Positions 1-64,000 of a DNA stretch of 64,000 nt are shown here, piece after piece. The position numbers were made by a program, and so were the translations under genes. The DNA is from Rhodocyclaceae bacterium (GTDB lineage: Bacteria > Pseudomonadota > Gammaproteobacteria > Burkholderiales > CAIKXV01). A model generated the notes under the pieces. The model was not told the DNA's origin. It worked only from the letters and a program-made list of their open reading frames with translations, and did not search any database. How positions within the stretch are numbered: position 1 is the first letter of the stretch; every line of letters begins with the position of its first letter. The stretch is taken from positions 20,378 to 84,377 of the forward strand of contig JADCHX010000012.1 in NCBI GenBank assembly GCA_020248265.1, given 5' to 3'.

Positions 1-76
1 CGCTGGGGCCGGCCGGAGCCGAGCCTTCGCCGCCAGACGGCTGGCAGCAGGCGTGGACGCGCGGTAAGCTCCTGCG

Positions 77-1165
77 TTGCACTCTTCGAGCATCTCCACT
101 GCCGTGACGTCCACTCCCGAATCCGATCATCCCGGCATTGCCCTGTGCCTTTCCGGTGGTGGCTATCGCGCAGTGCTGTTCAATGCCGGGGCCGTGCTGC
201 GACTCGCTGAGGCCGGACTCCTCGCGCGCGCGACCCGCGTCTGCGGGGTGTCCGGTGGCGCGATCGTTGCCGCACTGGTCTCGGTGCAGTGGTCGCGACT
301 GTCAGCAGACGGCTTCGCCCCGGCTTCTGTCCGACGCGAGATCGTCGGTCCGCTGCGCGCGCTGGCCGGTCGGACGCTGAACGGGCGTTCCGTGGTCGGT
401 GGCCTGCTGTTCCCGCGCTCGCTGAGCGAATGGATCTCGCACAACCTCGACCGTGAGCTCTACCGCGGTGTCCGGTTCGGCGACCTGCCATCGGGGCCGA
501 GCCTGTCGATCGGCGCCAGCCAGCTGAACTCGGGCTGCCGCCTGGTGTTCGGCAACGAAGTACGCAGCCGTGCAGGGGCGATATCGATCGGAGATCCGAG
601 CTACCCGGTGACCGACGCGGTCTGTGCATCGATCGCGATGCCGCCGGCGTTTCCGGCGCTGCGCGTGAGTGGCAGCGCGATTGACGGCGACTCGCATGCG
701 ATGCAGCTGGCCGACGGCATGCTGTGCGATCCGCTCGCACTGGCCGATGCACAGGACTGCAGGACGCTTTGGGTCAGCGACGGGGGCGGCGCGCTGGTCG
801 ACGAGGCGTCCTTCGACGGCAAGAGCGAGCAGGCCGCGCGTGTGATCGAAGTGTTGCAGCACTCGTTGAGCGTGGCGCCCAGGGACGCGTTGTTGTCGGC
901 CTTCCGGGATGGTCGACATGCCGGCGCCTACTGGTCGCTGCGCGCGGCCACTGCCGACTACCCTGCCGATACCTGCCTTGTCTGCCCGCCGGCGCGCGCG
1001 GCCGAGCTGGCGGCGCTGCCGACCTTGTTCACCGCGATGCGCGATGAGCTGCAGGAGCGACTGATCAACTGGGGCTATGCGATCTGCGACATTGCCCTTC
1101 GCTCCTGGTGCGACGAGGCGCTGCCGCGCCCAGCCGAGTTCCCGTACCGCGACCGGGGCCTCTGA
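77..1165 (+). CDS. Patatin-like phospholipase family protein
   Basis: 362-aa ORF with the patatin Ser-Asp dyad signature: a glycine-rich oxyanion motif CLSGGGYRAV near the N-terminus, a nucleophile elbow G-V-S-G-G (GxSxG), and a later Asp motif WVSDGGGA. The TTG start at 77 is uncertain and the upstream context is cut by the window edge. Confidence 0.75.
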   Translation: MHSSSISTAVTSTPESDHPGIALCLSGGGYRAVLFNAGAVLRLAEAGLLARATRVCGVSGGAIVAALVSVQWSRLSADGFAPASVRREIVGPLRALAGRTLNGRSVVGGLLFPRSLSEWISHNLDRELYRGVRFGDLPSGPSLSIGASQLNSGCRLVFGNEVRSRAGAISIGDPSYPVTDAVCASIAMPPAFPALRVSGSAIDGDSHAMQLADGMLCDPLALADAQDCRTLWVSDGGGALVDEASFDGKSEQAARVIEVLQHSLSVAPRDALLSAFRDGRHAGAYWSLRAATADYPADTCLVCPPARAAELAALPTLFTAMRDELQERLINWGYAICDIALRSWCDEALPRPAEFPYRDRGL

Positions 1166-1205
1166 ACGCCGCCTCGGCGCGTACCGCGGGCAGCTGCCGC
1201 CGCGT

Positions 1206-2450
1206 TCAGCCGGCCTGGTACACCGCACGTGCCGCGTCGACGCCCGCACCGCGGGTGAACCGGTGGTGCTCGCCCGCGAGTACTGCTTCCAGGGCCGCCA
1301 GGGTGGTCAGCACCGCATCGCGGCGCGCGTTGTAGCCCATCGCGCCGATGCGCCAGATGCGTCCGTGCAGCGGACCGAACGAGGTGCCGATCTCGATGTT
1401 GAACTCGTCCAGCATCGCGGTGCGGACACGGTCCCCGCTGACGCCCTCCGGTATCCAGACGCCTGTGACGTTTGGCATCTTGTTCGCCTTGTCGCCGAAG
1501 ATCTTGAGGTTCATCGCCTCTAGGGCTGCGACGATCGCGCGGCTGGCGAGGGCATGTCTTGCGAACACTGCCGCATGGCCCTCCTGCAGGAAGATGCGCG
1601 CGCATTCTCGTGCCGCGTAGAGCATGGAGGTGGCTTCAGTGTGGTGGTTGAGCGCTCGCTCGCTCCAGTAGTCGATGATCATCGCGAGGTCGAAGTAGTT
1701 CGACGCGATGATGCCTCCGGCGCCTGGCTGGTAGTTGGCCGGTCGCAATCCCTCCTCGACGTGGCGGCGCCGCATGATCACCTCGCACAGAGAGTCGGAC
1801 AGCGTGATCGGCGCGATGCCGGACGGGCCCGCGAGGCATTTCTGCAGCGCTCCGGTCACGCAGTCGATCTGCCAGGCTTCGACCGGCAGGGGGGTGCCGC
1901 ACAGCGATGCAGTAGCATCGACCTGGAGCATCACACCGTGGCGCCTGCACAGAGCGCCCAGTTCGGAGAGCGGCTGGAGCATGGTCGTCGAAGTGTCGCC
2001 CTGGCAGCAGGCCAGCAGCTTCGGGGAGAACGCGCGGATCTCGGCTTCGATCAGCGCCAGGTCGAACACCGTGCCCCATTCGGCCTCGATCACCCGCACT
2101 TGCGCGCCGACCCGACGCGCGATCTCGGCCTTCAGCTGGCCAAACCGTCCGAAGCTCGCCACCAGCACACGGTCGCCAGGCTCGACCAGCGACACCATCA
2201 CGGTCTCGATCGCCGAGCGCGCCGTACCGTCGATGCACAGGGTCTGCGCGTTGGACGTCTCGAACACGCCGCGATAGAGATCCTGGGTATCGCGCATGTA
2301 CTGGCGGAACTGGGGGTCGAACTGCCCGAGCAACTGCGCCGACATCGCGCGCAGCACGCGCGGATCTGCGTTGATCGGGCCGGGCCCCATCAGCAGCCGG
2401 GGCAGCGGATTGAGTTCGGACAATGCCTGCGTGGGTATCGAAGGTGACAT
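1206..2450 (-). CDS. Class V PLP-dependent aminotransferase (serine/alanine--glyoxylate aminotransferase type)
   Basis: The 414-aa ORF reads end to end like AGXT/SgaA-type enzymes (NPLPRLLMGPGPINADPRVLRAM...; GALQKCLAGPSG holds the expected PLP-lysine motif). The antisense ORFs over it are GC artefacts. Confidence 0.8.
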   Translation of the reverse strand: MSPSIPTQALSELNPLPRLLMGPGPINADPRVLRAMSAQLLGQFDPQFRQYMRDTQDLYRGVFETSNAQTLCIDGTARSAIETVMVSLVEPGDRVLVASFGRFGQLKAEIARRVGAQVRVIEAEWGTVFDLALIEAEIRAFSPKLLACCQGDTSTTMLQPLSELGALCRRHGVMLQVDATASLCGTPLPVEAWQIDCVTGALQKCLAGPSGIAPITLSDSLCEVIMRRRHVEEGLRPANYQPGAGGIIASNYFDLAMIIDYWSERALNHHTEATSMLYAARECARIFLQEGHAAVFARHALASRAIVAALEAMNLKIFGDKANKMPNVTGVWIPEGVSGDRVRTAMLDEFNIEIGTSFGPLHGRIWRIGAMGYNARRDAVLTTLAALEAVLAGEHHRFTRGAGVDAARAVYQAG

Positions 2451-2708
2451 GGTTCAACCGTGGCGTGGGAAGTTCAGGATACAAGCTGCACCGGACAAGT
2501 GTAGAACAGCGTCGGGCGGATCGGTCGAAATCGGCTTGCGCCCGTGTCGGATGCCAGCCGACGGCACTGGCGCGCGGGGGCCAGGGGACTACAATGGGGG
2601 CGGCCGTCGAGGCAGGGTCCGCAACCTGCGCGATGCCCGTGTCTGCCCGTCACCTCTTCGGCCGTCCATGCCCGACCCTTCCATCCCTTGCTGCCTGGCG
2701 GAGCACGC

Positions 2709-4928
2709 GTGCAACTGAGCGATGCCGCCCGCGCGGCCGGTATCGCGACTGGTTACCACGACATCTGGGGCCAGTGGCGCGACGTGCCGGACGATACGTT
2801 GATCGCGCTGCTCGATGCCCTCGGTTATCACGGCGCCCCCGATGCAAGGGCGCTCGCGCAGTCGGTCCAGTCGCAGCGGCGCTCCGAAGAACGGCGTCTG
2901 TTCGCCGAAACGGTAGTGGTTGAGGCCGGTGCGGCGGTGGCTATCCCGCTGTCGCGAGCCGGCTTGCGTGCGCTTGCGGGTGATGACTGGCCGGCAGTCG
3001 TCGCCCGGGTCGACTGGACGGTGTCGACCGAATCGGGTGCACGGCTGTCGGGCTCCTGCATGCCGTCCGAGCCGGATCCCCTGCTTGCGCTGCCCGCACT
3101 GCCGGCGGGCCGGCATAGGCTGTCCGTGTGCGTCGAAGGCATGCCGGTGCCCCCGGGCGGCGTGCCGTGCCAGCCTGCGGCGTCTGCCGTGCTGCTGTGT
3201 GCGCCGCCGCGCTGCCATCTTCCTGAGCCCCTGCGCGAAAGCGGCCGGCAGTGGGGAATCGCGGTGCAACTCTACGGCCTGCGTTCGCTGCGCAACTGGG
3301 GTATCGGCGACTTTACCGACCTGGGCTTGCTGGCCGAGTCCGCCGCAGCCTTGGGGGCCGGAGTGGTCGGGTTGAACCCGCTGCATGCGCTTGCGCTGGA
3401 CCGTCCCGAGCAGGCCAGTCCGTACTCGGCGGTGAGCCGCCTGTTCCTGCATCCGCTCTACATCGATCCCGAACGCATCGACGTGTTCACCGATCCGGCG
3501 GTCGTACCCGCGCTCTGCCGGCAGTTCGCACCCGAGGCGGAGCGGGCACGCCTGCGTGCCGCCGAGCGGGTCGATTACCCGGGCGTCGCACGATTGAAGC
3601 TTGCGGCGATGCGCGCGATCTACGACGCATTCGTACGCGACGAGTGCGCCGGAACGGGCCCGGGTTCGGCCGCTCATGCGCCAGGCCGATGGCAGCGCGA
3701 GTTCGAGGCGTTCGCCGCGTCGAACGACGCGCTGCGCCTGCATGCCACCTACCAGTCGATCCAGTCCACGCTGCATCGGGCGGATTCTTCGGTCTGGGGC
3801 TGGCCCTGCTGGCCTCTGCCGCTACGCGACCCGTCGGGTGAAGCCGTGGCGCAGTGGCAGAGGGAGCATGCGCACGACACCGGGTTCCATGTGTTCCTCG
3901 AATGGCAGGCATCGCGCCAGTGGCAGCAGGTGCGTGCCTGCACCACGCGCGCCGGCATCCTGCTGTACGGCGATCTGGCGCTCGGCGCCGACCGTGGCGG
4001 TTCGGAAGTCTGGGCTGCACAGGGCGCGCATGCGCTGGCCACCAGTGCCGGGTGCCCGCCGGACGACTTCAACCTGCAGGGGCAGGACTGGGGTCTGCCG
4101 CCACTGCGCCCCGACCACCTGCGTGCCGATGGGTGCGCGGCCTTCCGGTCGGTGGTTGCGGCCAGCATGGCCCGCTTCGACGCGCTGCGCCTCGATCATG
4201 TGATGAGCCTGATGCGGCTGTTCTGGATACCACCCGGGGCAGGCCCGGTGGCCGGCGCATATGTGGATTATCCGTTCGAGGCGATGCTGGCGACGCTGCG
4301 CATCGAAAGCGAACGTCATGCGTGCATGGTCATCGGCGAGGACCTCGGTACGGTCCAGCCGGCGGTGCGCGAAGGGCTGCGGTGCGCCGACGTGCTGTCC
4401 TACCGGTTGCTGGTATTCGAGCGTGACGGGACGGATCACTTCCGGCGACCGCACGATTATCCGCGGCTGGCGCTGGCTTCCATCGGCAGCCACGACCTGT
4501 CGCCATTGCAGGGGTGGTGGGTCGGCGATGACCTCGACCAGCGGCGCTGCCTCGGCCTGCTCGACGAGGGCCAGTACGAACGCTTCGCCTCGGACCGCAG
4601 TCAGGCACGCGCGGCGCTGCTCGGCGCGCTCGCCGAAGCCGGGTTATTGCCGGAGGGTGAGTCCACGGATGCCGGTCGCTATGCGGTGCTGCCGCCCGGC
4701 CTGGTCGACGCAGTGCATACCTTCCTCGCTCGCACCGCCTCGATGTGGACGATGGTCAATCCGGAGGACGTGTTCGACCTGGTCGAGGCGACCAACCTGC
4801 CCGGCACGACCTTCGAGCACCCCAACTGGTCGCGCCGGCTGCCGGTACCGGTCGAGGAGTGGGTCGCGCATCCGCGCTGGCGGGCTGTCGCGGGAACCCA
4901 GCGCGAGCGCTCCGGCGGGCTGCGCTGA
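2709..4928 (+). CDS. malQ: 4-alpha-glucanotransferase (amylomaltase, GH77)
   Basis: GH77 signature strings are present: FLHPLYIDPE, LRLDHVMSLMRLFWIP, VIGEDLGTV, GSHDLSPLQGWW, NLPGTTFEHPNW. The track ORF starts at 2544. I prefer GTG 2709 (VQLSDAARAAGIATGYHDIWG...) because the recognisable N-terminus begins there. Confidence 0.85.
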   Translation: MQLSDAARAAGIATGYHDIWGQWRDVPDDTLIALLDALGYHGAPDARALAQSVQSQRRSEERRLFAETVVVEAGAAVAIPLSRAGLRALAGDDWPAVVARVDWTVSTESGARLSGSCMPSEPDPLLALPALPAGRHRLSVCVEGMPVPPGGVPCQPAASAVLLCAPPRCHLPEPLRESGRQWGIAVQLYGLRSLRNWGIGDFTDLGLLAESAAALGAGVVGLNPLHALALDRPEQASPYSAVSRLFLHPLYIDPERIDVFTDPAVVPALCRQFAPEAERARLRAAERVDYPGVARLKLAAMRAIYDAFVRDECAGTGPGSAAHAPGRWQREFEAFAASNDALRLHATYQSIQSTLHRADSSVWGWPCWPLPLRDPSGEAVAQWQREHAHDTGFHVFLEWQASRQWQQVRACTTRAGILLYGDLALGADRGGSEVWAAQGAHALATSAGCPPDDFNLQGQDWGLPPLRPDHLRADGCAAFRSVVAASMARFDALRLDHVMSLMRLFWIPPGAGPVAGAYVDYPFEAMLATLRIESERHACMVIGEDLGTVQPAVREGLRCADVLSYRLLVFERDGTDHFRRPHDYPRLALASIGSHDLSPLQGWWVGDDLDQRRCLGLLDEGQYERFASDRSQARAALLGALAEAGLLPEGESTDAGRYAVLPPGLVDAVHTFLARTASMWTMVNPEDVFDLVEATNLPGTTFEHPNWSRRLPVPVEEWVAHPRWRAVAGTQRERSGGLR

Positions 4929-4935
4929 GCGCGTA

Positions 4936-6024
4936 TCAGTCCGCCTTCGCGCCGGACACGCGCGCGACTTCCGCCCATCTGGCGATCTCGCGTCGGATGA
5001 AGGCACCGAACTGTTCCGGAGTCTGCGCGGCCGACGGCGTGGCACCCTGCTGGGCGAATCGTTCGCGCACCTCCGGCGATGCAACGGCCTTGAGCACCTC
5101 GAGGTTCAGTCGCTGCACGATCGGGCGCGGCGTGTCGGCCGGGGCCAGCATGCCGAACCAGATCATCAGTTCATAGCCGGGCAGGCCCGCTGCCTCGACG
5201 ACCGTCGGCAACTCGGGCAGGATCGGCAACCGGGCCCGCGAGGTGACGGCCAGCGCGCGCACCTTGCCGGAACGGATATGCGGTATCGCCGTTGGCAGCG
5301 GTTCGATCTGGATCTGCACCTGGCCGCCGATCAGGTCGGCGATCGCGGCCGCGCCCCCCTTGTACGGCACATGGACCATGTCGATCTTGGCCAGTGCCTT
5401 CAGCAGTTCGGCACCCATGTGCTGCGAGGTGCCGGCGCCTGCCGAGGCGTAATTGAGCGAGCCCGGCTTCGCGCGGGCCAGCGCGATCAGATCCCGCATC
5501 GAGCCGGCCGCAACCGAGGGCGTGACCAGCACGACGCTCGGCACTTCGGCCAGCGGGGCGATCGGTGCGAACGCCTTGACCGGGTCGTAGGGCAGATTGC
5601 GGTACAGCGCCGGGCTGACCGCGACGGTACTGGTCGCGCCGAAGGCGAGGGTGTAGCCGTCCGGATTGGCGCGCGCGGCGATGCCCAGCCCGAGCGTGCC
5701 ACCGGCGCCCGCCCGATTGTCGATGATGACCGTCTGCTTCATCTGTTCGCCGAGGCTCTGGCCGATGATGCGCGCGACCAGGTCGTTGATGCCGCCCGGC
5801 GGGAACGGCACGACCAGCCGGATCGGGCGATCGGGATAGCTGTTCGCGGCCGGTGGCTGCGCGGCGGCGGCCATGCCCGCCGTGCCGAACGTGGCAAGCG
5901 TCGACAGCGTGACGATCCAAGCGGCGGCCATGGCCACCTGCACTGCACGGGTGCGGCGAGTCCGGCCGCTGATGGTGTCGACACAACCGGTGGCGCCGCT
6001 GCCTGCTGCCATGCTCATCTCCAT
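4936..6024 (-). CDS. Tripartite tricarboxylate transporter substrate-binding protein (Bug/TctC family)
   Basis: A signal peptide is followed by YPDRPIRLVVPFPPGGINDLVARI..., NRAGAGG, YASAGAGTSQHM and VPYKGGAAA, all typical Bug-family motifs. The start is trimmed from track ORF 6378 to Met 6024, just upstream of the signal peptide. Confidence 0.8.
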   Translation of the reverse strand: MEMSMAAGSGATGCVDTISGRTRRTRAVQVAMAAAWIVTLSTLATFGTAGMAAAAQPPAANSYPDRPIRLVVPFPPGGINDLVARIIGQSLGEQMKQTVIIDNRAGAGGTLGLGIAARANPDGYTLAFGATSTVAVSPALYRNLPYDPVKAFAPIAPLAEVPSVVLVTPSVAAGSMRDLIALARAKPGSLNYASAGAGTSQHMGAELLKALAKIDMVHVPYKGGAAAIADLIGGQVQIQIEPLPTAIPHIRSGKVRALAVTSRARLPILPELPTVVEAAGLPGYELMIWFGMLAPADTPRPIVQRLNLEVLKAVASPEVRERFAQQGATPSAAQTPEQFGAFIRREIARWAEVARVSGAKAD

Positions 6025-6159
6025 GAAGTTTCCGGTGGACGACGACTGTGCGCCCCTGCGGGCGTACATGCATCGCGCGGCGCGGAGCATGGCACACTTG
6101 GAGCCCTTCGGCGAACCCCTGCAGGGATCCTGCGCGGGGCCGGTTTCAGGGAGCAGCAC

Positions 6160-6975
6160 ATGCGGGTGGCGATCATCGGGGCAGGCAGCATCGCGCGCAT
6201 CGCGCTGGAGCACACCCAGCGCGGCACGCTCGGCGATGTCGAGGTCGTGGCGCTGATGGGGCGCAGCATGAACTCGCGCGGCCGCGCGCTGGCGCAGGCG
6301 AATGGCTGTGCGTTCGTCGCCGATATCGACGGGCTGCTGGCGACCTCGCCGGACGTGGTGGTCGAGGCGGCCGGCCATGAAGCCGTGCGCCTCTACGCCG
6401 AGGCTGTGCTCGCGCGTGGCCTCGCGCTGGTCGTGCTTTCATGCGGCGCGCTGGCGGACGACGCGTTGCGCGGCCGGCTGGAGGCGGCTGCCCGTGCCGC
6501 CAGGGGCCTGCTGTACGTACCGTCTGGCGGCATCTGCGGACTCGACGGGGTCAAGACGATGGCCCTTGCCGGCATCGACGAGGCGTCGATCGCGGTGACC
6601 AAGCCACCGATCGCGTGGAAGGGCATCGCGTATGTAGACCGACTGGGCATCGACCTGGCGGCGCTGCGCGAGGCAACCGTCCTGTACGACGGACCGGTGC
6701 GCGAGGGCGCGGGCCACTTTCCGGCGAACGTGAACATCGCCGCCGGGCTGGCGCTGGCCGGCATCGGCTTCGATCGCACGCGGTTGAAGGTGGTGGCCGA
6801 TCCCGCGCTCACGCGCAACACCCACTTCATCGAGATCCGCGGCAAGGCGAGCGATATCTCGATCCGTCTGGCGAACGTCGCCGACCCGGAGAACCCGAAG
6901 ACCGCGTGGCTCGCCTGCTACAGCGCACTGTGTGCGATTCGAGAGGCGAGAAGCAACGTCCGTTACGGCACCTGA
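6160..6975 (+). CDS. L-aspartate dehydrogenase-like protein (NadX family)
   Basis: It has a Rossmann N-terminus MRVAIIGAGSIA. The C-terminal part (GGICGLDGVKT..., NTHFIEIRG) resembles the aspartate dehydrogenase domain. Only the last 272 codons of the 904-aa track ORF 4261-6975 are credible. Confidence 0.7.
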   Translation: MRVAIIGAGSIARIALEHTQRGTLGDVEVVALMGRSMNSRGRALAQANGCAFVADIDGLLATSPDVVVEAAGHEAVRLYAEAVLARGLALVVLSCGALADDALRGRLEAAARAARGLLYVPSGGICGLDGVKTMALAGIDEASIAVTKPPIAWKGIAYVDRLGIDLAALREATVLYDGPVREGAGHFPANVNIAAGLALAGIGFDRTRLKVVADPALTRNTHFIEIRGKASDISIRLANVADPENPKTAWLACYSALCAIREARSNVRYGT

Positions 6976-7005
6976 ATCACCTGAGCGGGCCGCGCCGGGG
7001 CCGGC

Positions 7006-7599
7006 TCAGCCGTACAGACGACTGTGTTTCGGCACGCGCGCCATCAGGTATTCCATCTGGTCGACGAGGATGCGGCGGTTCTGAAGGATCATATGCTCAT
7101 GCCGGTTGGGCACATACGGCAGGTAGAGCAGCGGCATGCGCGCGGCCTCGGGCGTGCGGTTGTCTTTCTTGCTGTTGCACGCCCTGCAGGCGGTCACCAC
7201 GTTCATCCAGCGGTCTTCGCCGCCGCGCGACAGCGGCACGATATGGTCGCGTGACAGTTCCCGCTCGCGCAGGCGGTCGCCGCAGTACGCACAGACCTGC
7301 CGGTCGCGCACGAACAGCGCTGCGTTGATCAGTGCCGGTTCGCGCCGGAACTCCCTCGCGAACGAGCCCGACCCCTTGATCGCGATGATGCTCGCGGTCG
7401 AGAGTTCGGAGCGCTCTCCAGTGCTGCGCGACAGGCCGCCGTGGTAGGTGCGCACGATGCTGCCGATCGACCATGCCACCTGGTGCTTGGCGTGGTAGGT
7501 GATCGCCTCTTCGACCAGCAACCAGCGACGCGGTATCCCGCCTGGATCGACTTCCAGGATCAGCGGCTCACCTCGGGCGCGACTACCGAATGCAGTCAT
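7006..7599 (-). CDS. HNH endonuclease family protein
   Basis: HNH/zinc motif CAYCG...SRDHIVPLSRGGEDRWMNVVTACRACNSKKDNRTP. Confidence 0.8.
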   Translation of the reverse strand: MTAFGSRARGEPLILEVDPGGIPRRWLLVEEAITYHAKHQVAWSIGSIVRTYHGGLSRSTGERSELSTASIIAIKGSGSFAREFRREPALINAALFVRDRQVCAYCGDRLRERELSRDHIVPLSRGGEDRWMNVVTACRACNSKKDNRTPEAARMPLLYLPYVPNRHEHMILQNRRILVDQMEYLMARVPKHSRLYG

Positions 7600-7696
7600 G
7601 GTTCCCGAACATTAGGAACGATGGCGCGCGATGTCAAGCCGGATCGGCCTGGCAGGCAGGGCAGGGGCTTCGCATGTGGCCTGGCATGACGCCGGC

Positions 7697-7792
7697 TGGC
7701 GGAAGAGAGTGCGAGTCGAACGCACGGAGGACTGGATCACAGCCCTCACCGGGTTTGAAGTCCGGCCGTCCCACCGGGGACGTTTCCCTTCC
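7697..7792 (-). tRNA. selC: tRNA-Sec (anticodon UCA)
   Basis: Hand-folded 96-nt minus-strand RNA: GGAAGGGA-AA-CGTCCC-CGGT-GGGACG-G-CCGGA-CUUCAAA-CCCGG-[23-nt variable arm GAGGGCUG/CAGUCCUC]-GUGCG-UUCGACU-CGCAC-UCUCUUCC-G-CCA. It has the bacterial tRNA-Sec architecture: 8-bp acceptor stem, 6-bp D stem with 4-nt loop, UCA anticodon, long extra arm, 5-bp T stem and encoded CCA. It lies 20 nt downstream of selB. Confidence 0.9.
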
Positions 7793-7812
7793 AGTGCTGC
7801 GCGTGGATTATC

Positions 7813-9765
7813 TCACGCGTCTGGCCGTGCGTCCGTCTGCGCTGCCTCGCGGTAGACGTCGGACACCTTGCGCCGGAGCTTGCGTGCGTCGCCGACGCGC
7901 AACGTCAGCCCTGCGCTGTCGAAGTGTTCGAGGATCTGGATGGCGAGGCTGCGGCCGATGCCCGCCTGATCGCGATACTGCGCTGCATTGAACTGCCCGC
8001 CAGGGACGGCCTGGGCAGTCGCCTCGACCAGCCGTGCGAGCGCCACGATCGCCGTCCGCAGGTAGACGCGCTGCGGGTCGATGCGCACCAGTTCGCCGCG
8101 CTTGATCCGGCGCTGGAGCATGGCCTGCAGGGCCTTCTCGTCGAGTTTCAGCGTGGCGGCAATCTCGCGCACCTGCGGCGGCGCATTCGGGGTCTTCGAC
8201 AGCAGCGGCCGGACCCGCTTCCACATCGCCTCGTCGGCGCTGTTCGCCGCCGCGTCGAAGCCGGGCAGGCGGGCGAGGCCACCGGTGAGCTCCAGCGTGC
8301 GTGCCTGTACTGCATCGCGCAGCACTGCCTGCAGGATCTCGTCGGGCAGCGCGAGGCCCGCATTCTTCTGCAGCACGGCCAGTTCGATGCCCGTTGCCTG
8401 CGGGGATTTCACGTGGAAGCTGCGCACCTCGGCGAGCAGGGCCTCGCGCATCGTGGCGAGCCGGGCGGGCTCGAATGCGCGCCGCGACTCGCGTCCGAGT
8501 ACCTGCAGGCCGGCCGCCTTGTACAGACGCTGAGCGGCCTCGGCGGTGAGGTTGAAGCGGCGCTCGAACAGCGCGACATCGATGCCGGCCGTGGCGTGCG
8601 GCAGCAGGGCCTGAAGCACGTCCGATGGCGCTCCGCCATCGAGCGCCGCCAGTTCCAGCTGGCGCTCGGCGATCCGCCGGCGGCGCGGCGGCGGGAACGG
8701 ATCGATCACATGCCCGCCGCCGATCGTGCGCTGGGCAGAAAAGTCGCGCACGATGAAGCGGTCCCCGGCGATCGCACCGACCGGCTGGTCGAGCACGATC
8801 TGCGCGACCTCTGCGGTGCCCGGCGCGACGGACAGGTCGCGCCGCGTCGACAGGCGGCCGGTGACATCGGCGGTGCCCAGGTGCAGGTGCACCGGCGTCC
8901 AGTGGCGCAGCGGGTTCGCTTCGGTCGCCAGCGCGCGCAGGTGCACGTCGATGCGGCTGGTCGGGGCATGGATGGCGGGATCCACCAGCCACTCGCCCCG
9001 TGTGATCGAGTCTTTCTGCAGGTCGGCGCCGGTGAGGTTGACCGCGCACCGGGCACCGGCCGTCGCCTGTTCCACCGTTCGTCCCTGGACCTGCAGCCCG
9101 CGCACCCGTACGGTGACGCCGGACGGCGACAAAGACAGCGTATCGCCAACCTTCACGCGTCCGGCGAAGATGGTGCCGGTGACCACGGTTCCGCTGCCGG
9201 CCACCGTAAAGCAACGGTCGATCGCGAGCCGGAAGTGCCTGCCTTCGGAAGCCCCCAGCCGCTGGGCCGACAGCCTTGCCACGAGCGTCTCGCGCAGGGC
9301 GTCGACGCCGTCCCCGGTCATTGCCGACACCGCCAGCACCGGGGCGTCGCGCAGCACGGTATCGGCGACCAGCGCGCGCAGTTCCGCGGTCACGGCCTCG
9401 ATCCGCTCGGGTGCGACACGGTCGACCTTGGTGATCACGAGCAGGCCCTGGCGTACGTCGAGCAGGTCCAGGATCGCCAGGTGCTCGCGCGTCTGGGGCA
9501 TCACGCCGTCATCGGCGGCGACCACGAGAAGCACGAAATCGATGCCGGATACGCCGGCGAGCATGTTGCGCACGAAACGTTCATGGCCCGGCACGTCGAT
9601 GAAGCCGATCGCGCTGCCGTCGGGCAGTCGCAAATGCGCGAAGCCGATGTCGATCGAGATGCCGCGCCGTTTCTCCTCGGGCAGGCGATCGGTGTCGATC
9701 CCGGTGAGGCGCTTGACGAGCAGCGTCTTGCCGTGGTCGATATGGCCTGCGGTGGCAACGATCAT
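7813..9765 (-). CDS. selB: Selenocysteine-specific translation elongation factor SelB
   Basis: The N-terminus [43 protein letters not shown] carries the G1-G4 GTPase motifs ([12 protein letters not shown]). A long C-terminal winged-helix region follows. The start is trimmed from 10083 to ATG 9765. Confidence 0.9.
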
Positions 9766-9772
9766 CGCCGGG

Positions 9773-11158
9773 TCAGGCCGCCAGTAGCGGCAGTTGCGCG
9801 ACCAGCACCGCCTCGCCGTCGGATTCGAGGCAGCGCAGGTCGAGCAGCAGGGCGTTGTCGTGGATGCGGCCGACCACCGGCCGCGGCAGGGCGCGTAGCC
9901 GTAACGCGAGGCGGTCCAGGTGGCCGCCCCGGCCGGCGAACCGGATCGCGAGGGCGGCCGAGGGCAGGCGGTCGACAGGCAATGAGCCGCTGCCGATCTG
10001 GCTCGAACAGTCGACCACCTCGACCGTCGCGCGTTCGCCGAGTACCGCGGCGAACGCGGGTTGCAGGCGCATCGCGCAGGCACGGATATCCTCGCGCGGC
10101 CGCGTCAGCAGCCGCAGCGCCGGCAGCCGCTGGCGCAGCCGGTCGGGATCGAGGTACAGACGCAACGTGGCTTCCAGTGCGGCGATGGTCATCTTGTCGA
10201 GGCGCAGCGCCCGCTTGAGCGGGCATTTCCGGATGCGGTCGATCAGCGCCTTGCGGCCGACGATCAGTCCGGCCTGCGGACCGCCGAGCAGCTTGTCGCC
10301 GCTGAAGGTGACCACGTCGGCGCCGTCGGCCAGTGCTTCCTTCGGCGTCGGTTCGTGCGGCAGACCATAGGGAGTCAGATCGACCAGCGAACCGCTGCCG
10401 AGGTCCTCCAGCATCGGCAACTCGTGCGCGTGGGCGATGCCGGCGAGGGTCCTGGTGTCGACCGTCGAGGTGAAGCCCTCGACCTGGTAGTTGCTCGGGT
10501 GCACGCGCATCAGGGCGGCGGTCGAGCGCCCGATCGCCTCTTCGTAGTCGCCGCCATGGGTGCGGTTGGTGGTTCCCACTTCGCGCAGCTTGCAGCCGGC
10601 ACGGCTCATGATGTCGGGCATGCGGAATGCACCACCGATCTCGATGAGTTCGCCGCGCGACACGATGACCTCGCGGCGCGCCGCCAGCGCGGTCAGCGTC
10701 AGCAGTACCGCAGCCGCATTGTTGTTTACCAGAGTCGCGGCTTCGGCGCCGGTGATCCGGCACAGCAGCTTCTCGACGTGGCTGTCCCGTTCGCCGCGCC
10801 GGCCGGTAACGAGATCGAACTCGAGGTTGGACGGCTGGCCCATCACGGCCATCACTGCCTCGATTGCCTCCGGGGCCGCCCACGCGCGGCCGAGGTTGGT
10901 GTGCAGCACCGTGCCGGTCAGGTTCAGCACCGGCATCAGCCCGGGCCGGGTGTCCTGTTCCAGCAGTCGTTCACAATCGTCGAAGAGGGTGGCCGGTTCG
11001 AAGACCGTGGCCGTCGCCCGAAGCCGTTCGATTCCGGCGCGCACGGCATCCAGCGCGAGCGAGCGGCCATGCCGTTCGATCAACCGCTGGCCCTCGACCG
11101 ATCGCAGCAGGCGGTCGACCGAGGGCGGATGGTATGTTGCAGCGGCTGGATCGTTCAC
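9773..11158 (-). CDS. selA: L-seryl-tRNA(Sec) selenium transferase SelA
   Basis: SelA-typical strings [40 protein letters not shown] and [13 protein letters not shown] (PLP lysine). The start is assigned to GTG 11158, 8 nt after the upstream stop. The track ORF extends to 11392 without homology. Confidence 0.9.
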
Positions 11159-11166
11159 GGCATGGT

Positions 11167-11943
11167 CTAGTCTTCCCAGACCTTTTCGGGCAGCGGCAGT
11201 CCCTTCAGGTCTTCCGCCGTCAGCGGCTGGTCGGGCTCGATACCCATCCTCGACAGCAGGAACTGAAGCTGCCGGGTGTGCTGGGCCGAATGCCAGGCGC
11301 AGCGCTCGAGCAGGACGGACAACGGCTGCGCCCCGAAATAGGTCTGCACGACCTGCTTCGCTGTGGGGTCTGTCTTCTCGTGCTGCGCCCACCAGTCGTG
11401 AACCCGCTGGCGTACCTCGGCCGCATAGTCGGCCACCTGCTGCGGGCGCGTGATCGAATCCGCCGGCGGTTTCACCGGCTGTTCGATCGTGAACTCGATC
11501 CCCTGGACTGCTTCCAGCATGGCTTCCTGGATGCGGACCAGATGGTGCGCCAGTTCGCGATAGGTACGTTTGCGGCCGGACATCGGCAGCAGTTCATTGA
11601 ACTTGTCGAGGGGTAGCTGCGGCACGAAGCGCTGTGCCCCGGCCAGTACCATCTCTGCGCGCTGGACCAGCTGGGCAGGGGTGAGTGCCGGCCCGCCGTC
11701 GAACTGCAGGCCGAGGAACTTCGCCACTTCAGGGATCACCTGGCCGAGTACCCACTGGTCGCCGCGCGCGACTACCGGCGTGGTCTTGGCACCGAGCGCC
11801 GTCAGTTCTGCAAGCCCTGCGGGGTCGTTGAAGATATCGATGATGTCGAATTCGATATCGAGTCGCGAAAGAAACTCTTTCGTCCGGAGGCAGCTCGTTC
11901 AGCCGGGCTTGGTGAAGAAGCGGATGCGTTGTGCCTGGGCCAT
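11167..11943 (-). CDS. Putative selenoprotein: glutaredoxin-fold domain (P-G-U-T-S-C, U = in-frame TGA at 11899-11901) fused to a DinB-fold domain
   Basis: ATG 11943 lies 5 nt downstream of GGGAGG. Translation gives [70 protein letters not shown]. It then runs in frame (204 nt = 68 codons) into track ORF 11167-11739, which is DinB-like (HHLVRIQEA..., [10 protein letters not shown]). The TGA occupies the first Cys position of a Grx CxxC motif. selA/selB/selC follow directly. The ORF track reports only the part downstream of GTG 11739. Confidence 0.7.
11866..11882 (-). promoter_or_regulatory. Candidate bacterial SECIS hairpin
   Basis: The RNA 5'-CGAAAGA-GUU-UCUUUCG-3' forms a 7-bp stem (or a 6-bp stem with an AGUUU loop). 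It starts 16 nt after the UGA and has G-U in the apical loop. A possible lower helix pairs GAG with CUC. Folded by eye only. Confidence 0.5.
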
Positions 11944-12144
11944 CGTGACCTCCCTCGATCGGTTGCGCCGCGCTATGCCGCGACGAGTCCGATATTTTAG
12001 TCCATCGTGGCGTTCATCGTGCGGTCATCGTCGGCCGCAATTGCAGGACGGCTGCTCACCGTGGATGCCGGCGGGGCCGGACGTATACTCTGGGATGACC
12101 GCGGATGCACTGCGGCGTCCATCGACGACAAGGGGGGAGTGATC

Positions 12145-12948
12145 ATGCGCAGGAACCGTATCAAGCAGCTCTGGCGCGAAGGAAAGCCGGCAGTCGGCGG
12201 ATGGCTGTCGATCCCCCACTGCTTCGCGGCCGAAGTGATGGCGCATACCGGCCTCGACTGGCTGTGCATCGACATGCAACACGGCTGCATCGATTACTCC
12301 GATGCGGTTCCGATGCTCACCGCGATCTCCACCACCGACGTGACACCGCTGGTGCGCGTGCCGTGGAACGAGCCGGCGATGATCATGAAGGTCCTCGACG
12401 CAGGGGCCTATGGCGTGATCGTGCCGATGGTCAGCAATCGCGCCGAGGCAGAGCGGGCGGTGGCGGCCTGCCGCTACCCGCCGCGCGGCATGCGCAGCAA
12501 CGGACCGAACCGGGTGCTTTACTACGCGGGTGCCGATTACCAGAAGCATGCGGACGAGGAAGTCGCCTGCGTGGTGATGATCGAGACGCCGGAAGGCATC
12601 GAGAAGATGGACGAGATCATTTCGACGCCCGGGGTCGACGCCGCCTACATCGGGCCGACCGATCTTGCGCTCGCGCTCGGCCTGCCACCGGTGATGGACA
12701 ATGACGAGCCCAGGCATGTCGCCACGGTCGATGCGATCCTCGCGTCGTGCAAGCGCCACGGCGTGGTCGCCGGCATCCACACCAACAGCTCGAAGTTCTC
12801 GCAGCGCTACATCGACCAGGGCTTCGGCATGGTGATGCTGGCACCCGACCGTGTTGCGATGTCGAACTACGTGAAGGCCGAGGCCGCGCGTCTGACCGGC
12901 TGGTCGCCGATGAAGCCGGTCGGGGCTCCCTCTGGTGGTGGCTACTAG
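12145..12948 (+). CDS. HpcH/HpaI family class II (pyruvate) aldolase
   Basis: An AGGGGGGAG RBS precedes ATG 12145. Family strings include GGWLSIPHCFAAEVMAHTGLDWLCIDMQHG, VRVPWNEPAMIMKVLDAGAYGVIVPMV, YPPRGMRS and IETPEG. The start is trimmed from 12007. Confidence 0.8.
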   Translation: MRRNRIKQLWREGKPAVGGWLSIPHCFAAEVMAHTGLDWLCIDMQHGCIDYSDAVPMLTAISTTDVTPLVRVPWNEPAMIMKVLDAGAYGVIVPMVSNRAEAERAVAACRYPPRGMRSNGPNRVLYYAGADYQKHADEEVACVVMIETPEGIEKMDEIISTPGVDAAYIGPTDLALALGLPPVMDNDEPRHVATVDAILASCKRHGVVAGIHTNSSKFSQRYIDQGFGMVMLAPDRVAMSNYVKAEAARLTGWSPMKPVGAPSGGGY

Positions 12949-12966
12949 GCCGGCGCGGAGCCATCG

Positions 12967-14139
12967 ATGTTCCTGTACGAACACGACGCGAAGTCGCTGC
13001 TCGAGACGTTCGGCGTCGCAGTGCCGCAGGGTTGCTGGGTAGGCGCCGATGGCGCGCTCGAAGGCGCGATGCCTGTGGGCCCGCTGATCGTCAAGGCACA
13101 GGTGGCCGCCGGTGGGCGCGGCAAGGCCGGGGGCATCCGGCATGCCGCCGATGGCGTGGCTGCGCTCGAGGTGGCGCAGGCCCTGCTGTCGGTGCCGCTC
13201 GCGGGGCTCGCGGTCGCCGGCTGCCGGGTCGAGCAGGCGATTGCCGGCGCGGCCGAAGTCTATCTGTCGCTCACGCTCGATGCATCGCGCGCGCAGGTCC
13301 AGGTGCTGGCGTCCGACCATGGCGGGGTCGACATCGAATCGGCCGCGCCCGACGCGCTGGTGCGAGAGTGGGCTCCGATCGATGCGGCTGCGATCGCTGC
13401 AGCGGTGGGCCGCGCGGCGCAGCGGCTGTCGCCGGCGAACCGCGAGGCGGTGGCCGATGCCGGCGAACGGCTGGCTGCGGCGTTCGTCGGGCTCGATGCA
13501 CAGGTGGTCGAGATCAATCCGCTGTTCGTGCTGCCCGCAGGCGGGCAGGCGCGATGGCTGGCGGCCGATGCGAAGCTGATTACCGACGACAACGCCCTGT
13601 ACCGGCAACCGGTCCTGTGCGGGCTGCTCGAGCGCGCGGCCGCGCGCTACCCGGAAGCGGCGCGCAAGTGGCGGCATGGCTGCGACTACGTGGTGGTCGA
13701 TCCGGCCGGCGAGATCGCGCTGCTGACCACCGGGGCCGGCCTGAGCATGATGCTGATCGATGAACTGCGTGCGCAGGGACTGCATCCGTACAACTTCCTC
13801 GACGTACGCACCGGAGGGCTGCGCGGCGATCCGCAGCGGCTGGTCGACGTGCTCGGATGGATGCGCGACGGCGCGCAGGTGCGCGTGCTGCTGGTGAACA
13901 TCTTCGCAGGGATCACCCACCTCGGTGAATTCGCGCGCCTGCTGGTGCAGGCGCTGGACGCGGTGCCGGAGTTCAGCGTGCCGGTGGTCGCACGGCTGGC
14001 CGGTCCGGGTTTCGGCGAGGCGGTCGAGATTCTCGGTGCGCGGGGCGTCAAGGTCGAGACCGACCTGGCGCGGGCGATCGACGCGGTACGCCGCGAACTC
14101 GCCTCCGCAGGCGTCCTGGCGCCCGGGGTGCTGCAGTGA
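12967..14139 (+). CDS. Succinyl-CoA synthetase beta-subunit-like ATP-grasp protein (acid--CoA ligase, ADP-forming, beta chain)
   Basis: SucC-like N-terminus MFLYEHDAKSLLETFGVAVPQG, followed by KAQVAAGGRGKAGG, EINPL and NIFAGIT. The substrate is unknown. Confidence 0.75.
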   Translation: MFLYEHDAKSLLETFGVAVPQGCWVGADGALEGAMPVGPLIVKAQVAAGGRGKAGGIRHAADGVAALEVAQALLSVPLAGLAVAGCRVEQAIAGAAEVYLSLTLDASRAQVQVLASDHGGVDIESAAPDALVREWAPIDAAAIAAAVGRAAQRLSPANREAVADAGERLAAAFVGLDAQVVEINPLFVLPAGGQARWLAADAKLITDDNALYRQPVLCGLLERAAARYPEAARKWRHGCDYVVVDPAGEIALLTTGAGLSMMLIDELRAQGLHPYNFLDVRTGGLRGDPQRLVDVLGWMRDGAQVRVLLVNIFAGITHLGEFARLLVQALDAVPEFSVPVVARLAGPGFGEAVEILGARGVKVETDLARAIDAVRRELASAGVLAPGVLQ

Positions 14140-15029
14140 CCCCGCGCCCGCCTTTTGCGCTGTCGGTCGACCGCCACACCCCGGTCCTTGTGCAGGGCAT
14201 CACCGGGCGCGCCGGGCAACGCCATGCGTGCATGATGCGCGATGCAGGCACCTCGATCGTGGCCGGTGTCAGCGCACGCGCCGACGCGCGTCCGGTGGAA
14301 GGCATCCCGGTGTTCGCCGATTGCGCGTCTGCGGTGGCGGCCACCGGTGCGGTAGCCAGCGTGCTGCTGGTTGGTGCTGCGCAGGTCCTTCCGGCGGTGA
14401 GCGAAGCACTGGCTGCCGGCATCCGGCTGCTGGTCACGCCGACCGAAGGGGTGCCGGTGCATGACGCCGTCGAAATCCGCAACCGCGTCGACGCGGCAGG
14501 CGCGACGTGGATCGGCGCATCGACGCCCGGCATGGCGATACCCGGCGAGGCCAAGCTGGGTTTTCTCCCTGACGTATCGCTGGCACCCGGACCGGTCGCG
14601 ATGGCCTCGAAGAGCGGCACGCTGTCGTACGAGGCGGGCTTTCGCCTCGTGCAGGCCGGGCTCGGGCAGTCGGCGTGGATCGGCGTCGGCGGCGATCCTG
14701 TGAAAGGCACGCGCTTCGCCGACCTCGCGCCCTGGCTCGCGCGGCACGGCCGCACCGAAGCGGTGCTGCTGGTCGGCGAAATCGGCGGCGACGAGGAAGA
14801 ATCGTTTGCGCGCGCGATCGCCCCCAGCGGCCTGGACAAGCCGGTGGTGGCGCTCATCGCCGGACGCACGGCCCCGGGCGGGGTCAGCATGGGCCATGCG
14901 GGCGCGCTCACCTGGGGCAGCTTCGGCACCTGGGAAGCGAAGCGGGCGGCGCTGGCCGATGCCGGCGTGGACGTATGCGCGACGATCGACGAGGCGGTGC
15001 AGGCGCTCGCGCGCGCGCTCGGGCGATGA
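14136..15029 (+). CDS. Succinyl-CoA synthetase alpha-subunit-like protein (CoA-binding, phosphohistidine subunit)
   Basis: VLVQGITGRAG CoA-binding motif, SKSGTLSYE, and GHAGA with the catalytic His. There is a 4-nt overlap with the beta-like gene. Confidence 0.8.
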   Translation: MTPRPPFALSVDRHTPVLVQGITGRAGQRHACMMRDAGTSIVAGVSARADARPVEGIPVFADCASAVAATGAVASVLLVGAAQVLPAVSEALAAGIRLLVTPTEGVPVHDAVEIRNRVDAAGATWIGASTPGMAIPGEAKLGFLPDVSLAPGPVAMASKSGTLSYEAGFRLVQAGLGQSAWIGVGGDPVKGTRFADLAPWLARHGRTEAVLLVGEIGGDEEESFARAIAPSGLDKPVVALIAGRTAPGGVSMGHAGALTWGSFGTWEAKRAALADAGVDVCATIDEAVQALARALGR

Positions 15030-15066
15030 CACTCGAACAGCAACAGGCAGCTGAACGGAGGACACC

Positions 15067-16233
15067 TTGGATTTTCGACTGACCGCTGAACAGCGGGCGC
15101 TGGTGGATGCGGTGGCACAGGTCAGGCGCGACGTGCTCGAACCGAACGCGATGAGATGGCTCGACGGCACCTGGCCCGCCGAGAACCTGAAGGCACTCGC
15201 CGGTATCGGCGTGATGGGCATGGCGGTGCCCGAAGAGTACGGCGGATCCGGCATGGGCATCTTCGAGACCGCGCTCGCGCTCGAGGAGATCGGCAAGGCG
15301 TGCTACGTCACGGCCATGGCGGTGCTCGGCGAGGTGGGTACCCAGACGCGAATCATCTCGACCTACGCGCCCGAGCATGTCAAGCGTGCGATCCTGCCCC
15401 GGGTCGCCACCGGCGAGGCCATCCTTTCGATCTGCATGACCGAGCCCGATGCCGGAACCGACGTCGCGAACTACCGGACGAACACGCGCATCGACGGCGA
15501 GAAGGTGGTGATCAACGGGGTGAAGACCCTGATCAGCCGCGCCGACATCGCCGACATGATGGTGGTATTCACCCGGGTCGACAACGTGCCTGGCGGCGCG
15601 GGTATCGGTTGCGTGCTGGTCGAGAAGGGCGCGCCCGGTGTCACAGCGACTGCCAAGTATCACACGATGGGCGGCGAGTACCTGTGCGAGGTGGTGTTCG
15701 ACAACTGCGTGCAGCCGCGCGAGCACCTCGTGATCACCGACAACGGTATCAAGCGCCTGATGAGTGCGTTCAACACCCAGCGTATCCTCAATCCGGCCAT
15801 CTGCCTCGGCCTGGCCGAAGGCGCGCTCGAGGCGTCGGTGCGCTATCTGCGCGACCGCTCGGCGTTCGGCAAGCCGATCGGCGAGTTCCAGGGCATGCGC
15901 TGGAAGGCGGCCGACATGTTCGTCGACATCGAGGCTGCACGCAGCCTGCTCTGGCGGGCCGCGCACTCCGGCGACCAGTTCCCGGACCCGACGCTCGCGG
16001 CGGCGGCGAAGATCTACTGCAACGAAATGGGCATCCGCGTGACCAGCGAAGCGGTCCAGGTCCACGGTGGCTACGGCTTCACCGACGAATTCGCGGTGTC
16101 GCGCTTCTTCCGTGGCGTGCGCTACGGCAGCCTCGGCGGCGGCACCACCGAGACGCTGCGCAACCTGGTCGCGCGCAAGCTGGTCGACGACATGGACCTG
16201 GCGACCGGGCTGGCGGGCCTCGGTACTTTCTGA
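15067..16233 (+). CDS. Acyl-CoA dehydrogenase family protein
   Basis: 388 aa with the typical ACAD layout and strings (LTEPDAGTDV, FNTQRI, IYCNEMGIRVTSEAVQVHGGYGF, GGGTTETLRNLV). Confidence 0.85.
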   Translation: MDFRLTAEQRALVDAVAQVRRDVLEPNAMRWLDGTWPAENLKALAGIGVMGMAVPEEYGGSGMGIFETALALEEIGKACYVTAMAVLGEVGTQTRIISTYAPEHVKRAILPRVATGEAILSICMTEPDAGTDVANYRTNTRIDGEKVVINGVKTLISRADIADMMVVFTRVDNVPGGAGIGCVLVEKGAPGVTATAKYHTMGGEYLCEVVFDNCVQPREHLVITDNGIKRLMSAFNTQRILNPAICLGLAEGALEASVRYLRDRSAFGKPIGEFQGMRWKAADMFVDIEAARSLLWRAAHSGDQFPDPTLAAAAKIYCNEMGIRVTSEAVQVHGGYGFTDEFAVSRFFRGVRYGSLGGGTTETLRNLVARKLVDDMDLATGLAGLGTF

Positions 16234-16264
16234 TCATCCGACTACACACACTGGGAGAACGGCA

Positions 16265-17044
16265 ATGGATCTGGGACTCGGCGGCAAGGTCGCCATCGTC
16301 ACTGGCGGCAGCGAAGGTATCGGCCGTGCGACCGCCATACGGCTGGCCGCCGAAGGCGCGAAGGTCGCCATCTGCGCGCGCCGGCAGGGACCGCTGGACG
16401 AGGTCGCGGCGACGATAAGGGCGGCGGGCGGCGAGGTGACTGCGGTCAGCGTCGACGTGATGTCGGCCGAGGCACTGAAGGCATTCATCGATGGCGTCGC
16501 AGCAAAGTACGGTCGAATCGATATCCTGGTCAACAACGCCGGGACGTCGATCTCGAAGCACTTCAGCGAGATCGACGACGCTACGTGGCACCTCGACCTC
16601 GAACTCAAGCTGATGGGCGCCGTGCGTGGCTGCCGTGCGGTGATCCCGTACATGCAGAAGCAGGGCGGCGGGCGCATTGTCAACATCACCACCATCGGTG
16701 GCAAGCAGCCGCGGCCCAGTTCGACACCGACCTCGGTCACGCGCGCCGCCGGCCTGGCCCTGACCAAGGCGCTGTCGAAGGACTATGCGAAAGACAACAT
16801 CCTGGTGAACACGGTCTGCATCGGCCTGATCAAGAGCGGCCAGCACGAGAAGCGCGCCGACAAGGCGGGCACCCCGCGCGAGGTCTACTACGCCGACAAG
16901 GCGAAGGCGGCGGGTATTCCGCTCGGGCGCTTCGGCGAGGCGGCGGAGGCGGCGAACGTGATCGCATTCCTGGCCTCTGATGCGGCCAGCTATGTCACCG
17001 GCAGCAGCGTCAACCTCGATGGGGGGACCTCGGGCGCGCTGTAG
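16265..17044 (+). CDS. Short-chain dehydrogenase/reductase (SDR)
   Basis: GKVAIVTGGSEGIGRA (TGxxxGxG), NNAG, and a classical-SDR length of 259 aa. The start is trimmed to ATG 16265. Confidence 0.85.
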   Translation: MDLGLGGKVAIVTGGSEGIGRATAIRLAAEGAKVAICARRQGPLDEVAATIRAAGGEVTAVSVDVMSAEALKAFIDGVAAKYGRIDILVNNAGTSISKHFSEIDDATWHLDLELKLMGAVRGCRAVIPYMQKQGGGRIVNITTIGGKQPRPSSTPTSVTRAAGLALTKALSKDYAKDNILVNTVCIGLIKSGQHEKRADKAGTPREVYYADKAKAAGIPLGRFGEAAEAANVIAFLASDAASYVTGSSVNLDGGTSGAL

Positions 17045-17099
17045 GCGCAGGCATCGGCGGCGTCCATCATCGTCTGCACGGCAGCGGCGCCGCCCTGGC

Positions 17100-18296
17100 T
17101 CAGCACTCGCGAACGACCAGCGGCACCCACATCTCGGCCGGCGTGGTGCCGCCGTGTACCCCGATCAGCCGATGGCGGTTCTCGCCGGGCAGCCAGTCCT
17201 TGATCGTCCATCCGGGACGCATCATCAGCAGGTAGTCGCCGATGCGGCGGGCGAAGGCCGGGTGGTCGGCACCGGTCGGTTCTCCGAACCATCCCTCCGA
17301 GACGGCCTGGGCCGAAGGCAGCAGGTCGAGTGCGTGCCCGAGTTCCGCGACGACTGCGTGCTCGAAGGCAGTTGCCATGCCGGGCTTCACATAGGCATAC
17401 GAGAGCCGCCGTTCGCCGCACAGCGGATGCGCCAGCATCGCTGCGATGCCCGGATGGCGCTCGATCTCGATGCCGCGCGCTTCCGGCGAATCGATGAACC
17501 CGTGGTCGGCCGTGACCAGCACCAGCGTATCGGTGCCGGCCAGCCGCTCGATCATCGAACGGAAGCCCTGGTCGAACCGCCATAGTTCCGAGGCCACCTC
17601 CAGGCTGTGCGTGCCGTGGTCATGGCTGTTGGAGTCGATCTCCGGGTAGTACGCGTAGATGAACTGGCGCGCGTCGGACGCATGGACCGCGCGCACCACC
17701 TGGTCGAAGAACTGGTCGCGCGTCTGGTAGGGGAAACGCAGTGCCGGACCGTTGTGCGCGAGGTTGTAGTCGGAATCGATGATCCAGCGTGGCGACACGG
17801 TGGCCGTGCCGCTGCCGAGGCGCGTCGCCAGCGGCACGGGATGCTCGAAGAAATGCAGCGGATTGATGCCGATCTCGCGCAGGAAGCGGCGGTCGCCACG
17901 GGTGCGGAACGGCAGGATGGTCGCCACTGCCGCGATCTCGTCGAGCCAGATGTTCCAGCCGGTCAGCCCGTGTTCGCGCGGCGAATGGCCCGTCAGGAAG
18001 GTGGTGATTGCCGTGGCCGTGGTCGACGGGAACACGGAATTGATGCGTCCTGCCCTGTGCGCCATGAACGCGGTGTCGCGGCCGTGCGCGCAGAGATAGT
18101 CGTCGCCCAGGCCGTCGATGACCATCAGCACCACCCGGCGCGCTGCCTGTACTCGTGCCGGGGGCAGCAGGTCCAGCATCGGATGCCCGGTCGCGCGCTG
18201 GCCGGGACGGGTACCCAGGCCGGCCTCGATCGAGGCCATCAGATTGACGAGGCTGCGTCCGCGGTAATCGGGACGTACCGCCTCGGCTGCGTTCAA
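17100..18296 (-). CDS. Alkaline-phosphatase superfamily protein (type I phosphodiesterase/nucleotide pyrophosphatase-like)
   Basis: VLMVIDGLGDDYL, FPSTTATAITTFLTG (metal/nucleophile motif), DSNSHDHG and TADHGF. The start is tentatively TTG 18296, just after the upstream stop. The track ORF reaches 18398. Confidence 0.65.
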   Translation of the reverse strand: MNAAEAVRPDYRGRSLVNLMASIEAGLGTRPGQRATGHPMLDLLPPARVQAARRVVLMVIDGLGDDYLCAHGRDTAFMAHRAGRINSVFPSTTATAITTFLTGHSPREHGLTGWNIWLDEIAAVATILPFRTRGDRRFLREIGINPLHFFEHPVPLATRLGSGTATVSPRWIIDSDYNLAHNGPALRFPYQTRDQFFDQVVRAVHASDARQFIYAYYPEIDSNSHDHGTHSLEVASELWRFDQGFRSMIERLAGTDTLVLVTADHGFIDSPEARGIEIERHPGIAAMLAHPLCGERRLSYAYVKPGMATAFEHAVVAELGHALDLLPSAQAVSEGWFGEPTGADHPAFARRIGDYLLMMRPGWTIKDWLPGENRHRLIGVHGGTTPAEMWVPLVVREC

Positions 18297-18300
18297 CGGG

Positions 18301-18837
18301 TCAGGGCCGCGTGGACGTACTGCGCTCGACCGCACTGTCGGACGTAGCGCTCCGGACCACGACCGGAATGGCATGCCGCCCGAGACGGACCTTGGCAACC
18401 TGCGGGATCGGCTCCGCCCGGAACGACGGGCAGGCGTACAGATCGATGTCGCCCTTGCTTATCGGGTAATCGGCACAGGTGAGCTGTCTGAAGAACCAGT
18501 TGCCGTAGATCCTGCATCTGGAGTGTCCCTGCTCGTCACGGTCGAGGAACACGCAGGCCTGGAACAGGCAGCATTCGCCGCAATGGCTGCACTCGCCCTC
18601 GATCTTCCAGGACGTGCCCTGCTCGGCGGCACGCTTTTCGCCGTAGACGCGGCGGGCGATCACCTCGGCCTTTGCCATCGCCTGAAGCGTACGCGCAAGC
18701 CGACCGATGGTCTGGCGATAGTTGCGCACATAGGCGCGATCCCAGGCCAGCAGGCTGGCGAAGACCGGGGACAATGGAAGCCCGACCCACATCACCGAGA
18801 GGAGGATGGTTTCTACGACGCGACCGAGGGCATGCAT
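18301..18837 (-). CDS. Membrane-anchored YkgJ-like cysteine-cluster (zinc/iron-chelating) protein
   Basis: An N-terminal hydrophobic helix is followed by a CSHCGECC...C...C...C cluster resembling the CxxCGxCC motif of the YkgJ/UPF0153 family. The function is unknown. Confidence 0.5.
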   Translation of the reverse strand: MHALGRVVETILLSVMWVGLPLSPVFASLLAWDRAYVRNYRQTIGRLARTLQAMAKAEVIARRVYGEKRAAEQGTSWKIEGECSHCGECCLFQACVFLDRDEQGHSRCRIYGNWFFRQLTCADYPISKGDIDLYACPSFRAEPIPQVAKVRLGRHAIPVVVRSATSDSAVERSTSTRP

Positions 18838-19060
18838 CAGATTCAGGAGTTCCAGTGCCTGTCATTGCCCGGCGCGCAGCACCGGGATGTCACGTCCGCG
18901 GGTGCGAGGCGACACTACGAGTGGGCGGGATGATACCGACTGGGCGTGCATCCGGAAACCGAAATCGGCGTGCACGAAGGCAGGCCGAGGCGCAGCCACA
19001 GCATGCCTTAACCCCGGTTTAACGCAGTGGCGGTGCGCGCGTGCGGGGTGCCCGGGCCGG

Positions 19061-19762
19061 TCAGACCGCTGCACCGACCAGCGCCCCGATGGCCGAGGTG
19101 ACTGCCATCGCCAGCGCCCCCCATGCGCTGACCCGCCACGTTGCGCGCCCGACCGGGGCGCCACCGATGCGCGCAGCTGCAGCGCCGAGCAGCGCGAGGG
19201 CGCCGAGCGAACCGGCTGCGATGACCGGCATCGCGCTGGCTGCGGGTGCAAGCAGCGCGCACAGCAGCGGCAGCACGGCGCCGGCCGCGAAGCTTGCAGC
19301 GGACGCGAGCGACGCCTGCAGCGGACGCGCAGCCGTCAGGTCCGAGATGCCCAGTTCCTCGAGGGCGTGGGCGCCCAGGGCATCGTGCGCCATCAACTGC
19401 GAGGCTACCGTCCGTGCGACCTCGGGTTCCAGACCGCGACGGACATAGATCGCGGCAAGCTCGTCCTGCTCCAGGACGGGATCGGCATGCAGCTCGGCGC
19501 GCTCCCGCTCGAGGTCGGCCTGTTCGGAGTCCGCCTGCGAGCTCACCGACACGTATTCGCCGGCTGCCATGGACATCGCACCGGCGACAAGACCAGCCAC
19601 GCCGGTCGTCAGCATCACATCGGGTGGAGCCGATGCGGCGGCAACCCCCAACAGCAGGGATGCGGTGGACACGATGCCGTCGTTCGCGCCCAGCACGGCC
19701 GCCCGCAGCCATGTCGTGCTGCCGAATCGGTGGCGTTCGAGGTGAAGCCTGTCGTGACGCAT
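19061..19762 (-). CDS. VIT1/CCC1 family iron/manganese transporter
   Basis: WLRAAVLGANDGIVSTASLLLGVAAA plus C-terminal TM helices. An AGGAGA RBS precedes ATG 19762. Confidence 0.8.
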   Translation of the reverse strand: MRHDRLHLERHRFGSTTWLRAAVLGANDGIVSTASLLLGVAAASAPPDVMLTTGVAGLVAGAMSMAAGEYVSVSSQADSEQADLERERAELHADPVLEQDELAAIYVRRGLEPEVARTVASQLMAHDALGAHALEELGISDLTAARPLQASLASAASFAAGAVLPLLCALLAPAASAMPVIAAGSLGALALLGAAAARIGGAPVGRATWRVSAWGALAMAVTSAIGALVGAAV

Positions 19763-19778
19763 GTCTTCTCCTGCCTGC

Positions 19779-20696
19779 TCAGGCGGTGCCGGGGCGCTCG
19801 GCACGGATGGCGAGCCAGATGCCCGCCAGCACGATCGTACCCCCGGCGACCTGCAGCACGCCCACCGGTTCGCCGAGAAACTGCCACGCGAAGGCGGCCG
19901 CTACCACCGGCTGCAGCAGCAGCCCGACCGAAGCGAGGGTGGGCGTCAGGTGCGCGATCGCATGGGCGATCAGGCTCTGCCCGGCCACATGGGAGACCAG
20001 CGCCAGGCCGGCGAGGATGGTCCAGCCGTACAGCGTCGCCGGCAGCAACTGCTCTCCGCTCGCGACGGCCACCGGCAGGAGGACTGCCGCGCAGGCGAGG
20101 CTGCTCCACGCCATCACGCTCGCGGTCGACACCGCGCTGCGCACCCGTGCGACGAACAGCTGGTAGGCCGCATAGAACATCGCGGTACCGATGCCCAGTG
20201 CGTCGCCGATCAGCCGCAGCGTGCCCTCTGCCGCTGGCGCGCGTCCGGATGACGGCACGGAGGATGCCGTACCGATCGACGAGCCGACGAGCACGATGGT
20301 GCCCGCCAGCGCCACGGCGAGCGCGAGCAGGAAGCGCGCGTGCGGCCGCCGCCCGGACAGCAGCCAGACCGCCAGTGTGACGAACACCGGCGCGAAGTTG
20401 GCAAGCAGCGTCGCGTTGGCCACGGACGTGAGCACGATCGACCCGTGCCAGAGCGCAAGGTCGCCAGCGAAGCAGACGCCGGCGGCCGCCAGCGGCCAAC
20501 CGAAGCGCCGGCCTGCCTCGAGATGGTCGGTCAGCGATACCCGCGCGGCCCATGCCCACAGCAGCGGCAAGGCGAGTGCCACCCGCCAGAAGGCGGTAGC
20601 GACAGGCCCCAGTTCGGACAGGCGCACCCAGATCGCGGACGAGGCGATGCAGAAGGCACCGACGAACAGGGCCAGCAGGCCCGCGTGAAGCCTCAC
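19779..20696 (-). CDS. DMT superfamily (EamA-like) transporter
   Basis: 305 aa with about 10 predicted TM helices and the duplicated EamA-type hydrophobic pattern. Confidence 0.7.
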   Translation of the reverse strand: MRLHAGLLALFVGAFCIASSAIWVRLSELGPVATAFWRVALALPLLWAWAARVSLTDHLEAGRRFGWPLAAAGVCFAGDLALWHGSIVLTSVANATLLANFAPVFVTLAVWLLSGRRPHARFLLALAVALAGTIVLVGSSIGTASSVPSSGRAPAAEGTLRLIGDALGIGTAMFYAAYQLFVARVRSAVSTASVMAWSSLACAAVLLPVAVASGEQLLPATLYGWTILAGLALVSHVAGQSLIAHAIAHLTPTLASVGLLLQPVVAAAFAWQFLGEPVGVLQVAGGTIVLAGIWLAIRAERPGTA

Positions 20697-21310
20697 GCGG
20701 GCTTACGGCACTCGACCAGGTACCAGAGCCCCAGGGGTGGCACGGTAGTGACGCGCGTTACCTGCAGCGGCGTGCCGGCCAGCACCGCCTCGAGCGAGAG
20801 ATCGGTGCGCCATCCCAGGTGTTGCGTGATCGGCGACAGCAGTCGCTGCCCGAACGCGACCAGCCGGTTGCGATGATGCAGATGGCTGACGATGACGATG
20901 CGTCCACCGGGCTTGCAGACGCGGACCATCTCTGCCATGAGTTGCCGGCAGTCGGGCACTGCCGTCACGACGTAGGCAGCCATCAGGGCGTCGAAGCAGG
21001 AGTCGGGGAACGCCATGCGCATGGCGTCCATGCGCAGGATGCAGGCATTGGTGACCCCGTGCGTACCTATGCAGGCCTGCGCCTCGCGCAGCATGCCCAG
21101 CGAGAAGTCGACCCCGACCACGAACGGGCCCGGGCCATACATCGGCAGTGCGATGCCGGTGCCGACGCCGACCTCGAGGATGCGTTCGCCCGGCCGGGCG
21201 TCCAGCCATTGCACCGCGGCCTTGCGCGGCCCATCGAACACACGACCGAACAGGCGATCGTAGATCTTCGCGTACGCGTCGTAGATCCGCTCGAGGCGGG
21301 CAAGATCCAA
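20693..21310 (-). CDS. Class I SAM-dependent methyltransferase
   Basis: ILEVGVGTG (motif I) and a type-11 methyltransferase layout. The start is assigned to TTG 21310, 7 nt after GGAG. The 282-aa track ORF has an implausible Arg/Ser/Pro-rich N-terminus. Confidence 0.7.
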   Translation of the reverse strand: MDLARLERIYDAYAKIYDRLFGRVFDGPRKAAVQWLDARPGERILEVGVGTGIALPMYGPGPFVVGVDFSLGMLREAQACIGTHGVTNACILRMDAMRMAFPDSCFDALMAAYVVTAVPDCRQLMAEMVRVCKPGGRIVIVSHLHHRNRLVAFGQRLLSPITQHLGWRTDLSLEAVLAGTPLQVTRVTTVPPLGLWYLVECRKPA

Positions 21311-21401
21311 CGGAAGGCTCCGGAGGCTGGAAAGGTGCGGATTATGCCATGCACGCAGCGCGCGGCTGCTGGATGCCGGTGCGGCCGGGCGGCTGCACCG
21401 G

Positions 21402-22985
21402 TCAGTCCCGGTTGAGGTCGGGGCGGCCCGACTCGACGACGAACGACGCCACCGTACGGATCGCCGACTGATCGTCGGCCGCGTCGGCGATGCCGAGGAA
21501 CCCTGTCTGCCAGCGCGTGGGCGTGACCTCGCAGCGGGCATAGCCGCGCTGGCGGCTCTCGAAGAACCGGACGTGCGGATTGGCCGGCAGCACCTTCATC
21601 GTCGACTCGTAGGGTATGCCGCGCGAACTGATCGAGGTGCCGACGAATTCCGGCATCACGATCGGCGAGCGCGGATCGTCGAAGTCCGGCCTGAGTTCGT
21701 TGGCCCAGAACGAATGGATGTCGCCGCCGATGGTCACCGGGTTGGCGACCTTCGTGGCCGCGAGCCGGGCCAGGAAGCGCGCGCGCGGCGCCGCATAACC
21801 GTCCCAGCCGTCGGTCCAGTGGACCGGCTGGCCGGCGGCATCGCGGTTGGTCAACTGGGCCATCATCAGCGACTGCGCGAGCACGTTCCATCGGCCGCGG
21901 CTGGTCGCGAGCCCGTCATCGAGCCATGTCTCCTGTACGCTGCCCCAGAGTGTCGCCGACGGGTCGAAGCGTGCGCCGCAGTTGGGCACCATGTTGCCAC
22001 CGCCGCGCCGTCCCTCGCCACACGGCTGGTCGGAACGGTACTGCCGGTTGTCGAGTACATGGAAGGTGGCCAGATCGCCGAACGCCACGCGACGGTACAG
22101 CAGCATGTCGGGACCGCGCGGCAGGCTCGCGCGCCGCAGCGGCAGGTGCTCGTAGTAGGCCTGGTAGGCCGCCGCGCGCCGCTGCAGGAACCACTTCGGA
22201 TCGTCGCGGTTCTGCGACTGGTCAGCCGCATAGTCGTTCTCGACCTCGTGGTCGTCCCAGGTCACCACCCAGGGAAAGTTCCGGTGTGCTGCGCGCAGGT
22301 GCGGATCGGTCCGGTAGCAGGCATAGCGGTTCCGGTACTGCGCCAGGGTGACCGGCTCTTCCTTCGTCTCGTGCCGCCGGGCGACCTTGCCGGCACTCGA
22401 TCCTTCATAGATGTAGTCGCCGAGATGGAGGACGAGGTCGAGGTCGTCCTGGGCCATGTGCCGGTAGGCGCCGAACTGGCCGTGCTCGTAGTGCTGGCAG
22501 GAAGCGAACGCGAAGCGCAGCCGCGCGGCGGGCGCGCCCGGTGCCGGCGACGTCCGACTGCGCCCGGTCGGGCTGACCGCGCCGCCTGCGGTGAACCGGT
22601 ACCAGTACCAGCGATCGGGATCGAGGCCGTCCACCTCGACATGCACGGCGTGGCCCAGGCGCGGGTCGGCGGTCGCGCGGCCGCGGCGCAGGACGCGGGT
22701 GTGCGCTTCGTCTGCGGCCACGGTCCAGTCGACGGCGACCGGCAAGTCGGGCATGCCGCCGCCCTCCGTGGGCCGCGGCGCGAGCCGGGTCCAGATGACG
22801 AAGCCATCGGCAGACGGATCGCCGGAGGCCACGCCGAGCGCGAACGGATCGTCCTGCGTTTTCCATTCGGCGGCTGCCGCCGGGGTAACCGTGCTGGCAA
22901 AGATGGCCGACAGGCCGAGCAGGCAGCGCCGGCGCGCCAGGGAGTCGAGGGTGGCGTCGCGGGAGAGACGGGGAGGCTGTCGCAT
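21402..22985 (-). CDS. phoD: Alkaline phosphatase D (PhoD) family, Tat-exported
   Basis: Twin-arginine signal (SLARRRCLLGLSAIFA). PhoD strings include FALGVASGDP, FAFASCQ, LHLGDYIYE, WDDHEVENDY and GGDIHSFW. Confidence 0.85.
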   Translation of the reverse strand: MRQPPRLSRDATLDSLARRRCLLGLSAIFASTVTPAAAAEWKTQDDPFALGVASGDPSADGFVIWTRLAPRPTEGGGMPDLPVAVDWTVAADEAHTRVLRRGRATADPRLGHAVHVEVDGLDPDRWYWYRFTAGGAVSPTGRSRTSPAPGAPAARLRFAFASCQHYEHGQFGAYRHMAQDDLDLVLHLGDYIYEGSSAGKVARRHETKEEPVTLAQYRNRYACYRTDPHLRAAHRNFPWVVTWDDHEVENDYAADQSQNRDDPKWFLQRRAAAYQAYYEHLPLRRASLPRGPDMLLYRRVAFGDLATFHVLDNRQYRSDQPCGEGRRGGGNMVPNCGARFDPSATLWGSVQETWLDDGLATSRGRWNVLAQSLMMAQLTNRDAAGQPVHWTDGWDGYAAPRARFLARLAATKVANPVTIGGDIHSFWANELRPDFDDPRSPIVMPEFVGTSISSRGIPYESTMKVLPANPHVRFFESRQRGYARCEVTPTRWQTGFLGIADAADDQSAIRTVASFVVESGRPDLNRD

Positions 22986-23102
22986 GCGAAGGTTTACGTC
23001 CAGTGGGTATTGAAATTGTGTCGCTGCCACGCATGCCGGTGCCTGGCACGATCCACGGCAAAGGTATCATTGCGCAATACAACACAGGCGTGCGAAAGAG
23101 TG

Positions 23103-23567
23103 ATGACGATCGACTGGCATGCATTCACACCCGGTGCCGCGCTGACCGGCGGACTGCTCATCGGTTTCGCCGCCGCCTTCCTGGTGCTGACCATCGGCCG
23201 GATTGCCGGCATCAGCGGCATCCTCGGCAACGTGCTGCCCGGTGCGCTCGCGGGCAAGCCGGGCTCCGGCGGCGAGCGCGGCTGGCGCATCGCCTTCCTG
23301 CTCGGGCTGGCGGCTGCGCCAGGCCTCGCCGCCGTGTCGGCGGTGCCGATGCCGCCGGTGGAGTCCCTGGTCGACTGGCCCTGGCTGATCGTGGCAGGCC
23401 TGCTGGTCGGGGTGGGCACGCGCATCGGCAGCGGCTGCACCAGCGGTCATGGCGTCTGCGGCCTGGCGCGAGGCTCCCTGCGCTCGCTTGCAGCCACGCT
23501 GACCTTCATGGCATTTGGCATCGCGACCGTATGGCTGCTTCATCACGTGCTGCAGGTGCCGGCATGA
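23103..23567 (+). CDS. YeeE/YedE family membrane protein (half-size, part 1)
   Basis: 154 aa, four TM helices, with GRIAGISGI and GSGCTSGHGVCG motifs characteristic of YeeE/YedE sulfur- or selenium-related transport proteins. Confidence 0.7.
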   Translation: MTIDWHAFTPGAALTGGLLIGFAAAFLVLTIGRIAGISGILGNVLPGALAGKPGSGGERGWRIAFLLGLAAAPGLAAVSAVPMPPVESLVDWPWLIVAGLLVGVGTRIGSGCTSGHGVCGLARGSLRSLAATLTFMAFGIATVWLLHHVLQVPA

Positions 23568-24025
23568 AGGCAATCGCGGCGTTCCTCTGCGGACTGATGC
23601 TCGGCGTCGGTCTGATCGTTGCCCAGATGACCAATCCGGCCAAGGTCATCGCCTTCCTCGACGTCAGCGGACACTGGGATCCCAGCCTGGGACTGGTGAT
23701 GGGCAGCGCGCTGCTTGCCGCGTTCGTCGGCTTTGCGTGGGTCGAGCGGCGGGGCCGCCCGATGCTGTCCGGAGAACTTGCGTTGCCGCCGCGCTGGCCG
23801 GTCGATGGTCAACTGCTGGGCGGGGCCGCCCTGTTCGGCGTCGGCTGGGGTATCGGCGGCTTCTGTCCCGGACCGGCGATCGTCGGCACCGCGGCGCTGT
23901 CGGGCGACGCGGCCGTGTTCACCGCAGCAATGCTGGTGGGCATGCTCGGCGCCAACCGGCTGGCCGCAGCGACCGCTGCCGCCCGCCGCACGTTCTCGCG
24001 CGAATCGTCCGACGCCGCGCAATGA
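23564..24025 (+). CDS. YeeE/YedE family membrane protein (half-size, part 2)
   Basis: ATGA overlap with the preceding gene. It contains the NPAKVIAFLD and GWGIGGFCPGPA motifs. Confidence 0.7.
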   Translation: MKAIAAFLCGLMLGVGLIVAQMTNPAKVIAFLDVSGHWDPSLGLVMGSALLAAFVGFAWVERRGRPMLSGELALPPRWPVDGQLLGGAALFGVGWGIGGFCPGPAIVGTAALSGDAAVFTAAMLVGMLGANRLAAATAAARRTFSRESSDAAQ

Positions 24026-24112
24026 TAGGCGCGCGCGCCGGGTAGCCTGCGCGCTCGACCGGCAAGCCGTGCGTGGCGGTTGCCGTCCCTCGCCTGCGGC
24101 TGCAGCCCGCGG

Positions 24113-24808
24113 TCAGAGCAGTGAATTCGCGCGGAACGTTGCCAGTGCCTGCCGGGTCGCAAAGTCGCCGAGCGAGGGCGGGATACTGCCGCCAGCAGTC
24201 CCTGCGCGCTCGCCGGACAGCGTCGAGCGGTCGAGAAGGGAGCCCGCGCGCTGGGCGAACAGGCCATCGAGGTTTCGTGCGTAGTCGGTGACCAGTGCCA
24301 ACACGCCGGCCGGGTTGGTGCGGAAAGCCTGCTCCAGTGCAGTGCGGTCTACCTGGAATCCGCCGCCGGGCGTGGGCGTCAGCCCGAGCGCAGTCAGCGA
24401 CCCTGCGGTTGCGCGGCCATTCACGGAGTCGGTGAGTCCGGAGGCGAGCAGCCGCTGACTCAGTTCCGCCCCCGACAGGAAATCGAGTTCGTCCCCAGTG
24501 CCGTCGCTGAGCTGCCCGAGGCTGGATATCGACTGGTCAAGCACTGCGATCGCCTGCGCAATGCGGGTGGCGTTCGTGGCTGCCGCAGCGATGTTGTCGC
24601 TCGATGCCGACGCAAGCAGCGCGCCGACGGCGCCAGCAACCTCGCCCAGCGGGGACAATTGCACGCGCGCGCTCTGCGCCGCTGCCGCAGCCGAGGGCGC
24701 GGCAAGCGACAGCACTGGCAGCGCCGGGGCAACGGCCACCCGCAGCGCCGGTCGCATCGCTGCGATGGTCTGGTAAGCCACGCTCTGGGGCGACGCGATA
24801 TCCATCAA
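24113..24808 (-). CDS. Hypothetical Ala/Leu-rich protein
   Basis: 231-aa ORF with codon bias consistent with coding. Its C-terminal part weakly recalls FliD-type cap-protein C-termini (VDRTALEQAFRTNPAGVLALV), but there is no flagellar context. Confidence 0.4.
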   Translation of the reverse strand: MMDIASPQSVAYQTIAAMRPALRVAVAPALPVLSLAAPSAAAAAQSARVQLSPLGEVAGAVGALLASASSDNIAAAATNATRIAQAIAVLDQSISSLGQLSDGTGDELDFLSGAELSQRLLASGLTDSVNGRATAGSLTALGLTPTPGGGFQVDRTALEQAFRTNPAGVLALVTDYARNLDGLFAQRAGSLLDRSTLSGERAGTAGGSIPPSLGDFATRQALATFRANSLL

Positions 24809-24871
24809 GGCAGTATAGCGACTGCAGCCGTCGTGCTGCCGGCCGGCATCCGGCCCCCTGCCCGTTGATGC

Positions 24872-25861
24872 TTACTGCAGTGGCGCCAGCTTGCCCTCGC
24901 GCACCAGCCGTGCATAGCGTTCGACGTCGCTCACCAGGAACTTCGCGAACTCCGCACCCGGATGCGGCACCGGCTCTGCAGCGATCTGGGTGAGCCGGGT
25001 CTTCAGACGATCTGTCTGCATCGATCGGATCACCGACTGCTCGAGCGTGGCCAGCACGTCCTTGGGCGTGCCATTCGGCGCGAACAGCGCGAACCAGCTG
25101 CCGAACTCGAATCCGGCGAACGTTTCCGATATCGACGGGACGTCGGGCATGGCCGGCGAACGCTTGCGGGCGGTCGTCGCCAGCGCCCGTACCTTGCCGC
25201 CGCTGATCTGGCCGACGGCGGATCCGGCGAGATCGAACAGCATGTTGACGCGGCCGGCGATCAGGTCGGGGTACACGGCACCGCTACCCTTGTACGGCAC
25301 ATGCGTGATCGTGACGCCGCCGCGATCCTGGAACAGCTCGCCGGCGAGGTGACTGCTCGTGCCCGGACCGGAGGAGCCGAAGAACAGGGCCCCCGGCTTC
25401 GCTTTCGCAGCGTTGACCAGGTCGGTCACGGTCTTCCACGGACTGTCTGTGGCGATTACCAGCAGGTTGGGCACCGTGGCGATGCCGGCGACCGGCACCA
25501 GGTCCTTGCGCGGGTCCCAGTTCAGGCGCATCAGGCTGACGTTGGTGGACACGGACAGCGACCCGAGCAGCAGCGTGTATCCGTCCGGCCGACTCTGCTT
25601 GGCCACGTACTCGGCACCGATATTGCCGCCGGCACCCGGGCGGAGTTCGATGATCACGTTCTGGCCGAGCAGTTTTGTCATCTCGATGCCGAATTCACGG
25701 CCAAGCACTTCGGCGGAGCCGCCGGGTGCGAAGGGCACGATCATCGTGATCGGGCGCGTCGGGAACGTCGGGGCAGCGCCCTGGGCAAGCGCGCTGCCAG
25801 CCGCCGCGAGCGCGGCGGCTGCCGTTGCGAGGGAAAGAATTGCGGAACGGGTATTGGTCAT
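24872..25861 (-). CDS. Bug/TctC family substrate-binding protein
   Basis: Signal peptide, then FPTRPITMIVPFAPGGSAEVLGR, LRPGAGG, SSGPGTSSHL and VPYKGSG. The start is trimmed to ATG 25861. Confidence 0.8.
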   Translation of the reverse strand: MTNTRSAILSLATAAAALAAAGSALAQGAAPTFPTRPITMIVPFAPGGSAEVLGREFGIEMTKLLGQNVIIELRPGAGGNIGAEYVAKQSRPDGYTLLLGSLSVSTNVSLMRLNWDPRKDLVPVAGIATVPNLLVIATDSPWKTVTDLVNAAKAKPGALFFGSSGPGTSSHLAGELFQDRGGVTITHVPYKGSGAVYPDLIAGRVNMLFDLAGSAVGQISGGKVRALATTARKRSPAMPDVPSISETFAGFEFGSWFALFAPNGTPKDVLATLEQSVIRSMQTDRLKTRLTQIAAEPVPHPGAEFAKFLVSDVERYARLVREGKLAPLQ

Positions 25862-25952
25862 GAGGGTCTGTCTCGGGTGGAAGCAGCGCCTGCACGGCGC
25901 ACAACGGATTGCATCATACAAAACGCGTCAACTATGCCATTAGTCGGGCCGT

Positions 25953-27668
25953 TCAACCGTCCGGCGCGACCGGCGGTGCCGGCCATACGACGCGTCCGCC
26001 GACCAGGGTCAGCTCCGAACGGAGATCCATCAGCTCGTCGTCGGCGACCGCCAGCGGATCGCGATCGAGCACCGTGAGATCGGCGAGCAGGCCCGGCGCG
26101 AGCGTGCCCTTCCGGTCTTCCTCGAAGGTAAGCATCGCGCCGGATACCGTCGCGGCATGCAGGGCCTGGCTGCGGCTGATCGCTTCTTCCGGTGCCACCG
26201 GAGCGCCGCTGTAGCGGTTGATCCGGGTGACTGCCTGCCATACAGGCCAGAACATGGATACCGGCACGTTGTCGGTGGCCAGCGATACCGGCACGCCTGC
26301 ATCGATCAGCGACCGCAGCGGCGAGATCTCGTGCGAGCGCCCCGGGCCGAGCTTCTCCGCCAGCAGGTGGCCTTCCTTGTATACGTAGCGATTGGTGTGG
26401 CTGGTGGTGACCAGCCCGAGGTCGCGTACGCGGCCGATGTCTTCTCGCGCCAGCGAAGACAGGTGGCCGAGCACCCAGCGCTGGTCGCGGATCGGCACCA
26501 CTCGATCCACCTCCTCGAACAGGTCGAGCATGTTCGGCCAGATCGCCACCACCCGGATGCGGCGCTCTGCGCAGGCGATGAGCAGGGCGCGCGCCTTCTC
26601 CCGCGCGAGCGCGGTGTCGTAGTTGAAGCCGGCCCAACCGGTATAGGGCATCGAGCGCGCCCGTACCCGGTTGTCGGCGACGATGTCGATATCGACGAAC
26701 AGCCCGGTGATGCGCAGCAGCGCGTCGCCGCAGGCCGGCTCGGTCAGACCGGCGCACCAGGCGTCGAGTAGCCGACCATAGCCGTCGGGATGGGTGCCGC
26801 CGGACAGCGCGCCCCAGTCGGGGCTGGCGACCAGGGCGGTTCGCATGGTCAGCGCGCCGCGCCCGTGCACCGACTTGTACGCGCGGATCAGTTCGGCGGC
26901 CGCGCCGTGCTCCTCGAAGATGCTGGTGGTGCCGAATGCGTGGTACGCAGCCATGGCCGCCGGCAGTGTCGCCGCACGGTCGGCCTCGCTGAAGCCGGGC
27001 ACGCAGCGCATCAGCGAATGCTCGACGATCGGCATCATCGTCTGTTCGAAGAACACGCCATCGGGTTCGCCGCTGGCATCGCGTCCGATCGTGATGGTCG
27101 GCGTCGGCGACACCGTGCTGCGGTCGATGCCGGCGCAGGCGAGGGCGCGCGAGTTCGCGACCGAAACCAGCGGCGGGGTATGGCGCCAGTAGCCCCAGAT
27201 GGGACGAATGAACACCGGATGGTCTGGGGCCGCTTCGTCGAGTTCGTGCCGTGTCGGCCAGCGGTTTTCGCGCAGGCAGCCCGGTGCATCGAAGTAGGCT
27301 GGCGGAGTACCGATCGGCATGGTGACGATCCACTCGCCCGGCGCGCGCGCGCGCGCCAGGGTGGCGATCCGCTCCTGGATGTCGGCGATCGAGCGCACCG
27401 GCCCGAGCGACGGGAACACCTGCTTGAGGCCCTCGCGGTCCATGTGGGCATGCCCGTCGATGAGACCGGGCAGCACGGTCCGCCCGGACAACTCGTGGAC
27501 GTGCGTGCCGGGACCGATGTGCTGGGTGATCGCTTCGTTGCTGCCCACCGCCAGCAGCCGGTCGCCCTCGATCGCCAGCGCCTCGGCCAGCGGGCGCGCA
27601 GGATCCTGGGTGAGCACGCGCCCGCCGCGAAGGACCCGGTCGGCGGCGCGCGGGGGCGCTCCGGTCAT
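25953..27668 (-). CDS. Amidohydrolase-3 family metal-dependent hydrolase
   Basis: LPGLIDGHAHMD (HxH metal motif), a TIM-barrel amidohydrolase layout, and C-terminal ADLTVLDRDPL. The start is trimmed to ATG 27668. Confidence 0.75.
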   Translation of the reverse strand: MTGAPPRAADRVLRGGRVLTQDPARPLAEALAIEGDRLLAVGSNEAITQHIGPGTHVHELSGRTVLPGLIDGHAHMDREGLKQVFPSLGPVRSIADIQERIATLARARAPGEWIVTMPIGTPPAYFDAPGCLRENRWPTRHELDEAAPDHPVFIRPIWGYWRHTPPLVSVANSRALACAGIDRSTVSPTPTITIGRDASGEPDGVFFEQTMMPIVEHSLMRCVPGFSEADRAATLPAAMAAYHAFGTTSIFEEHGAAAELIRAYKSVHGRGALTMRTALVASPDWGALSGGTHPDGYGRLLDAWCAGLTEPACGDALLRITGLFVDIDIVADNRVRARSMPYTGWAGFNYDTALAREKARALLIACAERRIRVVAIWPNMLDLFEEVDRVVPIRDQRWVLGHLSSLAREDIGRVRDLGLVTTSHTNRYVYKEGHLLAEKLGPGRSHEISPLRSLIDAGVPVSLATDNVPVSMFWPVWQAVTRINRYSGAPVAPEEAISRSQALHAATVSGAMLTFEEDRKGTLAPGLLADLTVLDRDPLAVADDELMDLRSELTLVGGRVVWPAPPVAPDG

Positions 27669-27928
27669 CGCTGACTCGCGGTCGGGGGCATCGGGCTCAC
27701 CTGTGACAGTGCGGAGGGCGGATGATAACCGCGGGCGCACCCATCCCGGCGCGGACAGGCGATGGACTGATCGGCACTGGGCGCGGCCGTCGCGGGGGGA
27801 ACCTTTGGTGCGATACGCAGCCGATGATTGTTCTCTGACCGGCTGTTGGCGCGACTTTGAACGGTCGGTGATGCCGTATAGACTCCCGCCCTGTTCGTTC
27901 CTCCTCAAGTGCCCTGTGCACCAATCCC

Positions 27929-28513
27929 GTGCCAATACTGCACCGATACCGCACGATGACCGACCGTCCGACGACCCGCTCGACCGACCAGCCGCACGCA
28001 GCCGGGCGGGCGGACATGGCCGCGTGCGACGGGCGCGAGGGCGCTTGCGGCTTCGATGCGCCTTGGGTGGTCGCGGTCGGTGCGTCGTTACGCCTCACGA
28101 TGGTGATCGCCGGTGGCCATGCTGCGGCGGCGGCAGCGGTGATGGTCGCGCAGGCACCGCTTGGCCTCGCCGTGGCGCTGTACGCCGCGATCGCCGCCAG
28201 CGCCGTGCTGCACCTGGCACGGCTGGCGCGGGTAGCGCTGCCGCAGTCGATCGTCGGACTCGAAGTGGCCGGGAACGGCCGGGTGCAGGCAAGACGCCGT
28301 GACGGGCAGATGCGCGGGGCCTGGCTGCTGCCATCGACAGTGGTGGGCAGCCGGCTGACGGTGATCCGGCTGCGGCTCGACGGGCAGCGATTGCCCTGCG
28401 ACTGCCTGCTGCTGTCCGACAACTGCGAGCCCGAAGCGTTCCGGCGGCTGCGCGCCGGGCTGGTCTGGCAGGCCGGGCCGGCCCTGCAGCGGCGCAATTT
28501 GCGGGCAGATTGA
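27929..28513 (+). CDS. YgfX/CptA-like inner-membrane protein (start uncertain)
   Basis: Two hydrophobic helices are followed by WLLPSTVVGSRLTVIRLRLDGQRL...LLLSDNCEPEAFRRLRAGLVW, resembling the conserved C-terminal block of the CptA/YgfX family. Alternative Met starts exist at 27956 and 28016. Confidence 0.45.
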   Translation: MPILHRYRTMTDRPTTRSTDQPHAAGRADMAACDGREGACGFDAPWVVAVGASLRLTMVIAGGHAAAAAAVMVAQAPLGLAVALYAAIAASAVLHLARLARVALPQSIVGLEVAGNGRVQARRRDGQMRGAWLLPSTVVGSRLTVIRLRLDGQRLPCDCLLLSDNCEPEAFRRLRAGLVWQAGPALQRRNLRAD

Positions 28514-28539
28514 ACTAATTGGGCCCGTTCGCTGTCTGT
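28512..28539 (+). promoter_or_regulatory. Candidate sigma-E-dependent (autoregulated) promoter of rpoE
   Basis: GAACTA-N17-TCTGT lies ~70 nt upstream of rpoE. The RpoE/AlgU consensus is GAACTT-N16/17-TCTGA. Confidence 0.4.
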
Positions 28540-28607
28540 TGGAGGGTGGCAGGGTGTTCCGTTGCCGCGGGGCACCGGACCCCGTCTACCCGCGCGAGCG
28601 CCTGTAG

Positions 28608-29207
28608 ATGAGCGACCGCGAGATCGATCACCAGTTGGTGTTGCGGGCGCAGCGCGGCGACAAGCTGGCGTTCGAACTGCTGGTGAACAAGTACGAACGC
28701 AAGTTGCAACGGCTGTTGTCAAGGCTGGTGCGCGATCCGGCCGAGGTCGAGGACGTCACCCAGGAGGCGTTCATCAAGGCCTACCGCGCACTCCCGACGT
28801 TTCGCGGCGAAAGCGCTTTCTACACATGGCTCTACCGCATCGGCATCAACACCGCGAAGAACTACCTGACCGCCCAGGGCCGCAAGGCCCCGGCGACCGT
28901 GGATATCGACCCGGAGGATGCCGAGGCGGCGAGCGAGAACGAACTCGCGCGCGACAGCAGTACGCCGGAGCAGGAAATGATGAGCCGGCAGGTCGCCGAG
29001 ACGGTGAACGCAGCGATGGATGCGCTGCCAGAGGAATTGCGCTCGGCCATCATGCTGCGCGAGATCGAGGGCATGAGCTACGACGAGATCGCGGCAATCA
29101 TGAACTGCCCGATCGGCACCGTGCGCTCGCGGATATTCCGGGCGCGCGAGGCGATCGCCGATCAGTTGCGGCCTTTGCTCGGTACCCACAAGGACCGGAG
29201 GTGGTGA
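28608..29207 (+). CDS. rpoE: ECF sigma factor RpoE (sigma-24/AlgU)
   Basis: MSDREIDHQLVLRAQRGDKLAFELLVNKYERKL...DVTQEAFIKAYRAL...FYTWLYRIGINTAKNYL is near-canonical RpoE. Region 4 is present (EIAAIMNCPIGTVRSRIFRAREAI). Confidence 0.9.
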   Translation: MSDREIDHQLVLRAQRGDKLAFELLVNKYERKLQRLLSRLVRDPAEVEDVTQEAFIKAYRALPTFRGESAFYTWLYRIGINTAKNYLTAQGRKAPATVDIDPEDAEAASENELARDSSTPEQEMMSRQVAETVNAAMDALPEELRSAIMLREIEGMSYDEIAAIMNCPIGTVRSRIFRAREAIADQLRPLLGTHKDRRW

Positions 29208-29208
29208 A

Positions 29209-29682
29209 ATGAAGGACGTCTCCGCCCTGATGGACGGCGAACTGGAACGCCGTCGTGTGCGCTCCACCATCAGCAGGCTCGAGGGGCAGGACGAACTGCG
29301 CGATGCGTGGGCAACGTTCCATGTGATCCGCGATGCGCTTCAGGGTAACGCAGTCGGCTCGTCGCGCTTCATCGAGAAGTTCCATGAACGCCTCGAACAG
29401 GAGCCGTTATCCGTCGTGCCGCGATGGCGTTCCAGGCTGCCAAGGCTGCGCACGATGGCTCTGGCGGGCCTGGCCGCGTTGCTGATAGCCGGCATGTTCG
29501 CATGGCTGGCACCCGACGAGCGGGTGCCCCCCTCGACGTTCATCGACGCTGGTCTGAGCGACTCGGTGGCCATCGAGTATGCAATGGCGCACCGGCAACT
29601 GGTACCAGCCTTCGTGGCGGGACCGCCGGCGCATGCGCCGGCGGCACCGGGCGCCGGCGCAACGGCCGGTGGTGCGCGATGA
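29209..29682 (+). CDS. rseA: Anti-sigma-E factor RseA/MucA-like
   Basis: N-terminal ALMDGEL...W..FHVIRDAL motif and one central TM helix. It sits immediately after rpoE. Confidence 0.7.
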   Translation: MKDVSALMDGELERRRVRSTISRLEGQDELRDAWATFHVIRDALQGNAVGSSRFIEKFHERLEQEPLSVVPRWRSRLPRLRTMALAGLAALLIAGMFAWLAPDERVPPSTFIDAGLSDSVAIEYAMAHRQLVPAFVAGPPAHAPAAPGAGATAGGAR

Positions 29683-30779
29683 GGCGCCTGTCCGCGCGCG
29701 CGGCAGGGGCGGTGTCGCCCGTTGTCAGTCAGCGCAGGCGGCTGGCGCACGCGGGTGCCCTGCTGCTGCTGGGTACGCTCGGGGCCGGTCCCTTTCAGGC
29801 ACCGGCGGCTGCGGCCGCGCCAGCCACCGACGCGCAGGCCTGGCTCGTGCGTGCCTCTGCCGCCGCCCGTACTGCCAGCTACAGCGGTGTCTATGTCTAC
29901 ACCTGTGCCGGCATCACCGAGACCGCGCGGGTAACGCGCCTGCGCAACGCCAGTGGCGATGCCGAGCGCATCGAGTCGCTCGACGGTACTCGCCGCGAAG
30001 TGGTGCGCCGCGGTGACGAGATCCACTACTTCTTCGTCGATTCGAAGACGGTGCGGGTCGACCGGCGCGTGTCCGGCCGCAGCTTTCCCGACTTCCTGCC
30101 ACAGGATCCGTCGACCTTGGCAGCCTACTACTCGATCGAGGTGGGGCCGGTCGACCGCGCGGCGGGGCGTGCGGTCCAGGTGATCCGGCTGCGCGCGAGG
30201 GACGGCAGCCGCTACACGCAGGAGGTCTGGGCCGACCAGCAGTCGGGCCTGCCGGTGAAGCGACGAGTCATCGACGAGCGCGGGGACATCATCGAGCAGT
30301 TTGTTTTCACCGAACTGTCGGTGGGCGAGCGTCTGAGCCCCCGCCATGCGATGCCCAGCCGGCGCACCGGCTATGCGGGCTGGACAGTCGAGAACAGCTC
30401 TGTCGAGGAAGCTCGGCAGCCAGGCGCGGGCCCGCTCGCCCAGTTGCCGGCAAAAGGGGGCGATGCTGCTCCAGCGCCCTTCCCGGAGCCGCGGATGCTG
30501 CCGCCGGGCTTCCGCAAGGTGATACAGGTATCGCGCACGTTGCCAGGGCACGATCGCCCGGTTATGCAGTCCGTCTACAGCGATGGCCTCGCCACGCTTT
30601 CCGTATTTGTCGATCCCGACGTGGCACGCGTGGCTGGCCATGAGGGCATCAGTCAGCGGGGAGCGGTCGGCGTCATCACCCGCGCTGCGGGAGACCGGGC
30701 GGTGATCACCGTCGGTGAAGTGCCTGCAGCCACGCTGCGCAAGGTGGCCGATTCCATCGGTCCGCTCGCTTCGCGCTGA
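29679..30779 (+). CDS. rseB: Sigma-E regulatory protein RseB/MucB
   Basis: ATGA overlap with rseA, a signal peptide, and the AQAWLVRASAAARTASYSGVYVY block typical of the MucB/RseB N-domain. Confidence 0.75.
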   Translation: MRRLSARAAGAVSPVVSQRRRLAHAGALLLLGTLGAGPFQAPAAAAAPATDAQAWLVRASAAARTASYSGVYVYTCAGITETARVTRLRNASGDAERIESLDGTRREVVRRGDEIHYFFVDSKTVRVDRRVSGRSFPDFLPQDPSTLAAYYSIEVGPVDRAAGRAVQVIRLRARDGSRYTQEVWADQQSGLPVKRRVIDERGDIIEQFVFTELSVGERLSPRHAMPSRRTGYAGWTVENSSVEEARQPGAGPLAQLPAKGGDAAPAPFPEPRMLPPGFRKVIQVSRTLPGHDRPVMQSVYSDGLATLSVFVDPDVARVAGHEGISQRGAVGVITRAAGDRAVITVGEVPAATLRKVADSIGPLASR

Positions 30780-30949
30780 AGAGGCTTGCGCTGTTGCAAG
30801 ACGCGGGCAGGTCGGCCGGACTTGTTTTTGGCGGTCTCGGCGCCTATGTTCCATGCGCGCCGTTCACGCGCAGCGCGCCGGCCTGGCTGAAGCGAGCGCC
30901 GCTGTCCTGCCCGGTCCCGGGCTGTTTTCCACGCATCCATGGTTGCCAA

Positions 30950-32425
30950 ATGATCCGTCGTCCGTATGCCTGCCTGACTGCTGCGCTGCTGGCCCTGTCC
31001 CTCCTGCTTCCGGTCGAACCGGCGCGTGCCCAGGTGGTGTTGCCCGATTTCGCCGACCTCGTCGAACGGCAGGGCGGTGCGGTGGTGAACATCTCGACGA
31101 CCCAGGTCGTGCGCAGCGGCGGACGCGGGCTACCGCAGCTGCCCAACATCCCGGAAGATGACCCGTTCTTCGAGTTCTTCCGTCGATTTCTGCCGCCGAA
31201 TCAGGGCGCCCCGGGTCCGCGCGACCTCGAGTCGCGCTCGCTGGGTTCCGGCTTCATCATCAGTGCGGACGGGTTCATCCTGACCAATGCACATGTGGTC
31301 GAGGGCGCGGAGGACATCACGGTACGCCTGACCGACAAGCGGGAGTTCCGGGCGAAGGTGGTCGGGGCGGATCGACGAACGGATATCGCGCTGCTGAAGA
31401 TCGACGCTACCGGATTGCCGCGCGTCGCACTGGGCGATGCGAGCCGTCTGCGGGTCGGTGAATGGGTGGTCGCGATCGGTTCCCCGTTCGGATTCGACAA
31501 CAGCGTGACGGCGGGCATCGTCAGCGCGAAGGGCAGGGCCCTGCCGCAGGAAAATTTCGTACCTTTCATCCAGACCGATGTCGCGATCAATCCCGGCAAT
31601 TCTGGCGGGCCGCTGTTCAACCTACGTGGCGAGGTGATCGGCATCAACTCGCAGATATATAGCCGTACCGGCGGATTCATGGGCCTGTCGTTCGCGATCC
31701 CGATAGACGTGGCGATGGAGGTCGTCACGCAGTTGCGAAACACCGGGCGTGTTGCACGTGGTCGGATCGGCGTCGTCATCCAGGAAGTGACCAGGGAACT
31801 GGCCGAGTCATTCGGGCTCAAGAAGCCCATGGGTGCGCTCGTGAATTCCCTCGAAAAGGGCGGGCCGGCCCAGTCGGGCGGGATCGAGCCCAGTGACATC
31901 ATCCTGCGGTTCGATGGCAAGGTGGTCAATACGTCGGGCGATCTGCCGAGAATCGTCGCGGCAACGCGGCCCGGCAGCAAGGTGCCGGTCGAGGTGTGGC
32001 GCAAGGGGCAGTCGCGCGAACTCTTCGTTACGGTGGCCGATACGCCGGATGAGCGAGCCGCCGCGCGCGGTCCGCAGCGGGGCCAGCCCGGACCGCAGGG
32101 TCAGGCGCCGCAGGCGCAGCCGCCCAACGTGTCCGGGCGCGTCCAGGCGCGGCAGGGGCTCGCCGTGATCGACCTGACCCCGGAACAGCGCGCGCAGTTG
32201 CGTCTGGCGGCCGGCGTGCTCGTCGACGAGGCACAGGGAAATGCGGCGAGGGCCGGAATCCGGCGCGGCGACGTGGTGGTCGCCATCAACAATGTTGAAA
32301 TCAAGACGGCCGAGCAGTTCAACGCGCTGATGGGTCAGTTCGAACGTGGCCGCAACGTCGCATTGCTGGTGCGTCGCGGCGAGAACTCGATCTACATTCC
32401 GCTGCGGATCGAGCCTGGCAGCTGA
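30950..32425 (+). CDS. Periplasmic serine endoprotease DegP/DegQ/MucD family
   Basis: Signal peptide, GSGFIISADGFILTNAHVV (His), DIALLKI (Asp), GNSGGPLFN (Ser), and two PDZ-like regions. The start is trimmed to ATG 30950. Confidence 0.85.
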   Translation: MIRRPYACLTAALLALSLLLPVEPARAQVVLPDFADLVERQGGAVVNISTTQVVRSGGRGLPQLPNIPEDDPFFEFFRRFLPPNQGAPGPRDLESRSLGSGFIISADGFILTNAHVVEGAEDITVRLTDKREFRAKVVGADRRTDIALLKIDATGLPRVALGDASRLRVGEWVVAIGSPFGFDNSVTAGIVSAKGRALPQENFVPFIQTDVAINPGNSGGPLFNLRGEVIGINSQIYSRTGGFMGLSFAIPIDVAMEVVTQLRNTGRVARGRIGVVIQEVTRELAESFGLKKPMGALVNSLEKGGPAQSGGIEPSDIILRFDGKVVNTSGDLPRIVAATRPGSKVPVEVWRKGQSRELFVTVADTPDERAAARGPQRGQPGPQGQAPQAQPPNVSGRVQARQGLAVIDLTPEQRAQLRLAAGVLVDEAQGNAARAGIRRGDVVVAINNVEIKTAEQFNALMGQFERGRNVALLVRRGENSIYIPLRIEPGS

Positions 32426-32430
32426 TTCAA

Positions 32431-32468
32431 GCCGGCTGCGGCGACCGATTCTCGCCGCCGCAGCCGGC
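32431..32468 (+). terminator. Stem-loop downstream of degP (putative terminator)
   Basis: GCCGGCTGCGGCG (32431-32443) pairs perfectly with CGCCGCAGCCGGC (32456-32468) across a 12-nt loop. The downstream T tract is weak. Confidence 0.45.
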
Positions 32469-32662
32469 AGGCATTTCAATGGCGCAGCTTTTCTGCTAGG
32501 ATTCAGTGTGTTATGTGGGCTGCGGCCCACTTTTCATTTGTGCGCCGGTTTCTCGCGCCGCGGCGGTCGTTCTGCGCCCGCTCGTGGCTGCGTCGCATCC
32601 GGCCGGTCGGGCCTGCCGATCGGCCCGCTAGTTACTTTCCGAACGATCCTGTTGCCCCTACG

Positions 32663-33106
32663 ATGACTGTCACTGCTTCCGTTGCCCACATAGTCGAGAC
32701 TGCCCTTGGCGGGCTCGGCTACGAACTGGTCGACCTCGAGTTCGGCCAGGGGCGCTCGCGGTTGCTGCGGGTGTTCATCGACAAGCCGGAAGGCATCGGC
32801 CTCGCGGATTGCGAACGGGTCAGCCGCCACCTCACGCAACTGTTCGCGGTCGAGTCGATCGACTACGACCGGCTCGAAGTGTCGTCGCCGGGCCTGGACC
32901 GACCGCTCAGGAAAGTTGCCGATTTCCAGCGCTTTGCGGGTGAGCAGGTCAGGGTCACCATGCGGGCGCCGATCGCCGGGCGGCGCAATTTTTCCGGCGC
33001 GATTCGCGCGGCAGACGAGCTTGCGTTCGAGCTCGACGTCGAAGGTCAACCGGTCAGGCTGGAGTTCGCGAATCTCGATCGCGCCCGGCTCGTTCCGAAG
33101 CTGTAG
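32663..33106 (+). CDS. rimP: Ribosome maturation factor RimP
   Basis: GYELVDLEF...[18 protein letters not shown]......[15 protein letters not shown], positioned upstream of nusA. Confidence 0.85.
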
Positions 33107-33119
33107 TGGAGGGAAAGAA

Positions 33120-34607
33120 ATGAGTCGCGATATCCTGCTGATGGTCGATGCGCTGGCGCGCGAGAAGAATGTCGAGCGCGAAATCGTGTTCACTGCGCTC
33201 GAGATGGCGCTTGCCTCGGCCACGAAGAAGCGTTTCAAGGAAGACGTCGACGTGCGCGTCTCGATCGATCGCGAGAGCGGCGACTACAGTGCCTTCCGCC
33301 GCTGGCTCGTCGTGCCCGAAGAGACCGAAGAAGTGATCATGGAGCAGCAGTACCTGCTCTCCGAGGCGAAGGAAGAGCAGCCCGACATCGAGGTCGGCGA
33401 CTACATCGAGGAGGCGCTCGAGCCGGTCGACTTCGGACGCATCGGCGCGCAGGCAGCCAAGCAGGTGATCCTGCAGAAGATTCGCGACGCCGAGCGCGAG
33501 CAGATCCTGAGCGACTTCCTCGCGCGCAAGGAACATCTGGTTTCGGGCGCGATCAAGCGTCTCGAACGGGGCAACGCGATCATCGAGACCGGACGGCTCG
33601 AAGCGGTGCTGCCGCGCGACCAGATGATCCCGAAGGAGAACCTGCGTGTCGGTGACCGCGTGCGCGCATGCCTGCTGCGCATCGACCGAGGTGTTCGCGG
33701 GCCGCAGTTGATCCTCTCGCGGATCTCCCCCGAGTTCCTGATCCGCCTGTTCCAGCTCGAAGTACCGGAGATCGAGGAAGGTCTGCTCGAGATCAGGTCG
33801 GCCGCGCGCGATCCCGGCGTGCGCGCGAAGATCGCGGTCAAGTCGAACGACCAGCGGATCGACCCGATCGGTACCTGCGTAGGCATGCGTGGTTCTCGCG
33901 TGCAGGCAGTCACCGGCGAACTGGCCGGCGAGCGCGTGGACATCATCCTGTGGTCGGCCGATCCCGCGCAATTCGTGATCAATGCGCTGGCGCCGGCCGA
34001 TGTCAGCAGCATCGTCGTCGACGAAGAGAAGCACACGATGGATATCGTCGTGGACGGCGAGAACCTGCCCCAGGCGATCGGACGTGGCGGACAGAACGTG
34101 CGCCTGGCGAGCGAACTGACTAGCTGGCAGCTCAACATCATGACGCTTGACGAGTCGCAGCGCAAGAAAGAGCAGGAGACCGCATCGGTGCGCGCTCTGT
34201 TCATGGAACGTCTCGATGTCGACCAGGAAGTCGCCGACATCCTGGTGGAAGAGGGCTTCAGCACGCTGGAAGAGATCGCCTACGTCCCGATCACCGAGAT
34301 GCTCGAGATCGAATCGTTCGACGATGACACCGTGAACGAGCTGCGTACGCGTGCGCGCAATGCGCTGCTTACCGAGGCGATCGCCAGCGAGGAACAGGTG
34401 GGCCATGACGTCGAGGACCTGTTGACGCTCGAGGGCATGGACAATGCAACGGCACGGCAACTGGCGCGCAGTGGCGTCAAGACGAAGGACGACCTGGCCG
34501 ACCTCGCCGTAGACGACCTGGTCGAGATCACCGAGATGGATACGGACCGCGCGAAGCAGCTGATCATGGCTGCCCGGGCACCGTGGTTCGCGCAGCAGTC
34601 GAACTAG
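33120..34607 (+). CDS. nusA: Transcription termination/antitermination factor NusA
   Basis: [24 protein letters not shown]..., S1 and KH domains ([22 protein letters not shown]), and C-terminal acidic repeats. Confidence 0.95.
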
Positions 34608-34699
34608 TCGACAGAGACACAGAACTTGCGGGCAGACGGCCAGGACACGGTGGCCGTGCGCAAAACCAGGCGGGATGATCCCGCCGACCGGAGCATCAG

Positions 34700-37531
34700 A
34701 TGGCAGAAATGAACGTATCCCAATTCGCGAAAGAGCTGGGCGTGCAGCCAGCACTGCTCCTCGAGCAGTTGCAGGCCGCCGGCGTCAGCCGGCCGCTCGC
34801 GGAGAACGCCCCGCTGACCGAACAGGACAAGACCCAGTTGCTCGACTACCTGCGCCGTTCGCATGGTGCTAACGAGAGCAAGGGCAAGATCACGCTGACC
34901 CGCAAGCAGACGACCGAGATCAAGAAGGCCGATGCCACCGGCCGCCCGCGCACGATTCAGGTCGAGGTGCGCAAGAAGCGCGTGTTCGTCAAGCGCGATG
35001 CGAACGAGGCGGTACCTGCGGCAGAGGCCACCGCCGCCGCCCTGCCGGCGGCCGCCGAGGCTGTACCGGAAGCGATCGTCGAAGATGTCGTCGTCGCTGC
35101 GCCGGTACCTGAGCCGATGCCGGAGCCGGAGCCAGAACCCGTCGTGGTTGCCTCGCCCGAGCCCGAGCCCGAGCCCGAGCCTGAGTCCGTACCTGTGCCT
35201 GTGCCGATGGCAGACGCGGCGATCACACCCGAGGCGCCCGTCCCGGCCACCGAGTCCGCCGCGCCAGCGGCAGCGACCCCGACGCGGACGGTCGTGCGCA
35301 AGCGTCCGGGCCCGGTCCTGGACGCGGCTGAACTGGCCCTGCGCGAAGCCGAGACAAAGCGGGCCGAAGCCCTCGCTGCACGCCAGCTGGCCGAACTGAA
35401 GGCCAAGCAGGAAGCCGAAGCCCGTCGTCGGCAGGCAGCCGCGGCGGCGGCGCTCGCCGCCGCCCAGCCGGCCCCGGCGCCGGCCGCTGCGCCCGCGGCC
35501 ACCGCCAGGCCGGGCACCGAACAGCTGGCGCCGACCCAGCCCGGCACGCTGCACAAGCCGATCGTGAAGCCCGAAGACCGGGCAGCGAAGGCCGAGAAGA
35601 AGACCGTCAAGAAGAAGGAAGTCACGCCCTGGCAAGACCCGAACCTCCGGCGCCGTTCGATCAAGACGCGCGGCGACGTGATGGGCGCCCATGGTTGGCG
35701 TGGCGGACGCGGGCCGGGTGGCCGTGGCCGTGGCGACGACGACGCTTCCAGTGGATACAGCGCGCCCGAGCCGGTCGTGCATGAGGTGCTGGTTCCCGAG
35801 ACGATCACCGTCGGCGCGCTGGCGCAGAAGATGTCGATCAAGGCGGCCGAGGTGATCAAGCACCTGATGAAGCTCGGCACGATGGCGACCATCAACCAGG
35901 TGCTCGACCAGGAGACTGCAATGATCCTGGTAGGCGAACTCGGCCATGTCGCGAAGCCGGCCAAGCTGGACGATCCGGAGGCGTTCCTGGTCGTGACCGA
36001 GCCGCACGCCGAAGTGGTGCTGGAGCCGCGCGCCCCGGTGGTGACGGTAATGGGCCACGTCGACCATGGCAAGACGTCGCTGCTCGACTACATTCGCCGC
36101 ACCCGCGTCGCCAGCGGCGAGGCTGGAGGCATCACCCAGCATATCGGCGCCTATCACGTCGAAACGCCGCAGGGCATCATCACCTTCCTCGATACCCCGG
36201 GCCATGAGGCGTTCACCGCGATGCGTGCGCGTGGCGCCAAGGCCACCGACGTCGTCGTGCTGGTCGTTGCCGCGGACGACGGCGTGATGCCGCAGACCGT
36301 CGAGGCTGTCCGCCATGCGAAGGCTGCAGAAGTCCCGCTGCTGGTCGCGATGAACAAGATCGACAAGCCGGAAGCAAATGTCGAGCGCATCAAGCAAGAG
36401 CTTGCAGCCCAGGGCGTCGTGCCCGAAGACTGGGGCGGCGACACGCAGTTCATCGGAGTGTCCGCGAAGACCGGGCAGGGCATCGACAAGTTGCTCGAAG
36501 GCCTGCTCCTTCAGGTCGAGATCCTCGAGCTCAAGGCACCGCGCGTCGCACCGGCACGCGGCCTGGTGATCGAGGCACGGCTCGACAAGGGTCGCGGCCC
36601 GGTCGCCACCGTGCTGGTGCAGTCGGGTACGCTCAAGCGCGGCGACGTGATCCTCGCCGGTACCTCGTTCGGCAAGGTGCGCGCGATGCTCGACGAGAAC
36701 GGCAAGCAGGTCGCGGAGGCGGGGCCATCGATCCCGGTCGAGATTCAGGGTCTGTCCGACATCCCGAGCGCCGGCGAGGAAGTGGTTGCGCTGTCCGACG
36801 AGCGCAGGGCACGCGAGATCGCGCTGTTCCGGCAGGGCAAGTTTCGCGATGTGCGGCTCGCGAAGCAGCAGTCTGCCAAGCTCGAGAACCTGTTCGACAA
36901 CGTCGGCGAGGGCGCGGCGAAATCCCTCGCGCTGGTCATCAAGGCGGACGTGCAGGGTTCGGTCGAGGCCCTGGTGCAGTCGTTGCTCAAGCTGTCCACC
37001 GACGAGGTGAAGGTAACCATCGTGCACAGCGCGGTCGGGGCGATCACCGAGTCTGACGTCAACCTCGCGCTCGCCTCTCGGGCGGTGGTCATCGGCTTCA
37101 ACACGCGTGCAGACGCCACCGCGCGCAAGCTTATCGAGAGTTCCGGCGTCGACGTCCGTTACCACGACATCATCTATGACGTGGTCGATGAGGTGAAGGC
37201 TGCGCTGTCGGGCATGCTGACGCCCGACCGTAAGGAGTCGATCCTCGGGCTGGTGGAGATCCGCCAGGTGTTCCGCATTTCGAAGGTCGGCGTGGTCGCC
37301 GGCTGCTACGTGACCGAAGGCCTGGTCAAGCGGGGCGCGCAGATCAGGCTGCTGCGCGACAACGTCGTGGTCTACACCGGGGAACTCGATTCGCTGAAGC
37401 GCTTCAAGGACGACGTGCGTGAAGTCAAGGCCGGCTTCGAGTGCGGCCTGTCTTTGAAGAACTACAACGACATCGCGGTCGGCGACCAGCTCGAGGCGTT
37501 CGAGGTGGTCGAAGTCGAGCGTTCCCTGTAG
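34700..37531 (+). CDS. infB: Translation initiation factor IF-2
   Basis: A Pro/Ala/Glu-rich linker is followed by the G domain [24 protein letters not shown] and NKID, then the C-terminal IF-2 domains. Confidence 0.95.
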
Positions 37532-37896
37532 TGCGGCGAGCCAATCCAAGGGCGCGGCGTGTCTCCGAACAGTTGCAACGCGAGCTGTCCGGGCTGATTC
37601 GCCTCGACGTGGACGACCCGAAGATCGGGCTGGTCACGATCACCGACGTCGAGGTGACCGGCGATCTTGCGCACGCGAAGATCTTCTTCACCGTGCTCGA
37701 TGAAGAGGACGCGTGCAAGGCCGACACGCTGGCAGGCTTGCAGCGAGCAGCCGGTTTCCTGCGCGCGCAGCTGGGCCACCGCCTCCTGTTGCGCAGCGTC
37801 CCGCAGCTGCATTTTACCTATGACGAGTCGGTCGAGCGAGGCGTCAGGCTGTCGCGGCTGATCGACCAGGCCAACGAGCCCGGGTCGCAGTCCTGA
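37531..37896 (+). CDS. rbfA: Ribosome-binding factor A
   Basis: R.RRVSEQLQRELS.LI...DPKIGLVTITDVEVTGDLAHAKIF. The GTG start overlaps the infB stop (TAGTG). Confidence 0.85.
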   Translation: MRRANPRARRVSEQLQRELSGLIRLDVDDPKIGLVTITDVEVTGDLAHAKIFFTVLDEEDACKADTLAGLQRAAGFLRAQLGHRLLLRSVPQLHFTYDESVERGVRLSRLIDQANEPGSQS

Positions 37897-37906
37897 TCGG
37901 GAGCGG

Positions 37907-38971
37907 TTGAACATGGTCTCCGGCAAGGCTGGCGGTCAGCGCCGCCGGGCTCCAACCGTCGACGTCGACGGCGTTGTCCTGCTCGACAAGCCCGAAGGGC
38001 TCAGTTCGAACGCGGCGTTGCAGCGTGCGCGACGCAGCTTCAGCGCCGCCAAGGCAGGACACACCGGCACACTCGATCCTATGGCCTCCGGACTTCTGCC
38101 CGTGTGCCTCGGGGACGCGACCAAGTTCTCCCAGGGATTGCTGGACGCCGACAAGGGCTACCTGGCCACGGCACTGCTCGGCGTGGCTACGGACACCGGC
38201 GATCGGGAGGGCAAGGTGGTCGCGCAGCGGCCGGTCGACGCCACTGCCGCCCAGGTCGTGGCCGCCCTGGCCTCTCTGACGGGCCCGCTGGAACAGGTGC
38301 CGCCGATGTACAGCGCGCTCAAGCACCAGGGTCAGCCGCTCTATGCGATCGCCCGGGCCGGCGGAGACGTGGCGCGTGCTCCTCGCGCGGTCGTGATCCA
38401 CGCACTCGACCTCGTCGAATGGGACAATCCGCGCCTGACCTTCAGCGTCAGCTGCAGCAAGGGGACCTATGTCCGCACGCTGGCCGAGCAGATCGCGGAG
38501 CGGCTCGGAACGGTCGCACACCTGATTGCGCTGCGGCGCACAACTGTGGGTCAGTTCACTCTCGGGTCGTCGGTAACGCTGGCTGCCCTCGAGGCGGCGG
38601 AATCGCCGCAGCGACCGCAATACCTGCGCCCGGCCGATACCCTCGTCGAATCGTTGCCGGCAGTCACGCTGTGCACAAGCGATGCGCTGGGGCTGCTGCA
38701 GGGGCGCGCGCTTCAGCCTTGTCCGGCGGCATCGGCCGCGCTGCCGGCCGACGGCGACCCGCCCGTCCTCGTGCGACTGTACGGTCCTTCGAGCCTGCCA
38801 GGCCTGCGCGGCGCGGCCGATTCGGACAGGGCCTTCCTCGGGGTGGGAGCGGTCGAGCCGGGGCCCGATGGGGCCGCGCGCGTGCGACCGATGAGGCTGA
38901 TTGCCCACGCTGCGTTGCCGGCTGGCGGCGAAAACGACGCAATCCGCCCGCCGCTGGGCGAAAGGGCTTGA
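37907..38971 (+). CDS. truB: tRNA pseudouridine(55) synthase TruB
   Basis: GVVLLDKPEGLSSN, the catalytic block GHTGTLDPMASGLLPVCLG, and PPMYSALK. It has a longer-than-usual C-terminal tail. Confidence 0.85.
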   Translation: MNMVSGKAGGQRRRAPTVDVDGVVLLDKPEGLSSNAALQRARRSFSAAKAGHTGTLDPMASGLLPVCLGDATKFSQGLLDADKGYLATALLGVATDTGDREGKVVAQRPVDATAAQVVAALASLTGPLEQVPPMYSALKHQGQPLYAIARAGGDVARAPRAVVIHALDLVEWDNPRLTFSVSCSKGTYVRTLAEQIAERLGTVAHLIALRRTTVGQFTLGSSVTLAALEAAESPQRPQYLRPADTLVESLPAVTLCTSDALGLLQGRALQPCPAASAALPADGDPPVLVRLYGPSSLPGLRGAADSDRAFLGVGAVEPGPDGAARVRPMRLIAHAALPAGGENDAIRPPLGERA

Positions 38972-38997
38972 GTGTCCCCCTGATTTCAAAGTAAAAT
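38968..38997 (+). promoter_or_regulatory. Candidate sigma-70 promoter of rpsO
   Basis: TTGAGT (38968-38973), 18 nt spacer, TAAAAT (38992-38997), ~45 nt upstream of the rpsO ATG. Confidence 0.35.
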
Positions 38998-39043
38998 CCG
39001 GGGCTTTTCTATTCAACTCAACACATCGGGGCTTTTCATCTCC

Positions 39044-39313
39044 ATGGCTCAAACCGCAGAACAGAAGGCCGTTGTCGTCAAGGAGTACCAGCGTGGTACT
39101 GCCGACACCGGTTCGTCGGAAGTGCAGGTTGCGCTGCTCACCGCGCGCATCAACGACCTGACTTCCCACTTCCAGAAGAACATGAAAGACCACCACTCGC
39201 GCCGCGGCCTGCTGAAGATGGTCAGCAAGCGGCGCAAGTTGCTGGATTACCTGAAGGATCGCGATCTCGCCCGCTACCGCGGCCTGATCGAACGCCTCGG
39301 GCTGCGCAAGTAG
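39044..39313 (+). CDS. rpsO: 30S ribosomal protein S15
   Basis: 89 aa: ...[46 protein letters not shown]. Confidence 0.95.
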
Positions 39314-39536
39314 AGACCCTGATGGCCGCACGCGATGCCTGCGGCCGTGTCGGGGCGTGTGCGTCTTCGCCGGTGCTTCGCGATCGTTGCCGGTGGCAGC
39401 GGTCGGCGAACACTTCGAAAGCCACGCCGGAGGTCGCCTGGAACGAGCTGCAGTCAGGGCGTGGATGACCTCTTCCCGCATCCCCCAACTCCCTGCTCAT
39501 CGATGATGAGCCTTAACTGAGTTCGAAAGGTCGACC

Positions 39537-41633
<2,097 letters not shown>

Positions 41634-41651
41634 TCGCAATCATCGACCCAG

Positions 41652-41681
41652 AAAAAAGCCGGGCAGTTGCCCGGCTTTTTT
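41652..41681. terminator. Bidirectional rho-independent terminator (pnp / dksA)
   Basis: AAAAAA-GCCGGGC-AGTT-GCCCGGC-TTTTTT: a perfect 7-bp GC stem flanked by an A tract and a T tract, between convergent genes. Confidence 0.85.
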
Positions 41682-41702
41682 CATGCCTGCAACGGCGGGC
41701 GC

Positions 41703-42125
41703 CTACTTGGCGATCTGGCGTTCGCGCATCTCGTCCAGCGTCTTGCAGTCGATGCACAGGGTGGCAGTTGGACGCGCTTCCAGGCGCTTGAGACCGATCT
41801 CGATACCGCAGCTGTCGCAGTAGCCGTACTCGCCGGCATCGATGCGGGCGATGGTCTCGTCGATCTTCTTGATCAGCTTGCGCTCGCGGTCGCGATTGCG
41901 CAGCTCAAGTGCCATGTCGGATTCCTGGCTGGCCCGGTCGTTCGGGTCGGCGAAGATGGTGGCTTCGTCCTGCATCATCTGCACGGTGCGGTCGATATCG
42001 TGGGACAGCTCGCTCTTCACCGACGCAAGGATCCTGCGGAAGTGGTCGAGCTGTTTTGCATTCATGTACTCCTCGTCCTTCTTGGGCTTGTAAGGAGCAA
42101 CCTTGTTCTGGAAATCGACCGCCAT
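41703..42125 (-). CDS. dksA: RNA polymerase-binding transcription factor DksA
   Basis: Coiled-coil DxxDxA region (FADPNDRASQESD) and a C4 zinc finger CDSCGIEIGLKRLEARPTATLCIDC. A GGAGGG RBS precedes ATG 42125. Confidence 0.9.
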   Translation of the reverse strand: MAVDFQNKVAPYKPKKDEEYMNAKQLDHFRRILASVKSELSHDIDRTVQMMQDEATIFADPNDRASQESDMALELRNRDRERKLIKKIDETIARIDAGEYGYCDSCGIEIGLKRLEARPTATLCIDCKTLDEMRERQIAK

Positions 42126-42332
42126 GATCCCTCCGCGAGCCACGAGGAAGCTGCCAGCCCAGGCGGCGGTTACGCCGCGTCCAAGCCTGACAACGCCAAC
42201 CAGTAGGAAAGCTAAACGAGTTTGATAGCATGAAGTCAACACGCCCGCAAGCGTCCGAGCAGCGTTGATCCAGCCTGCACCGAGCAAACACGCAGGGCGC
42301 ACGATGGCCACTCGCGTAGAATACGGGTGCGG

Positions 42333-42409
42333 GTGCCCGTAGCTCAACCGGATAGAGCACCGGCCTTCTAAGCCGGCGGTTGCGCGTTCGAGTCGCGCCG
42401 GGCACGCCA
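42333..42409 (+). tRNA. tRNA-Arg (anticodon TCT)
   Basis: Hand fold: acceptor GTGCCCG/CGGGCAC, D arm GCTC/GAGC, anticodon arm CCGGC-CTTCTAA-GCCGG, T arm GCGCG-TTCGAGT-CGCGC, discriminator G, encoded CCA. Confidence 0.9.
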
Positions 42410-42499
42410 GCGCCCCATTCGCGCATCGCGAACCCGGTCAGTCACGGGAGTCGCGCAGAACCGGAACGCTCGCTATAATCGCGAAGTTGTCTGGTCAGT

Positions 42500-42576
42500 G
42501 GTGGCTGTAGCTCAGCTGGTAGAGTCCCGGATTGTGATTCCGGTTGTCGTGGGTTCGAGTCCCATCAGCCACCCCA
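42500..42576 (+). tRNA. tRNA-His (anticodon GTG)
   Basis: G(-1) followed by acceptor GTGGCTG/CAGCCAC, anticodon arm CCGGA-TTGTGAT-TCCGG, T arm GTGGG-TTCGAGT-CCCAT and encoded CCA. Confidence 0.9.
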
Positions 42577-42577
42577 C
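42562..42577 (+). repeat. attL-like core (3' end of tRNA-His)
   Basis: CCATCAGCCACCCCAC, identical to 46822-46837. Confidence 0.8.
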
Positions 42578-42799
42578 TTCGCTCCTTTATAATCAAGTGC
42601 TTAAGGCGGTATAGGCGACATTTGGACCAAATTTGGACCAAATTCGCAAATGGACGAGCTCTTGAAGCGGGGTGAATAAGCCCCTGGCAGCGGCGATGGT
42701 GCCGGCAGGGACGGACCGATCGGAGTCCCGCTGTTCAGCATCCGCGCGTCGTGTTCGCGGCGGGCTGGCTGTGCGTTGCGCATCAGCCCTTCAGAGCGC

Positions 42800-43826
42800 C
42801 TATTGGAGCGGCCCATTGATCTGCTGTAGTCTGAGGGCAAGCGCTGCGGCGTGGGCCGAGAAGTCTGCAGGTCTTCGTTCCCTGAATGTCTGCAGGTTGG
42901 CGAGCTTCCAGCGCAGGGCAGGCAACTGCGACGCGTGCGGACACTGCACCAGCGCCCACTCGGGCTCGGTCCGTACGAGACCGCCCAGGAACCGTCCGTG
43001 CTGCGCCGTGAGGCGACGAGACAGGTCGTGTCAGATATGCTGTCGTGCGACGAGTAGCGTGTCCAGCGAGCACGGCAACTGCGTCATGCCGGCGAACGCA
43101 CGCTGTTAGTCTTGGACGATGTTCTTGTCGCGTCCGAACAGGACCTCGTGCGGCGGACGGTTGTGACCGGCCAGGTAGAGCACGAAGCACTCGACCATGA
43201 CCGTCGGTCAGACCTCCCGATTCGTAGAGCTGCCACACGTCAAACAGATCGCGTGGGTGCTGTCGATCGAGGGCTGCCACGAGCTTTCCGGCATACAACT
43301 CGTCGCGAGCGAGGGTCGGCACCTCGAACTCGAAGCCGAACAGGTCGCGGCTCTTTGGGTTCAGCGGCTTGCGTTCGACCAGGAGCAGCATGCCGCGGAA
43401 GACGACGCTCACCTCGATCTTGACCTGGCTCGTGTCGTTCTCGACGAGTAGGCGTGTGTCCTCGTCGCTATTCTTGCGAGCGCGTCGCGTCGGCAGGTCG
43501 AGGGGCGACGACGCGCCCTGAAATCGAGGCCAGTTCTGCCTCGATTGCCTCGAGCGCGTCCTCGCGCGGCGACTGCCACGGTCGGTACACCACGTCGATG
43601 TCGACCGACAGGCGCGGCATGTCCTGCATGAAGAGGTTGATGGCTGTACCCCCTTCATGGCGAAGAGATCGCCGGCGTGACTTCGGACTCGGCCGCCGGA
43701 GCACGGATCCGGGTCGGTCCTGCCGGCACGACGCCGGGGACGGTTGTGCCCAGGCCTGCCGGCCCGGGGAGGGGAGCCGCGGCGACCGACCTTGTTGGCC
43801 GCAGACACGATCCGTCGGGCGGACAT
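42800..43826 (-). pseudogene. Nucleotidyltransferase AbiEii/AbiGii toxin family pseudogene
   Basis: Family strings are split over three frames. These are (MK)GGTAINLFMQDMPRLSVDIDVVY, LLVENDTSQVKIEVSVVFRG...ELYAGKLVAALDRQHPRDLFDVWQL, MVECFVLYLAGHNRPPHEVLF, and RLTAQHGRFLGGLVRTEPEWALVQCPHASQLPALRWKLANL. There are at least two frameshifts, one in the C5 run at 43649-43653, plus in-frame stops. Confidence 0.75.
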
Positions 43827-43929
43827 CGAGCGCCGAGCTACATGTCGCCGATCGGCCTATTCCGGCGACTGCAGAGTGGGCACGTGCGGGTCCGACTGCA
43901 GCTGGCATGTGCCAGGCCAGTTACCGGGA

Positions 43930-44160
43930 CTAGAGCGCACCGGGTGCACTGTCGGACTGAACTTGGGCGATTGAAGCCTCCAGCCGCTCCATCTCGTGGC
44001 CATTGTGTTCTCCGTCCAGCGACTTGGCATAGGTGCGACAAGACATCTCGGCAGAGTGTCCGAGTTGTCGGACGCAGAACGCCGGGCTTATCCCCGCCAT
44101 CGGCATCACCGTGGCATCGATATGGCGCAGATGTGTTCCGGGCGCGCACCACAGGCTGCT
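43930..44160 (-). pseudogene. Tyrosine recombinase (integrase) C-terminal fragment
   Basis: The 77 codons ...GTHLRHIDATVMPMAGISPAFCVRQLGHSAEMSCRTYAKSLDG... carry the HxLRH, GH and Y catalytic-domain motifs. There is no N-terminal part. The fragment starts immediately after the stop of the neighbouring gene. Confidence 0.65.
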
Positions 44161-45303
44161 TCAGGCGGTGGTGAGGTGCGCGTCCACGCCACGCCGGGGT
44201 GACGGTCCGACCGCTGGCCCGTAGCCGACCCGCGCCCACATCTGTACCGTCTCGCCTGGCGCTCCGACCAGCCGGTGGATGGCCGCGTACGGCAGAGCCT
44301 GTTCCGGGTACTCCTGCAAGGCCTGCTGCATGGGGTGCATCGCCACACCGTGCGCCGTGGCCGCCAGTTGTACCCGCACCCAGGCACGGCCGGCGGCCAG
44401 TTGCGTCAGGCGCGTGTTGTCGCGGCTGGTCATCCAGTGGAATGACGGCGTCGAGGCCAACGCCCGCTCGAAGTCGCGGATCTGTCCGCGAATCTCGCGG
44501 CTGTCAGGGGCCGACGGCTTCGTCCGGTCGAACAGGCCGGCGGCGGTCAGCGCGCGCACCATCGGGTCGTTCAGGGACAGGCCGTCGCGGTGCCGCTTGA
44601 TCTCCTCCGGACCGATACGCAGCCACCGGTAGGTCTCCAGCAGCACACGCGGCGTGGTCAGCTCGATGCGCCAGGCGTCGGCGGCAATCCGGCGGTGTGC
44701 GTCGGCCCTGCCGGCATCGCTGAATCCTACCGTGACGGGCAGGCCGGCTGCCGCTGCCCGCATCGCCGTGAGTGCCTCAGCCGATGGGGCGCGCCCATCG
44801 TAGGCCGCGCGGTTGGTGCGACGGGCGAACACCTGGCGAAATAGCGGATCGGGCTCCAGCGAGGCGTCGGGCACCAGGCGCACCCGGGCTGTCGGCCGGT
44901 GGTCGGGGCGGCGATCTTCGAACGGCCCGTCGGGGAAGGGCACGATCTCGGCGCGCAGGCCACGTTCCCGGGCCGCGAGGTCCAGCAACTCCAGGAAGGT
45001 GCCCTGGCTCATTACCATCTGGCGCGAGCGAGGGTCGGTATCGGGCAGCAGGCGCTGCAGGTCCAGGCGAAGCACCACCGTGTCAGGCTCGCGCAGGTCG
45101 ACCAGCCACGACTGCAGATTGTGCGAATGTGGCGCGAGGATCGCGTGGGCCAGGATCCATCGCCGCGGATCCGCTTCGGCGCCTGGGCCCCGCCAGGCGG
45201 CCACTGCTGCATCCGGCAGGGTGGTGTCACAGCCGACCAGTGTCGGCACGGCTGCGGCGATGAAGCCGCCGCCTGCCAGCCGCAATACGTCGCGTCGATG
45301 CAT
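44161..45303 (-). CDS. Tat-signal nitroreductase-fold protein (Acg-like FMN-binding oxidoreductase family)
   Basis: MHRRDVLRLAGGGFIAAAV twin-arginine signal, followed by a nitroreductase-like two-lobed sequence (HSHNLQSW..., RRTNRAAYD...). Confidence 0.65.
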   Translation of the reverse strand: MHRRDVLRLAGGGFIAAAVPTLVGCDTTLPDAAVAAWRGPGAEADPRRWILAHAILAPHSHNLQSWLVDLREPDTVVLRLDLQRLLPDTDPRSRQMVMSQGTFLELLDLAARERGLRAEIVPFPDGPFEDRRPDHRPTARVRLVPDASLEPDPLFRQVFARRTNRAAYDGRAPSAEALTAMRAAAAGLPVTVGFSDAGRADAHRRIAADAWRIELTTPRVLLETYRWLRIGPEEIKRHRDGLSLNDPMVRALTAAGLFDRTKPSAPDSREIRGQIRDFERALASTPSFHWMTSRDNTRLTQLAAGRAWVRVQLAATAHGVAMHPMQQALQEYPEQALPYAAIHRLVGAPGETVQMWARVGYGPAVGPSPRRGVDAHLTTA

Positions 45304-45394
45304 GGTGATCTCCATTGATCTGGACGTTGACTCGGATTGTCGGGGCGGACAGCTGCTGAGAGAATGCACGAACGAGGATACCGATCATTCGAAA

Positions 45395-45512
45395 ATGAAT
45401 GAACATGAATTCGACTGGAGCCTCGCCCGATCCTTTCTCGCAGCCCTGGACAACGGCAGCCTGATGGCTTCCGCCTGGGCGATGGGCACAAGCCAGCCGA
45501 CTCTCGGCCATA
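45395..45512 (+). pseudogene. LysR-family regulator N-terminal (HTH) fragment
   Basis: FDWSLARSFLAALDNGSLMASAWAMGTSQPTLG is a LysR-type wHTH. The reading frame loses all homology after ~45510, where it abuts the truncated coupling-protein gene. Confidence 0.6.
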
Positions 45513-46439
45513 CAGCCGGTCAAGTTGGGCCGTGCTCTGCAAGCCCGCCACCACGCACAAGCCGTGTTTGCGGCCTAGGGTCAGCCCGGCCTCCAGGCCA
45601 TTCAACTTGCCGAGCGCGGCCAACTCGTCCAGCACCAACCACACGCGCCGCGTGGGGTCGAGCGGCAGCATGAGCACGGCATTGGTCACGATGTCAGCCC
45701 AGCTCGCCAGCAGCGGCGCGAGCGCGGCTTGCATGTCCGCGCGCCAGGTCAGGAAGAAGCTCCCATCCTCGCGCTCCAGCCAGTCGCGCAGGCTGAAGCC
45801 GCCGGCCTTGATGAATCGGTGCGGCGACAGGTGCGCGGTCAGAACGAACCTCATGCTGGCAAGCGCCTTGTCAGCCCCTTCATCAAGCAGCCCCGCCGCT
45901 GCCGTGCCCGCCAGCAGCGCGCCCAGTTCGCGGGCCGATGCGCTGGTGCACCAGTGCAGCAGGCGCTCGGTCGTAATCTCGCCGCTGCGCACCAGCGCTC
46001 GCAGCACTTCCGCGAGCAGAACCTGCGCATAGTGATGCCAGGGCGCCGACTCGCCATGCCCAGCCGGGACGATGCTGGCGGCCAGGCGGTCGGCATCGAA
46101 ATCCGCGCGCATCTCATTGAAGACGGTCCACCCTTCGCTGCGGGCGTCGAACGGGTTCAAACGCCGGTCGCCGTCCCGCGCAAAGTGGCGCAGGTACCCG
46201 CCATTCGGGTCGCAAACGATGGCGCGTTCATCGCGTGCTCGAACGCCGTCAAGTAGTTTTTCGATGAGCGTCGATTTGCCGGCGCCTGTAGTGCCGGCCG
46301 TCAGCAGGTGCAGGGTTTCCAGCTCGGCGGGCCAGGGCTGGCCGCCGAGGGGCGGGAGCCGATGTCCGCCGGACATGGGCTCGGGGTTGCGCCCTGGTGC
46401 TAGCCACGAGAAGAAGCGCTCCCAGGCCGCTTGCCTCAT
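45512..46439 (-). pseudogene. Type IV secretion coupling protein (TraD/VirD4/TraG-like ATPase), 3'-truncated
   Basis: Walker A LLTAGTTGAGKST, followed by RVWLVLDELAALGKL (Walker B-like) and GLCVVAGLQSTAQLDRLYG. Homology ends at ~45512, so the C-terminal third is missing. Confidence 0.7.
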
Positions 46440-46771
46440 CGGTCGTTCTCCCACCGGGCGCCGCGCAGGCGCATCACATCGAGTTCTGCCCGGCGCTGCC
46501 AGCGACCGAACGGCCAACCGCCCGCCACGGAAGCGCCCATGACGCCGACTAGGGCGCACAGCACAAGCAACGTCAGCGCCGTGCGGTCGGTCTCCCGCCC
46601 GAGCAGGGCGAGGCCGAGCACACGCCAGCCGTCCAGGGCGGGCAAGCCCAGGCCGCGCTCCCAGGCTGCGGTCCATGTCACGGCGGACAGCACCACGGCG
46701 AGCACCGTCCAGACCGTCGCGCGGTCAACTGCGCCGAGCAGATGGCGCAGGAATGCGTCGTGCGCCTTCAT
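46436..46771 (-). CDS. Small two-TM membrane protein (possibly the detached N-terminal membrane domain of the coupling protein)
   Basis: 111 aa with TM helices TVWTVLAVVLSAVTWTAAW and ALTLLVLCALVGVMGASVAGGW. ATGA overlap with the ATPase part. Confidence 0.5.
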   Translation of the reverse strand: MKAHDAFLRHLLGAVDRATVWTVLAVVLSAVTWTAAWERGLGLPALDGWRVLGLALLGRETDRTALTLLVLCALVGVMGASVAGGWPFGRWQRRAELDVMRLRGARWENDR

Positions 46772-46821
46772 GCCGCGCCTCCGCGCTGCTGACACACCTG
46801 TTACACGGTAAGCTTGTGGCG

Positions 46822-46837
46822 CCATCAGCCACCCCAC
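46822..46837 (+). repeat. attR-like core (copy of tRNA-His 3' end)
   Basis: CCATCAGCCACCCCAC. Weaker colinear similarity continues ~80 bp further, for example AATTCGCAA at offset +79 in both copies. Confidence 0.8.
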
Positions 46838-47053
46838 CTGCGCCTTTCTGATCAAAAGGCGTGAAAGCGGACTTGCGACGCTCTGGGTCCGATCCTGGTC
46901 AATTCGCAAGCGGATGCGGTCCGGAATCGAGGGCCAGAAGTCCTTGCTGGCGGTGTTCATGCCCGCCACATCGAGCCTCGGGCAGGGTGTCACTTTCAGC
47001 ACCGCCGTTTTTCGATATCCTCCGGCCTGGTTTGAAAAGAGACGAGGAGCCCG

Positions 47054-48025
47054 ATGGCCACGCTGCTGAAGGAAGTCCATGTGCGCGAACTGCTGACCAT
47101 GGCGGATGCGCTGCCGGCGGTGGAGCAGTCGTTCCGCGATGTCTCGACCGGCGATGCGGTGAACGTGGCTCGGCACCGCGGTGCCCTGAAGGGCGTGACC
47201 GTGAACGCGATGGGTGCGATCTCGAATGCACTCGACCTGATGGCGATGAAGGTGTACCCGATCGTGCGCCAGGACATCACTGTCGGCTCTAGTTTCCAGG
47301 TGCTGTGCTGGCGGATATCGACCGGTGCGCTGGTCGGGGTGCTCGAGGCGGAACTGCTGGCGCAGATCCGTACCGGTGCGGCCAGCGGCGTGGCGACCCG
47401 CTTCATGGCGCGTCCCGACAGCCGTGTGATGACGCTGTTCGGCGCCGGATGGCAGGCCCGCGCCCAGCTGGAGGCAGTGTGTCGGGTGCTGCCGTCGCTC
47501 GAGCGGGTGAACGTGATCGGGCGCTCTCCGGAACGGGTGGCGTCGTTCATCTCCGACATGGCTGCAGTCCTTGGCGTTGGCGCTCCCGGGCTAGTCGTGG
47601 CTGCGGACATCGAAGCGGCTGTTCGCGAAGCGGACGTGGTCACCACCATCACCGGGTCGAAGGTGCCGTTGTTCGACGGGACATGGCTTTCGCCCGGCGT
47701 ACATGTGAATGCCGCAGGCTCGAACTTCGCCGAGAAGCGCGAACTCGATGCGCTGGCCGTGCAGCGGGCTGACCGCATCGTTGCCGACGATGTGGAGGTC
47801 GCGCGGATCGAGAGCGGCGACCTGATCGCCACCCCCGGCCTCGACTGGGGACGTGTGATGTCGTTGTCGGACGTGGTTGGTGGACGCCAGCCGGGCCGCA
47901 GTTCGGCCGAAGAAATCACCTTGTTCGAATCGCAGGGCCTCGGGCTGGAGGATCTCGCGGTTGCCGCGGTGCTGCTTGACCAGGCCGCGAAGCGCGGCAT
48001 TGGCATCGAGATCCCGCTGCAGTGA
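47054..48025 (+). CDS. Ornithine cyclodeaminase/mu-crystallin family protein
   Basis: 323 aa with the OCD-family layout (LRTGAASGVATRFMAR, FGAGWQA Rossmann motif). Confidence 0.8.
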   Translation: MATLLKEVHVRELLTMADALPAVEQSFRDVSTGDAVNVARHRGALKGVTVNAMGAISNALDLMAMKVYPIVRQDITVGSSFQVLCWRISTGALVGVLEAELLAQIRTGAASGVATRFMARPDSRVMTLFGAGWQARAQLEAVCRVLPSLERVNVIGRSPERVASFISDMAAVLGVGAPGLVVAADIEAAVREADVVTTITGSKVPLFDGTWLSPGVHVNAAGSNFAEKRELDALAVQRADRIVADDVEVARIESGDLIATPGLDWGRVMSLSDVVGGRQPGRSSAEEITLFESQGLGLEDLAVAAVLLDQAAKRGIGIEIPLQ

Positions 48026-48113
48026 GCTGAGCCGCCGCCAGCCGGTGGCGCTACACTGGGAGCCGCGCGAGCGCATCACCCGACCGCCCCAACCTGATCC
48101 GGAACCACTGACC

Positions 48114-49124
48114 ATGTCCTGTACGCACTCGATCGGTTTTCCCGCTGCGATCCTGAACGGGCTGTTGCGCCTCGGGCTTCCGGTCGCGCTGTGTACGGGT
48201 GCTGGAAATGCATTGGCGGCCGAGGCTGCACGGTTCCCCATGCAGCCGATGCGGATGCTCGTCGGCTTCGCGCCCGGCAGCCTTACCGATATTCTCGCGC
48301 GCACCGTGGGCCAGAAGATGACCGACACCTGGGGGCAGCAGGTGGTGGTCGACAACCGCCCGAGCGGCGGCGGCGTTGTGGCGTCGCAGACCATGATCAA
48401 CGCCAACCCTGACGGCCATACGATGCTGATGGTGTCGGCGCAGCATGCGATCAGCGCCACGCTGTTCCCGAAGCTGCCGTACGACACGGTACGCGACTTC
48501 GCGGGCATCTCGCAGGTTGTCACGGGCGCGCATGTGCTCGCGGCGAGCCGTGAACTCGGGGTGAAGTCGGTAAAGGAGCTGATCGCCGCGGCGAAGGCAA
48601 AGCCTGGACAGATCAGCTACGGTTCCGCCGGCGTTGGCAGTGGCGCGCACATCAACGGCGAGATGTTCAACCTCGAGGCCGGCATCAACGCGCCGTACAT
48701 TCCCTACAAGGGACCGCTGGAGGCGATGAACGACGTGATGAGCGGGCGCATCGGCTTCACCTGGCTGTCGCTGGGCGTGGCTGCGCCGTTCATCCGCGAC
48801 GGCCGGGTGGTGGCGCTGGGCGTCAGCACGCCGAAGCGCTCGCCGATGTTCCCGAACCTGCCGACGGTGGGCGAGGGGCTGCCGGGGCACGAGTTCGACC
48901 AGTGGTTCGGATTGCTCGGCAATGCGAAGGCGCCGCGCGCGGTCATCAACCAGGTCTCGAAGGAAGTGGCGCGTATCGTACAGCTGCCCGACGTACGCGA
49001 GCGGCTGCAGAACCTGGGCACCGACCCGAAAGCGAGCACCCCGGAGGAGTTCGACCGCTTCATCCGGTCGCAGATCGAGCGCCTGGGCAAGGTGATCAAG
49101 GCCGCCGGCATCAAGAGCGAGTAG
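48114..49124 (+). CDS. Bug/TctC family substrate-binding protein
   Basis: FPMQPMRMLVGFAPGSLTDILAR, NRPSGGG, YGSAGVGSGAHI and IPYKGPLEA. The start is trimmed to ATG 48114. Confidence 0.8.
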   Translation: MSCTHSIGFPAAILNGLLRLGLPVALCTGAGNALAAEAARFPMQPMRMLVGFAPGSLTDILARTVGQKMTDTWGQQVVVDNRPSGGGVVASQTMINANPDGHTMLMVSAQHAISATLFPKLPYDTVRDFAGISQVVTGAHVLAASRELGVKSVKELIAAAKAKPGQISYGSAGVGSGAHINGEMFNLEAGINAPYIPYKGPLEAMNDVMSGRIGFTWLSLGVAAPFIRDGRVVALGVSTPKRSPMFPNLPTVGEGLPGHEFDQWFGLLGNAKAPRAVINQVSKEVARIVQLPDVRERLQNLGTDPKASTPEEFDRFIRSQIERLGKVIKAAGIKSE

Positions 49125-49160
49125 GGCTCGGCAGACAACAACGACAAGGGGACAGATGCG

Positions 49161-50603
49161 ATGCTCGACCTGGTGATCAGGGGACGGAGAGTCGTCACGC
49201 CGATGGGTGCCGGTGCATTCGACGTGGCGATCCAGGGCGAGCAGATCGTCGCCGTGGCCAGCGCGGGAACGTACGACGCCGCCAGCACCCGCCGGCTGAT
49301 CGACGCCGGCGAGCGCATCGTGATGCCCGGTGGCGTCGATCCGCACGTGCATTGTCTGTGGCATGTGCCTAACCCGGACGGCACGGCCGGATTCTCCGAT
49401 CCACCGGAGACCGTGAGTCGGGCCGCGCTGCATGGCGGAACCACCACGCTCATCGATTTCGTGCGCTGGACCCACGGCAATACCCTGCCTCAGGCGATCG
49501 CGCGGCGCGACCAGGACTGGATCGGCAAGTGCTACTGCGACTACAGCTACCACCTGATGGTCGAAGGCCAACTGCCGCCCGAACTGTTCGGCCAGATCGC
49601 CGAGGCGATCCGCGCCGGCTACCCGACGATCAAGATCTTCACCACCGACATCACCCCCAGTCGCAAGGGGCGCATGGTCGACTTCGGTGACATCTGGGAG
49701 GTGTTCCAGGTCGTAGCGAAGGAAGGCGGCATGTGCGTGATGCACGGCGAGGACAACGACATCGTCATGCACATGTACGAGAAGCTGATCAGGGAAGGCC
49801 GTACCCACTTCCGCTACCTGCCGGAGGTGCACAACACGTTGTCCGAGGACTTGTCCTTCCGGCGCGTGATCCGGCTCGCGGAGAGCGTGCCGGGCAAGGC
49901 CGCGATCTACTTCATGCACGTGAGTGCGGCCACGGGTGTCGAGGCGATCCGCGAGGCTCGCGCCAAGGGCAGCCCGGTGTACGGCGAGACCCTTCACCAG
50001 TACATGATGTTCAACGCCGACGACTACCTGCGTCCGAACGGCCAGATGTACCACACCTATCCGTCGCTGAAGTCGCAGGCCGACCAGCAGGCACTCTGGA
50101 AGGGCGCAGCCGACGGCTCGCTGCAGACCGTGGCCACCGACGAGCTCTGCTGTTCGCTGGCGACCAAGGTTCAGGGCAGCCGGTTCGACGACACCACCGG
50201 CGGAAACTCCGGCGTCGAACCCCGCCTGGCGGTGATGTACACCGAGATGGTCGGCAAGCGCGGCTGGTCGCTGGAGAAGTTCGTCGACCTCACATCGACC
50301 AATGCCGCGAAGCTGATGGGCCTGTATCCGCGCAAGGGGGCGCTGGCGCCCGGCAGCGATGCGGACATCGCCGTGCTCGACCCCGCGCTGCGCCGCACGG
50401 TACGCGCCGAGTTCCTGCACGAATCGGACTACACACCATGGGAAGGGCACGAAGTCCATGCCTGGCCGGTGCTGACCGTCGCGCGCGGCAAGGTGGTCGT
50501 CGAGGAGGGTCGGTTCACAGCGGAACTCGGCGATGGTCGGTTCCTCGCGCGCAGGCTTGATCCGTCCCTGCTGGCCGGAGCCGGCCTGCACGGCACGCGC
50601 TGA
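49161..50603 (+). CDS. Dihydropyrimidinase/D-hydantoinase-type cyclic amidohydrolase
   Basis: MPGGVDPHVH (HxH), a KIF...T carboxylated-lysine region (TIKIFTT), MHGED, YFMHVS and ATDEL(C)C, all typical of hydantoinases. Confidence 0.8.
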   Translation: MLDLVIRGRRVVTPMGAGAFDVAIQGEQIVAVASAGTYDAASTRRLIDAGERIVMPGGVDPHVHCLWHVPNPDGTAGFSDPPETVSRAALHGGTTTLIDFVRWTHGNTLPQAIARRDQDWIGKCYCDYSYHLMVEGQLPPELFGQIAEAIRAGYPTIKIFTTDITPSRKGRMVDFGDIWEVFQVVAKEGGMCVMHGEDNDIVMHMYEKLIREGRTHFRYLPEVHNTLSEDLSFRRVIRLAESVPGKAAIYFMHVSAATGVEAIREARAKGSPVYGETLHQYMMFNADDYLRPNGQMYHTYPSLKSQADQQALWKGAADGSLQTVATDELCCSLATKVQGSRFDDTTGGNSGVEPRLAVMYTEMVGKRGWSLEKFVDLTSTNAAKLMGLYPRKGALAPGSDADIAVLDPALRRTVRAEFLHESDYTPWEGHEVHAWPVLTVARGKVVVEEGRFTAELGDGRFLARRLDPSLLAGAGLHGTR

Positions 50604-50626
50604 CACAGCGGCGCGCGTCCGGCACC

Positions 50627-51025
50627 ATGACGACGGGACAGCTCGAGGCGCTGCTGCGTGCCAGCATCGAACTCTGGCAGGTCGAAGCTGTGCTGCAGTC
50701 GACGCCGGAGGGGGGCGGCCCGCCCGCGCAAGATTCGGGTGCATCGCTGCGGGCCCGGCTGTCGCTTCCGGACGGCACTTCGATCGTGGTGGCCGAGGCG
50801 GCTCCGCACGAGGAACCGTTCCGATGGTGGTTGCTGTGGCACGCGCCCGGGGCGTGCGTCGACCTGCCCGTGACGAGGCGCAAACCGTGCGCGTCGACGC
50901 TCGGGCTGCTGCGCAGCCTGCGCGAAGCACTTGGCGTACCGCCTGCTGCCAAGGTGCGCGTAGGCACGGGTGCACGTATCGGTGGCGAGATCGACATGAG
51001 TGACGGGTCGGGAGCGTTGCAGTGA
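50627..51025 (+). CDS. Hypothetical protein (translationally coupled to the COG0523 GTPase)
   Basis: 132-aa ORF with no recognisable motifs. There is a 4-nt overlap with the downstream GTPase gene. Codon usage is consistent with coding. Confidence 0.45.
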   Translation: MTTGQLEALLRASIELWQVEAVLQSTPEGGGPPAQDSGASLRARLSLPDGTSIVVAEAAPHEEPFRWWLLWHAPGACVDLPVTRRKPCASTLGLLRSLREALGVPPAAKVRVGTGARIGGEIDMSDGSGALQ

Positions 51026-52077
51026 CCGTCGGCGCAGCGGCGACGCCCGTCTCGGTGATCACCGGCTTCCTCGGCAGCGGCAAGACGACCCTGCTGCGCC
51101 ATCTGCTGCGCGATCCGGCCATGGGGCGCACCGCTGTGATCATCAACGAGTTCGGCGAGATCGGGATCGACCACGACCTGATCGAATCGAGCGACGAGAA
51201 TTTCATCGAACTGACCACCGGCTGCCTGTGCTGCAAGGTACGCAGCGACCTGGTGATGACCTTGCGCGATATGGCCCGGCGACGCGCCACCGGTACACTG
51301 CCGGGGTTCGAACAGGTACTGATCGAGACGTCCGGGCTCGCGGATCCGGCCGCCATCCTGCAGGCACTGATGGTCGATCCGGAACTCGCAGGGCTTTACG
51401 TGCTCGGCGAGGTGATCACCACCGTCGATTCGCTGCTTGGCCTCGCGACGCTCGACCACCACAGACAGTCGGCACGGCAGGTTGCGGTGGCCGACCGGAT
51501 CCTCCTGACCAAGGCAGACCTGACTGCGGTATCGCCGGCACTGGATGCGCGACTGCATCGGCTGAACCCGGGCGCCCGTCGATTGCCGGTAGCCCACGGG
51601 GCCATCGGGGCGTCGACCCTGTTCAACGAGCCTGCCAGGGGCACTGGTTCGATCGCCGGCTACCTGCCTGTCGAGGGTAGCGCCCGGGCCTCGATCGCCG
51701 GCCTTGCAGCCATCGACCCCGCCGCGGTCCACGATCCACGCATCGCCTCCTGGTGCCTGCTGCGCGAGAGGCCGCTGCATGCGCTGACGCTGGCCCTGTT
51801 CCTCGAAGGGCTGATGGAACACTGCGGCGACCGGCTGCTGCGCGTCAAGGGCCTTATCGGCGTGGTGGAACGACCGGAGGGGCCGGCCGTGCTGCACGGC
51901 GTGCAGCATGTGTTCCATCCGCCGCAGTGGCTCGACCGCTGGCCTTCGGCCGACCGGCGCACGCGCATCGTGTTCATCGGGGAGGCGATCCCCGCGCAGT
52001 GGATCTCGACGCTGCTCGAGGTGCTGGACGACGATGTCGCCCGCGAGCAGGCCCGCCACGCGGCTGCGGCCCGCTGA
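51022..52077 (+). CDS. CobW/COG0523 family GTP-binding metallochaperone
   Basis: P-loop ITGFLGSGKTTLL, metal-binding GCLCC, ETSGLADP, and a CobW C-terminal domain. Confidence 0.85.
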   Translation: MTVGAAATPVSVITGFLGSGKTTLLRHLLRDPAMGRTAVIINEFGEIGIDHDLIESSDENFIELTTGCLCCKVRSDLVMTLRDMARRRATGTLPGFEQVLIETSGLADPAAILQALMVDPELAGLYVLGEVITTVDSLLGLATLDHHRQSARQVAVADRILLTKADLTAVSPALDARLHRLNPGARRLPVAHGAIGASTLFNEPARGTGSIAGYLPVEGSARASIAGLAAIDPAAVHDPRIASWCLLRERPLHALTLALFLEGLMEHCGDRLLRVKGLIGVVERPEGPAVLHGVQHVFHPPQWLDRWPSADRRTRIVFIGEAIPAQWISTLLEVLDDDVAREQARHAAAAR

Positions 52078-52084
52078 AGGCCCT

Positions 52085-53446
52085 TCAGCGCGCGCCGCAG
52101 GTCCTGATCACCGAGTACAGATCATCGACGTCGTGCCATTCGTGGGCGCGGTCGATCGCCGCCTCGAGCCGTGCCACGCCGTCGTCCGACAGCACGAGCC
52201 CGGCGAGTTCGCGGAACTTCGCGCGCAGGGCCGATTCCGGGTGCGGATTCTGGAAATCGCCGCGCGCGCTCTCGATGACATGGGTGCTTCTGCGCCCATC
52301 GGTCAGGGTCAGCGTGACACGAGCAGGCTTCAGGCGGGGCACCTGGGCGCTGAATGCAGGATCCTCGCGGATGTGCACCTTCCGGCGCAGTGCCGCGAAT
52401 GACGGATCGTCGACCTTGTCTGCCGTGAACGCCTGGTAGCCCGCATGTCCGAGCAGTACCAGCGCGGCGGCGGCATGCGGCAGCGAGTACTTGGACGCGA
52501 AGTAGTTCGCCGGGGCCGGATCGTTCATCACTGCGGCGAATGCATAGGTCTCGACATCGATGCGTTCGACCTGTTCCGGCGTCGGGGCGAGTCCCGCCAG
52601 CGCTGCCTCGAGGGCATCGAGCGCCGAGTAGATCGGATTGCAGCAGGCGCGCAGACGGAAATGGTTGCGCGCGATCTCCCATTGCGAGCCTAGTTCCTCG
52701 GTTACCGGGGCCGGGTCGAACCCGTCCCCGACCAGTTGGGCAAGGGCTTCGTCGACCGCATCTGCGCGTCCGGTGAAGCCGGCAGCGACCAGGTCTGCCA
52801 CCAGCGCGCCGTTGAAGCCGCTCATGCCGCCGGCGACGTTCAGCGCCGTGGCACCGGCGACGGTATGGGAATAGGAGGGCACGAGGACCAGCGGTGCGCC
52901 GATTCGCAGCGCAGACGCGATGCCGGCGGCGTCGAAGCCACGCAGCCGTGCGCCGGCCGCGATCGCGCCCAGCATCGCGGTCTGGCCGTTCTGGTGCGCG
53001 CGCGGGCGTGCCGCCAGGCCCGCGCCCAGGCGAACCCCGATGTCGTAACCGACCACCAGCGCTGTCAGGAGTTCGGTGCCGGGCGAGCGCATGCGCTCGC
53101 CCACCGCCAGCACCGCGGGAAGCACCTGCACCCCGGCCTGACAGGAGACGAATCGATGCCCTTCGCACAGCTCGACCGAGCGCCCGGCGATACCGTTGAG
53201 CAGGGCGGCGGTACGCATGTCTGCACGGACCGGCGGCGCGCAGACCAGCGTCGCGTCGCAGTCGGCTGTCCCGTGCACGCGCAGCGCGTCGCGCAGCAGC
53301 GCCACCTCGGGCTGCAGCGAGCCTGCGAGCATCACGCCGACGGTGTCGAGAAGCACCAGCCGCGCCTGGTGCTGGACTGCCGCAGGCAGATCGCGCCAGT
53401 GGGTGTGCGCAGCGTGGGCGGCCAGCCGGTCTACCGTCGTGCTCAT
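52085..53446 (-). CDS. MmgE/PrpD family protein (2-methylcitrate dehydratase-like)
   Basis: 453 aa with PrpD-family N- and C-domain strings (LLDTVGVMLAG..., HPESAL...). The start is trimmed to ATG 53446. Confidence 0.75.
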   Translation of the reverse strand: MSTTVDRLAAHAAHTHWRDLPAAVQHQARLVLLDTVGVMLAGSLQPEVALLRDALRVHGTADCDATLVCAPPVRADMRTAALLNGIAGRSVELCEGHRFVSCQAGVQVLPAVLAVGERMRSPGTELLTALVVGYDIGVRLGAGLAARPRAHQNGQTAMLGAIAAGARLRGFDAAGIASALRIGAPLVLVPSYSHTVAGATALNVAGGMSGFNGALVADLVAAGFTGRADAVDEALAQLVGDGFDPAPVTEELGSQWEIARNHFRLRACCNPIYSALDALEAALAGLAPTPEQVERIDVETYAFAAVMNDPAPANYFASKYSLPHAAAALVLLGHAGYQAFTADKVDDPSFAALRRKVHIREDPAFSAQVPRLKPARVTLTLTDGRRSTHVIESARGDFQNPHPESALRAKFRELAGLVLSDDGVARLEAAIDRAHEWHDVDDLYSVIRTCGAR

Positions 53447-53448
53447 GG

Positions 53449-54447
53449 TCAGTCCACCTTGATCTTTGCTTCCCTGACCAGGCGCGCCCACATGGCGATC
53501 TCGCCGCGCACGAGCTTGTCGAGCTGCGCGGGCGTGCCGCCGACCGGTACCGCCCCTTCGCTCAGGAATCTCTCGCGGAACTCAGGCACCTTCATCGCGC
53601 GGGCTACCTCCGCCTGGATTCGGCCGACGATGTCGGTCGAGGTGCCCGCTGGTGCGAACAGCGCAAACCAGCCCTGCGCCTCGTAGCCCTTCAGCCCCTG
53701 TTCGCCGACGGTCTGCACGTTCGGAAGCGCGGGCGAGCGCTCCGCCGTGGTCATTGCAACGGCGCGCAGCTTTCCGGCACGGATCTGCGCCATCACCGTC
53801 TCGATGGTGGCGAACATCACTTGCGTCTCGCCGGTAAGCACGCCGGTCATCGCCTGGCCGCCGCCCTTGTACGGTACCTGGGTCAACCGTGTCTGGGTGA
53901 CCGACATGAACGACTCCCCGGCGAGGTGGATCAGGCTGCCCGGCCCCGCGGTCGAGTAGAGCAGTTCGCCCGGCTTGGCCTTCGCCAGCCGGACCAGGTC
54001 GAGCACCGTCTTCACCGGCAGCGATGGGTGGGCGACGACGACCAGCGGTACGGTGGTGACCACCGAGATCGGCGCGAAATCCTTCACCGGGTCGTAGCCG
54101 AGCTTCGGATACAGCGCCGCCGCAGCGCTGAAGGCTGCGGACGACAGCAGCAGCGTGTAGCCATCGGCGGGGGCGCGGGCAACGAACTCGATGCCGACCG
54201 TGCTGCCGGCGCCCGGCCGGTTTTCGACGATCATGGTGCCCAGCGTCTCGCTCAGCCGCTGTGCGACCAGTCGGCCGAAGATGTCGGCACCGCCGCCGGG
54301 AGCGAATGGCACAACCAGCCGGATCGGCTTTTCAGGGTACTTCTGCGCTTGCGCAACCGACAGCCCGGTGCCCGCGAGGACGCCGACCAGGACGGTGATT
54401 GCAAGGGGCTGCAGCAGGCGGTGCCGTATCGGCGTGGGCTCGGACAA
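53449..54447 (-). CDS. Bug/TctC family substrate-binding protein
   Basis: YPEKPIRLVVPFAPGGGADIFGR, NRPGAGS, YSTAGPGSLIHL and VPYKGGGQA. The start is assigned to TTG 54447, 6 nt after AGGAGA. Confidence 0.75.
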   Translation of the reverse strand: MSEPTPIRHRLLQPLAITVLVGVLAGTGLSVAQAQKYPEKPIRLVVPFAPGGGADIFGRLVAQRLSETLGTMIVENRPGAGSTVGIEFVARAPADGYTLLLSSAAFSAAAALYPKLGYDPVKDFAPISVVTTVPLVVVAHPSLPVKTVLDLVRLAKAKPGELLYSTAGPGSLIHLAGESFMSVTQTRLTQVPYKGGGQAMTGVLTGETQVMFATIETVMAQIRAGKLRAVAMTTAERSPALPNVQTVGEQGLKGYEAQGWFALFAPAGTSTDIVGRIQAEVARAMKVPEFRERFLSEGAVPVGGTPAQLDKLVRGEIAMWARLVREAKIKVD

Positions 54448-54588
54448 GATCGCTCTCCTGGTGGTGCGGCGCGCCGCGCCGCATGAGTCGGCTGACGATA
54501 CCACTTCGGAATCCATGTACTGCCAGCCATGTGCCGATCGGTGCCGAGGGCTCCCGGCAGGCACCGGGCCGGCCGGCGCTTCGCCGGA

Positions 54589-55164
54589 CTACTCGCGCGG
54601 TCGCCTCGACCCGAGTTGCAGCAGCAGGTACCCGCCCAGCATTCCACCCAGGTGCGCGAAGTGCGCGACACCGGCCTGCGAGCCGGTGACCCCCAACACC
54701 AACTCGAGCGCTGCGTACAGCGACACGAACAGCCAGGCGGGCATGGGGATCGGCGGGAACAGCAGCATCAGTTTCCGGTACGGGAAGAACAGGCCATACG
54801 CGAGCAGCAAGCCGAACACGCCGCCGGAGGCCCCCACCGTCGGGTAGGGCATCGCGCTGACATAGGCGACCAGCAACTGCAGCAGCGCTGCCGACACCAC
54901 GCACCCGAGGTAATACTGCAGGAAGCGGCGGCTGCCAAGCACCCGTTCCACGTCCCGGCCGAACATCCACAGGGCCAGCATGTTAACGCCCAGGTGCAAG
55001 ATGCCACCGTGCAGGAAGCTGTAGGACACCAGCTGCCAGAACATGAAGTGAGGCTGTGTATCCGGACCGGGCGGCCAGAGCCCGAACCAGTAGAGCAGGA
55101 AATCGCCGTAGAAGGTCTGCGCACAGAACCCGGCGATGTTGAGGAAGAGCAGTGTACGGACCAT
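54589..55164 (-). CDS. Rhomboid family intramembrane serine protease
   Basis: Six TM helices, with HLGVNM, GASGGVFG (catalytic Ser) and AHLGGML (catalytic His). Confidence 0.85.
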   Translation of the reverse strand: MVRTLLFLNIAGFCAQTFYGDFLLYWFGLWPPGPDTQPHFMFWQLVSYSFLHGGILHLGVNMLALWMFGRDVERVLGSRRFLQYYLGCVVSAALLQLLVAYVSAMPYPTVGASGGVFGLLLAYGLFFPYRKLMLLFPPIPMPAWLFVSLYAALELVLGVTGSQAGVAHFAHLGGMLGGYLLLQLGSRRPRE

Positions 55165-55225
55165 GGACGGATACCTTAACGCAGACGGTCCTGGGGCGTA
55201 CAGGACGCTGCGCCATGCGGCACAT

Positions 55226-55666
55226 TCACACCCGCATCAGGCGCTGCTTCTGCCGCTCCCACTCCCGGTCTTTCTCGCTGGCGCGCTTGTCGTGCTGTTT
55301 CTTGCCCTTGGCCAGCCCGACCGCGAGCTTCACCCGACCGCGCGTCAGGTGCAGGTCCAGCGGCACCAGGGTGTAGCCAGCCCGTTCGACCTTGCCGATC
55401 AGGGTGGCGATCTCCTCTGCATGCAGCAGCAGCTTGCGGGTGCGCGTCGGGTCCGGCGTGACATGGGTCGACGCCGATGTCAGCGGGCTGATATGACAGC
55501 CGATCAGGAACACCTCGCCGTTACGCACCACCACGTACGCTTCCTTGAGCTGCGACCGACCGGCACGGATCGCTTTCACTTCCCAGCCCATCAGGGAGAG
55601 GCCGGCCTCATGACGTTCTTCGATGAAGTAGTCGTGGGAGGCTTTGCGGTTTTCTGCCAGGCGCAT
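55226..55666 (-). CDS. smpB: SsrA-binding protein SmpB
   Basis: NRKA.HDYFIEE..EAGL.L.G.EVK..R....L.EAY...RNGE.FL......P and C-terminal K/R-rich tail. The start is trimmed to ATG 55666. Confidence 0.9.
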
Positions 55667-56008
55667 GTCAGGTCCGGAAGTGTTGCGGTGCGGGAATCGA
55701 GGTCGGAGGCTGTCCGGAAGCTGCTCCGGGCACCGCAATGGCGCCCGAAGATGCACGGGGCACATCGAAAGGGGGTGAGAAAATCGCGGAAACCCGTTAT
55801 TCTACGAGCTTTTGCGCGGGGTACTCCGCGCTTCTTGATGTTGCAGCATGACATCCACGGTCGCACCAACACAGTGCGGGTCGTTACGCGAAGGAAACAG
55901 CACGCGAGCGGACGGGCGCAAGGCCGGGTCCGAGGCGCACCGAAGCGCGGTCAGGATGCGCGTCCGTCGGCGTGCGCGACCTGCATTTACAAGTCACGGA
56001 TCGGCTAG

Positions 56009-56446
56009 ATGGCATTGGTTGAAAAGTCGGTCCTTGTTCAGTTCACACCGGAACAGATGTTCAGGCTGGTCGACCAGGTAGAGGATTACCCGGCGTTCCT
56101 GCCATGGTGTGGTGGCAGTTCGGTCGCTGACCGTGGTGCGGCAAAGCTCCGCGCGACGGTCGTGATCGACTACCACCGGATTCAGCAGAGTTTCACGACG
56201 GAAAACACCCGGGTCGAACCGGAGTCGATCGACGTGAAGCTGGTCGAAGGGCCGTTTCGGCAACTTGACGGGTCCTGGCGATTCAAGGCCCTGGGTCAGG
56301 CGGCTTGCAAGATCGAGTTCCGTCTCCATTATGAGTTTGCGAGCCGGATCCTTGAGAAGTTGCTTTCACCGGTGTTCAATCACATAGCGAACACCTTCGT
56401 CGATGCGTTCGTGAAGCGGGCCGAACAGGTCTACGGTAAACAATGA
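56009..56446 (+). CDS. ratA: SRPBCC-fold RatA/YfjG-family protein (ribosome-association toxin / CoQ-binding family)
   Basis: 145 aa (MFRLVDQVEDYPAFLPWC...) in the conserved smpB-ratA-rnfH neighbourhood. Confidence 0.8.
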   Translation: MALVEKSVLVQFTPEQMFRLVDQVEDYPAFLPWCGGSSVADRGAAKLRATVVIDYHRIQQSFTTENTRVEPESIDVKLVEGPFRQLDGSWRFKALGQAACKIEFRLHYEFASRILEKLLSPVFNHIANTFVDAFVKRAEQVYGKQ

Positions 56447-56772
56447 GTGATTTTCGAGTTGAAGTGGTTTACGCGCTGCCGCAACGGCAGACCCTCATCG
56501 CCCTGACCGTCGATGAGGGAACGACGGTCGCGCAGGCGATCCGGCGGTCCGGCCTGCTCGAACAGCACCCGGATCTAGATCCGAAGACTGCGCAGGTCGG
56601 TGTGTGGGGCAGGGCTGTCGAACTGGATCACCGTCTCCGCGATCGCGACCGAGTCGAGATACACCGGCCGATCACTGCTGACGTGAAGGAAGTGCGGCGC
56701 GAGCGAGTGCAGTCGAGTCGGGCGTCGGCAGCCACTGGCAAACGTACGAGTCCGGCACGCCGACGCGCCTGA
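56443..56772 (+). CDS. rnfH: RnfH family ubiquitin-fold protein
   Basis: VEVVYALPQRQ...V..G.TV..AI..SG.........VG.WG..V.....L...DRVEI.RP. ATGA overlap with ratA. Confidence 0.8.
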   Translation: MSDFRVEVVYALPQRQTLIALTVDEGTTVAQAIRRSGLLEQHPDLDPKTAQVGVWGRAVELDHRLRDRDRVEIHRPITADVKEVRRERVQSSRASAATGKRTSPARRRA

Positions 56773-56841
56773 CAGGGCGAATGCGAACAGACGGCGCTCT
56801 GAAGAGTCGGGCGCGCTGATGCGTTGCGCCCGGGATATGCG

Positions 56842-57390
56842 TCAGCCTGGTTGATTGGCTGACGCGCCTGCCGGCGCAGGGGGCTTGCACCACGAGTCGG
56901 CGGAGCGTCGGGCATCGGCCAATTCGACCTCCCGCTCCTTCTCGTCGAGGAATATCCGCTCGCCGGTCTTGGGATCCAGCCGGGTCGCCCGGCCGCCGGC
57001 CTGAAGGTTGCGCACATAGGCTTGAGCCTGCTCGCACCGCTGCGCGCGTTCCTTCGCCTCAGCCTCCGCCTTCTCCTGTTTCACCCGACTTTCCTCACGC
57101 TCGAGCTGGCGCTTGCTGAATTCGAGAGACTTCTCGTTGAGCGTCTGCGCCTTGCGCTCGTCACCCTTTGGCAGCGGCGTACTGGTACTGGTGCTGGCGG
57201 CGCTGGAGCTCGTCGGGCGCCCGCCCTTGACCTTGAGATCCTTGACCACGCCTTCCGGCGGGCGGTCGGAGATCTGGCGCCTTCCTTGCTCGTCCGTCCA
57301 GCTGTAGATCTGGCTAAGTACCGGCGGCGTGCCGCCGAGCAGCAGCAAGATCGACAGCGTGGCAGCGATGACAGCCTTGATGCGTGACAT
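56842..57390 (-). CDS. DUF4124-type secreted protein
   Basis: Signal peptide, then the IYSWTDEQGRRQISDRPP motif and a charged coiled-coil-like C-terminus. Confidence 0.65.
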   Translation of the reverse strand: MSRIKAVIAATLSILLLLGGTPPVLSQIYSWTDEQGRRQISDRPPEGVVKDLKVKGGRPTSSSAASTSTSTPLPKGDERKAQTLNEKSLEFSKRQLEREESRVKQEKAEAEAKERAQRCEQAQAYVRNLQAGGRATRLDPKTGERIFLDEKEREVELADARRSADSWCKPPAPAGASANQPG

Positions 57391-57547
57391 GATTGCTCCT
57401 CTGGGGCGTCCATCCATCTCGGACAGTCGCAGGTGCCACGTTCGTGGGCAGGCGGTGCATAACGAAACCTGCGAAAAATCGGTTGCATGCAGGCAACAGG
57501 CCGTTTAAGCAGGGCGGCGCGCGAGGATACAAGGCGCCAGCCAGTAA

Positions 57548-59131
<1,584 letters not shown>

Positions 59132-59176
59132 TGTTTCGAACGACGTCTCGAGCGCCCCGGGCGCGGGCGGGGCACG

Positions 59177-60766
59177 ATGACAGCCGCGAGCCATGACTGC
59201 ATCCTGATCCTCGATTTCGGTTCGCAGGTGACCCAGCTGATCGCACGCCGCGTGCGAGAGGCGAACGTGTACTGTGAAGTGCATCCGTGCGACCTGCCGG
59301 AGGCCGAGATCCGCCGGATCGCGCCCAAGGGCGTGATCCTGTCCGGCAGCCACATGTCGGCCTACGAAGAGTCGACCGATCGCGCGCCCCAGACGGTATT
59401 CGACCTCGGCGTGCCGGTGCTGGGTATCTGTTACGGCATGCAGACGATGGCGCAGCAACTGGGCGGCAAGGTCGAGAGCGGCGCGAACCGCGAGTTCGGC
59501 TTCGCCGAAGTTCGGGCGCGCGGCCACACATGGCTGCTCGACGGCATCGAGGATGCACGCAACGCCGAAGGGCACGGCCTGCTCAAGGTCTGGATGAGCC
59601 ACGGCGACAAGGTCACCGAACTGCCGCCTGGCTTCAAGCTGATGGCCTCCACCGACAGCTGCCCGATCGCAGGCATGGCCGACGAGGCACGCAACTTCTA
59701 CGGCGTGCAGTTCCACCCCGAGGTGACGCATACGCTGCAGGGCGGGCGGATTCTCGAGCGCTTCGTGATCGACATCTGCGAATGCGCGCCCGACTGGGTG
59801 ATGAGCGACTACGTCGCCGAGGCGAGCGAGCAGGTGAAAGCGCGGGTGGGCAGCGAAGAGGTGATCCTCGGCCTGTCCGGCGGCGTCGATTCGGCGGTGG
59901 CCGCTGCCCTCATCCACAAGGCGATTGGCGACCGCCTGACCTGCATCTTCGTCGATACAGGACTGCTGCGGCTGGGCGAGGGCGACCAGGTGATGGAGAC
60001 GCTGAACCGCCACCTCGGTGTGAAGGTGATCCGCATCGACGCCGGCCCACGCTTCCTCGGCGCATTGGAAGGCTGCGCCGACCCGGAAGCCAAGCGCAAG
60101 ATCATCGGTCGCGAGTTCGTGCATGTGTTCCAGGAAGAAGCCGCGAAGCTGCCGAACGCGAAGTGGCTGGCGCAGGGCACGATCTATCCGGACGTGATCG
60201 AGTCGGCCGGGGCCAAGACGAAGAAGGCCACGACCATCAAGAGCCACCACAACGTCGGTGGCCTGCCAGACACGCTGCACCTGAAGCTGCTCGAGCCGCT
60301 GCGCGAACTGTTCAAGGACGAGGTGCGCGAGCTCGGCCTCGCACTCGGGCTGCCGCGCGAGATGGTGTTCCGGCATCCATTCCCGGGACCGGGGCTGGGC
60401 GTGCGCATCCTCGGCGAAGTGAAGCCCAAGTATGCAGAACTGCTGCGCCGCGCCGATGCGATCTTCATCGACGAACTGCGCAAGACCTCGCACGAAGGAG
60501 TGAGCTGGTACGACCTGACCAGCCAGGCCTTCGCCGTGTTCCTGCCGGTGAAGGCGGTGGGCGTGATGGGCGACGGACGCACGTACGAGTATGTGGTTGC
60601 GCTGCGCGCGGTGCAGACCCAGGATTTCATGACTGCGCACTGGGCGCACCTGCCGCACGAACTGCTCGGGCGCGTGTCGAACCGGATCATCAATGAAGTA
60701 CGAGGGATAAACCGGGTCGTTTACGACATATCGGGGAAGCCGCCGGCGACGATCGAGTGGGAGTAG
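59177..60766 (+). CDS. guaA: GMP synthase (glutamine-hydrolysing)
   Basis: GATase domain ([14 protein letters not shown]), ATP-PPase SGGVDS motif, and C-terminal dimerisation domain ending ...PPATIEWE. Confidence 0.95.
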
Positions 60767-60767
60767 G
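60753..60767 (+). repeat. Left direct repeat (guaA 3' end)
   Basis: TCGAGTGGGAGTAGG, identical to 63328-63342. Confidence 0.8.
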
Positions 60768-60921
60768 TCGTCGAGGGCTGAATTAGAGCGTATTAAAAAT
60801 CAACAGGTTATGTTTTTTATCACCTATCCGAGAGACATCATGAACAGGATAGAGGTCACGGTCTAAGTACATGAATCGAATAGGGATGGGTCCTTTTTGA
60901 CGCTTCCTTCAACAAAAAGGG

Positions 60922-61087
60922 TTGACGTCAGATTGACGGTATTCTTGACGGTAGAAATTCGCGCCGATGTAGTTGCCGATAATCTACCGTCACACGAACT
61001 CCGGACCTGACGGCAGAAAAATCGACAGCAATCGCTGGCAAAACATGAAGTTGCCGCTTGTGTAGCCTGAGATTTTTCGTGACGGTA
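60922..61087. repeat. Left cluster of TGACGGTA motifs
   Basis: TGACGGTA occurs at 60934, 60946 and 61080. An inverted copy lies at 60985-60992. Variants are TGACGGCA at 61008 and TGACGTCA at 60923. Several copies extend to tTGACGGTAGAA. Confidence 0.8.
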
Positions 61088-61178
61088 GAAGTTGTGGTTC
61101 ATGGAAAAAGGCATCCACGGCCAACGTCGCCTCTATCCGTTGCTGGAGTTTTCGCCTCGCAGGGAAGGGGCCTTAGCG

Positions 61179-61221
61179 TTAGTACCAAAAACAATAAACG
61201 ATAACATTGGATATGTTATCG
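61179..61221 (+). promoter_or_regulatory. Candidate promoter with overlapping inverted-repeat operator of the wHTH/NTase operon
   Basis: TTAGTA (61179-61184), 17 nt spacer, TAACAT (61202-61207). The perfect 9-bp inverted repeat CGATAACAT-TGGAT-ATGTTATCG (61199-61221) covers the -10 element. Confidence 0.45.
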
Positions 61222-61257
61222 TGCAGGGTCCTTGTTTCACTTAGGCCCTCAATCAGC

Positions 61258-62241
61258 ATGGAAGCCGCCGTTCGCGCGTACCTGAAGAACACGCTCGGAA
61301 TCGACGCTCCGACCACCCTCTGGTCGGGCGTGGGCAGCTTGCCGTACTTCCTCGTGGATGCCTTCGAACTGAAGGCTCTGGCGATCCTGGGTCACCCCGT
61401 CCTGCTCGCCATCGACAAGCGAGCCGATCGCCCCGGCCTTGCCAGCATTCGCGCGCAGATCGACAAGATCCGCGAGGTAACCGGGCTCCCGGTGCTTTAC
61501 GCAACCGAGGCACTGGCCTCCTACGAACGCAAGCGGCTCATCGAGCAGAAGGTACCCTTCGTCGTCCCTGGCAACCAGCTCTATCTGCCCGACCTTGGCG
61601 TGGATCTGCGGGAGTACTTTCGCAAGCCGGCGACGCAGCCCCAGAGCGAGCTCAGCCCGGCCGCCCAGGCCATGCTGATCGCAGTGCTGCTGGGCAAGCC
61701 GTGGCGGGGGGAGTGGGAGCCTGCCGAGGTGCTCGGCCGTCTCGGCTATACCGCCATGACCGCCTCGCGCGCCTCGCGCGAGCTGGTGGCAACCGGGATA
61801 GCGCGTTCGGACAACGTCGCGAGGGTGCGGCGGCTGAAGACCGAGCGCACCGCCCGCGAGACCTGGGAGCATATCAAGCCCCTGCTGCGCAACCCCGTGA
61901 AACGCCGGGTCTGGGTGCTGCCGACCAGCGATCTTGTCGTGCCGGAGCTCAGGCTTGCGGGTCTCAGCGCCCTTGCGCGGCAGTCGATGCTGGTCGAACC
62001 CTCTTGGCCGACTTACGCGCTCAGCCCTTCGCAATGGAAGCTCGCTTCCCAGCAGGGCGCGAAGACGGTGCCCGAGCCTGAGCCCGGGGCCCTCCAGATG
62101 GAGCTTTGGAACTACAGCCCGGCCTTGGTGCCGGACACTTCGCTGGTCGATCCGCTGTCGCTGATGCTGAGCCTGCAGAGCGATGGCGACGATCGGGTAC
62201 AGCAGGCGCTGGCCGAGCTTGAGGAGCACTTGCCGTGGTGA
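61258..62241 (+). CDS. Winged-helix DNA-binding protein, AbiEi-like antitoxin candidate (atypically long)
   Basis: 327 aa counted from ATG 61258 (the track ORF starts at 61207). A central MarR/AbiEi-like wHTH region is present (SPAAQAMLIAVLL...EVLGRLGYTAMTASRASRELVATGIA). It overlaps the downstream NTase gene by 4-7 nt. Confidence 0.55.
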   Translation: MEAAVRAYLKNTLGIDAPTTLWSGVGSLPYFLVDAFELKALAILGHPVLLAIDKRADRPGLASIRAQIDKIREVTGLPVLYATEALASYERKRLIEQKVPFVVPGNQLYLPDLGVDLREYFRKPATQPQSELSPAAQAMLIAVLLGKPWRGEWEPAEVLGRLGYTAMTASRASRELVATGIARSDNVARVRRLKTERTARETWEHIKPLLRNPVKRRVWVLPTSDLVVPELRLAGLSALARQSMLVEPSWPTYALSPSQWKLASQQGAKTVPEPEPGALQMELWNYSPALVPDTSLVDPLSLMLSLQSDGDDRVQQALAELEEHLPW

Positions 62242-63011
62242 AAGGCCTGGATGTCTTTCGGAGCTGGTTCGCCGCGCATGGGGATGAGTTCGTCCTGATC
62301 GGCGGTACGGCCGCAACCCTCGCCCTAGAAGAGGCGGGGCTTGAGTTCCGCGCCACGAAGGATCTCGACATCGTGCTGCATGTGGAGGCTCTGACCCCGC
62401 GCTTTGGCGAGGTGTTCTGGAGGTTCATCGATGCGGGTGGCTACGAGATCCGCCAGGCCGCCGACACGGGCAGGCCGGTCTTCTATCGATTCCAGAAGCC
62501 GGGCAACCCGAGCTTTCCGGCGATGCTGGAACTGTTCAGCCGCGCGCCCGAAGGCCTCACGCTTGCGCAGGGCAGTCACCTGACCCCCATCCCGATCGAT
62601 GAGGCGGTGGAAAGCCTTTCGGCGATCCTTCTTGACGAGGACTACTACGACTTCATCCTGACCGGCAGGCGCGATCTCGATGGTCTGCCTTGGGTGGGCG
62701 AGGATCGGTTGATCCCGCTGAAGGCGAGCGCCTGGCTGGATCTTGGGCAGCGCCTCGCCCGCGGCGAGCAGGTGGATTCGCGCAATGTGCGCAAGCACGC
62801 GAACGACATCCTTCGACTGTCCCAACTGCTCGCACCCGAGGTTCGGGTGCCGCTGGTGCCCAGGATCGCCCAGGACTTGAGCCGCTTCCTCGATGCCATC
62901 GAGACCGATCCGTCGATTACGCCGGCGAGCGTAGGCGTGCGCGGTTCCCTGAAGGACGTGATCGGCCGGATCGCGCTGGCCTACTTGCTCGATCGGGGCG
63001 CTCAGCCATGA
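62235..63011 (+). CDS. Nucleotidyltransferase-fold protein, AbiEii-like toxin candidate
   Basis: Minimal NTase signature LIGGTAATLALEEAGLEFRATKDLDIVL (GG...DxD) and a later K...A...R...KHANDILRL block resembling AbiEii motif III. The start is GTG 62235 or GTG 62238. Confidence 0.6.
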   Translation: MVKGLDVFRSWFAAHGDEFVLIGGTAATLALEEAGLEFRATKDLDIVLHVEALTPRFGEVFWRFIDAGGYEIRQAADTGRPVFYRFQKPGNPSFPAMLELFSRAPEGLTLAQGSHLTPIPIDEAVESLSAILLDEDYYDFILTGRRDLDGLPWVGEDRLIPLKASAWLDLGQRLARGEQVDSRNVRKHANDILRLSQLLAPEVRVPLVPRIAQDLSRFLDAIETDPSITPASVGVRGSLKDVIGRIALAYLLDRGAQP

Positions 63012-63034
63012 CGCGGACGGTCAAGGTCGGCTGT

Positions 63035-63266
63035 TGACGGTAGAAAAAGCGCGTGAAAATCACGTTCAGACAAGCACTTAGATTGCTCGATGACGGTACG
63101 ACGAAAGCTGGTCGGAGGCTCGAAAGAGCAGGGTGGATGCTGTGCTTCGATGACCTCGCAAGGCCTGATAGTCCTCGATAGATCCCGAAAGGTGTATCCC
63201 GCGCCGATCGCCCGGAAACCCGCGCCAATGCTGAACCTCATCAAGATGACGGTATCTTTGACGGTA
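63035..63266 (+). repeat. Right cluster of TGACGGTA motifs
   Basis: TGACGGTA occurs at 63035, 63091, 63247 and 63259, all on the + strand. The last two are 12 bp apart, as are the two at 60934/60946. Confidence 0.8.
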
Positions 63267-63327
63267 TCCAGTAGCCTTCCGCCCAAGAACGCATGGCGCA
63301 ACAAGGACTTAGCGGCTCAATTGATGT

Positions 63328-63342
63328 TCGAGTGGGAGTAGG
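63328..63342 (+). repeat. Right direct repeat (vestigial guaA 3' end)
   Basis: TCGAGTGGGAGTAGG, preceded by codons reading ...FEWE-stop. Confidence 0.8.
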
Positions 63343-63458
63343 GGACATGTTCCCGGTGGCGACGGCTCCCGGGATACGAGTCTGGGCACCGAGCACGCGG
63401 TAACGTGCCGACACCGCAGTGACGCGCTCCTTCCGGAACAGGGTGTGGGAAATCGCAG

Positions 63459-63806
63459 ATGGGTGAAACGCTACTGAAGTTGGTCGTTGTCGGTTTCGGC
63501 ATCTGGTTTCTCGTGGGTCACGTGTCCGATGCCCTCACGCGAGGTTGCGCGCGCCTGCGCGGAACCAGGGAGTTCACCGTGGCGCAGCCATGGAGGTTCT
63601 CAGTCGCCCTGGGGCTGAACATTGCGTTCGGCCTCTTGCTGTTCAGCGTCCCCTTCTTCGCTGACGCCGTGGTTTGGGCCGTTCCGGGTTGGATCATGCA
63701 CCGTGCAACGACGGCAGGCCTTCCCTGGTTGGCGGTGATGGTCACCGTCACGGTGTATGTCGTCGCTGCCACGCGCATGCTTGTCTTCATGGCCACGCGG
63801 AAGTGA
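63459..63806 (+). CDS. Hypothetical small membrane protein
   Basis: 115 aa with 3-4 hydrophobic helices and no recognisable family. It overlaps a minus-strand partial ORF running in from the window edge, so the coding call is tentative. Confidence 0.35.
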   Translation: MGETLLKLVVVGFGIWFLVGHVSDALTRGCARLRGTREFTVAQPWRFSVALGLNIAFGLLLFSVPFFADAVVWAVPGWIMHRATTAGLPWLAVMVTVTVYVVAATRMLVFMATRK

Positions 63807-64000
63807 GCTCTCCGATGGCTCCGATCGTGTCAAACAGGCCGAAGATGTACTGCAGAGGAAGAAGCGCCGACCGAGCCGATATACTCGACAGCTTCATGCA
63901 CAGACATCCGGATACTCCCACCCCGATGAATGCACTGCCGCTTCTTGACATGCCCTGCCTGCCGAGCCGCCTCACCGCGCGGGCGAGGTTCTCGACGCGG

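Follow-up and report, generated by a model that had tools for sequence, protein, structure and literature searches.

We identified a gene on the minus strand of the window (the whole 64-kb stretch of Rhodocyclaceae bacterium DNA analyzed here), running from 11943 to 11167, that very probably encodes a single 258-residue selenoprotein with selenocysteine (Sec) at UGA codon 15. The predicted product, referred to here as Grx-DinB, has two domains: an NrdH/glutaredoxin-like thioredoxin fold carrying the redox motif U-T-S-C, followed by a DinB/YfiT-type four-helix bundle. The observation behind this reading, first made from the letters of the window, is confirmed as lying far beyond chance, since 54 loci have TGA as the corresponding codon and 41 homologues have a Cys codon in its place. 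Comparative analysis strongly supports the selenoprotein assignment. Coordinates of all features are given in Table 1.

Table 1. Features of the Grx-DinB gene and the downstream sel genes (positions in the window)
Feature	Position	Strand	Basis and remarks
Grx-DinB selenoprotein CDS	11167..11943	-	258 aa plus stop; Sec predicted as residue 15; translation, Pfam, Cys homologues, orthologues with same frame and TGA
Shine-Dalgarno-like GGGAGG	11949..11954	-	5 nt before ATG 11943-11941
Putative Sec codon TGA, residue 15, first position of U-T-S-C redox motif	11899..11901	-	TGA in 17/17 close sequences
Cys18 codon, putative resolving Cys of UxxC	11890..11892	-	Invariant in family alignment
Glutaredoxin-fold domain, Pfam match aa 9-63, cis-Pro strand TTPVV	11755..11919	-	Pfam; PDB profile matches to small Grx/NrdH-like redoxins
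Core SECIS-like hairpin CGAAAGA-GUU-UCUUUCG	11866..11882	-	7 bp, GUU loop, 23 nt after UGA; folding
Extended SECIS-like hairpin, outer stem CGAG/CUCG	11859..11897	-	-10.5 kcal/mol over 60 nt
DinB/YfiT-type four-helix-bundle domain, aa 86-258	11170..11688	-	Pfam, Foldseek, invariant columns
Invariant His of DinB domain	H134 11544-11542; H218 11292-11290; H222 11280-11278	-	Family alignment
selA (selenocysteine synthase)	9773..11158	-	GTG start 8 nt past selenoprotein stop; Pfam SelA, E = 9e-164
selB (Sec-specific elongation factor, SECIS-binding winged-helix domains)	7813..9765	-	Pfam GTP_EFTU, Beta-barrel_SelB, SelB-wing_2/3
tRNA-Sec (selC), anticodon UCA	7697..7792	-	ARAGORN; Rfam RF01852, 72.9 bits

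Reading frame and conservation of the TGA codon

A mechanical list of open reading frames holds a single entry for this gene, 11167..11739 (190 aa), beginning at a GTG. The initial annotation had instead placed the start at an upstream ATG preceded by GGGAGG, with one in-frame TGA and no stop between it and the DinB reading frame. Translation bore this out in each particular: the TGA is codon 15, no further stop occurs before the TAG at 11169-11167, and the ATG and the GTG are in the same frame, separated by 204 nt, or 68 codons. Most close orthologues carry a GGAG-type motif at an equal distance from the ATG, while the remaining upstream region is unconserved. Full-length Cys homologues are 250 to 260 aa long.

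Two hallmarks of a selenoprotein gene were found, a conserved in-frame TGA with coding conservation on either side and homologues with Cys aligned to it. The TGA was kept in 16/16 orthologous loci, among them 13 species-representative Burkholderiales metagenome-assembled genomes (MAGs), at 73 to 97% protein identity, and was also present in 35 distant relatives at 42 to 51% identity. Both outcomes proposed for the aligned column, Cys and TGA, thus occur in homologues; the TGC or TGT codons found there place the TGA at the nucleophilic Cys position, as had been predicted, within the invariant context P-G-[C/U]-x-S-C-L-R-x-x-E-F-L. The check that had been suggested on the conservation of 11739-11943 gave dN/dS values of 0 to 0.27 for codons 1 to 68, the segment spanning the TGA, versus 0.05 to 0.31 for the DinB part, which indicates purifying selection on both flanks of the TGA.

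Under the conventional reading, the TGA would be a true stop, the real gene would encode a DinB protein beginning at an internal start, GTG 11739 or some other, and the 68 upstream codons would be a decaying glutaredoxin remnant. All public gene calls for orthologues (JGI, NCBI, and others) do start past the TGA, as does the mechanical reading frame, and yield proteins of 194 to 237 aa labelled "DinB family" or "hypothetical"; this is the loss of N-terminal codons that the initial annotation had expected of gene callers. However, the called starts range from residue ~22 to ~107 among orthologues, and no internal start is conserved. Selection on codons 1 to 14 and 16 to 68 is strong, and the TGA is retained with both flanks throughout the 54 loci, over 42 to 97% identity. 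In addition, the glutaredoxin fold is complete only with residues 1 to 14, and a remnant would not retain a SECIS made of rare codons (see below). We regard a true stop as extremely improbable, and the comparative data make it untenable.

Two other same-frame pairs of open reading frames separated by a stop in the window, a trypsin/PDZ protease with rimP and guaB with guaA, were considered as read-through candidates and rejected as merely adjacent genes.

A SECIS-like hairpin specific to the TGA forms

A SECIS fold had been proposed for the segment 11840-11901, and a hairpin specific to TGA forms was found there. Its GUU loop, 7-bp stem, and 23-nt spacing agree with the loop, stem, and spacing criteria for bacterial SECIS elements (bSECIS) (PMC13188914, Fig. 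2). A qualifying hairpin was present in 42/42 unique Sec forms but in only 3/36 Cys forms (p = 6.5e-19). Codons 20 to 26 showed zero synonymous changes across 17 orthologues. Sec forms use ACG-AAA-GAG-TTT-CTT-TCG, whereas Cys forms encode the same K-E-F-L by ACC-AAG-GAG-TTC-CTC (Fisher p = 4e-8 to 3e-19 for the codon contrast). The hairpin codons AAA, TTT, and CTT are rare in this 67% GC genome, making up 9%, 6%, and 3.8% of its Lys, Phe, and Leu codons.

The core hairpin by itself has a folding energy of about -6.4 kcal/mol and reaches the model threshold of -7.5 only with the outer stem, which differs from orthologue to orthologue. The global fold of the 81-nt stretch was not significant (z = -0.42); the signal is confined to the local hairpin and to the comparison of Sec with Cys forms. 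No Rfam family, including bacterial SECIS, matched the hairpin at the gathering threshold or at E <= 10. Three hairpin classes were distinguished, each in different Sec sub-clades, and the TGA persists throughout, a pattern of SECIS turnover. Lying 23 nt downstream of the UGA and within the coding sequence, the hairpin would recruit SelB carrying Sec-tRNA(Sec), and the ribosome would then decode UGA codon 15 as Sec.

Linkage to the Sec-decoding genes

The selA, selB, and tRNA-Sec genes were said to follow on the same strand, and all three were located there. They lie directly downstream with gaps of 8 nt (selenoprotein gene to selA), 7 nt (selA to selB), and 20 nt (selB to tRNA-Sec), from which we infer that the four genes are co-transcribed. 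No terminator-like site occurs on the coding strand between the operon genes; the one minus-strand match falls inside selB. A promoter scan of 7500-12200 returned no sigma-70-like site and is uninformative at 67% GC.

The same selenoprotein-selA layout occurs in L001, L003, L005-L017, and L022. Overall, sel genes are found next to 17/18 loci of the close clade and to four distant Sec loci with other gene orders (in L026, selA-selB lies ahead of the Grx-DinB gene), as against 0/40 Cys loci; 31/35 distant Sec-form loci have no sel gene in the DNA examined around them. L041 carries a DsbA-like UxxC selenoprotein beside its sel genes. Selenoprotein genes clustered with selA-selB-selC, where the Sec trait is inherited as a block, resemble the present case in their linkage to the decoding machinery and in a bSECIS placed just after the UGA. 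The window differs in its Grx-DinB fusion and in having no formate dehydrogenase (fdh) gene within its 64 kb. Likewise, selD was not found within the window.

These data also bear on the possibility that a near-cognate tRNA (for Trp or Cys), or a reassigned code, accounts for read-through of the UGA in place of Sec-tRNA. The residue inserted is not identifiable by sequence alone, which leaves such a reading some room. Nevertheless, TGA is an ordinary stop here: 20 of the 29 confident, Pfam-supported genes of the window end with it, which rules out a reassigned code. The read-through site is accompanied by a SelB-type hairpin that Cys forms lack apart from the three noted above, the gene precedes selA-selB-selC, sel genes accompany TGA forms only, and the position is that of the catalytic Cys of CxxC, a classic site of Sec/Cys exchange. 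Decoding by anything other than Sec-tRNA is therefore highly unlikely, and Sec insertion is the reading that we carry forward.

At the head of the freshwater-clade operon, the Sec codon might in addition serve as a selenium sensor that tunes selA and selB expression, alongside its role in the selenoenzyme. Translation past codon 15 needs Sec-tRNA and would in this way adjust selA/selB, beginning 8 nt downstream, to selenium status. The gene order, the short gaps without an intervening terminator-like site, and the retention of this layout in 17 of 18 close-clade loci are all compatible with such a role. Against it, most distant Sec loci have no sel genes in the DNA examined and the remainder have other gene orders, so the Sec codon is not kept for operon control in general. 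We consider a sensor function unlikely.

The glutaredoxin domain and its relation to known Sec redoxins

With C at codon 15, residues 9 to 63 matched Pfam Glutaredoxin (PF00462; E = 1.2e-11, 45.1 bits versus a cutoff of 22.9). The hallmarks of the fold are present as U15-T-S-C18 and T-T-P56-V-V, with P56 invariant. A structure was modelled for the closest Cys homologue, P0014 (pLDDT 92.9, pTM 0.87), and its N-domain matched BC3987, a solved Grx/NrdH-like protein, with a target-normalized TM score of 0.88 (Foldseek). The glutaredoxin/NrdH fold read across the TGA in the initial annotation is thus corroborated at the level of both profile and model.

The same annotation described a Sec-glutaredoxin/DinB fusion as uncharacterized. 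This holds for the DinB fusion, which is new, but not for Sec-glutaredoxin (Sec-Grx) as such, since Sec-Grx with UxxC is already an experimentally verified selenoprotein family (PMC13188914, Table 1). As references we used the stand-alone Sec-Grx proteins of 81 and 122 aa in the deep-Sep supplement. Shared traits are the thioredoxin/glutaredoxin fold, Sec first in a UxxC motif near the N terminus, and an in-gene SECIS after it. The N-domain of the window protein shares 30% identity with the 81-aa reference, and the Sec residues of the two align; similarity to the 122-aa Geobacter-type reference was undetectable.

Several differences from stand-alone Sec-Grx were noted. Those proteins are single-domain, whereas the window protein has 258 aa with a fused DinB_2 domain, and this added DinB-type region of 170 aa, absent from stand-alone Sec-Grx, is conserved as tightly as the glutaredoxin part. 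The redox motif is U-T-S-C here and U-P-[WY]-C there. GG-x-D-D is the classical glutathione-binding motif of glutaredoxins; inspection of the family alignment revealed no evident motif of this type, an apparent further difference from stand-alone Sec-Grx.

The best NCBIfam and PDB sequence similarities of the N-domain were to small redoxins of the NrdH/YruB/mycoredoxin type and to the UXX-star families. Scores were 38.4 versus a curated cutoff of 85.75 bits for NrdH (TIGR02194) and 33.1 versus 66, 26.7 versus 100, and 19 versus 97 bits for UXX-star (NF041212, NF041211, and NF047338, respectively). As all lie far under the cutoffs, the window protein is not assigned to these families; NCBIfam has no dedicated Grx-DinB model and gave only sub-threshold Grx-like matches. 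Canonical glutathione S-transferases likewise place an all-helical substrate domain after a thiol-handling thioredoxin-fold domain, and gave weak whole-chain Foldseek matches (rmsd 11 to 17 Å, TM ~0.3). Their helical domain has another fold, so the likeness is one of analogy and not of homology.

The DinB domain

Residues 122 to 226 matched Pfam DinB_2 (E = 1.4e-8, 35.6 bits versus a cutoff of 24.8), and the match was found in 13/13 family members. Sequence searches of the PDB with this domain returned spurious matches only, but the C-domain of the P0014 model matched 6iz2, 3di5, 2p1a, 2f22, and 1rxq with target-normalized TM scores of 0.65 to 0.84 (Foldseek). The four-helix bundle is common to the solved DinB/YfiT proteins DR0053 (6iz2), BCE_4655 (3di5), and YfiT (1rxq), although identity is only 13 to 16%.

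The YfiT type comprises metal-dependent bacillithiol S-transferases, and mycothiol or glutathione is the thiol of related DinB-fold enzymes; a three-His metal site is characteristic of YfiT. The invariant His134...His218-x3-His222 of the window protein resembles this site in pattern and may bind a metal in the same way. The domain also has invariant arginines (R124/R126/R129/R137/R214/R224). Known DinB enzymes take a free low-molecular-weight thiol, whereas Grx-DinB has a covalently attached redox-active Sec/Cys center, which by analogy could replace the free thiol cofactor.

Possible functions of Grx-DinB

The initial annotation proposed a selenol-dependent transferase or reductase, and by analogy with the DinB enzymes the protein may be one. 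The selenolate would make the nucleophilic attack in a reaction that takes place at, or together with, the DinB metal site, and Cys18 would resolve a selenenyl-sulfide intermediate.

As substrate, an anionic organic acid seems most likely. A single gene fusion came to light, P0168, which naturally joins an MmgE/PrpD protein to Grx-DinB, in an operon ordered TonB receptor, PrpF, fusion, MFS. This fusion, with PrpF as its neighbor, and the several invariant arginines suggest that the chemistry concerns organic polycarboxylates. In eight loci, MmgE/PrpD genes are found no more than 3.3 kb from the Grx-DinB gene; MmgE/PrpD and TctC genes are nonetheless common background in the lineage, with one pair 40 kb away in the same window. 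Neighborhood enrichment yielded no universal gene partner across Grx-DinB loci. TctC, PCMT, and phosphonate-binding protein neighbors were rejected as partners, since they look like lineage synteny. One candidate substrate is an unsaturated di- or tricarboxylate that is processed alongside MmgE/PrpD-family enzymes, the unsaturation being conjectural. For this uncharacterized DinB subfamily, the MmgE/PrpD fusion offers a concrete starting point for functional work.

Alternatively, the job of the protein may be selenium handling, for example, the reduction of selenite or selenodiglutathione, or the transfer of selenide to SelD, which would explain why it travels with sel genes. Linkage to sel genes is seen again in each of four separate sub-clades, the question of what donates selenium to SelD is still open (PMC13188914), and a class-V aminotransferase of the NifS/selenocysteine-lyase-like fold family lies ~5 kb away at 1206-2453. 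However, Cys forms are common at loci without sel genes in the DNA examined, selenoprotein genes often adjoin sel genes through block inheritance (as with the DsbA-like selenoprotein of L041), and the sole fusion ties the family to MmgE/PrpD and not to selenium metabolism. A role in selenium handling thus seems improbable, about as much so as the sensor function.

In the DNA examined from carriers, the sel genes had no formate dehydrogenase gene next to them, and for this reason Grx-DinB may be why the Sec trait persists in them. We tentatively put forward a joint reading that we hold to be rather unlikely as a whole. Grx-DinB would be a self-contained selenol/thiol enzyme in which the tethered U-x-x-C replaces the free thiol cofactor of DinB transferases and isomerases and directs its attack at an organic polycarboxylate, perhaps one that is unsaturated and electrophilic, of the aconitate/itaconate type, alongside MmgE/PrpD and PrpF enzymes. 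Sec would be ancestral in the family, and in the freshwater Burkholderiales clade the Grx-DinB gene, rather than formate dehydrogenase, would keep the Sec-decoding operon in the genome.

Distribution, annotation, and novelty of the family

To judge by its sequence relatives, the Grx-DinB gene is not a one-off but belongs to a widespread Sec/Cys family. A profile search at E <= 1e-30 with clustering at 50% identity gave 261 clusters. Of the members sampled, roughly half use Sec, as judged by a TGA codon at the DNA level. Carriers among species-representative genomes are uncultured Burkholderiales/Betaproteobacteria MAGs, whose isolate names suggest lakes and reservoirs as habitat.

The architecture is absent from a 2026 list of 119 selenoprotein families, none of which has a DinB-fold domain, and the term "DinB" is found nowhere in the 2026 review, in the papers on BSepDB and on deep-Sep (the latter with its supplements), or in the GOS selenoproteome paper. 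The annotation error is systematic: because public calls start past the TGA, the catalytic domain drops out of protein databases, and counts of Sec use as well as of the Grx-DinB architecture are probably too low. If the assignment is correct, the bacterial selenoproteome would gain a widespread family and the 2026 inventory its first DinB-fold selenoprotein. As a single family that holds both Sec and Cys forms along with three SECIS classes, Grx-DinB would also provide a natural experiment on Sec/Cys exchange and SECIS turnover.

Gene model and operon structure

The mechanical ORF list holds only a 190-amino-acid (aa) piece of the Grx-DinB gene, starting at GTG 11739. The initial annotation had proposed a longer selenoprotein frame, and its GGGAGG motif, start codon, in-frame TGA, and open frame to TAG were all found where it had placed them. 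With Cys placed at codon 15, the translation matched Pfam Glutaredoxin (aa 9 to 63; 45.1 bits versus a cutoff of 22.9) and DinB_2 (aa 122 to 226; 35.6 bits versus 24.8), which bears out the proposed domain fusion. The claimed selA, selB, and tRNA-Sec genes do follow on the same strand. Only one terminator-like match occurs on the coding strand, inside selB, and the selenoprotein gene and its decoding machinery appear to form one operon.

Features of the Grx-DinB locus and of related loci (window positions unless a locus is named)
Feature	Position	Strand	Remark
TctC ("Bug") tricarboxylate-receptor genes	4936-6438, 24872-25927, 47859-49124, 53449-54588		
tRNA-Sec	7792-7697	-	20 nt past selB
selB	9765-7813	-	ATG start; 7 nt past selA
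selA	11158-9773	-	GTG start; 8 nt past selenoprotein stop
Grx-DinB selenoprotein frame	ATG 11943 to TAG 11169-11167	-	258 sense positions, single in-frame TGA
Core hairpin CGAAAGA-GUU-UCUUUCG	11882-11866	-	starts 20 nt past UGA; mRNA folding
Extended hairpin with outer CGAG/CUCG stem	11897-11859	-	folding of window sequence
In-frame TGA, codon 15	11901-11899	-	sequence reading
Shine-Dalgarno-like GGGAGG	11954-11949	-	5 nt ahead of ATG 11943
Divergent cluster: HpcH/HpaI lyase, two succinyl-CoA-ligase-like subunits, acyl-CoA dehydrogenase	12001-16233	+	
MmgE/PrpD gene	52085-53581		MmgE/PrpD + TctC pair at 52-54.6 kb
tRNA-Sec, locus L041	1344-1439		DsbA-like gene lies between it and Grx-DinB gene
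DsbA-like selenoprotein gene, locus L041	2384-2989	+	TGA 2426-2428; reads MNEPIVLEIFSDYV-U-PWCY
P0168 fusion gene, locus L102	3373-5538	+	721 aa; complete MmgE/PrpD + Cys-form Grx-DinB unit

Of the 29 Pfam-supported genes in the window, 20 end in TGA as an ordinary stop, so the genetic code is not reassigned. Two other frames that continue across a TGA, trypsin/PDZ protease-rimP (30719 to 33106, plus strand) and guaB-guaA (57548 to 60766, plus strand), were rejected as read-through candidates, since Pfam shows ordinary adjacent genes. No selD, formate dehydrogenase, or further selenoprotein candidate was found within the 64-kb window. The window is chromosomal (rimP-nusA-infB, pnp, smpB, and guaB-guaA), and two ordinary tRNA genes (Rfam RF00005; 42333 to 42406 and 42501 to 42573, plus strand) lie downstream of pnp.

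The segment ahead of GTG 11739 could also be a degenerating remnant or a leader ORF in its own right. Pairwise Nei-Gojobori comparisons with nine orthologs gave dN/dS values of 0 to 0.27 for codons 1 to 68 (11739 to 11943), indicating purifying selection, and 0.05 to 0.31 for codons 69 to 258. The ATG 14 codons before the TGA is conserved among orthologs and is preceded by a GGAG-type motif in most close ones, and the sequence farther upstream is unconserved. Both alternatives are excluded by these data.

Sec and Cys forms of the family

A homolog search covering about 5.8 billion proteins returned two classes of relatives. Eleven of the 13 closest (58 to 92% identity) were N-terminally truncated "DinB" or "hypothetical" calls of 194 to 237 aa, matching the prediction that gene callers would omit the N terminus; the remaining two were a fragment of 152 aa and a call of 277 aa whose N terminus is unrelated. 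More distant relatives (42 to 49% identity) were full-length Grx+DinB_2 proteins of 250 to 260 aa with Cys. DNA upstream of three truncated calls contained the missing N terminus, with TGA at the same codon.

Scanning one genome per species yielded 13 loci (73 to 97% identity over residues 1 to 258), with TGA in 13/13. All carriers are uncultured Burkholderiales/Betaproteobacteria MAGs, and isolate names suggest that they come from lakes and reservoirs. A metagenome scan with the family alignment as the query added 80 loci, 74 of them with the motif (37 TGA and 37 TGC/TGT), although loci were kept for their closeness to a Sec-form query, which may inflate the Sec share. Homologs with Cys and with TGA in the aligned column, on which the initial annotation had staked its reading, thus both exist. 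Most of the metagenome TGA loci (35/37) fall in distant subclades (e.g., FWRPG-U-TSCL, LFTQPG-U-SSCL, and FWQPH-U-TSCL). Independently, a profile search across 1.84 billion cluster representatives yielded 261 clusters at an E value of ≤1e-30; among the best 150, 74 had an N-terminal CxxC and about 70 were N-terminally truncated calls, the pattern expected if many hide a TGA. The Sec/Cys Grx-DinB family is widespread, beyond what could be seen from the window.

A hairpin downstream of the UGA distinguishes Sec forms

The bacterial SECIS model has four criteria: a loop rule, an upper stem of 4 to 16 bp, a UGA-to-loop distance of 16 to 37 nt, and a minimum free energy of ≤-7.5 kcal/mol (PMC13188914 Fig. 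2). Folding of the region, as suggested earlier, revealed a hairpin with a GUU loop, a 7-bp stem, and 23 nt between UGA and loop; the core alone has a free energy of -6.4 kcal/mol, which the outer stem lowers to -10.5 kcal/mol. No matching family is present in Rfam.

The peptide R-T-K-E-F-L under the hairpin is conserved in Cys forms too, and synonymous sites are therefore the proper test. Codons 20 to 26 show zero synonymous change in 17 close sequences, while flanking codons vary. Among unique sequences (41 Sec and 35 Cys forms), ACG (Thr21) was used in 34/41 Sec versus 1/35 Cys forms, AAA (Lys22) in 38/41 versus 0/35, TTT (Phe24) in 33/41 versus 6/35, CTT (Leu25) in 34/41 versus 0/35, and TCG (residue 26) in 40/41 versus 1/35 (Fisher P values of 4e-8 to 3e-19). 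Several of these codons are rare in this 67% GC genome (AAA, 9% of Lys; TTT, 6% of Phe; CTT, 3.8% of Leu), and the naive joint expectation for the three is about 2e-4. An explicit scan with the published loop and spacing rules and an ungapped stem of ≥5 bp found a qualifying hairpin in 42/42 unique Sec forms versus 3/36 Cys forms (P = 6.5e-19).

The hairpins fall into three classes. The common one has a spacing of 23 (34 sequences). The second, CUCGGUCC-GUG-GGAUCGAG and close variants, occurs in seven sequences of one subclade (L025, L026, L027, L040, L041, L081, and L089) that has lost the common AAA/TTT/CTT hairpin; it lies 34 to 52 nt past the TGA, and its spacing of 37 is the largest that the published model allows. 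The third, a long GC-rich stem, is found in L004. Because three classes occur with the TGA retained, the RNA element has been replaced while the TGA stayed, which would be difficult to account for if the UGA were not decoded. With every genomic signature present, UGA is very probably decoded as Sec with the aid of the in-gene hairpin.

Linkage to sel genes and evolution

sel genes or tRNA-Sec flank 17/18 close-clade loci and four distant Sec loci, versus 0/40 Cys loci. Gene orders differ among the distant loci: selA-selB precedes the family gene in L026, the family gene precedes selA in L056, and L041 has selB, tRNA-Sec, a DsbA-like selenoprotein, and then the family gene. The Pfam DSBA match of this second selenoprotein begins directly past its in-frame TGA, and the protein belongs to the known DsbA-like UxxC family. 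L041 is thus a small "selenoprotein island" of selB, selC, and two selenoproteins.

In a midpoint-rooted neighbor-joining tree of 91 unique members, Sec forms occupy all deep, diverse branches, and Cys forms make up one large clade and two small groups. Since the same SECIS core is also common to most Sec branches, the tree suggests an ancestral Sec that gave way to Cys several times; this reading is tentative because the rooting is by midpoint and the sample is biased.

An HNH endonuclease gene (7006 to 7611, minus strand) lies just downstream of tRNA-Sec, and L001 and L003 have it in the corresponding place, behind their sel clusters; it could be a sign that the cluster is mobile or was acquired recently. 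A class-V aminotransferase gene (1206 to 2453, minus strand) lies about 5 kb away from the cluster. NifS cysteine desulfurases and selenocysteine lyases belong to the same Pfam family, and the protein is a conceivable selenium-mobilizing partner.

Fold, mechanism, and substrate

Aligned with 21 Cys forms, the window protein has invariant positions in both halves, among them P13, C/U15, S17, C18, L19, R20, E23-F24-L25, and P56 in the Grx half and R124, R126, R129, H134, R137, E213, R214, W217, H218, H222, R224, and a C-terminal G-L-P-L-P…W motif in the DinB half. The structure model of P0014, the closest Cys homolog (49% identical; pLDDT, 92.9; pTM, 0.87), matches small NrdH/Grx-like redoxins in its N domain (BC3987; target-normalized TM, 0.88) and DinB/YfiT structures in its C domain (DR0053, TM 0.84; YfiT, TM 0.65). 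Glutathione S-transferase structures matched only with root mean square deviations above 10 Å, and no solved chain among the matches covered both domains. At the sequence level, the DinB half had no PDB match and no NCBIfam model.

By analogy with dithiol Grx/NrdH chemistry, the selenolate of U15 would be the attacking nucleophile and C18 would resolve the selenenyl-sulfide; in the DinB domain, three histidines would bind a metal and a pocket rich in arginines would take up an anionic substrate. In enzymes of the DinB fold, a free thiol (bacillithiol, mycothiol, or glutathione) is activated for S-transfer or for the cis-trans isomerization of maleylpyruvate, whereas the Grx-DinB protein may have its thiol or selenol built in.

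Of the functional links found for the family, only the P0168 fusion is direct; its operon runs TonB-dependent receptor, PrpF-family protein, fusion, and MFS transporter. MmgE/PrpD genes also lie ≤3.3 kb from the family gene in eight loci of both Sec and Cys types, and the divergent cluster, conserved in L001 and L003 and partly in L004, resembles a CoA-dependent gene set for the breakdown of C4/C5-dicarboxylates. Jointly, the three observations point toward the catabolism of di- or tricarboxylates. TctC and MmgE/PrpD families are abundant in the lineage and expanded in the window's genome, so their occurrence near Grx-DinB genes has a high background, and neighborhood comparison found no universal gene partner across family loci. 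Given this modest support, a role with organic polycarboxylates is possible but doubtful.

Relation to known selenoproteins

A 2026 inventory lists 119 selenoprotein families and subfamilies, with distinct architectures as distinct entries (PMC13188914); it contains no DinB protein and does not mention DinB, DUF664, mycothiol, or bacillithiol. DinB is likewise unmentioned in the BSepDB paper, deep-Sep and its supplements, and the GOS selenoproteome paper. The literature searched held no relevant paper joining DinB, glutaredoxin, and selenoprotein, and NCBIfam release 20 does not model the architecture. Given these absences and the truncated public calls, we rate the protein as a UxxC selenoprotein of the thioredoxin fold whose two-domain architecture is new and conserved, although some members may already be counted silently as "Grx" in large surveys. 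That the finding is real, a family with its own SECIS and repeatedly linked to sel genes, is well supported. Nothing about the decoding mechanism is unconventional, and selenoprotein families continue to be discovered regularly; the finding would gain weight if the protein were, as is possible, the sole Sec user in these bacteria, and its function, once established, could likewise add to it. Among selenoprotein families, Sec-glutaredoxins (PF00462, UxxC) count as experimentally verified (PMC13188914 Table 1). An 81-aa reference member is 30% identical to the window N domain, with Sec aligned to Sec.

Follow-up and report, generated by a model that had tools for sequence, protein, structure and literature searches.

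The 64,000-nt stretch of Rhodocyclaceae DNA analyzed here (hereafter, the window) carries, on its reverse strand, a putative selenoprotein gene followed by genes of the selenocysteine (Sec) decoding apparatus. The gene is read by translation as a fusion of glutaredoxin (Grx) and DinB domains, and its 15th codon is an in-frame UGA. The features of the locus are as follows.

11949..11956, minus strand: presumed Shine-Dalgarno-like sequence GAGGGAGG, read from the sequence, ending 5 nt before the ATG
11167..11943, minus strand: putative Grx-DinB selenoprotein gene of 258 codons, from ATG (11943-11941) to TAG (11169-11167), by translation
11899..11901, minus strand: in-frame UGA, codon 15, where Cys homologues have the first Cys of their CTSC motif
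11883..11898, minus strand: 16-nt spacer, ACGAGCUGCCUCCGGA, separating the UGA from the hairpin, read from the sequence
11866..11882, minus strand: putative SECIS upper stem-loop of 17 nt, proposed on folding, codon invariance, Sec/Cys contrast and fit to the bSECIS model
9773..11158, minus strand: selA, L-seryl-tRNA(Sec) selenium transferase (Pfam SelA, E=9e-164; Se-cys_synth_N)
7813..9765, minus strand: selB, 650 aa (Pfam GTP_EFTU, Beta-barrel_SelB, SelB-wing_2, SelB-wing_3)
7697..7792, minus strand: selC, tRNA-Sec with anticodon UCA (ARAGORN; Rfam RF01852)

The Grx-DinB gene, selA, selB and the tRNA-Sec gene follow one another in this order on a single strand, placing Sec-decoding genes of the host directly 3' of the gene. 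The likely start of selA is a GTG located 8 nt past the stop codon of the selenoprotein gene, selB encodes a Sec-specific elongation factor whose C-terminal winged-helix domains cover about residues 445-650, and selC, which starts 20 nt past the selB stop codon, scores 72.9 bits with RF01852, whose gathering score is 47 (E=4.9e-14). This order is kept in all 13 orthologous loci, and selA, selB or tRNA-Sec lie within a few kb of the gene in 13 remoter loci. Neither selD nor fdhA was found in the 20 neighboring window ORFs scanned, and no convincing selenoprotein candidate emerged among the other window genes with an in-frame TGA and coding-like flanks. At locus L028, a gene lying between the Grx-DinB gene and selA was considered as a possible selD, and dismissed because by eye it is a TctC-like binding protein encoded on the opposite strand. 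Operons of selA, selB and selC with a neighboring fdhA are known in the Alpha-, Beta- and Gammaproteobacteria (PMC1794560). The locus described here shares with them a compact selA-selB-selC unit and one adjoining selenoprotein gene, but the companion, which is fdhA in those operons, is here the Grx-DinB gene, positioned directly upstream and apparently co-transcribed.

The Pfam Glutaredoxin model (PF00462) matches residues 9-63 of the predicted protein (E=1.2e-11, 45.1 bits against a cut-off of 22.9) and the DinB_2 model (PF12867) matches residues 122-226 (E=1.4e-8, 35.6 bits against a cut-off of 24.8). The active-site motif of the N-terminal glutaredoxin/NrdH-like domain reads G-U-T-S-C, with Sec first in U-x-x-C, and the C-terminal part, of about 170 residues, is a DinB/YfiT-like four-helix bundle according to Pfam and, for the fold, to the model of a Cys homologue. 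The modeled homologue, P0014 (AF2, pLDDT 93.6), stands in for the window protein, and its Foldseek matches comprise the DinB/YfiT structures 6iz2, 1rxq and 2p1a, with TM-scores of 0.65-0.84 normalized to the target for the DinB-fold matches, and the Grx-like structures 3zit and 7c10. Three histidines (His134, His218 and His222) are invariant in the homologue alignment, and presumably constitute the metal-binding His triad of the DinB/YfiT family. The four-helix-bundle fold of the C-terminal domain is shared with DinB/YfiT-like proteins such as DR0053 (6iz2) and YfiT (1rxq), but the solved DinB/YfiT structures are stand-alone domains, lacking both a Grx fusion and Sec, whereas the window protein is a fusion. 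A Sec-containing glutaredoxin (PF00462, UxxC) appears as experimentally verified in Table 1 of PMC13188914. It has in common with the window protein the Grx fold and the Sec opening the U-x-x-C motif, but only in the latter is a DinB/YfiT-type domain of about 170 residues added. The NCBIfam selenoprotein models yielded 13 matches, all of them under their own cut-offs (Uxx-star and HUGP/GUXX-star included), and the highest-ranking glutaredoxin-like selenoprotein model, NF041212, reached 33.1 bits against a cut-off of 66.

In public protein collections, the closest homologues are calls of about 152-237 aa whose start lies beyond the TGA, and the named ones among them are designated "DinB family protein". 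The fact that gene callers place short "DinB family" proteins of 202-209 aa after the TGA is compatible with the TGA being a true stop, in a pseudogene or a split gene, with DinB translated from an internal start and the hairpin either irrelevant or acting as an attenuator. The short calls, however, would begin within the Grx fold, at its TTPVVARGD segment or immediately ahead of it, and the TGA itself takes the place of the catalytic Cys in the Grx motif, in an alignment with full-length Cys homologues that runs across the TGA of the gene (11943→11167). The 14 codons preceding the TGA show protein-level conservation with synonymous variation, as would be at odds with a true stop, and a TGA in frame is found at no fewer than 144 independent homologous loci, against 12 TGC forms, with recurrent linkage to selA, selB and selC. 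The probability that the TGA is a genuine stop codon is, on this evidence, close to negligible, and the short public calls are most probably selenoproteins of about 255 aa with a glutaredoxin domain.

Counting the U of the UGA as nt 1, the mRNA reads CGAAAGA-GUU-UCUUUCG-CGACUC from 16 nt after the UGA, as the first-pass annotation of this DNA had noted. The 5' arm (CGAAAGA, 11882-11876), the loop (GUU, 11875-11873) and the 3' arm (UCUUUCG, 11872-11866) form either a perfect 7-bp stem with a GUU loop or a 6-bp stem with an AGUUU loop, both of which had been proposed and both of which conform to the published bSECIS loop rule discussed below, with the loop G-U at nt 27-28. Translation of the minus strand places the hairpin inside coding sequence, again as noted, where it encodes (T)KEFLS. 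The intervening stretch codes for T-S-C-L-R plus the first base of the Thr codon ACG, whose second and third bases open the stem, and its synonymous sites vary freely among homologues (TGC/TGT, six Leu and six Arg codons), so that it behaves as a spacer, and not as a conserved structure.

The predicted ensemble favors the hairpin, as anticipated: it is present in both the minimum free energy (MFE) and the centroid structures of the 62 nt 3' of the UGA, and the ensemble probability of its five core pairs stays at 0.85-0.98 in all the sequence contexts tried, against 0.64-0.74 for the loop-closing pair A26-U30. The folding energy of the same 62 nt does not stand out from that of shuffled sequences (z = +0.59), with 141 of 200 shuffles folding at least as well, and 7 of the 1372 TGA triplets in the window (0.5%) are followed, at 16-37 nt, by a stem of at least seven Watson-Crick pairs capped by a G[G/U] loop, a figure that rises to 10.5% with a relaxed motif of at least six pairs and G-U pairing allowed. 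Since the folding energy is not significant and the motif is only moderately rare, the case for the hairpin rests on comparative evidence, which is strong. An Rfam cmscan of positions 7000-13000, with E-values up to 10, returned tRNA-Sec only and no family at 11866-11901, and the 0.96 Mb of fetched loci contained no further copies of the 17-mer, with up to two substitutions, outside the Grx-DinB gene. A lower GAG/CUC helix that had also been suggested can form in the window, but it is disrupted in L009, L010, L012 and L013, all close orthologues, and was therefore discarded.

Genome loci were collected by protein patterns in the DinB domain, and metagenomes were scanned with a codon-degenerate pattern, which gave at least 120 matches and, among the matches listed, 118 unique sequences. 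The genome loci and the metagenome matches listed together comprise 125 unique Sec forms, sampled with synonymous sites unconstrained. Every one of the 13 genome orthologues, at 73-97% protein identity, keeps the 17-mer, and 9 of 10 remoter TGA forms (41-45% identity) have it unchanged, while the tenth (L024) carries a single A-to-G change that yields a G·U pair. In the unbiased metagenome sample, the 17-mer stem is found in 82 of the 118 unique sequences among the matches listed. Codon choice in the hairpin is correspondingly narrow. Among the 125 unique Sec forms (again, among the matches listed), AAA is used in 109, GAG in 124, TTT in 111 and CTT in 88, and the codon following the CTT position is TCG in 118, while background usage in the remainder of these Sec-form genes is 32% for AAA, 64% for GAG, 18% for TTT and 7% for CTT. 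The joint expectation for the hairpin codons is about 0.003, and binomial p-values for their enrichment range from 1e-23 to 1e-71 when related sequences are treated as independent. The adjoining Cys, Leu and Arg codons are scrambled across Sec forms.

A hairpin embedded in coding sequence could nonetheless be a by-product of conserved T/A-K-E-F-L-S codons, with the true recoding signal located elsewhere. K-E-F-L is conserved in every member of the family, Sec and Cys forms alike, and AAA pairs naturally with UUU, as GAG does with CUU. Furthermore, the window has another inverted repeat, of 8 bp, at nt 43-69, and some Sec forms have a conserved hairpin further downstream (class B, described below). 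Against this interpretation, the 11 unique Cys forms write the identical T-K-E-F-L peptide as ACC AAG GAR TTC CTS, with only two or three of the seven pairs and no stem, and the Sec and Cys codons differ with Fisher p-values of 1e-4 to 3e-9, in a comparison that ignores kinship between sequences and draws on a small Cys control set of 11 unique sequences from a separate clade. The Sec forms, moreover, use codons that are rare in their own genes, and the Ser codon UCG and an NCG codon preceding Lys are fixed in Sec forms only. The downstream inverted repeat, whose position and 11-nt loop fall outside the SECIS model, served as a negative control: it retains on average 5.73 of 8 pairs in Cys forms and 5.85 of 8 in class A Sec forms, and, since it pairs equally well in both, it is not linked to Sec and was rejected as an alternative SECIS element. 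The by-product interpretation is thus largely refuted by the Sec/Cys codon contrast and appears extremely unlikely. Pairing in TGA homologues extends beyond codon constraints, in the manner that the first-pass annotation had considered informative, with the stem in every orthologue, rare codons fixed and Cys forms devoid of it.

As to compensatory change, pairing is kept, but compensatory double changes are absent from the window-type stem, which shows no covariation because it is nearly invariant. The variants that do occur are compatible with the structure, AAG giving a G·U pair and TTC opening the loop-closing pair alone. Alignment cells in which both sides of the stem appear to have changed were set aside, since they derive from other hairpin classes and do not represent true compensation.

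Three mutually exclusive hairpin classes (A, B and C), at two distances from the UGA, can be distinguished in the family, with class A corresponding to the window-type stem. Roughly one in four of the sampled Sec forms among the matches listed belongs to class B and lacks the window-type stem, which is hence not the sole solution in the family. Of the class B loci covered, just one carries selB. The class B hairpin, UCGGUCCGUGGGAUCGA, spans nt 34-50, shows pairing in 96% of cells, has CGU fixed in the loop and displays U-A→C-G, U-A→G-C and G·U→A-U changes; it is only in this class that double compensatory changes are seen. Class C has a 6-bp stem and an AGUU loop, with its G at nt 27 as in class A. 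Homologues devoid of the window-type stem thus carry a different hairpin, again with G-U in its loop. This G-U lies at nt 27 for both class A and class C, but at nt 41 for class B. Locus L045 looks like an intermediate. RNAalifold gave no consensus structure for the 118 unique Sec sequences among the matches listed, because the three mutually exclusive classes are mixed in the alignment, and folding class by class recovers each hairpin. Two candidate lower stems, UGCCU/AGGCA and UGAAG/CUUCG, were also rejected, as they are present in part of class A only.

RNA structures that follow a stop codon are, in general, able to stimulate recoding. The hairpin could accordingly aid read-through without SelB, through ribosome pausing, slowed release factor action or mRNA stabilization, with SelB recognizing another feature or nothing in particular, and the conservation of the stem would fit such a role, as would the fact that a specific protein contact has so far been suggested by the loop G-U only. 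Yet all three classes have retained the loop G-U in spite of their differing stems, GAG, the codon that supplies the loop G, is used in 124 of the 125 Sec forms among the matches listed against 6 of the 11 Cys forms, and class B hairpins have an invariant CGU in their loop. Such constancy is predicted by contact with SelB and not by a mere pause. The same operon, moreover, encodes a full SelB with winged-helix domains, and a SelB-independent role for the hairpin is consequently regarded as very improbable. The evidence instead argues, with high confidence, for the 17-nt hairpin as the upper stem-loop, and predicted SelB-binding part, of a bacterial SECIS element.

The hairpin can be compared with existing descriptions of bacterial SECIS elements. 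The bSECISearch model, as drawn in Fig. 2A of PMC13188914, involves a loop of 3-9 nt, a stem of 4-16 bp and a spacing of 16-37 nt, and the loop rule given in that source places a G at loop position 1 or 2, usually followed by G or U (PMC13188914). The window stem-loop lies inside the ORF and starts 16 nt past UGA codon 15, with a 3-nt loop on a 7-bp stem or a 5-nt loop on a 6-bp stem, and the distance from the UGA to the loop is 23 nt for GUU and 22 nt for AGUUU. Either loop fits N1-G-[G|U]-N-N2, with A·U as N1·N2, and pairing exceeds codon requirements, the rare codons being fixed in Sec forms and lost in Cys forms. In terms of energy, the isolated 17-mer is AU-rich and weak, and at -5.2 kcal/mol it misses the bSECIS cut-off (MFE <= -7.5 kcal/mol), which is reached only by counting flanking pairs, as in nt 1-45 (-9.7 kcal/mol), and those flanking pairs are not conserved. 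A further departure from the bSECIS consensus is that no conserved lower stem was found in the clade of the window.

The SECIS stem of E. coli fdhF carries a bulged U. The minimal SECIS element of this gene is a 17-nt upper stem-loop located 11 nt from the UGA (PMC11431864). The window hairpin resembles it in its length of 17 nt, its location inside the ORF and its apical-loop G-U, and the predicted stabilities are comparable (-4.2 kcal/mol for the fdhF minihelix and -5.2 kcal/mol for the window hairpin). The two differ in spacing (11 nt in fdhF, 16 nt in the window) and in loop sequence (GGUC in fdhF, GUU or AGUUU in the window), and the window stem is perfect, without a bulge, and unrelated in sequence to that of fdhF. 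The hairpin hence agrees with the fdhF-type minimal SECIS in size, but not in spacing or bulge.

In the proposed mechanism, a ribosome arriving at UGA codon 15 of the Grx-DinB gene would find the 17-nt hairpin, 16 nt downstream, just beyond its mRNA entry channel. SelB, whose gene is the second one downstream, would bind the hairpin with its C-terminal winged-helix domain, probably through physical contact with G27-U28 of the loop, and SelB·GTP would bring in Sec-tRNA(Sec), made by the enzyme encoded in the adjoining selA on the product of the adjoining selC. The UGA would then be decoded as Sec, and Sec15 would act as attacking residue in the U-T-S-C redox motif.

Because the SECIS mechanism is textbook knowledge, confirmation of the hairpin at this locus would mainly serve to correct annotation. 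The Grx-DinB family is common in soil and freshwater metagenomes (at least 120 matches), does not appear in the accessible parts of the 2026 inventory of prokaryotic selenoprotein families, and lacks an NCBIfam model as a Grx-DinB selenoprotein family; the literature searched offered no link between DinB and selenoproteins in the sense of a Grx-DinB fusion. The arguments stand evenly balanced for a broader proposition: that these genes make up an undescribed and widespread Grx-DinB selenoprotein family with an N-terminal U-x-S-C motif, which in freshwater Burkholderiales is the companion, in place of formate dehydrogenase, of a self-contained module of gene, selA, selB and selC, and whose SECIS element has been replaced or relocated in the course of evolution. 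If true, the family would constitute a natural experiment on the limits of SECIS-UGA distance in bacteria. The occurrence of a Grx-DinB gene where earlier surveys of Betaproteobacteria had fdhA bears on the spread of the Sec trait. Three hairpin solutions within one protein family lend themselves to a clean comparison of the spacing and sequence rules that govern SelB recognition, and the fixation of four rare codons, and even of a Ser residue, illustrates how strongly a SECIS element can constrain the coding sequence that contains it.

The gene that carries the hairpin encodes an N-terminal glutaredoxin domain fused to a C-terminal DinB/YfiT-like four-helix bundle (Grx-DinB). It represents a widespread, mis-annotated selenoprotein family, and the literature searched yielded neither a description of the family nor a paper on such a fusion. 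The ATG is preceded by GAGGGAGG, and the gene forms a single compact minus-strand cluster with selA, selB and tRNA-Sec (7697-11943), with successive gaps of 8, 7 and 20 nt. The relevant features are as follows.

11943-11941 (ATG) to 11169-11167 (TAG), minus strand: Grx-DinB gene, 258-codon reading frame
11901-11899, minus strand: in-frame TGA, codon 15, sole interruption of that frame
11882-11866, minus strand: 17-nt hairpin CGAAAGA-GUU-UCUUUCG, starting 16 nt past the UGA
11158 (GTG start), minus strand: selA, 8 nt past the Grx-DinB stop codon (Pfam SelA, E=9e-164)
9765→7813, minus strand: selB, with SelB beta-barrel and winged-helix domains
7792-7697, minus strand: tRNA-Sec (ARAGORN; Rfam, 72.9 bits, gathering score 47)

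Pfam places a glutaredoxin domain (E=1.2e-11) at residues 9-63 of the window protein and DinB_2 (E=1.4e-8) at residues 122-226. No NCBIfam model reached its cut-off against this protein, glutaredoxin-like selenoprotein families included, and the fusion has no NCBIfam model. The Cys homologue P0014, modelled with AF2 (pLDDT 93.6), combines a Grx/NrdH-like fold, with 3zit and 7c10 as the nearest solved structures, and a DinB/YfiT four-helix bundle closest to 6iz2, 2p1a and 1rxq. His134, His218 and His222 are invariant among homologues and constitute a putative DinB-type metal site. Sec-containing glutaredoxins with a UxxC motif are a known, verified selenoprotein family (Table 1 of PMC13188914); the Grx-DinB fusion is absent from the text and the examined part of the table of that source.

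The order gene-selA(-selB-tRNA-Sec) is kept in all 13 orthologous genome loci, and selA, selB or tRNA-Sec lies within a few kb in 13 further, more distant loci. In an earlier survey, betaproteobacterial selA-selB-selC operons were found to adjoin fdhA, the sole selenoprotein gene there (PMC1794560), whereas the operon in the window lies beside the Grx-DinB gene, which replaces fdhA as its partner. Neither selD nor fdhA was seen among the 20 neighbouring ORFs scanned. Just 3' of tRNA-Sec lies an HNH endonuclease ORF (7009-7611, minus strand; Pfam HNH_5, E=3e-17), a possible sign that a mobile or integrated element adjoins the Sec module. A class V aminotransferase (1209-2453, minus strand; Pfam Aminotran_5, E=9e-22), of what we take to be the NifS/cysteine-desulfurase/selenocysteine-lyase fold family, is encoded some 5 kb away from tRNA-Sec; any link to selenium metabolism is speculative. 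The remaining neighbours are ordinary metabolic genes.

The protein search returned 937 relatives at E ≤ 1e-10. All of the 13 nearest (P0001-P0013, 58-92% identity) are called as 5'-truncated proteins of about 152-237 aa that start 3' of the TGA (equivalent to window 11167-11780) and begin inside the glutaredoxin fold, several under the name 'DinB family protein'; one 277-aa call among the relatives has an unrelated N-terminus. Relatives at ≤49% identity are full-length (about 255 aa), with Cys at the position of the window's TGA. The public calls for TGA-containing members are thus a systematic mis-annotation of a selenoprotein. On genome contigs, 13 of 13 orthologues (73-97% identity), from freshwater Burkholderiales and Betaproteobacteria MAGs, have the TGA and an identical 17-mer, and 13 more distant homologues (41-45%) have TGA in ten cases and TGC in three. 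So that synonymous codon choice would not bias the recovery of TGA-containing (Sec) forms, metagenome contigs were scanned with the codon-degenerate pattern P-G-TGA-x-S-C-L-R-x-K-E-F-L, yielding at least 120 matches, nearly all of those listed being the same fusion of about 255 aa. One locus (L085:392-640) has a PG-TGA-SSCLRAKEFLS start and the identical 17-mer in a frame that closes at 79 aa without a DinB domain, and could represent a Sec-glutaredoxin in its own right, a frameshifted gene or a misassembly.

The first-pass annotation had proposed the hairpin as a candidate bacterial SECIS, and its transcript 3' of the UGA is identical to the RNA recovered here. The hairpin is found in both the MFE and centroid structures of the 62-nt segment after the UGA. 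Its five core pairs have ensemble probabilities of 0.85-0.98 in all flanking contexts tried (0.64-0.74 for the loop-closing A26-U30 pair, with the UGA numbered nt 1-3), and the folding ensemble therefore favours the proposed structure. By itself, the hairpin barely exceeds chance. The 62-nt segment is no more stable than shuffled versions (z = +0.59; 141 of 200 at least as stable), and, in a window of 67% G+C, 7 of 1372 TGA triplets (0.5%) have, 16-37 nt downstream, a G[G/U]-loop hairpin whose stem comprises 7 or more uninterrupted Watson-Crick pairs, a proportion that reaches 10.5% for stems of at least 6 bp with G-U pairs allowed. No Rfam family matches the hairpin, and no further copy of the 17-mer occurs in 0.96 Mb of fetched loci.

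Codon choice provides the main support for the element. DNA for nine more Cys forms (TGC at the same codon) was obtained through exact protein sequences; the eight fitting CxSCLRxKEFL, with loci L018, L020 and L021, gave 11 unique Cys forms for comparison with 125 unique Sec sequences, the metagenome part of which comes from the matches listed. The four codons that build stem and loop are almost fixed in the Sec forms, on rare synonyms.

Codons at the hairpin in Sec forms, and their frequency elsewhere in those genes
Lys AAA: 109/125; 32%
Glu GAG: 124/125; 64%
Phe TTT: 111/125; 18%
Leu CTT: 88/125; 7%

Own-gene usage predicts a joint AAA-GAG-TTT-CTT frequency of ~0.003, and binomial p-values against that usage range from 1e-23 to 1e-71, with related sequences treated as independent. 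Phylogenetic inertia does not account for this conservation, since these sequences vary freely in the Cys, Leu and Arg codons of the 16-nt spacer (TGC 55/TGT 27, six Leu codons, six Arg codons). The Cys forms, on the other hand, write T-K-E-F-L as ACC-AAG-GAR-TTC-CTS (AAG 11/11, TTC 9/11, CTT 1/11) and form just 2-3 of the 7 hairpin pairs (Fisher p of 1e-4 to 3e-9 against Sec forms, with related sequences treated as independent). The constraint extends to amino acids: the residue 3' of KEFL is Ser (UCG) in every window-type Sec form (TCG in 118 of the 125 Sec sequences overall) and S, T, A, K or R in Cys forms, and the codon preceding Lys is NCG in the former and ACC in the latter. Pairing is hence conserved beyond codon constraints and tied to the TGA, as the first-pass annotation had considered informative.

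At 17 nt, the hairpin matches the length of the E. coli minimal SECIS but lacks the bulged U of the latter. It starts 16 nt from the UGA, as opposed to 11 nt in E. coli (PMC11431864). The bacterial SECIS model in PMC13188914 comprises a 3-9 nt loop whose first two positions include a G followed by G/U, a stem of 4-16 bp, a spacing of 16-37 nt and an energy of -7.5 kcal/mol or lower. The hairpin agrees in loop, stem, loop G and spacing; its energy is -5.2 kcal/mol alone, compared with -4.2 kcal/mol for the minihelix of E. coli fdhF, and passes the threshold only when non-conserved flanking pairs are counted (-9.7 kcal/mol for nt 1-45). Taken on sequence evidence, the hairpin is very probably a SECIS element, with SelB binding and Sec insertion as predictions.

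An ungapped alignment (A3) of 118 unique 57-mers, among the metagenome matches listed, contains 82 with the window-type hairpin (class A). Variants in this class are rare and compatible with the structure: AAG converts the A24-U32 pair to G·U, and TTC loses only the loop-closing A26-U30 pair. The 6 bp that then remain close an AGUUC loop, in agreement with the consensus N1-G-[G|U]-N-N2, where pairing between N1 and N2 is allowed (PMC13188914). No pair shows a true double compensatory change, because the class A stem hardly varies. The suggested lower GAG/CUC helix is not supported, being broken in orthologues L009, L010, L012 and L013. The inverted repeat GAUAUCGA…UCGAUAUC (nt 43-69; window 11859-11833, minus strand), whose perfect 8-bp arms enclose a loop of 11 nt, was rejected as a recoding signal: it pairs equally in Cys forms (mean 5.73/8 pairs, against 5.85/8 in class A Sec forms) and thus results from the repetition of (I/V)-D codons. 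A UGAAG/CUUCG pairing ~50 nt apart is possible in about half of class A (A3 columns 1-5 and 51-55), with just 4 pairs possible in the window (11901-11897 and 11851-11847); it would place the UGA itself within a basal helix, as in E. coli fdhF.

Homologues without the class A stem carry different hairpins. Among the matches listed, class B (30 sequences; loci L029-L138, e.g. L031:1323-1379) has UCGGUCC-GUG-GGAUCGA at nt 34-50, with 96.2% of cells paired, compensatory pair changes of U-A→C-G (three sequences), U-A→G-C (one) and G·U→A-U (three), and breaks confined to the loop-closing pair; its main subclade has an extra hairpin at nt 15-31. Class C (six sequences, among the matches listed; loci L030, L081, L086, L105, L121 and L147) has CUAAGG-AGUU-CCUUGG at nt 20-35, with the loop G at nt 27, as in class A. 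RNAalifold on the pooled classes found no consensus. An apical-loop G-U is common to all three classes, which supports a SelB-type recognition rule. The three hairpins also show that, in a single protein family, the predicted SECIS was exchanged or relocated: its loop G-U lies at nt 27 or nt 41, and three putative SECIS solutions coexist at two distances from the UGA. One locus, L045, looks like an intermediate between hairpin classes.

What the first reader, a model, noticed from the sequence alone, without database searches (positions are those of the whole stretch)
60753..63342. Integrase-less 2.6-kb mini-island inserted in the 3' end of guaA
The last 15 nt of guaA, TCGAGTGGGAGTAGG (codons ...EWE-stop plus 1 nt), recur at 63328-63342. 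There they are preceded by a frame reading ...FEWE-stop, a displaced gene tail. Sequence composition switches to AT-rich immediately after the left copy (aattagagcgtattaaaaatcaacaggttatgtttttt...) and returns to high GC after the right copy. The interior has no recombinase gene, only a two-gene AbiE-like module and arrays of a short motif near both ends. The guaA 3' end has been reported as an integration site for integrase-bearing islands such as GIsul2-type elements. This could therefore be a cis-mobilisable element, or the minimal remnant of such an island retained for its toxin-antitoxin module.
Basis: partly seen in the sequence, partly recalled or inferred. Interest (0 to 1): 0.65.

Follow-up and report, generated by a model that had tools for sequence, protein, structure and literature searches.

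The report
Integrase-less mini-island at guaA end
A 2.6-kb insertion after guaA is the stripped-down remnant of a GIsul2-type genomic island: it kept both recombination ends and a two-gene toxin-antitoxin-like module but lost its integrase, which is a known kind of element (a CIME) in a new family.

Summary
TCGAGTGGGAGTAGG occurs exactly twice in the window (60753, 63328). Eight of the window's nine TGACGGTA copies lie in the two non-coding arms. No recombinase lies inside the element or within 10 kb downstream.

The repeat contains GAGTGGGA, the published att core of GIsul2 at the guaA 3' end. The left arm carries five TGACGGTA sites at offsets 0, +12, +51 (inverted), +74 and +146. Elements that do encode a 419-aa GIsul2-family integrase right after guaA show the same layout. 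The right arm has a TGACGGTA doublet at -83/-71 from the core, as do most of 24 other element right ends examined.

An 82-nt remnant of an AAA_21 ATPase gene (61090-61171) marks the internal deletion that removed the integrase. The element is 98-100% identical in a genome whose guaA is only about 75% identical, and identity breaks exactly at the cores.

The cargo is a MarR-type regulator plus a distant AbiEii-like nucleotidyltransferase. It is AbiE-like in layout, but membership of AbiE is not established.

Verdict: a cis-mobilisable element (CIME) derived from a guaA-specific island, with substrate sites that look intact. Mobilisation in trans is inferred, not shown. It is a new member of a known kind and of moderate interest.

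The parts
59177..60766 (+). guaA (GMP synthase), the target gene. Its last codons, ...IEWE-stop, lie inside the att core.
   Evidence: ORF. Pfam GATase and GMP_synt_C on the identical product.
60753..60767 (+). attL core copy, TCGAGTGGGAGTAGG. GAGTGGGA lies at 60755-60762.
   Evidence: The core equals the published GIsul2 core (PMC9376610). Identity to L007 jumps from about 77% to 100% here.
60768..61089 (+). Left (P') arm, AT-rich. It holds five arm-type sites: 60934-60941, 60946-60953, 60985-60992 (inverted), 61008-61015 (TGACGGCA) and 61080-61087. It corresponds to the region between the core and the int start codon in integrase-bearing relatives.
   Evidence: In the alignment with L092, L094, L095 and L096, all five sites are invariant while the flanks diverge. 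Offsets are 0, 12, 51, 74, 146 here and 0, 12, 50, 73, 145 in L095.
61090..61171 (+). 3' remnant of an AAA_21 ATPase gene. This is the scar of the internal deletion that removed int and the island interior.
   Evidence: 88% nt identity to the 3' end of the ATPase gene that precedes ORF1 in L009 and L010. The L010 protein hits Pfam AAA_21 at E=3.5e-28.
61198..61222 (.). Palindrome ACGATAACAT-N5-ATGTTATCGT, the presumed operator of the ORF1-ORF2 operon.
   Evidence: The CGATAACA-N7-TGTTATCG motif is conserved just upstream of ORF1 in distant relatives.
61258..62241 (+). ORF1, 327 aa. It has a central MarR-type winged helix-turn-helix flanked by domains of unknown function. Presumed regulator or antitoxin.
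   Evidence: No Pfam hit for the protein itself. MarR_2 hits in 15 of 30 family representatives, best E=3.8e-6. Borderline PDB hits to MarR-family regulators. The family has 3175 clusters at 50% identity.
62235..63011 (+). ORF2, 258 aa. It overlaps ORF1 (GTGGTGA). It is a nucleotidyltransferase-fold protein with a distant AbiEii-like N-terminal motif. Presumed toxin or effector.
   Evidence: Pfam AbiEii E=8e-4, 19.8 bits, below the cut-off of 22.5. 15 of 16 relatives match, best E=2e-5. hhalign against classical AbiEii covers only the NTase motif, probability 19%.
63012..63327 (+). Right (P) arm. It holds four arm-type sites: 63035-63042, 63091-63098, and a doublet at 63247-63254 and 63259-63266. 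A TCGATAGA motif lies at 63175-63182 and a conserved block at 63209-63233.
   Evidence: The doublet at exactly -83/-71 from the core, and the TCGATAGA repeats, recur in most of the 24 other right ends examined. 14 doublets lie 83 nt before a core across the fetched loci.
63328..63342 (+). attR core copy, TCGAGTGGGAGTAGG. GAGTGGGA lies at 63330-63337. Native flank follows.
   Evidence: Identity to L007, L089 and L090 ends at 63335, inside this core.

Best explanation
The element (60768-63342, 2575 bp) is a CIME: an internally deleted derivative of a guaA-specific integrative element whose tyrosine integrase belongs to the GIsul2 family.

The ancestor integrated by recombination within the GAGTGGGA overlap shared by its attP and the last codons of guaA. 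This left guaA intact and duplicated the core.

A later deletion ran from just after the fifth left-arm site to the last roughly 80 nt of an AAA_21 ATPase gene. It removed int and the island interior. What remains is attL, the complete P' arm, a MarR-type regulator plus AbiEii-like nucleotidyltransferase operon, the complete P arm and attR.

The TGACGGTA repeats are arm-type sites for the integrase's N-terminal Arm-DNA-bind_3 domain. This is inferred from their invariance and fixed positions.

The element cannot move on its own. It still presents what appear to be all the substrate sites. A cognate integrase (plus a recombination directionality factor) supplied in trans could excise it as a 2575-bp circle and re-insert it. 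An island that lands in its attR (accretion) could carry it along.

The TA-like operon plausibly explains why this piece survived the decay.

Shown: the cores, the arm homology, the deletion scar, the absence of int, and near-identical copies in a different host. Inferred: protein-site binding, present-day mobilisability, and TA function.
For: - Core and repeat statistics. GAGTGGGA is the GIsul2 att core at the guaA 3' end, and GIsul2 Int also moves an integrase-less unit bounded by att sites (PMC9376610).
- Integrases of 419 aa (Arm-DNA-bind_3, Phage_int_SAM_3, Phage_int_M, Phage_integrase) sit directly after guaA in L092-L096.
- The arm between their core and the int ATG has TGACGGTA at offsets 0, 12, 50(-), 73 and 145. 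The window has 0, 12, 51(-), 74 and 146.
- Of 24 other right ends examined, 19 keep both copies of the doublet at -83/-71 (the second reads TGACGGCA in two of them). The other five keep only one copy or lie at a different distance.
- All 35 doublets in 1.26 Mb of related loci are on the guaA strand. 28 of them lie at fixed distances from a core.
- Deletion scar at 61090-61171.
- L007 has a guaA about 75% identical at the nucleotide level but carries the element at 98-100% identity. The breaks fall at 60757 and 63335.
- Conspecific strains L089 and L090, and also L007, have the element abutting an integrase remnant that is 52% identical to GIsul2 Int.
- Ten core-to-core bounded elements of 1.1-9.6 kb in related loci all lack an integrase.
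- No integrase lies inside the element or within 10 kb downstream.
- The CIME definition and the accretion model come from PMC5704250.
Against: - No empty attB junction and no circular attP junction was found in the JGI metagenome contigs.
- All 24 conspecific contigs read carry the element: 22 have the window's arrangement and two (L089, L090) the composite, so no empty site was seen.
- No functional cognate integrase has been shown in this genome. The adjacent integrase in sister strains is truncated at residues 68 and 328 and interrupted by an IS21-family element.
- The window's left arm lacks the clear TCTATCGA repeats that integrase-bearing relatives have between the core and the doublet. 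Its core-to-doublet distance is 179 nt, against 128-129 nt in those relatives. Distances of 179-183 nt do occur in L039, L047, L048 and L076.
- All comparison sequences are MAG or metagenome contigs, so chimeric assembly of L007 cannot be fully excluded. The host sequences share only 28 nt upstream of the junction.
Confidence: 0.78

Rival explanations
1. Same origin, but now an immobile fossil. The att sites are relics that no integrase in these hosts can use, and the segment persists only because the TA-like operon penalises its loss.
For: All 24 conspecific contigs read carry the element, and no attB or attP junctions were found. The neighbouring integrase in sister strains is doubly truncated and IS21-disrupted. 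TCTATCGA-type repeats are degenerate in the left arm.
Against: All nine arm-type sites and both cores are intact, and the core copies are identical. A 98-100% identical copy sits at the same site in a host whose guaA is about 75% identical. Between conspecific strains the element differs 15/2568 while the flank differs 6/6591, Fisher p=4e-5, which points to exchange.
Confidence: 0.18
2. A self-mobilising element in which ORF1 (DNA-binding) and ORF2 (nucleotidyltransferase fold) form a new kind of recombination machinery that acts on the TGACGGTA arrays.
For: The ORF1-ORF2 pair recurs next to att arms in several diverged lineages. ORF1 has unannotated domains with weak, non-significant fold hits to nucleases and integrase cores.
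Against: The same TGACGGTA layout surrounds the int promoter in elements that have an integrase and lack ORF1-ORF2 nearby. Other mini-elements with the same arms carry AbiE, HigBA or VapBC-like cargo instead. More than half of the 80 ORF1-ORF2 loci have no GAGTGGGA site nearby. The family has its own distinct palindromic operator. The fold hits have E>=0.027 and TM about 0.2 on a model with mean pLDDT 66.
Confidence: 0.02
3. Not an insertion at all: a native guaA-downstream region in which a short repeat arose by chance or by local duplication.
For: The cargo genes have host-like GC content.
Against: Repeat statistics. Sharp identity breaks at both cores against L007. Homologous arms bound unrelated cargo in many genomes. 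A pseudogene scar is present.
Confidence: 0.01

Closest known systems
CIMEs (cis-mobilisable elements), defined for ICESt1/ICESt3-type elements of Streptococcus; review PMC5704250
   Same: [quoted passage not shown] It sits at the 3' end of a conserved gene. It is found in tandem with an integrase-bearing relative in sister strains, which matches the accretion model.
   Different: The host clade differs (Burkholderiales-type betaproteobacteria), as do the integrase family and the target gene. Mobilisation has not been tested here.
GIsul2 and its internal CR2-sul2 unit (PMC9376610)
   Same: The target is the same (guaA 3' end) and the core is the same (GAGTGGGA). The integrase remnant next to the element in L007, L089 and L090 is 52% identical to GIsul2 Int. 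GIsul2 Int experimentally moves an integrase-less unit bounded by att sites. The upstream region of GIsul2 int has a comparable layout: repeated 8-mers, the last one about 25 nt before the ATG after a T-run.
   Different: This element has no int, alpA, rep or trb genes. The arm motif is TGACGGTA here and a CATGGYAT-like motif in GIsul2. The cargo is a TA-like operon, not resistance genes.
PIMEs, BcenGI2 and the IncP island: int+alpA integrative mobilisable elements at guaA (bioRxiv 10.64898/2026.01.12.698999)
   Same: They use the same attB next to guaA. They form a widespread family in Pseudomonadota.
   Different: PIMEs are defined by core genes (int, alpA and others), and none of these is present here.
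AbiE type IV toxin-antitoxin / abortive infection system (AbiEi and AbiEii)
   Same: A bicistronic operon with overlapping genes, a DNA-binding first gene, a nucleotidyltransferase-fold second gene and a palindromic operator upstream.
   Different: ORF2 scores below the Pfam AbiEii cut-off and aligns only over the NTase motif. ORF1 shows no similarity to AbiEi and instead has a MarR-type wHTH in the middle of a 327-aa protein.

Membership tests
CIME (cis-mobilisable element) | Retains attL and attR of a site-specific integrative element | tested here: met
   Identical 15-nt cores. Both arms are homologous to, and share site layout with, arms of integrase-bearing and other family members.
CIME (cis-mobilisable element) | Lacks its own integration and transfer genes | tested here: met
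   No recombinase or transfer gene in any frame of the interior. None within 10 kb downstream.
CIME (cis-mobilisable element) | Derived by decay of an ICE or IME | tested here: met
   The left arm equals the core-to-int-ATG region of integrase-bearing elements, with int missing. An AAA_21 ATPase 3' remnant lies at the deletion junction.
CIME (cis-mobilisable element) | Can be excised or transferred when a related functional element supplies the integrase (accretion-mobilisation) | not testable with these tools
   Indirect evidence only. There is a near-identical copy in a host with about 75% identical guaA, and a tandem with an integrase remnant in L007, L089 and L090. attB and attP junction scans found nothing.
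GIsul2 / PIME-type guaA islands | Integration at the guaA 3' end with core GAGTGGGA | tested here: met
GIsul2 / PIME-type guaA islands | Encodes a GIsul2-family tyrosine integrase (and alpA) | tested here: not met
   No int or alpA in the element. Family integrases occur only in relatives or as a truncated neighbour in sister strains.
AbiE (AbiEi/AbiEii) toxin-antitoxin | Toxin matches AbiEii (PF08843) above the curated threshold | tested here: not met
   19.8 bits against a cut-off of 22.5, over residues 11-73 only. 15 of 16 relatives give weak hits. hhalign against classical AbiEii gives probability 19%.
AbiE (AbiEi/AbiEii) toxin-antitoxin | Antitoxin is an AbiEi-family regulator | tested here: not met
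   No AbiEi Pfam hit. hhalign against AbiEi gives probability 0.1%. The wHTH is MarR-type.
AbiE (AbiEi/AbiEii) toxin-antitoxin | Overlapping bicistronic operon with an upstream repeat operator | tested here: met
   The genes overlap at 62235-62241. The conserved palindrome lies at 61198-61222.
AbiE (AbiEi/AbiEii) toxin-antitoxin | Toxicity neutralised by the partner; phage abortive infection | not testable with these tools
   No experimental data.

The most novel reading that the evidence does not exclude
The guaA 3' end of Burkholderiales-type bacteria may work as an integron-like platform. Under this reading, small integrase-less cassettes, each consisting of core, P' arm, one TA or defence module, P arm and core, are not just debris. 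They would be satellites selected to keep a full set of arm-type sites, so that GIsul2-family integrases of passing ICEs and IMEs stack, shuffle and spread them in trans. The window's element would be one such cassette.
Probability: 0.25. Interest if true: 0.65.

Novelty: new member of a known kind. Interest (0 to 1): 0.4.

Why it matters
- It gives a clean, sequence-level example of how a guaA island decays to a minimal element of att sites plus a TA-like module.
- It defines the probable arm-type site layout for one branch of the GIsul2 integrase family: TGACGGTA, five sites on the int side and four on the far side, at fixed distances from the GAGTGGGA core. The GIsul2 mobility paper read here does not mention arm sites (the term 'arm' occurs 0 times).
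- It shows that integrase-less TA and defence cassettes pile up in tandem behind guaA in many environmental betaproteobacteria.
- If such cassettes are mobilised in trans, guaA would be a general exchange point for defence and addiction modules.
- The same logic would apply to the resistance-bearing GIsul2 relatives in pathogens.

Tried and rejected
- **Integrase remnant in the left arm.** A weak tblastn hit suggested an integrase remnant at 61097-61177. A focused search gave only noise. The segment is instead the 3' end of an AAA_21 ATPase gene.
- **The 83-aa ORF 63090-63341 as a real gene or displaced guaA tail.** Rejected. Substitutions are spread evenly over codon positions and two relatives carry stop codons.
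- **RNA element in the arms.** No Rfam match at E<=1.
- **Empty site or circular form.** Exact attB and attP junction patterns gave 0 hits in the JGI metagenome contigs. All 24 contigs read that encode the identical GuaA carry the element.
- **Structure-based function.** The AlphaFold models were poor: ORF2 mean pLDDT 48 and ORF1 66. Foldseek of ORF1 against the PDB gave nothing at E<=0.001. Profile searches of the PDB gave only borderline MarR hits for ORF1 and nothing meaningful for ORF2.
- **Other libraries.** NCBIfam, PADLOC and PHROGs gave nothing useful for the cargo.
- **Plasmid collection.** It holds no copy of the element, only distant ORF2-like genes.
- **Regex screen for tyrosine recombinases in 80 related loci.** It found essentially none. 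tblastn found an intact integrase next to the module only in L080. That integrase belongs to a different subfamily and the locus is not at guaA.


Full report

Yes. TCGAGTGGGAGTAGG occurs exactly twice in the 64-kb window, at 60753-60767 (the last codons of guaA, the stop codon and one further base) and at 63328-63342. With up to two mismatches allowed, 0.08 matches are expected, and none of 100 shuffles gave two. Identity extends to 18 of 20 nt. The spacing is 2575 bp.

TGACGGTA occurs nine times in the window against 0.58 expected. Eight copies lie in the two non-coding arms:
- left arm: 60934, 60946, 60985 (inverted) and 61080;
- right arm: 63035, 63091, 63247 and 63259.

A TGACGGCA variant lies at 61008.

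The interior has two overlapping genes, 61258-62241 and 62235-63011, and no recombinase in any frame.

Two details of the description need correction.
- Only the left arm is AT-rich (44-52% GC). The cargo is 64-72% GC, like the host, so composition does not return to high GC at the right copy.
- The ORF ending ...FEWE-stop (63090-63341) is not a displaced gene tail and is not coding. Substitutions against eight homologous arms are spread evenly over codon positions, and two relatives carry stop codons.

**2. What lies beyond the window?**

The source contigs (MAGs GCA_0202481xx and a Logan assembly) show no integrase in the 10 kb downstream. The genes there are a small membrane protein, a potassium transporter and a two-component system.

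**3. Link to GIsul2.**

The repeat contains GAGTGGGA. This is the published core of the 19-bp att sites of GIsul2 at the guaA 3' end. The same paper shows that GIsul2 Int also excises and integrates an integrase-less sub-unit (CR2-sul2) bounded by att sites (PMC9376610). A recent preprint describes int+alpA mobilisable elements at guaA as widespread in Pseudomonadota.

**4. Relatives of the cargo.**

The ORF1-ORF2 pair has thousands of homologues. A genome scan with an ORF1 alignment found 269 loci, of which 80 were fetched, mostly Burkholderiales-type MAGs.

In many of them guaA lies directly upstream. Sites of the form ...gttgatgatcGAGTGGGAgtag... bound segments downstream of guaA, often in tandem.

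Ten segments are bounded core-to-core. They measure 1.1-9.6 kb and none contains an integrase. Their cargo includes classical AbiEi/AbiEii, HigBA, a VapBC-like pair and a TOTE conflict-system gene. Elements with only one mapped end add a Fic protein (L011) and an AAA_21 ATPase (L010).

**5. Evidence for a discrete, recently transferred element.**

Contig L007 has a guaA that is about 58-90% identical per 60-nt window (about 75% overall). It carries the element at 98-100% identity. The switch falls at 60757 on the left and identity is lost after 63335 on the right, inside the two cores.

Between conspecific strains (identical GuaA protein), the element differs at 15 of 2568 positions while 6.6 kb of flank differs at 6 positions. 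Fisher p=4e-5.

**6. The missing integrase.**

In L007, and in two conspecific contigs (L089, L090), the right end reads ...GATGTTCGAGTGG|AGCGCTGCATGGAAGC... This joins half a core to codon 68 of an integrase gene that also stops at residue 328. In L089 an IS21-family element interrupts it. That fragment is 52% identical to GIsul2 Int.

Full-length 419-aa relatives, 88-95% identical to the fragment, have the domains Arm-DNA-bind_3, Phage_int_SAM_3, Phage_int_M and Phage_integrase. They sit directly after guaA on the same strand. One example lies on a 1-Mb contig, followed within 10 kb by relaxase (TraI_2), coupling-protein (TraG-D_C) and TrbC genes.

**7. The arms.**

*Left arm.* In those integrase-bearing elements, the roughly 300 bp between the core and the int ATG carries TGACGGTA at offsets 0, +12, +50 (inverted), +73 and +145. 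The window's left arm has them at 0, +12, +51 (inverted), +74 and +146. In the alignment all five sites are invariant while the sequence between them has diverged.

*Right arm.* Of 24 other right ends of family members with unrelated cargo:
- 19 keep both copies of a TGACGGTA-N4-TGACGGTA doublet at -83/-71 from the core (the second copy reads TGACGGCA in two of them);
- most also carry TCGATAGA repeats about 150 nt upstream and a distal site at about -295 to -319.

The window follows this pattern.

*Across all loci.* Over 1.26 Mb of fetched loci, all 35 doublets lie on the guaA strand. Fourteen sit 83 nt before a core and fourteen sit 128-183 nt after one.

These are the properties expected of arm-type integrase sites in a lambda-like attP. 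Binding itself is inferred. GIsul2's own int upstream region has a comparable layout with a different 8-mer.

**8. How the mini-island arose.**

Immediately after the fifth left-arm site, 61090-61171 is 88% identical to the 3' end of an AAA_21 ATPase gene. In L009 and L010 that gene precedes ORF1 inside a larger island.

So a single internal deletion removed int and the island interior and joined the int-proximal arm to the far-end cargo.

Other lineages (L039, L047, L048, L076) have the left arm followed by the ORF1 operator with no ATPase remnant between them. L048 also has a complete arm-AbiE-arm mini-element. Integrase-less derivatives are therefore recurrent.

**9. The cargo.**

*ORF2.* It matches Pfam AbiEii only weakly (E=8e-4, below the curated cut-off, N-terminal nucleotidyltransferase motif only). 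Fifteen of sixteen relatives match similarly. A profile comparison with classical AbiEii covers only that motif.

*ORF1.* It has no AbiEi similarity. It has a central MarR-type wHTH. It belongs to a large unannotated family of 3175 clusters at 50% identity.

*Operator.* A palindrome, CGATAACA-N7-TGTTATCG (61198-61222), is conserved upstream of ORF1 across the family. It is the likely operator and is distinct from the TGACGGTA sites.

The pair is TA-like in architecture. Membership of AbiE is not established, and its function is inferred. Structure prediction and fold search were uninformative.

**10. Mechanism and its rivals.**

The best-supported reading is a CIME in the sense of PMC5704250. 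It is a decayed guaA-specific element that keeps what appear to be intact attL and attR and can only move if a cognate integrase acts in trans or after accretion.

The main rival is that it is now an inert fossil held in place by its TA-like operon. In favour of that rival:
- no attB or attP junctions were found;
- the element is present in all 24 conspecific contigs read;
- the only neighbouring integrase seen is broken.

Self-mobilisation by ORF1 and ORF2, and a chance repeat, are contradicted and.

**11. Novelty.**

The kind of element is known: CIMEs, and the GIsul2 Int acting on an integrase-less unit. What is new here is this family, its arm-site map and the tandem stacks of TA and defence mini-cassettes behind guaA. 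The verdict is a new member of a known kind, of moderate interest.

Noticed in passing
L012:4647-9816; L022:3944-5046; L048:7056-9542; L081:7360-19081; L027:9601-11859; L031:9600-12398: Tandem stacks of small integrase-less segments sit behind guaA. Each is bounded by GAGTGGGA cores. Each carries one TA or defence module: AbiEi/AbiEii, HigBA, a VapBC-like pair, or ORF1-ORF2. The arrangement resembles a cassette array.
   Followed up: partly
L007:10676-11460; L089:10100-13300; L090:10100-10387: The same odd junction, half core GAGTGG fused to integrase codon 68, occurs in another genus-level host and in two conspecific strains. The same second truncation at residue 328 occurs in L007 and L089. 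L089 has an IS21-family insertion at residue 143. L090's contig ends at that same point, so its 3' truncation cannot be seen. The composite with a dead integrase seems to have spread as a unit.
   Followed up: partly
L011:159-2451; L099/L100 (ORF1 followed by a 375-aa Fic gene); L013:9953-12574; L014:9953-11690: Close ORF1 homologues (82-91% identical) are followed not by ORF2 but by a Fic/DOC protein, a classical AbiEii, or a HigB/HigA pair. ORF1 may be a modular regulator that pairs with different effectors, or ORF2 may be replaced often.
   Followed up: no
window 61258-62241 and alignment A6: ORF1 belongs to a large, conserved family of about 330-aa proteins with no Pfam model: 3175 clusters at 50% identity, 1206 of them at E<=1e-30. 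Only the central MarR-type wHTH is recognisable. The N- and C-terminal domains are unassigned.
   Followed up: partly
window 61711-61719: A third copy of GAGTGGGAG lies inside ORF1 (codons ...EWE...). It is conserved in the ORF1 homologues of L007-L015 (82-98% identical), but its flanks do not resemble the att context. It is probably chance, though it could act as a secondary site.
   Followed up: no
L087:1250-1535 (GIsul2 in pAB3, NZ_CP012005.1): The region upstream of GIsul2 int carries repeated CATGGYAT/ATGCCAT-type 7- and 8-mers. The last copy follows a T-run about 25 nt before the int ATG. This mirrors the TGACGGTA layout but with a different motif.
   Followed up: partly
L080:8345-11763: ORF1-ORF2 lies directly downstream of an intact P4-type integrase (427 aa, 32% identical to GIsul2 Int) in a 3.7-Mb chromosome. 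No guaA lies within 10 kb. The module also travels with other integrase families.
   Followed up: no
L044:11748-14633; L081:12229-18611: Larger core-bounded elements carry apparent defence systems: a TOTE conflict-system AEP-helicase gene in L044, and a four-gene cluster with a 1231-aa protein in L081. Neither contains an integrase.
   Followed up: no
window 60768-63335 compared with L089 and L090: Between strains with identical GuaA, the element is several-fold more divergent than 6.6 kb of upstream flank: 15/2568 and 8/2568 against 6/6591. Three differences are shared with L007. This suggests separate element lineages at the same site within one species.
   Followed up: partly
window 63209-63233: A 25-nt block, CGCCCGGAAACCCGCGCCAATGCTG, in the right arm is nearly invariant in one subgroup of right arms and absent from another subgroup that still keeps the TGACGGTA and TCGATAGA positions. 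It may be a binding site for an accessory factor.
   Followed up: no

Follow-up and report, generated by a model that had tools for sequence, protein, structure and literature searches.

The copies of the octamer TGACGGTA that cluster at the two ends of a 2.6-kb island are very probably arm-type (accessory) sites of a heterobivalent tyrosine integrase of the P4/IntSXT group, as judged from sequence comparison. The element spans positions 60768-63342 of the window, by which we mean the whole 64-kb stretch of DNA analysed, and is integrated at the 3′ end of guaA. Since the island has lost its integrase gene, we regard the octamers as features of a type that is well understood, here on an element that is either decayed or a hitch-hiker. 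Integrases of this group contact such sites through their N-terminal Arm DNA-binding domain (Pfam: PF13356, DUF4102), and their C-terminal domains cut and rejoin the core; attL would consist of the core at 60753-60767 and a P′-type arm with a pair of octamers, an inverted copy and a direct copy, and attR of a P-type arm, with two single sites farther out and a pair at 83 bp from the core, followed by the core at 63328-63342. Motif statistics, core repeats, an architecture in common with integrase-bearing elements, site conservation and the lack of int in the window are direct results; we infer both the binding of the TGACGGTA sites by the integrase N-domain and any activity that they may have today. 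The features of the locus are:

59177-60766: guaA
60753-60767, forward strand: attL core, TCGAGTGGGAGTAGG, corresponding to the last codons of guaA plus its stop
60923-60930, forward strand: variant site TGACGTCA, uncertain as a site, 11 bp ahead of the left pair
60934-60953, forward strand: left pair TGACGGTATTCTTGACGGTA, with a 12-bp period, in the predicted P′-type (integrase-proximal) arm
60985-60992, reverse strand: inverted copy, at +51 from the start of the left pair
61008-61015, forward strand: direct variant TGACGGCA, at +74 from the start of the left pair
61080-61087, forward strand: extra exact site TGACGGTAGAA, at the deletion junction, abutting the start of the ATPase-gene remnant
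61083-61178, forward strand: remains of the 3′ end of an AAA_21 ATPase gene, corresponding to residues 348-379 in the 398-aa protein of locus L001
61198-61222: palindrome ACGATAACAT-N5-ATGTTATCGT ahead of the wHTH gene, picked up as a hairpin as well
61258-62241, forward strand: cargo gene 1, encoding a 327-aa protein without a Pfam domain, wHTH according to the sequence-only reading
62235-63011, forward strand: cargo gene 2, encoding a 258-aa protein, its start overlapping the stop of gene 1
63035-63042, forward strand: distal site 1, TTGACGGTAGAAAAA, predicted P-type arm
63091-63098, forward strand: distal site 2, predicted P-type arm
63167-63191, forward strand: CGATAG x2 block with a 10-bp period, between distal site 2 and the right pair
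63247-63266, forward strand: right pair TGACGGTATCTTTGACGGTA, 83 bp ahead of GAGTGGGA in the attR core
63328-63342, forward strand: attR core, the second TCGAGTGGGAGTAGG, a 15-mer identical to the attL core

The island ends proposed in the sequence-only reading are real, with the 15-bp repeat TCGAGTGGGAGTAGG at each of them. The borders of the island, as in att sites of the P4/IntSXT type (DUF4102), are formed by a direct repeat of the target gene's 3′ end, and the bases neighbouring the two copies are unlike on both sides (a/t before, t/g after). On both strands of the 64 kb there are nine exact matches to TGACGGTA; 100 dinucleotide-preserving shuffles of the window contained 0.58 on average and 3 at most. 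Eight of the nine fall within 60934-63266, in the two arms (starts at 60934, 60946, 60985 on the minus strand, 61080, 63035, 63091, 63247 and 63259), and the ninth is isolated, at 36042; the octamer clusters described at both ends are confirmed. Copies with one mismatch are only weakly enriched across the window (41 vs 25.9 expected). The 12-bp-spaced pair claimed for each end (60934/60946 and 63247/63259), the inverted copy and the variants TGACGTCA and TGACGGCA were all read in the sequence where they had been placed, and the coding regions, said to be free of copies, hold no exact TGACGGTA and one 1-mismatch copy, in the wHTH gene (61749, minus strand). The motif is repeated on both arms; each has a 12-bp pair, and only the integrase-proximal one has an inverted copy as well. 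The same layout is found in phage P4 and in loci L136, L071, L014, L050, L107 and L148.

When 185,579 species genomes were scanned for the 20-mer of the pair, TGACGGTATYYTTGACGGTA, at least 120 loci came up, against ~4 expected by our own arithmetic for random sequence of the scanned size; about 16 of these at least 120 loci are coding coincidences, mostly in Clostridia histidine kinases (...FVDGILDGT...), and were left out. Two contexts account for most of the listed loci, directly upstream of a P4-type integrase gene or ahead of an attR core. Among the matches listed, at least 32 loci have an integrase start (tblastn) less than 400 bp downstream of the pair, usually with an inverted copy as well; that copy was seen in 28 of 32 integrase-proximal arms and in none of 23 classified attR arms. 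All four integrases tested in Pfam carry Arm-DNA-bind_3, Phage_int_M and Phage_integrase, the integrase N-domain matches the solved arm-binding domains 3JTZ/3RMP and 3JU0, and the TGACGGTA-associated integrases are mutually 29-40% identical. Again among the matches listed, the pair is found 82-84 bp ahead of a guaA-type core in at least 12 further loci, and at a similar distance ahead of a copy of a tRNA 3′ end in at least 11 loci by a strict pattern and in ~30 by eye, the latter count resting on visual reading; matching of the fetched loci to tRNA 3′ ends with ARAGORN, from a library of only 45 tRNAs, assigned 8 loci. Complete elements with sites at both ends were found in L136 (tRNA-Leu, 10.5 kb) and in Methylotuvimicrobium KM1 (L073 and L029). 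A full-text literature search for TGACGGTA alongside 'integrase' returned primer coincidences only.

Arm-type integrase sites had already been suggested from the sequence alone, and this reading is supported by the recurrence of the 12-bp pair upstream of Arm-domain integrase genes and 82-84 bp before attR cores; it also fits the arm repeats annotated in phage P4 and the fact that the sites are the best-conserved columns of the arms. The accompanying comparison was with lambda-like attP regions; the family is P4/IntSXT-like and not that of lambda itself.

In the right arm, 83 bp separate the pair from the core. The corresponding distance is 82-84 bp for 14 other attR arms of the guaA type and 81 bp for the guaA-targeting island GIsul2, in agreement with the fixed ~80 bp expected for the P arm of a P4/IntSXT att site. 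Across 11 related right arms, identity is 0.90 in the site columns, 0.615 in the rest of the arm and 0.34 in the pair spacer, the two sites of the pair reaching 0.88 and 0.96 against that spacer. Distal site 1 is kept in seven of the eight relatives covering its position, and distal site 2 shows a pairwise identity of 0.93 across arms. The CGATAG x2 block, conserved in the alignment in all ten arms covering the region, is a candidate accessory-factor site.

The left arm matches the integrase-proximal arm of intact relatives, where the P′ arm lies directly upstream of int and, by analogy with the IntS systems of KplE1 and ICEMlSym, probably doubles as an autoregulated int promoter region. The same pair as on the left precedes int in L071, L014, L050, L107 and L148, and the order guaA-pair-inverted-direct-int is found in L071 and L014 (Betaproteobacteria), in L050 and L107 (Xenorhabdus) and in the E. 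coli guaA island L725, which has the TGACGGTA arm layout. Counted from the start of the pair, the offsets are +12, +52/53 and +67/76 in guaA islands with int and +12, +51 and +74 in the window; in L071, L014, L050, L107 and L148 the inverted copy is at +52 or +53, and the direct copy stands just ahead of the int ATG, at +67 (L071, L014) or +76 (L050, L107, L148). The status of the variant at 60923 as a site is uncertain, because the aligned integrase-bearing relatives have no counterpart of it, and the exact site at 61080 has no positional counterpart among relatives either. Between the core and guaA stop and the left pair there are 167 bp, as opposed to 111-115 bp in 11 of the 13 relatives that were measured, P4 among them, so that the window departs from the fixed distance of ~112-115 bp between core and P′ pair expected of a P4/IntSXT att site; because of this spacing, the left arm may no longer be a working arm.

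An integrase gene adjoins the P′ arm in relatives and not in the window, and tblastn searches with two TGACGGTA-associated integrases found no integrase in the 64 kb. A deletion extends from just past the P′ arm into the AAA ATPase gene and has taken out int, and its end at 61083 explains the missing gene beside the arm. The ATPase remnant, the right edge of this deletion, is 75% identical to the L001 protein over 32 aa (tblastn) and 88% identical to positions 2596-2677 of L001 over 82 nt (blastn). L001 holds the complete AAA_21 ATPase gene; the contigs of L001 and L127 stop short of the left end. A parent island with int was not found, since a metagenome scan for the triple-site pattern specific to the window gave 0 matches. 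The open reading frame at 60863-61114 on the minus strand (83 aa), which overlies the left cluster and had been called probably non-coding, probably is so, because its GC3 is low (0.46 vs 0.80-0.86 in guaA and the two island genes) and it has no credible Pfam match. A sigma-70 promoter scan of 60700-63500 yielded no promoter-like site. The hexamer TTGACG resembles a -35 box.

Pfam and PADLOC searches with the two island proteins and the small open reading frames returned a single, sub-threshold hit, a weak AbiEii nucleotidyltransferase match of the 258-aa protein (PF08843, E = 8e-4, under the curated cut-off), and the 327-aa protein is labelled 'MarR family' by some sources. BLAST of the whole island against plasmids found no related island and matched only part of the nucleotidyltransferase gene (66-70%). 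A palindrome with the consensus CACGATAAC-N9-GTTATCGTG lies ~40 bp upstream of the 327-aa gene in 11 of 11 contexts examined, nine by a strict pattern and two, the window (ACGATAAC-N9-GTTATCGTG) and L002, as variants read by eye. The palindrome at 61198-61222 is likely the operator of the 327-aa wHTH protein.

This palindrome bears on another proposal of the sequence-only reading, in which the octamers are iterons bound by the wHTH protein, and which we widen to iterons or operators that would regulate the cassette or serve as a replication or partition site. The left cluster does lie upstream of the wHTH gene, whose product some sources call a MarR-type DNA binder, but half of the octamers are found downstream of the operon, the gene has its own conserved palindrome in all 11 contexts, and cassette and motif occur apart: cassette homologues at 78-93% identity are without TGACGGTA in L002, L126, L128, L130-L132, L144, L145 and L147, and ~100 of the listed motif-pair loci are without the wHTH protein. 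The island also carries two genes only, neither matching a replication family, and no replication gene. We therefore give the iteron proposal very little credence, and consider octamers acting as regulatory sites of the cargo unlikely. A Tn7-like or other transposon, with the octamers as subterminal repeats bound by its transposase, would account for many short repeats inside both ends and for insertion downstream of a housekeeping gene, but Tn7-like end repeats were ruled out because the octamers at both ends share their orientation and the island has no transposase; its ends are, moreover, direct repeats of the target 3′ end and not a target-site duplication with inverted ends, and the motif is constantly tied to tyrosine integrases, which leaves a transposon with almost no probability. 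Closer to the arm-site reading is the idea that the protein binding the octamers is a recombination directionality factor (RDF, Xis/AlpA-type) or other accessory protein and not the integrase; we find this improbable. RDFs are known to bind phased direct repeats in att arms, and co-occurrence alone cannot separate an integrase from a conserved accessory protein as the binder. Yet the motif travels with the integrase gene and its arm-binding N-domain across integrases of the 29-40% identity given above, its sites lie on both arms and in both orientations, like P4 integrase arm sites and unlike RDF sites, which usually occupy one arm, and the CGATAG x2 block is the better accessory-factor candidate. 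The RDF RdfS does bind the attP of ICEMlSymR7A, but without a consensus motif (PMC11963761).

On its own the island is unable to move, and it is either a fossil or an element needing a cognate integrase in trans. The chances seem even that the sites are genuine but now inert, on a fixed remnant that no integrase acts on. The deleted int gene and the aberrant left-arm spacing (167 vs 111-115 bp) speak for this, as do the more decayed versions known from L125 and L145, with degenerate sites and no core. Against it, no change has touched the eight octamers or the two 15-bp cores, the sites of related islands without an integrase are far better conserved than the flanks, suggestive of ongoing selection or of a very recent loss, and GIsul2 Int moves an integrase-less att-bounded segment, CR2-sul2 (PMC9376610). 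A more tentative possibility, which we think somewhat doubtful, is that integrase-less guaA islands are working hitch-hikers, which P4-family integrases provided in trans would capture at guaA, stack there in tandem and excise again. Each small defence or toxin-antitoxin cassette (wHTH and nucleotidyltransferase here; HigBA, AbiE and Fic in L010, L118, L119 and L128/L129) would then keep a P-type arm with its TGACGGTA sites and a core, forming a cassette-exchange platform that would resemble the CR2-sul2 case, and a single arm-site 'code', TGACGGTA, would be common to integrases with no more than about 30-40% identity, in genomes labelled as several phyla. Integrase-less modules are found in tandem at the same site in L010, L118 and L119.

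For annotation, the locus can be described as a 2.6-kb integrase-less guaA island whose ends are att arms. More generally, TGACGGTAT(YY)TTGACGGTA at fixed distances from the end of a target gene offers a marker, both cheap and specific, by which the ends of a large class of P4-family islands can be located, usable in the absence of an integrase or on short contigs. The accepted view of how P4-family systems work is unchanged.

Phage P4 (NC_001609, 'attP arm sequence repeat') is similar to the window in having a pair with a 12-bp period on each arm and an inverted copy on the P′ arm, which in P4 lies at the int ATG, and in targeting the 3′ end of a conserved gene; its integrase has an arm-type DNA-binding domain, like those of the TGACGGTA relatives. 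Its integrase-proximal pair is 112 bp from the core, in line with the 111-115 bp in TGACGGTA elements (11 of 13 int- or guaA-adjacent ones measured) and in contrast to the 167 bp in the window. P4 further differs in its motif (TGGGGGCAT instead of TGACGGTA), in its target (a tRNA-Leu gene instead of guaA) and in carrying int. Being att-flanked and without integrase and transfer genes, the island also resembles the CIMEs of Streptococcus thermophilus ICESt1/ICESt3, att-flanked elements without recombination genes that accrete in tandem at att sites, although host clade and integrase family differ. ICEMlSymR7A, which targets a phe-tRNA gene, has arm sites flanking the core on both sides, as in the window, and a related motif (of the form TGnnGGTAT) with different central bases, but is an ICE of 502 kb that carries both an integrase and an RDF of its own. 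Its IntS has five arm-type sites, P1-P5 (TGKTGGTATC), all reported to be necessary for integration, and intS, the gene immediately following attL, is under negative autoregulation (PMC11963761). KplE1 IntS, whose attL overlaps the integrase promoter, likewise has arm-type sites between target gene and int start, a widespread layout with negative autoregulation (PMC2951348), but with a different arm motif, containing TAAA, and the window has no int left to regulate. Several element families use an attB beside guaA in Pseudomonadota (bioRxiv 10.64898/2026.01.12.698999), but PIMEs encode integrase, replication and mobilization functions, which the window island does not.

GIsul2 shares with the window both its target gene, guaA, and the core GAGTGGGA, which was proposed for it in a publication that does not describe arm sites (0 occurrences of 'arm'; PMC9376610). 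It differs in being 15 kb long, with int, alpA and rep genes, and in its arm motif, CATGGTAT instead of TGACGGTA. Its integrase and the one encoded by the guaA island L071 share 49% identity, and a CATGGTATTTTTCATGGTA pair with a 12-bp period lies 81 bp before the core both at attR and at the internal attLR. The presence of CATGGTAT pairs at both of these sites would explain mechanistically why the GIsul2 integrase can move the CR2-sul2 resistance unit.

The octamer TGACGGTA occurs nine times in the 64-kb window, both strands counted, where 100 dinucleotide-preserving shuffles of the window gave a mean of 0.58 copies and a maximum of 3. Eight of these copies stand exactly where the sequence-only reading had placed them, including a pair with 12-bp spacing at either end of the guaA-associated island, and the ninth is a lone copy at 36042; the variants TGACGTCA (60923) and TGACGGCA (61008) are also present, and the two island genes are free of exact copies, as had been claimed. 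The island itself is real: the final 15 bases of guaA are repeated at its far end between different flanking bases, and the insert delimited in this way measures 2,575 bp. It encodes a 327-aa winged-helix (wHTH) protein without a Pfam domain and a 258-aa protein with a sub-threshold match to AbiEii nucleotidyltransferases (NTase), and has no integrase gene. The features discussed here are:

60753-60767, attL core TCGAGTGGGAGTAGG, the last 15 bases of guaA
60934, 60946, 60985 (minus strand) and 61080, left-arm copies of TGACGGTA
61083-61178, 3' remnant of an AAA_21 ATPase gene (residues 348-379)
61198-61222, palindrome ACGATAACATTGGATATGTTATCGT, also readable as ACGATAACAT-N5-ATGTTATCGT, about 40 bp upstream of the 327-aa gene
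63035, 63091, 63247 and 63259, right-arm copies of TGACGGTA
63328-63342, attR core, the second TCGAGTGGGAGTAGG, with bases on either side that differ from the guaA copy

The left arm region has a GC content of 0.455, against 0.67 for the window, and the minus-strand ORF annotated there (60863-61114) has a GC3 of 0.46, against 0.80-0.86 for real genes, which justifies the earlier doubt that it is coding. A second, 83-aa ORF (63090-63341) spans the right arm and ends in ...FEWE-stop, in frame with the end of guaA (...IEWE-stop), as a result of reading into the core repeat; with a GC3 of 0.69 and no Pfam match, it is probably non-coding too.

Searched as the 20-mer TGACGGTATYYTTGACGGTA in one genome from each of 185,579 species, the pair was found at no fewer than 120 loci, where about 4 would be expected for random sequence of equal size. 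Once the loci are oriented with the pair reading forward, two contexts recur. In the integrase-proximal context (32 loci among the matches listed), an integrase gene starts less than 400 bp downstream of the pair, 28 of these 32 loci have an inverted copy, TACCGTCA, between pair and start codon, and, in the loci checked, the pair is preceded at a distance of 111-124 bp by the end of a tRNA or tmRNA gene. In the attR context, the pair precedes a repeated gene 3' end, and the inverted copy is absent; among the matches listed, that 3' end is a guaA-type core, GAGTGGGAGTRR, at 12 loci and tRNA-like at 11 by a strict pattern and at about 30 more by eye. Complete elements carry both contexts, one at each end, as in the viral contig L136 (tRNA-Leu, 113 bp, pair, inverted copies, integrase gene, about 10 kb, pair, about 84 bp, tRNA 3' copy) and in a finished Methylotuvimicrobium chromosome, where they lie in adjoining blocks (L073 and L029). 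The integrases that share the motif are only 29-40% identical across many genomes, and all four pair-associated ones analysed with Pfam combine Arm-DNA-bind_3 (PF13356), Phage_int_M and Phage_integrase, which assigns them to the tyrosine recombinases of the P4/IntSXT group (PMC8138268); for one of them, the N-terminal domain has matches in 3JTZ/3RMP and 3JU0, arm-binding domains of solved structure.

About 16 of the listed 20-mer matches were rejected as att sites, being coding coincidences, mostly in Clostridia histidine kinases (L007, L013, L035, L045, L075, L081, L085), in which the 20-mer encodes ...FVDGILDGT.... One contig labelled as a Bifidobacterium breve MAG (L121) shares its sequence type with Cyanobium/Synechococcus contigs (L012, L031, L042, L083) and is probably mis-binned, so that conclusions on phylum drawn from MAG labels should be treated with caution.

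The order guaA, pair, inverted copy, direct copy and integrase ATG recurs in two betaproteobacterial MAGs (L071, L014), in two Xenorhabdus genomes (L050, L107) and in Escherichia coli L725 (L148), with nothing but the arm sites conserved between the guaA stop and the integrase gene. Counted from the start of the pair, the sites lie at +12, +52/53 and +67/76 in these relatives and at +12, +51 and +74 in the window. At the other end, the pair stands 82-84 bp before GAGTGGGA in 15 guaA-type attR arms, a set that includes alphaproteobacterial genomes and the window (83 bp). Of 5,426 complete E. coli genomes, 720 contain DNA related to the integrase of the Xenorhabdus guaA island; in the one examined, L725, this DNA lies at guaA, shows the TGACGGTA arm layout and has a toprim-domain protein and an HTH regulator as neighbours.

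Aligning the right arm of the window with ten others (L001, L127, L129, L146, two each from L010 and L119, L028 and L118) gives a mean pairwise identity of 0.90 in the 32 site columns, against 0.615 in the rest of the arm and 0.34 in the 4-base spacer of the pair. These arms stand after different cargo genes, so that the arm, as a module, belongs to the island backbone rather than to the cargo. Two further conserved blocks, 63167-63191 with two CGATAG repeats at a 10-bp period and 63214-63239 (GGAAACCCGCGCCAATGCTGRACCTC), may be sites for accessory factors; the reverse complement of the first, TTTCGAGATCTATCG, occurs a few bases past the L118 core, and L119 and L127 have similar sequences behind theirs.

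The octamers had alternatively been proposed to be iterons bound by the island's own wHTH protein. Homologues of this cassette with 78-93% identity, however, occur in other contexts without any copy of TGACGGTA, among them beside parAB and a PIN toxin system (L002) and beside Fic genes directly after guaA (L128, L130, L144). The gene is instead accompanied, in 11 of 11 contexts, by a palindrome of its own about 40 bp upstream of its start, CACGATAAC-N9-GTTATCGTG (strict pattern in nine; the variants in the window and L002 were read by eye), and in the window this palindrome is the likely operator of the wHTH protein. The iteron proposal is not supported, whereas context, layout and conservation are shared with the att arms of the P4 family, as the preferred proposal of arm-type integrase sites had it, and we consider it highly probable that the octamers are the arm sites of a P4-family integrase. 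Such an integrase would hold the arm sites with its N-terminal domain and the core with its C-terminal domains, bridging the two in a bent nucleoprotein complex, with excision proceeding by attL x attR and integration by attP x attB recombination; in intact relatives, the P' sites between target gene and integrase gene would probably serve integrase autorepression as well. As for the 327-aa gene, its partners vary between Fic proteins, AbiEi/AbiEii pairs and the 258-aa NTase (L128 1854-4113, L129, L146, L147, L002), one context is plasmid-like (ParA/ParB, PIN-PhdYeFM), and it behaves as a mobile cargo gene.

In the window island, the cis elements are all there and perfect and the enzyme is gone: tblastn with two TGACGGTA-associated integrases found no match in the 64 kb. 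The ATPase whose 3' remnant follows the left arm is complete (398 aa) in the metagenome contig L001, where the same wHTH gene, NTase gene and right arm follow it closely. A deletion therefore extends from just after the left arm into the ATPase gene and took out the integrase gene, whether inside a single island or spanning two islands in tandem. The left pair lies 167 bp from the guaA stop (60767-60934), against 111-115 bp in 11 of the 13 relatives measured, phage P4 among them, an excess of about 52 bp, and, unlike in the relatives, an extra exact copy of TGACGGTA (61080) sits right on the deletion junction. The ATPase is also truncated in L125 and L127, and ATPase, wHTH and NTase genes may form one system. 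Whether the arm sites in the window are inert relics or usable in trans, we rate about evenly.

Integrase-less arrangements recur at guaA. In three contigs, the attR of a first island is followed by a second short module of 1-2.9 kb:

L010, 246-2960, reverse strand, tandem module
L118, 1310-2370, tandem module
L119, 99-2985, tandem module

These modules carry HigBA, a TetR regulator, a hydrolase or an AbiEi-like gene, lack an integrase gene and left-arm sites, and each end in their own TGACGGTA right arm, with a second guaA-type core in L010 and L119; the guaA island of about 5 kb in L128/L129 is of the same kind. They resemble the attLR-attR unit excised by the integrase of GIsul2, and on this likeness integrase-less guaA islands might, in a more tentative reading, be working hitch-hikers moved by integrases in trans.

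GIsul2 targets the same guaA core with an integrase 49% identical to that of L071, and carries a pair, CATGGTATTTTTCATGGTA / CATGGTATTTTTCATGGYA, 81 bp before the GAGTGGGA core at both attR and the internal attLR (L123, plasmid NC_022371, 29772-29793 and 33064-33085). These pairs are probably arm sites, of which the paper that showed GIsul2 Int to move the CR2-sul2 unit makes no mention (PMC9376610). The exact motif, its reach across many genomes and its fixed spacing are likewise not described in the literature searched; features of this kind are textbook material, and phage P4 already has the family architecture annotated, its GenBank record listing as "attP arm sequence repeat" a pair with a 12-bp period to either side of the core. 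In P4, 112 bp separate the integrase-proximal pair from the core and an inverted arm repeat overlaps the integrase ATG, while the motif itself differs (TGGGGGCAT). The attP of ICEMlSymR7A has five IntS arm-type sites of consensus TGKTGGTATC, reportedly all required for integration, and its IntS represses its own promoter, located in attL (PMC11963761); overlap of attL and integrase promoter, as for KplE1 IntS, is reported to be widespread (PMC2951348). By comparison with P4, ICEMlSymR7A, KplE1 and GIsul2, the window arrays are built like att arms of the P4 family, and their motif belongs to the TGnnGGTAT type.
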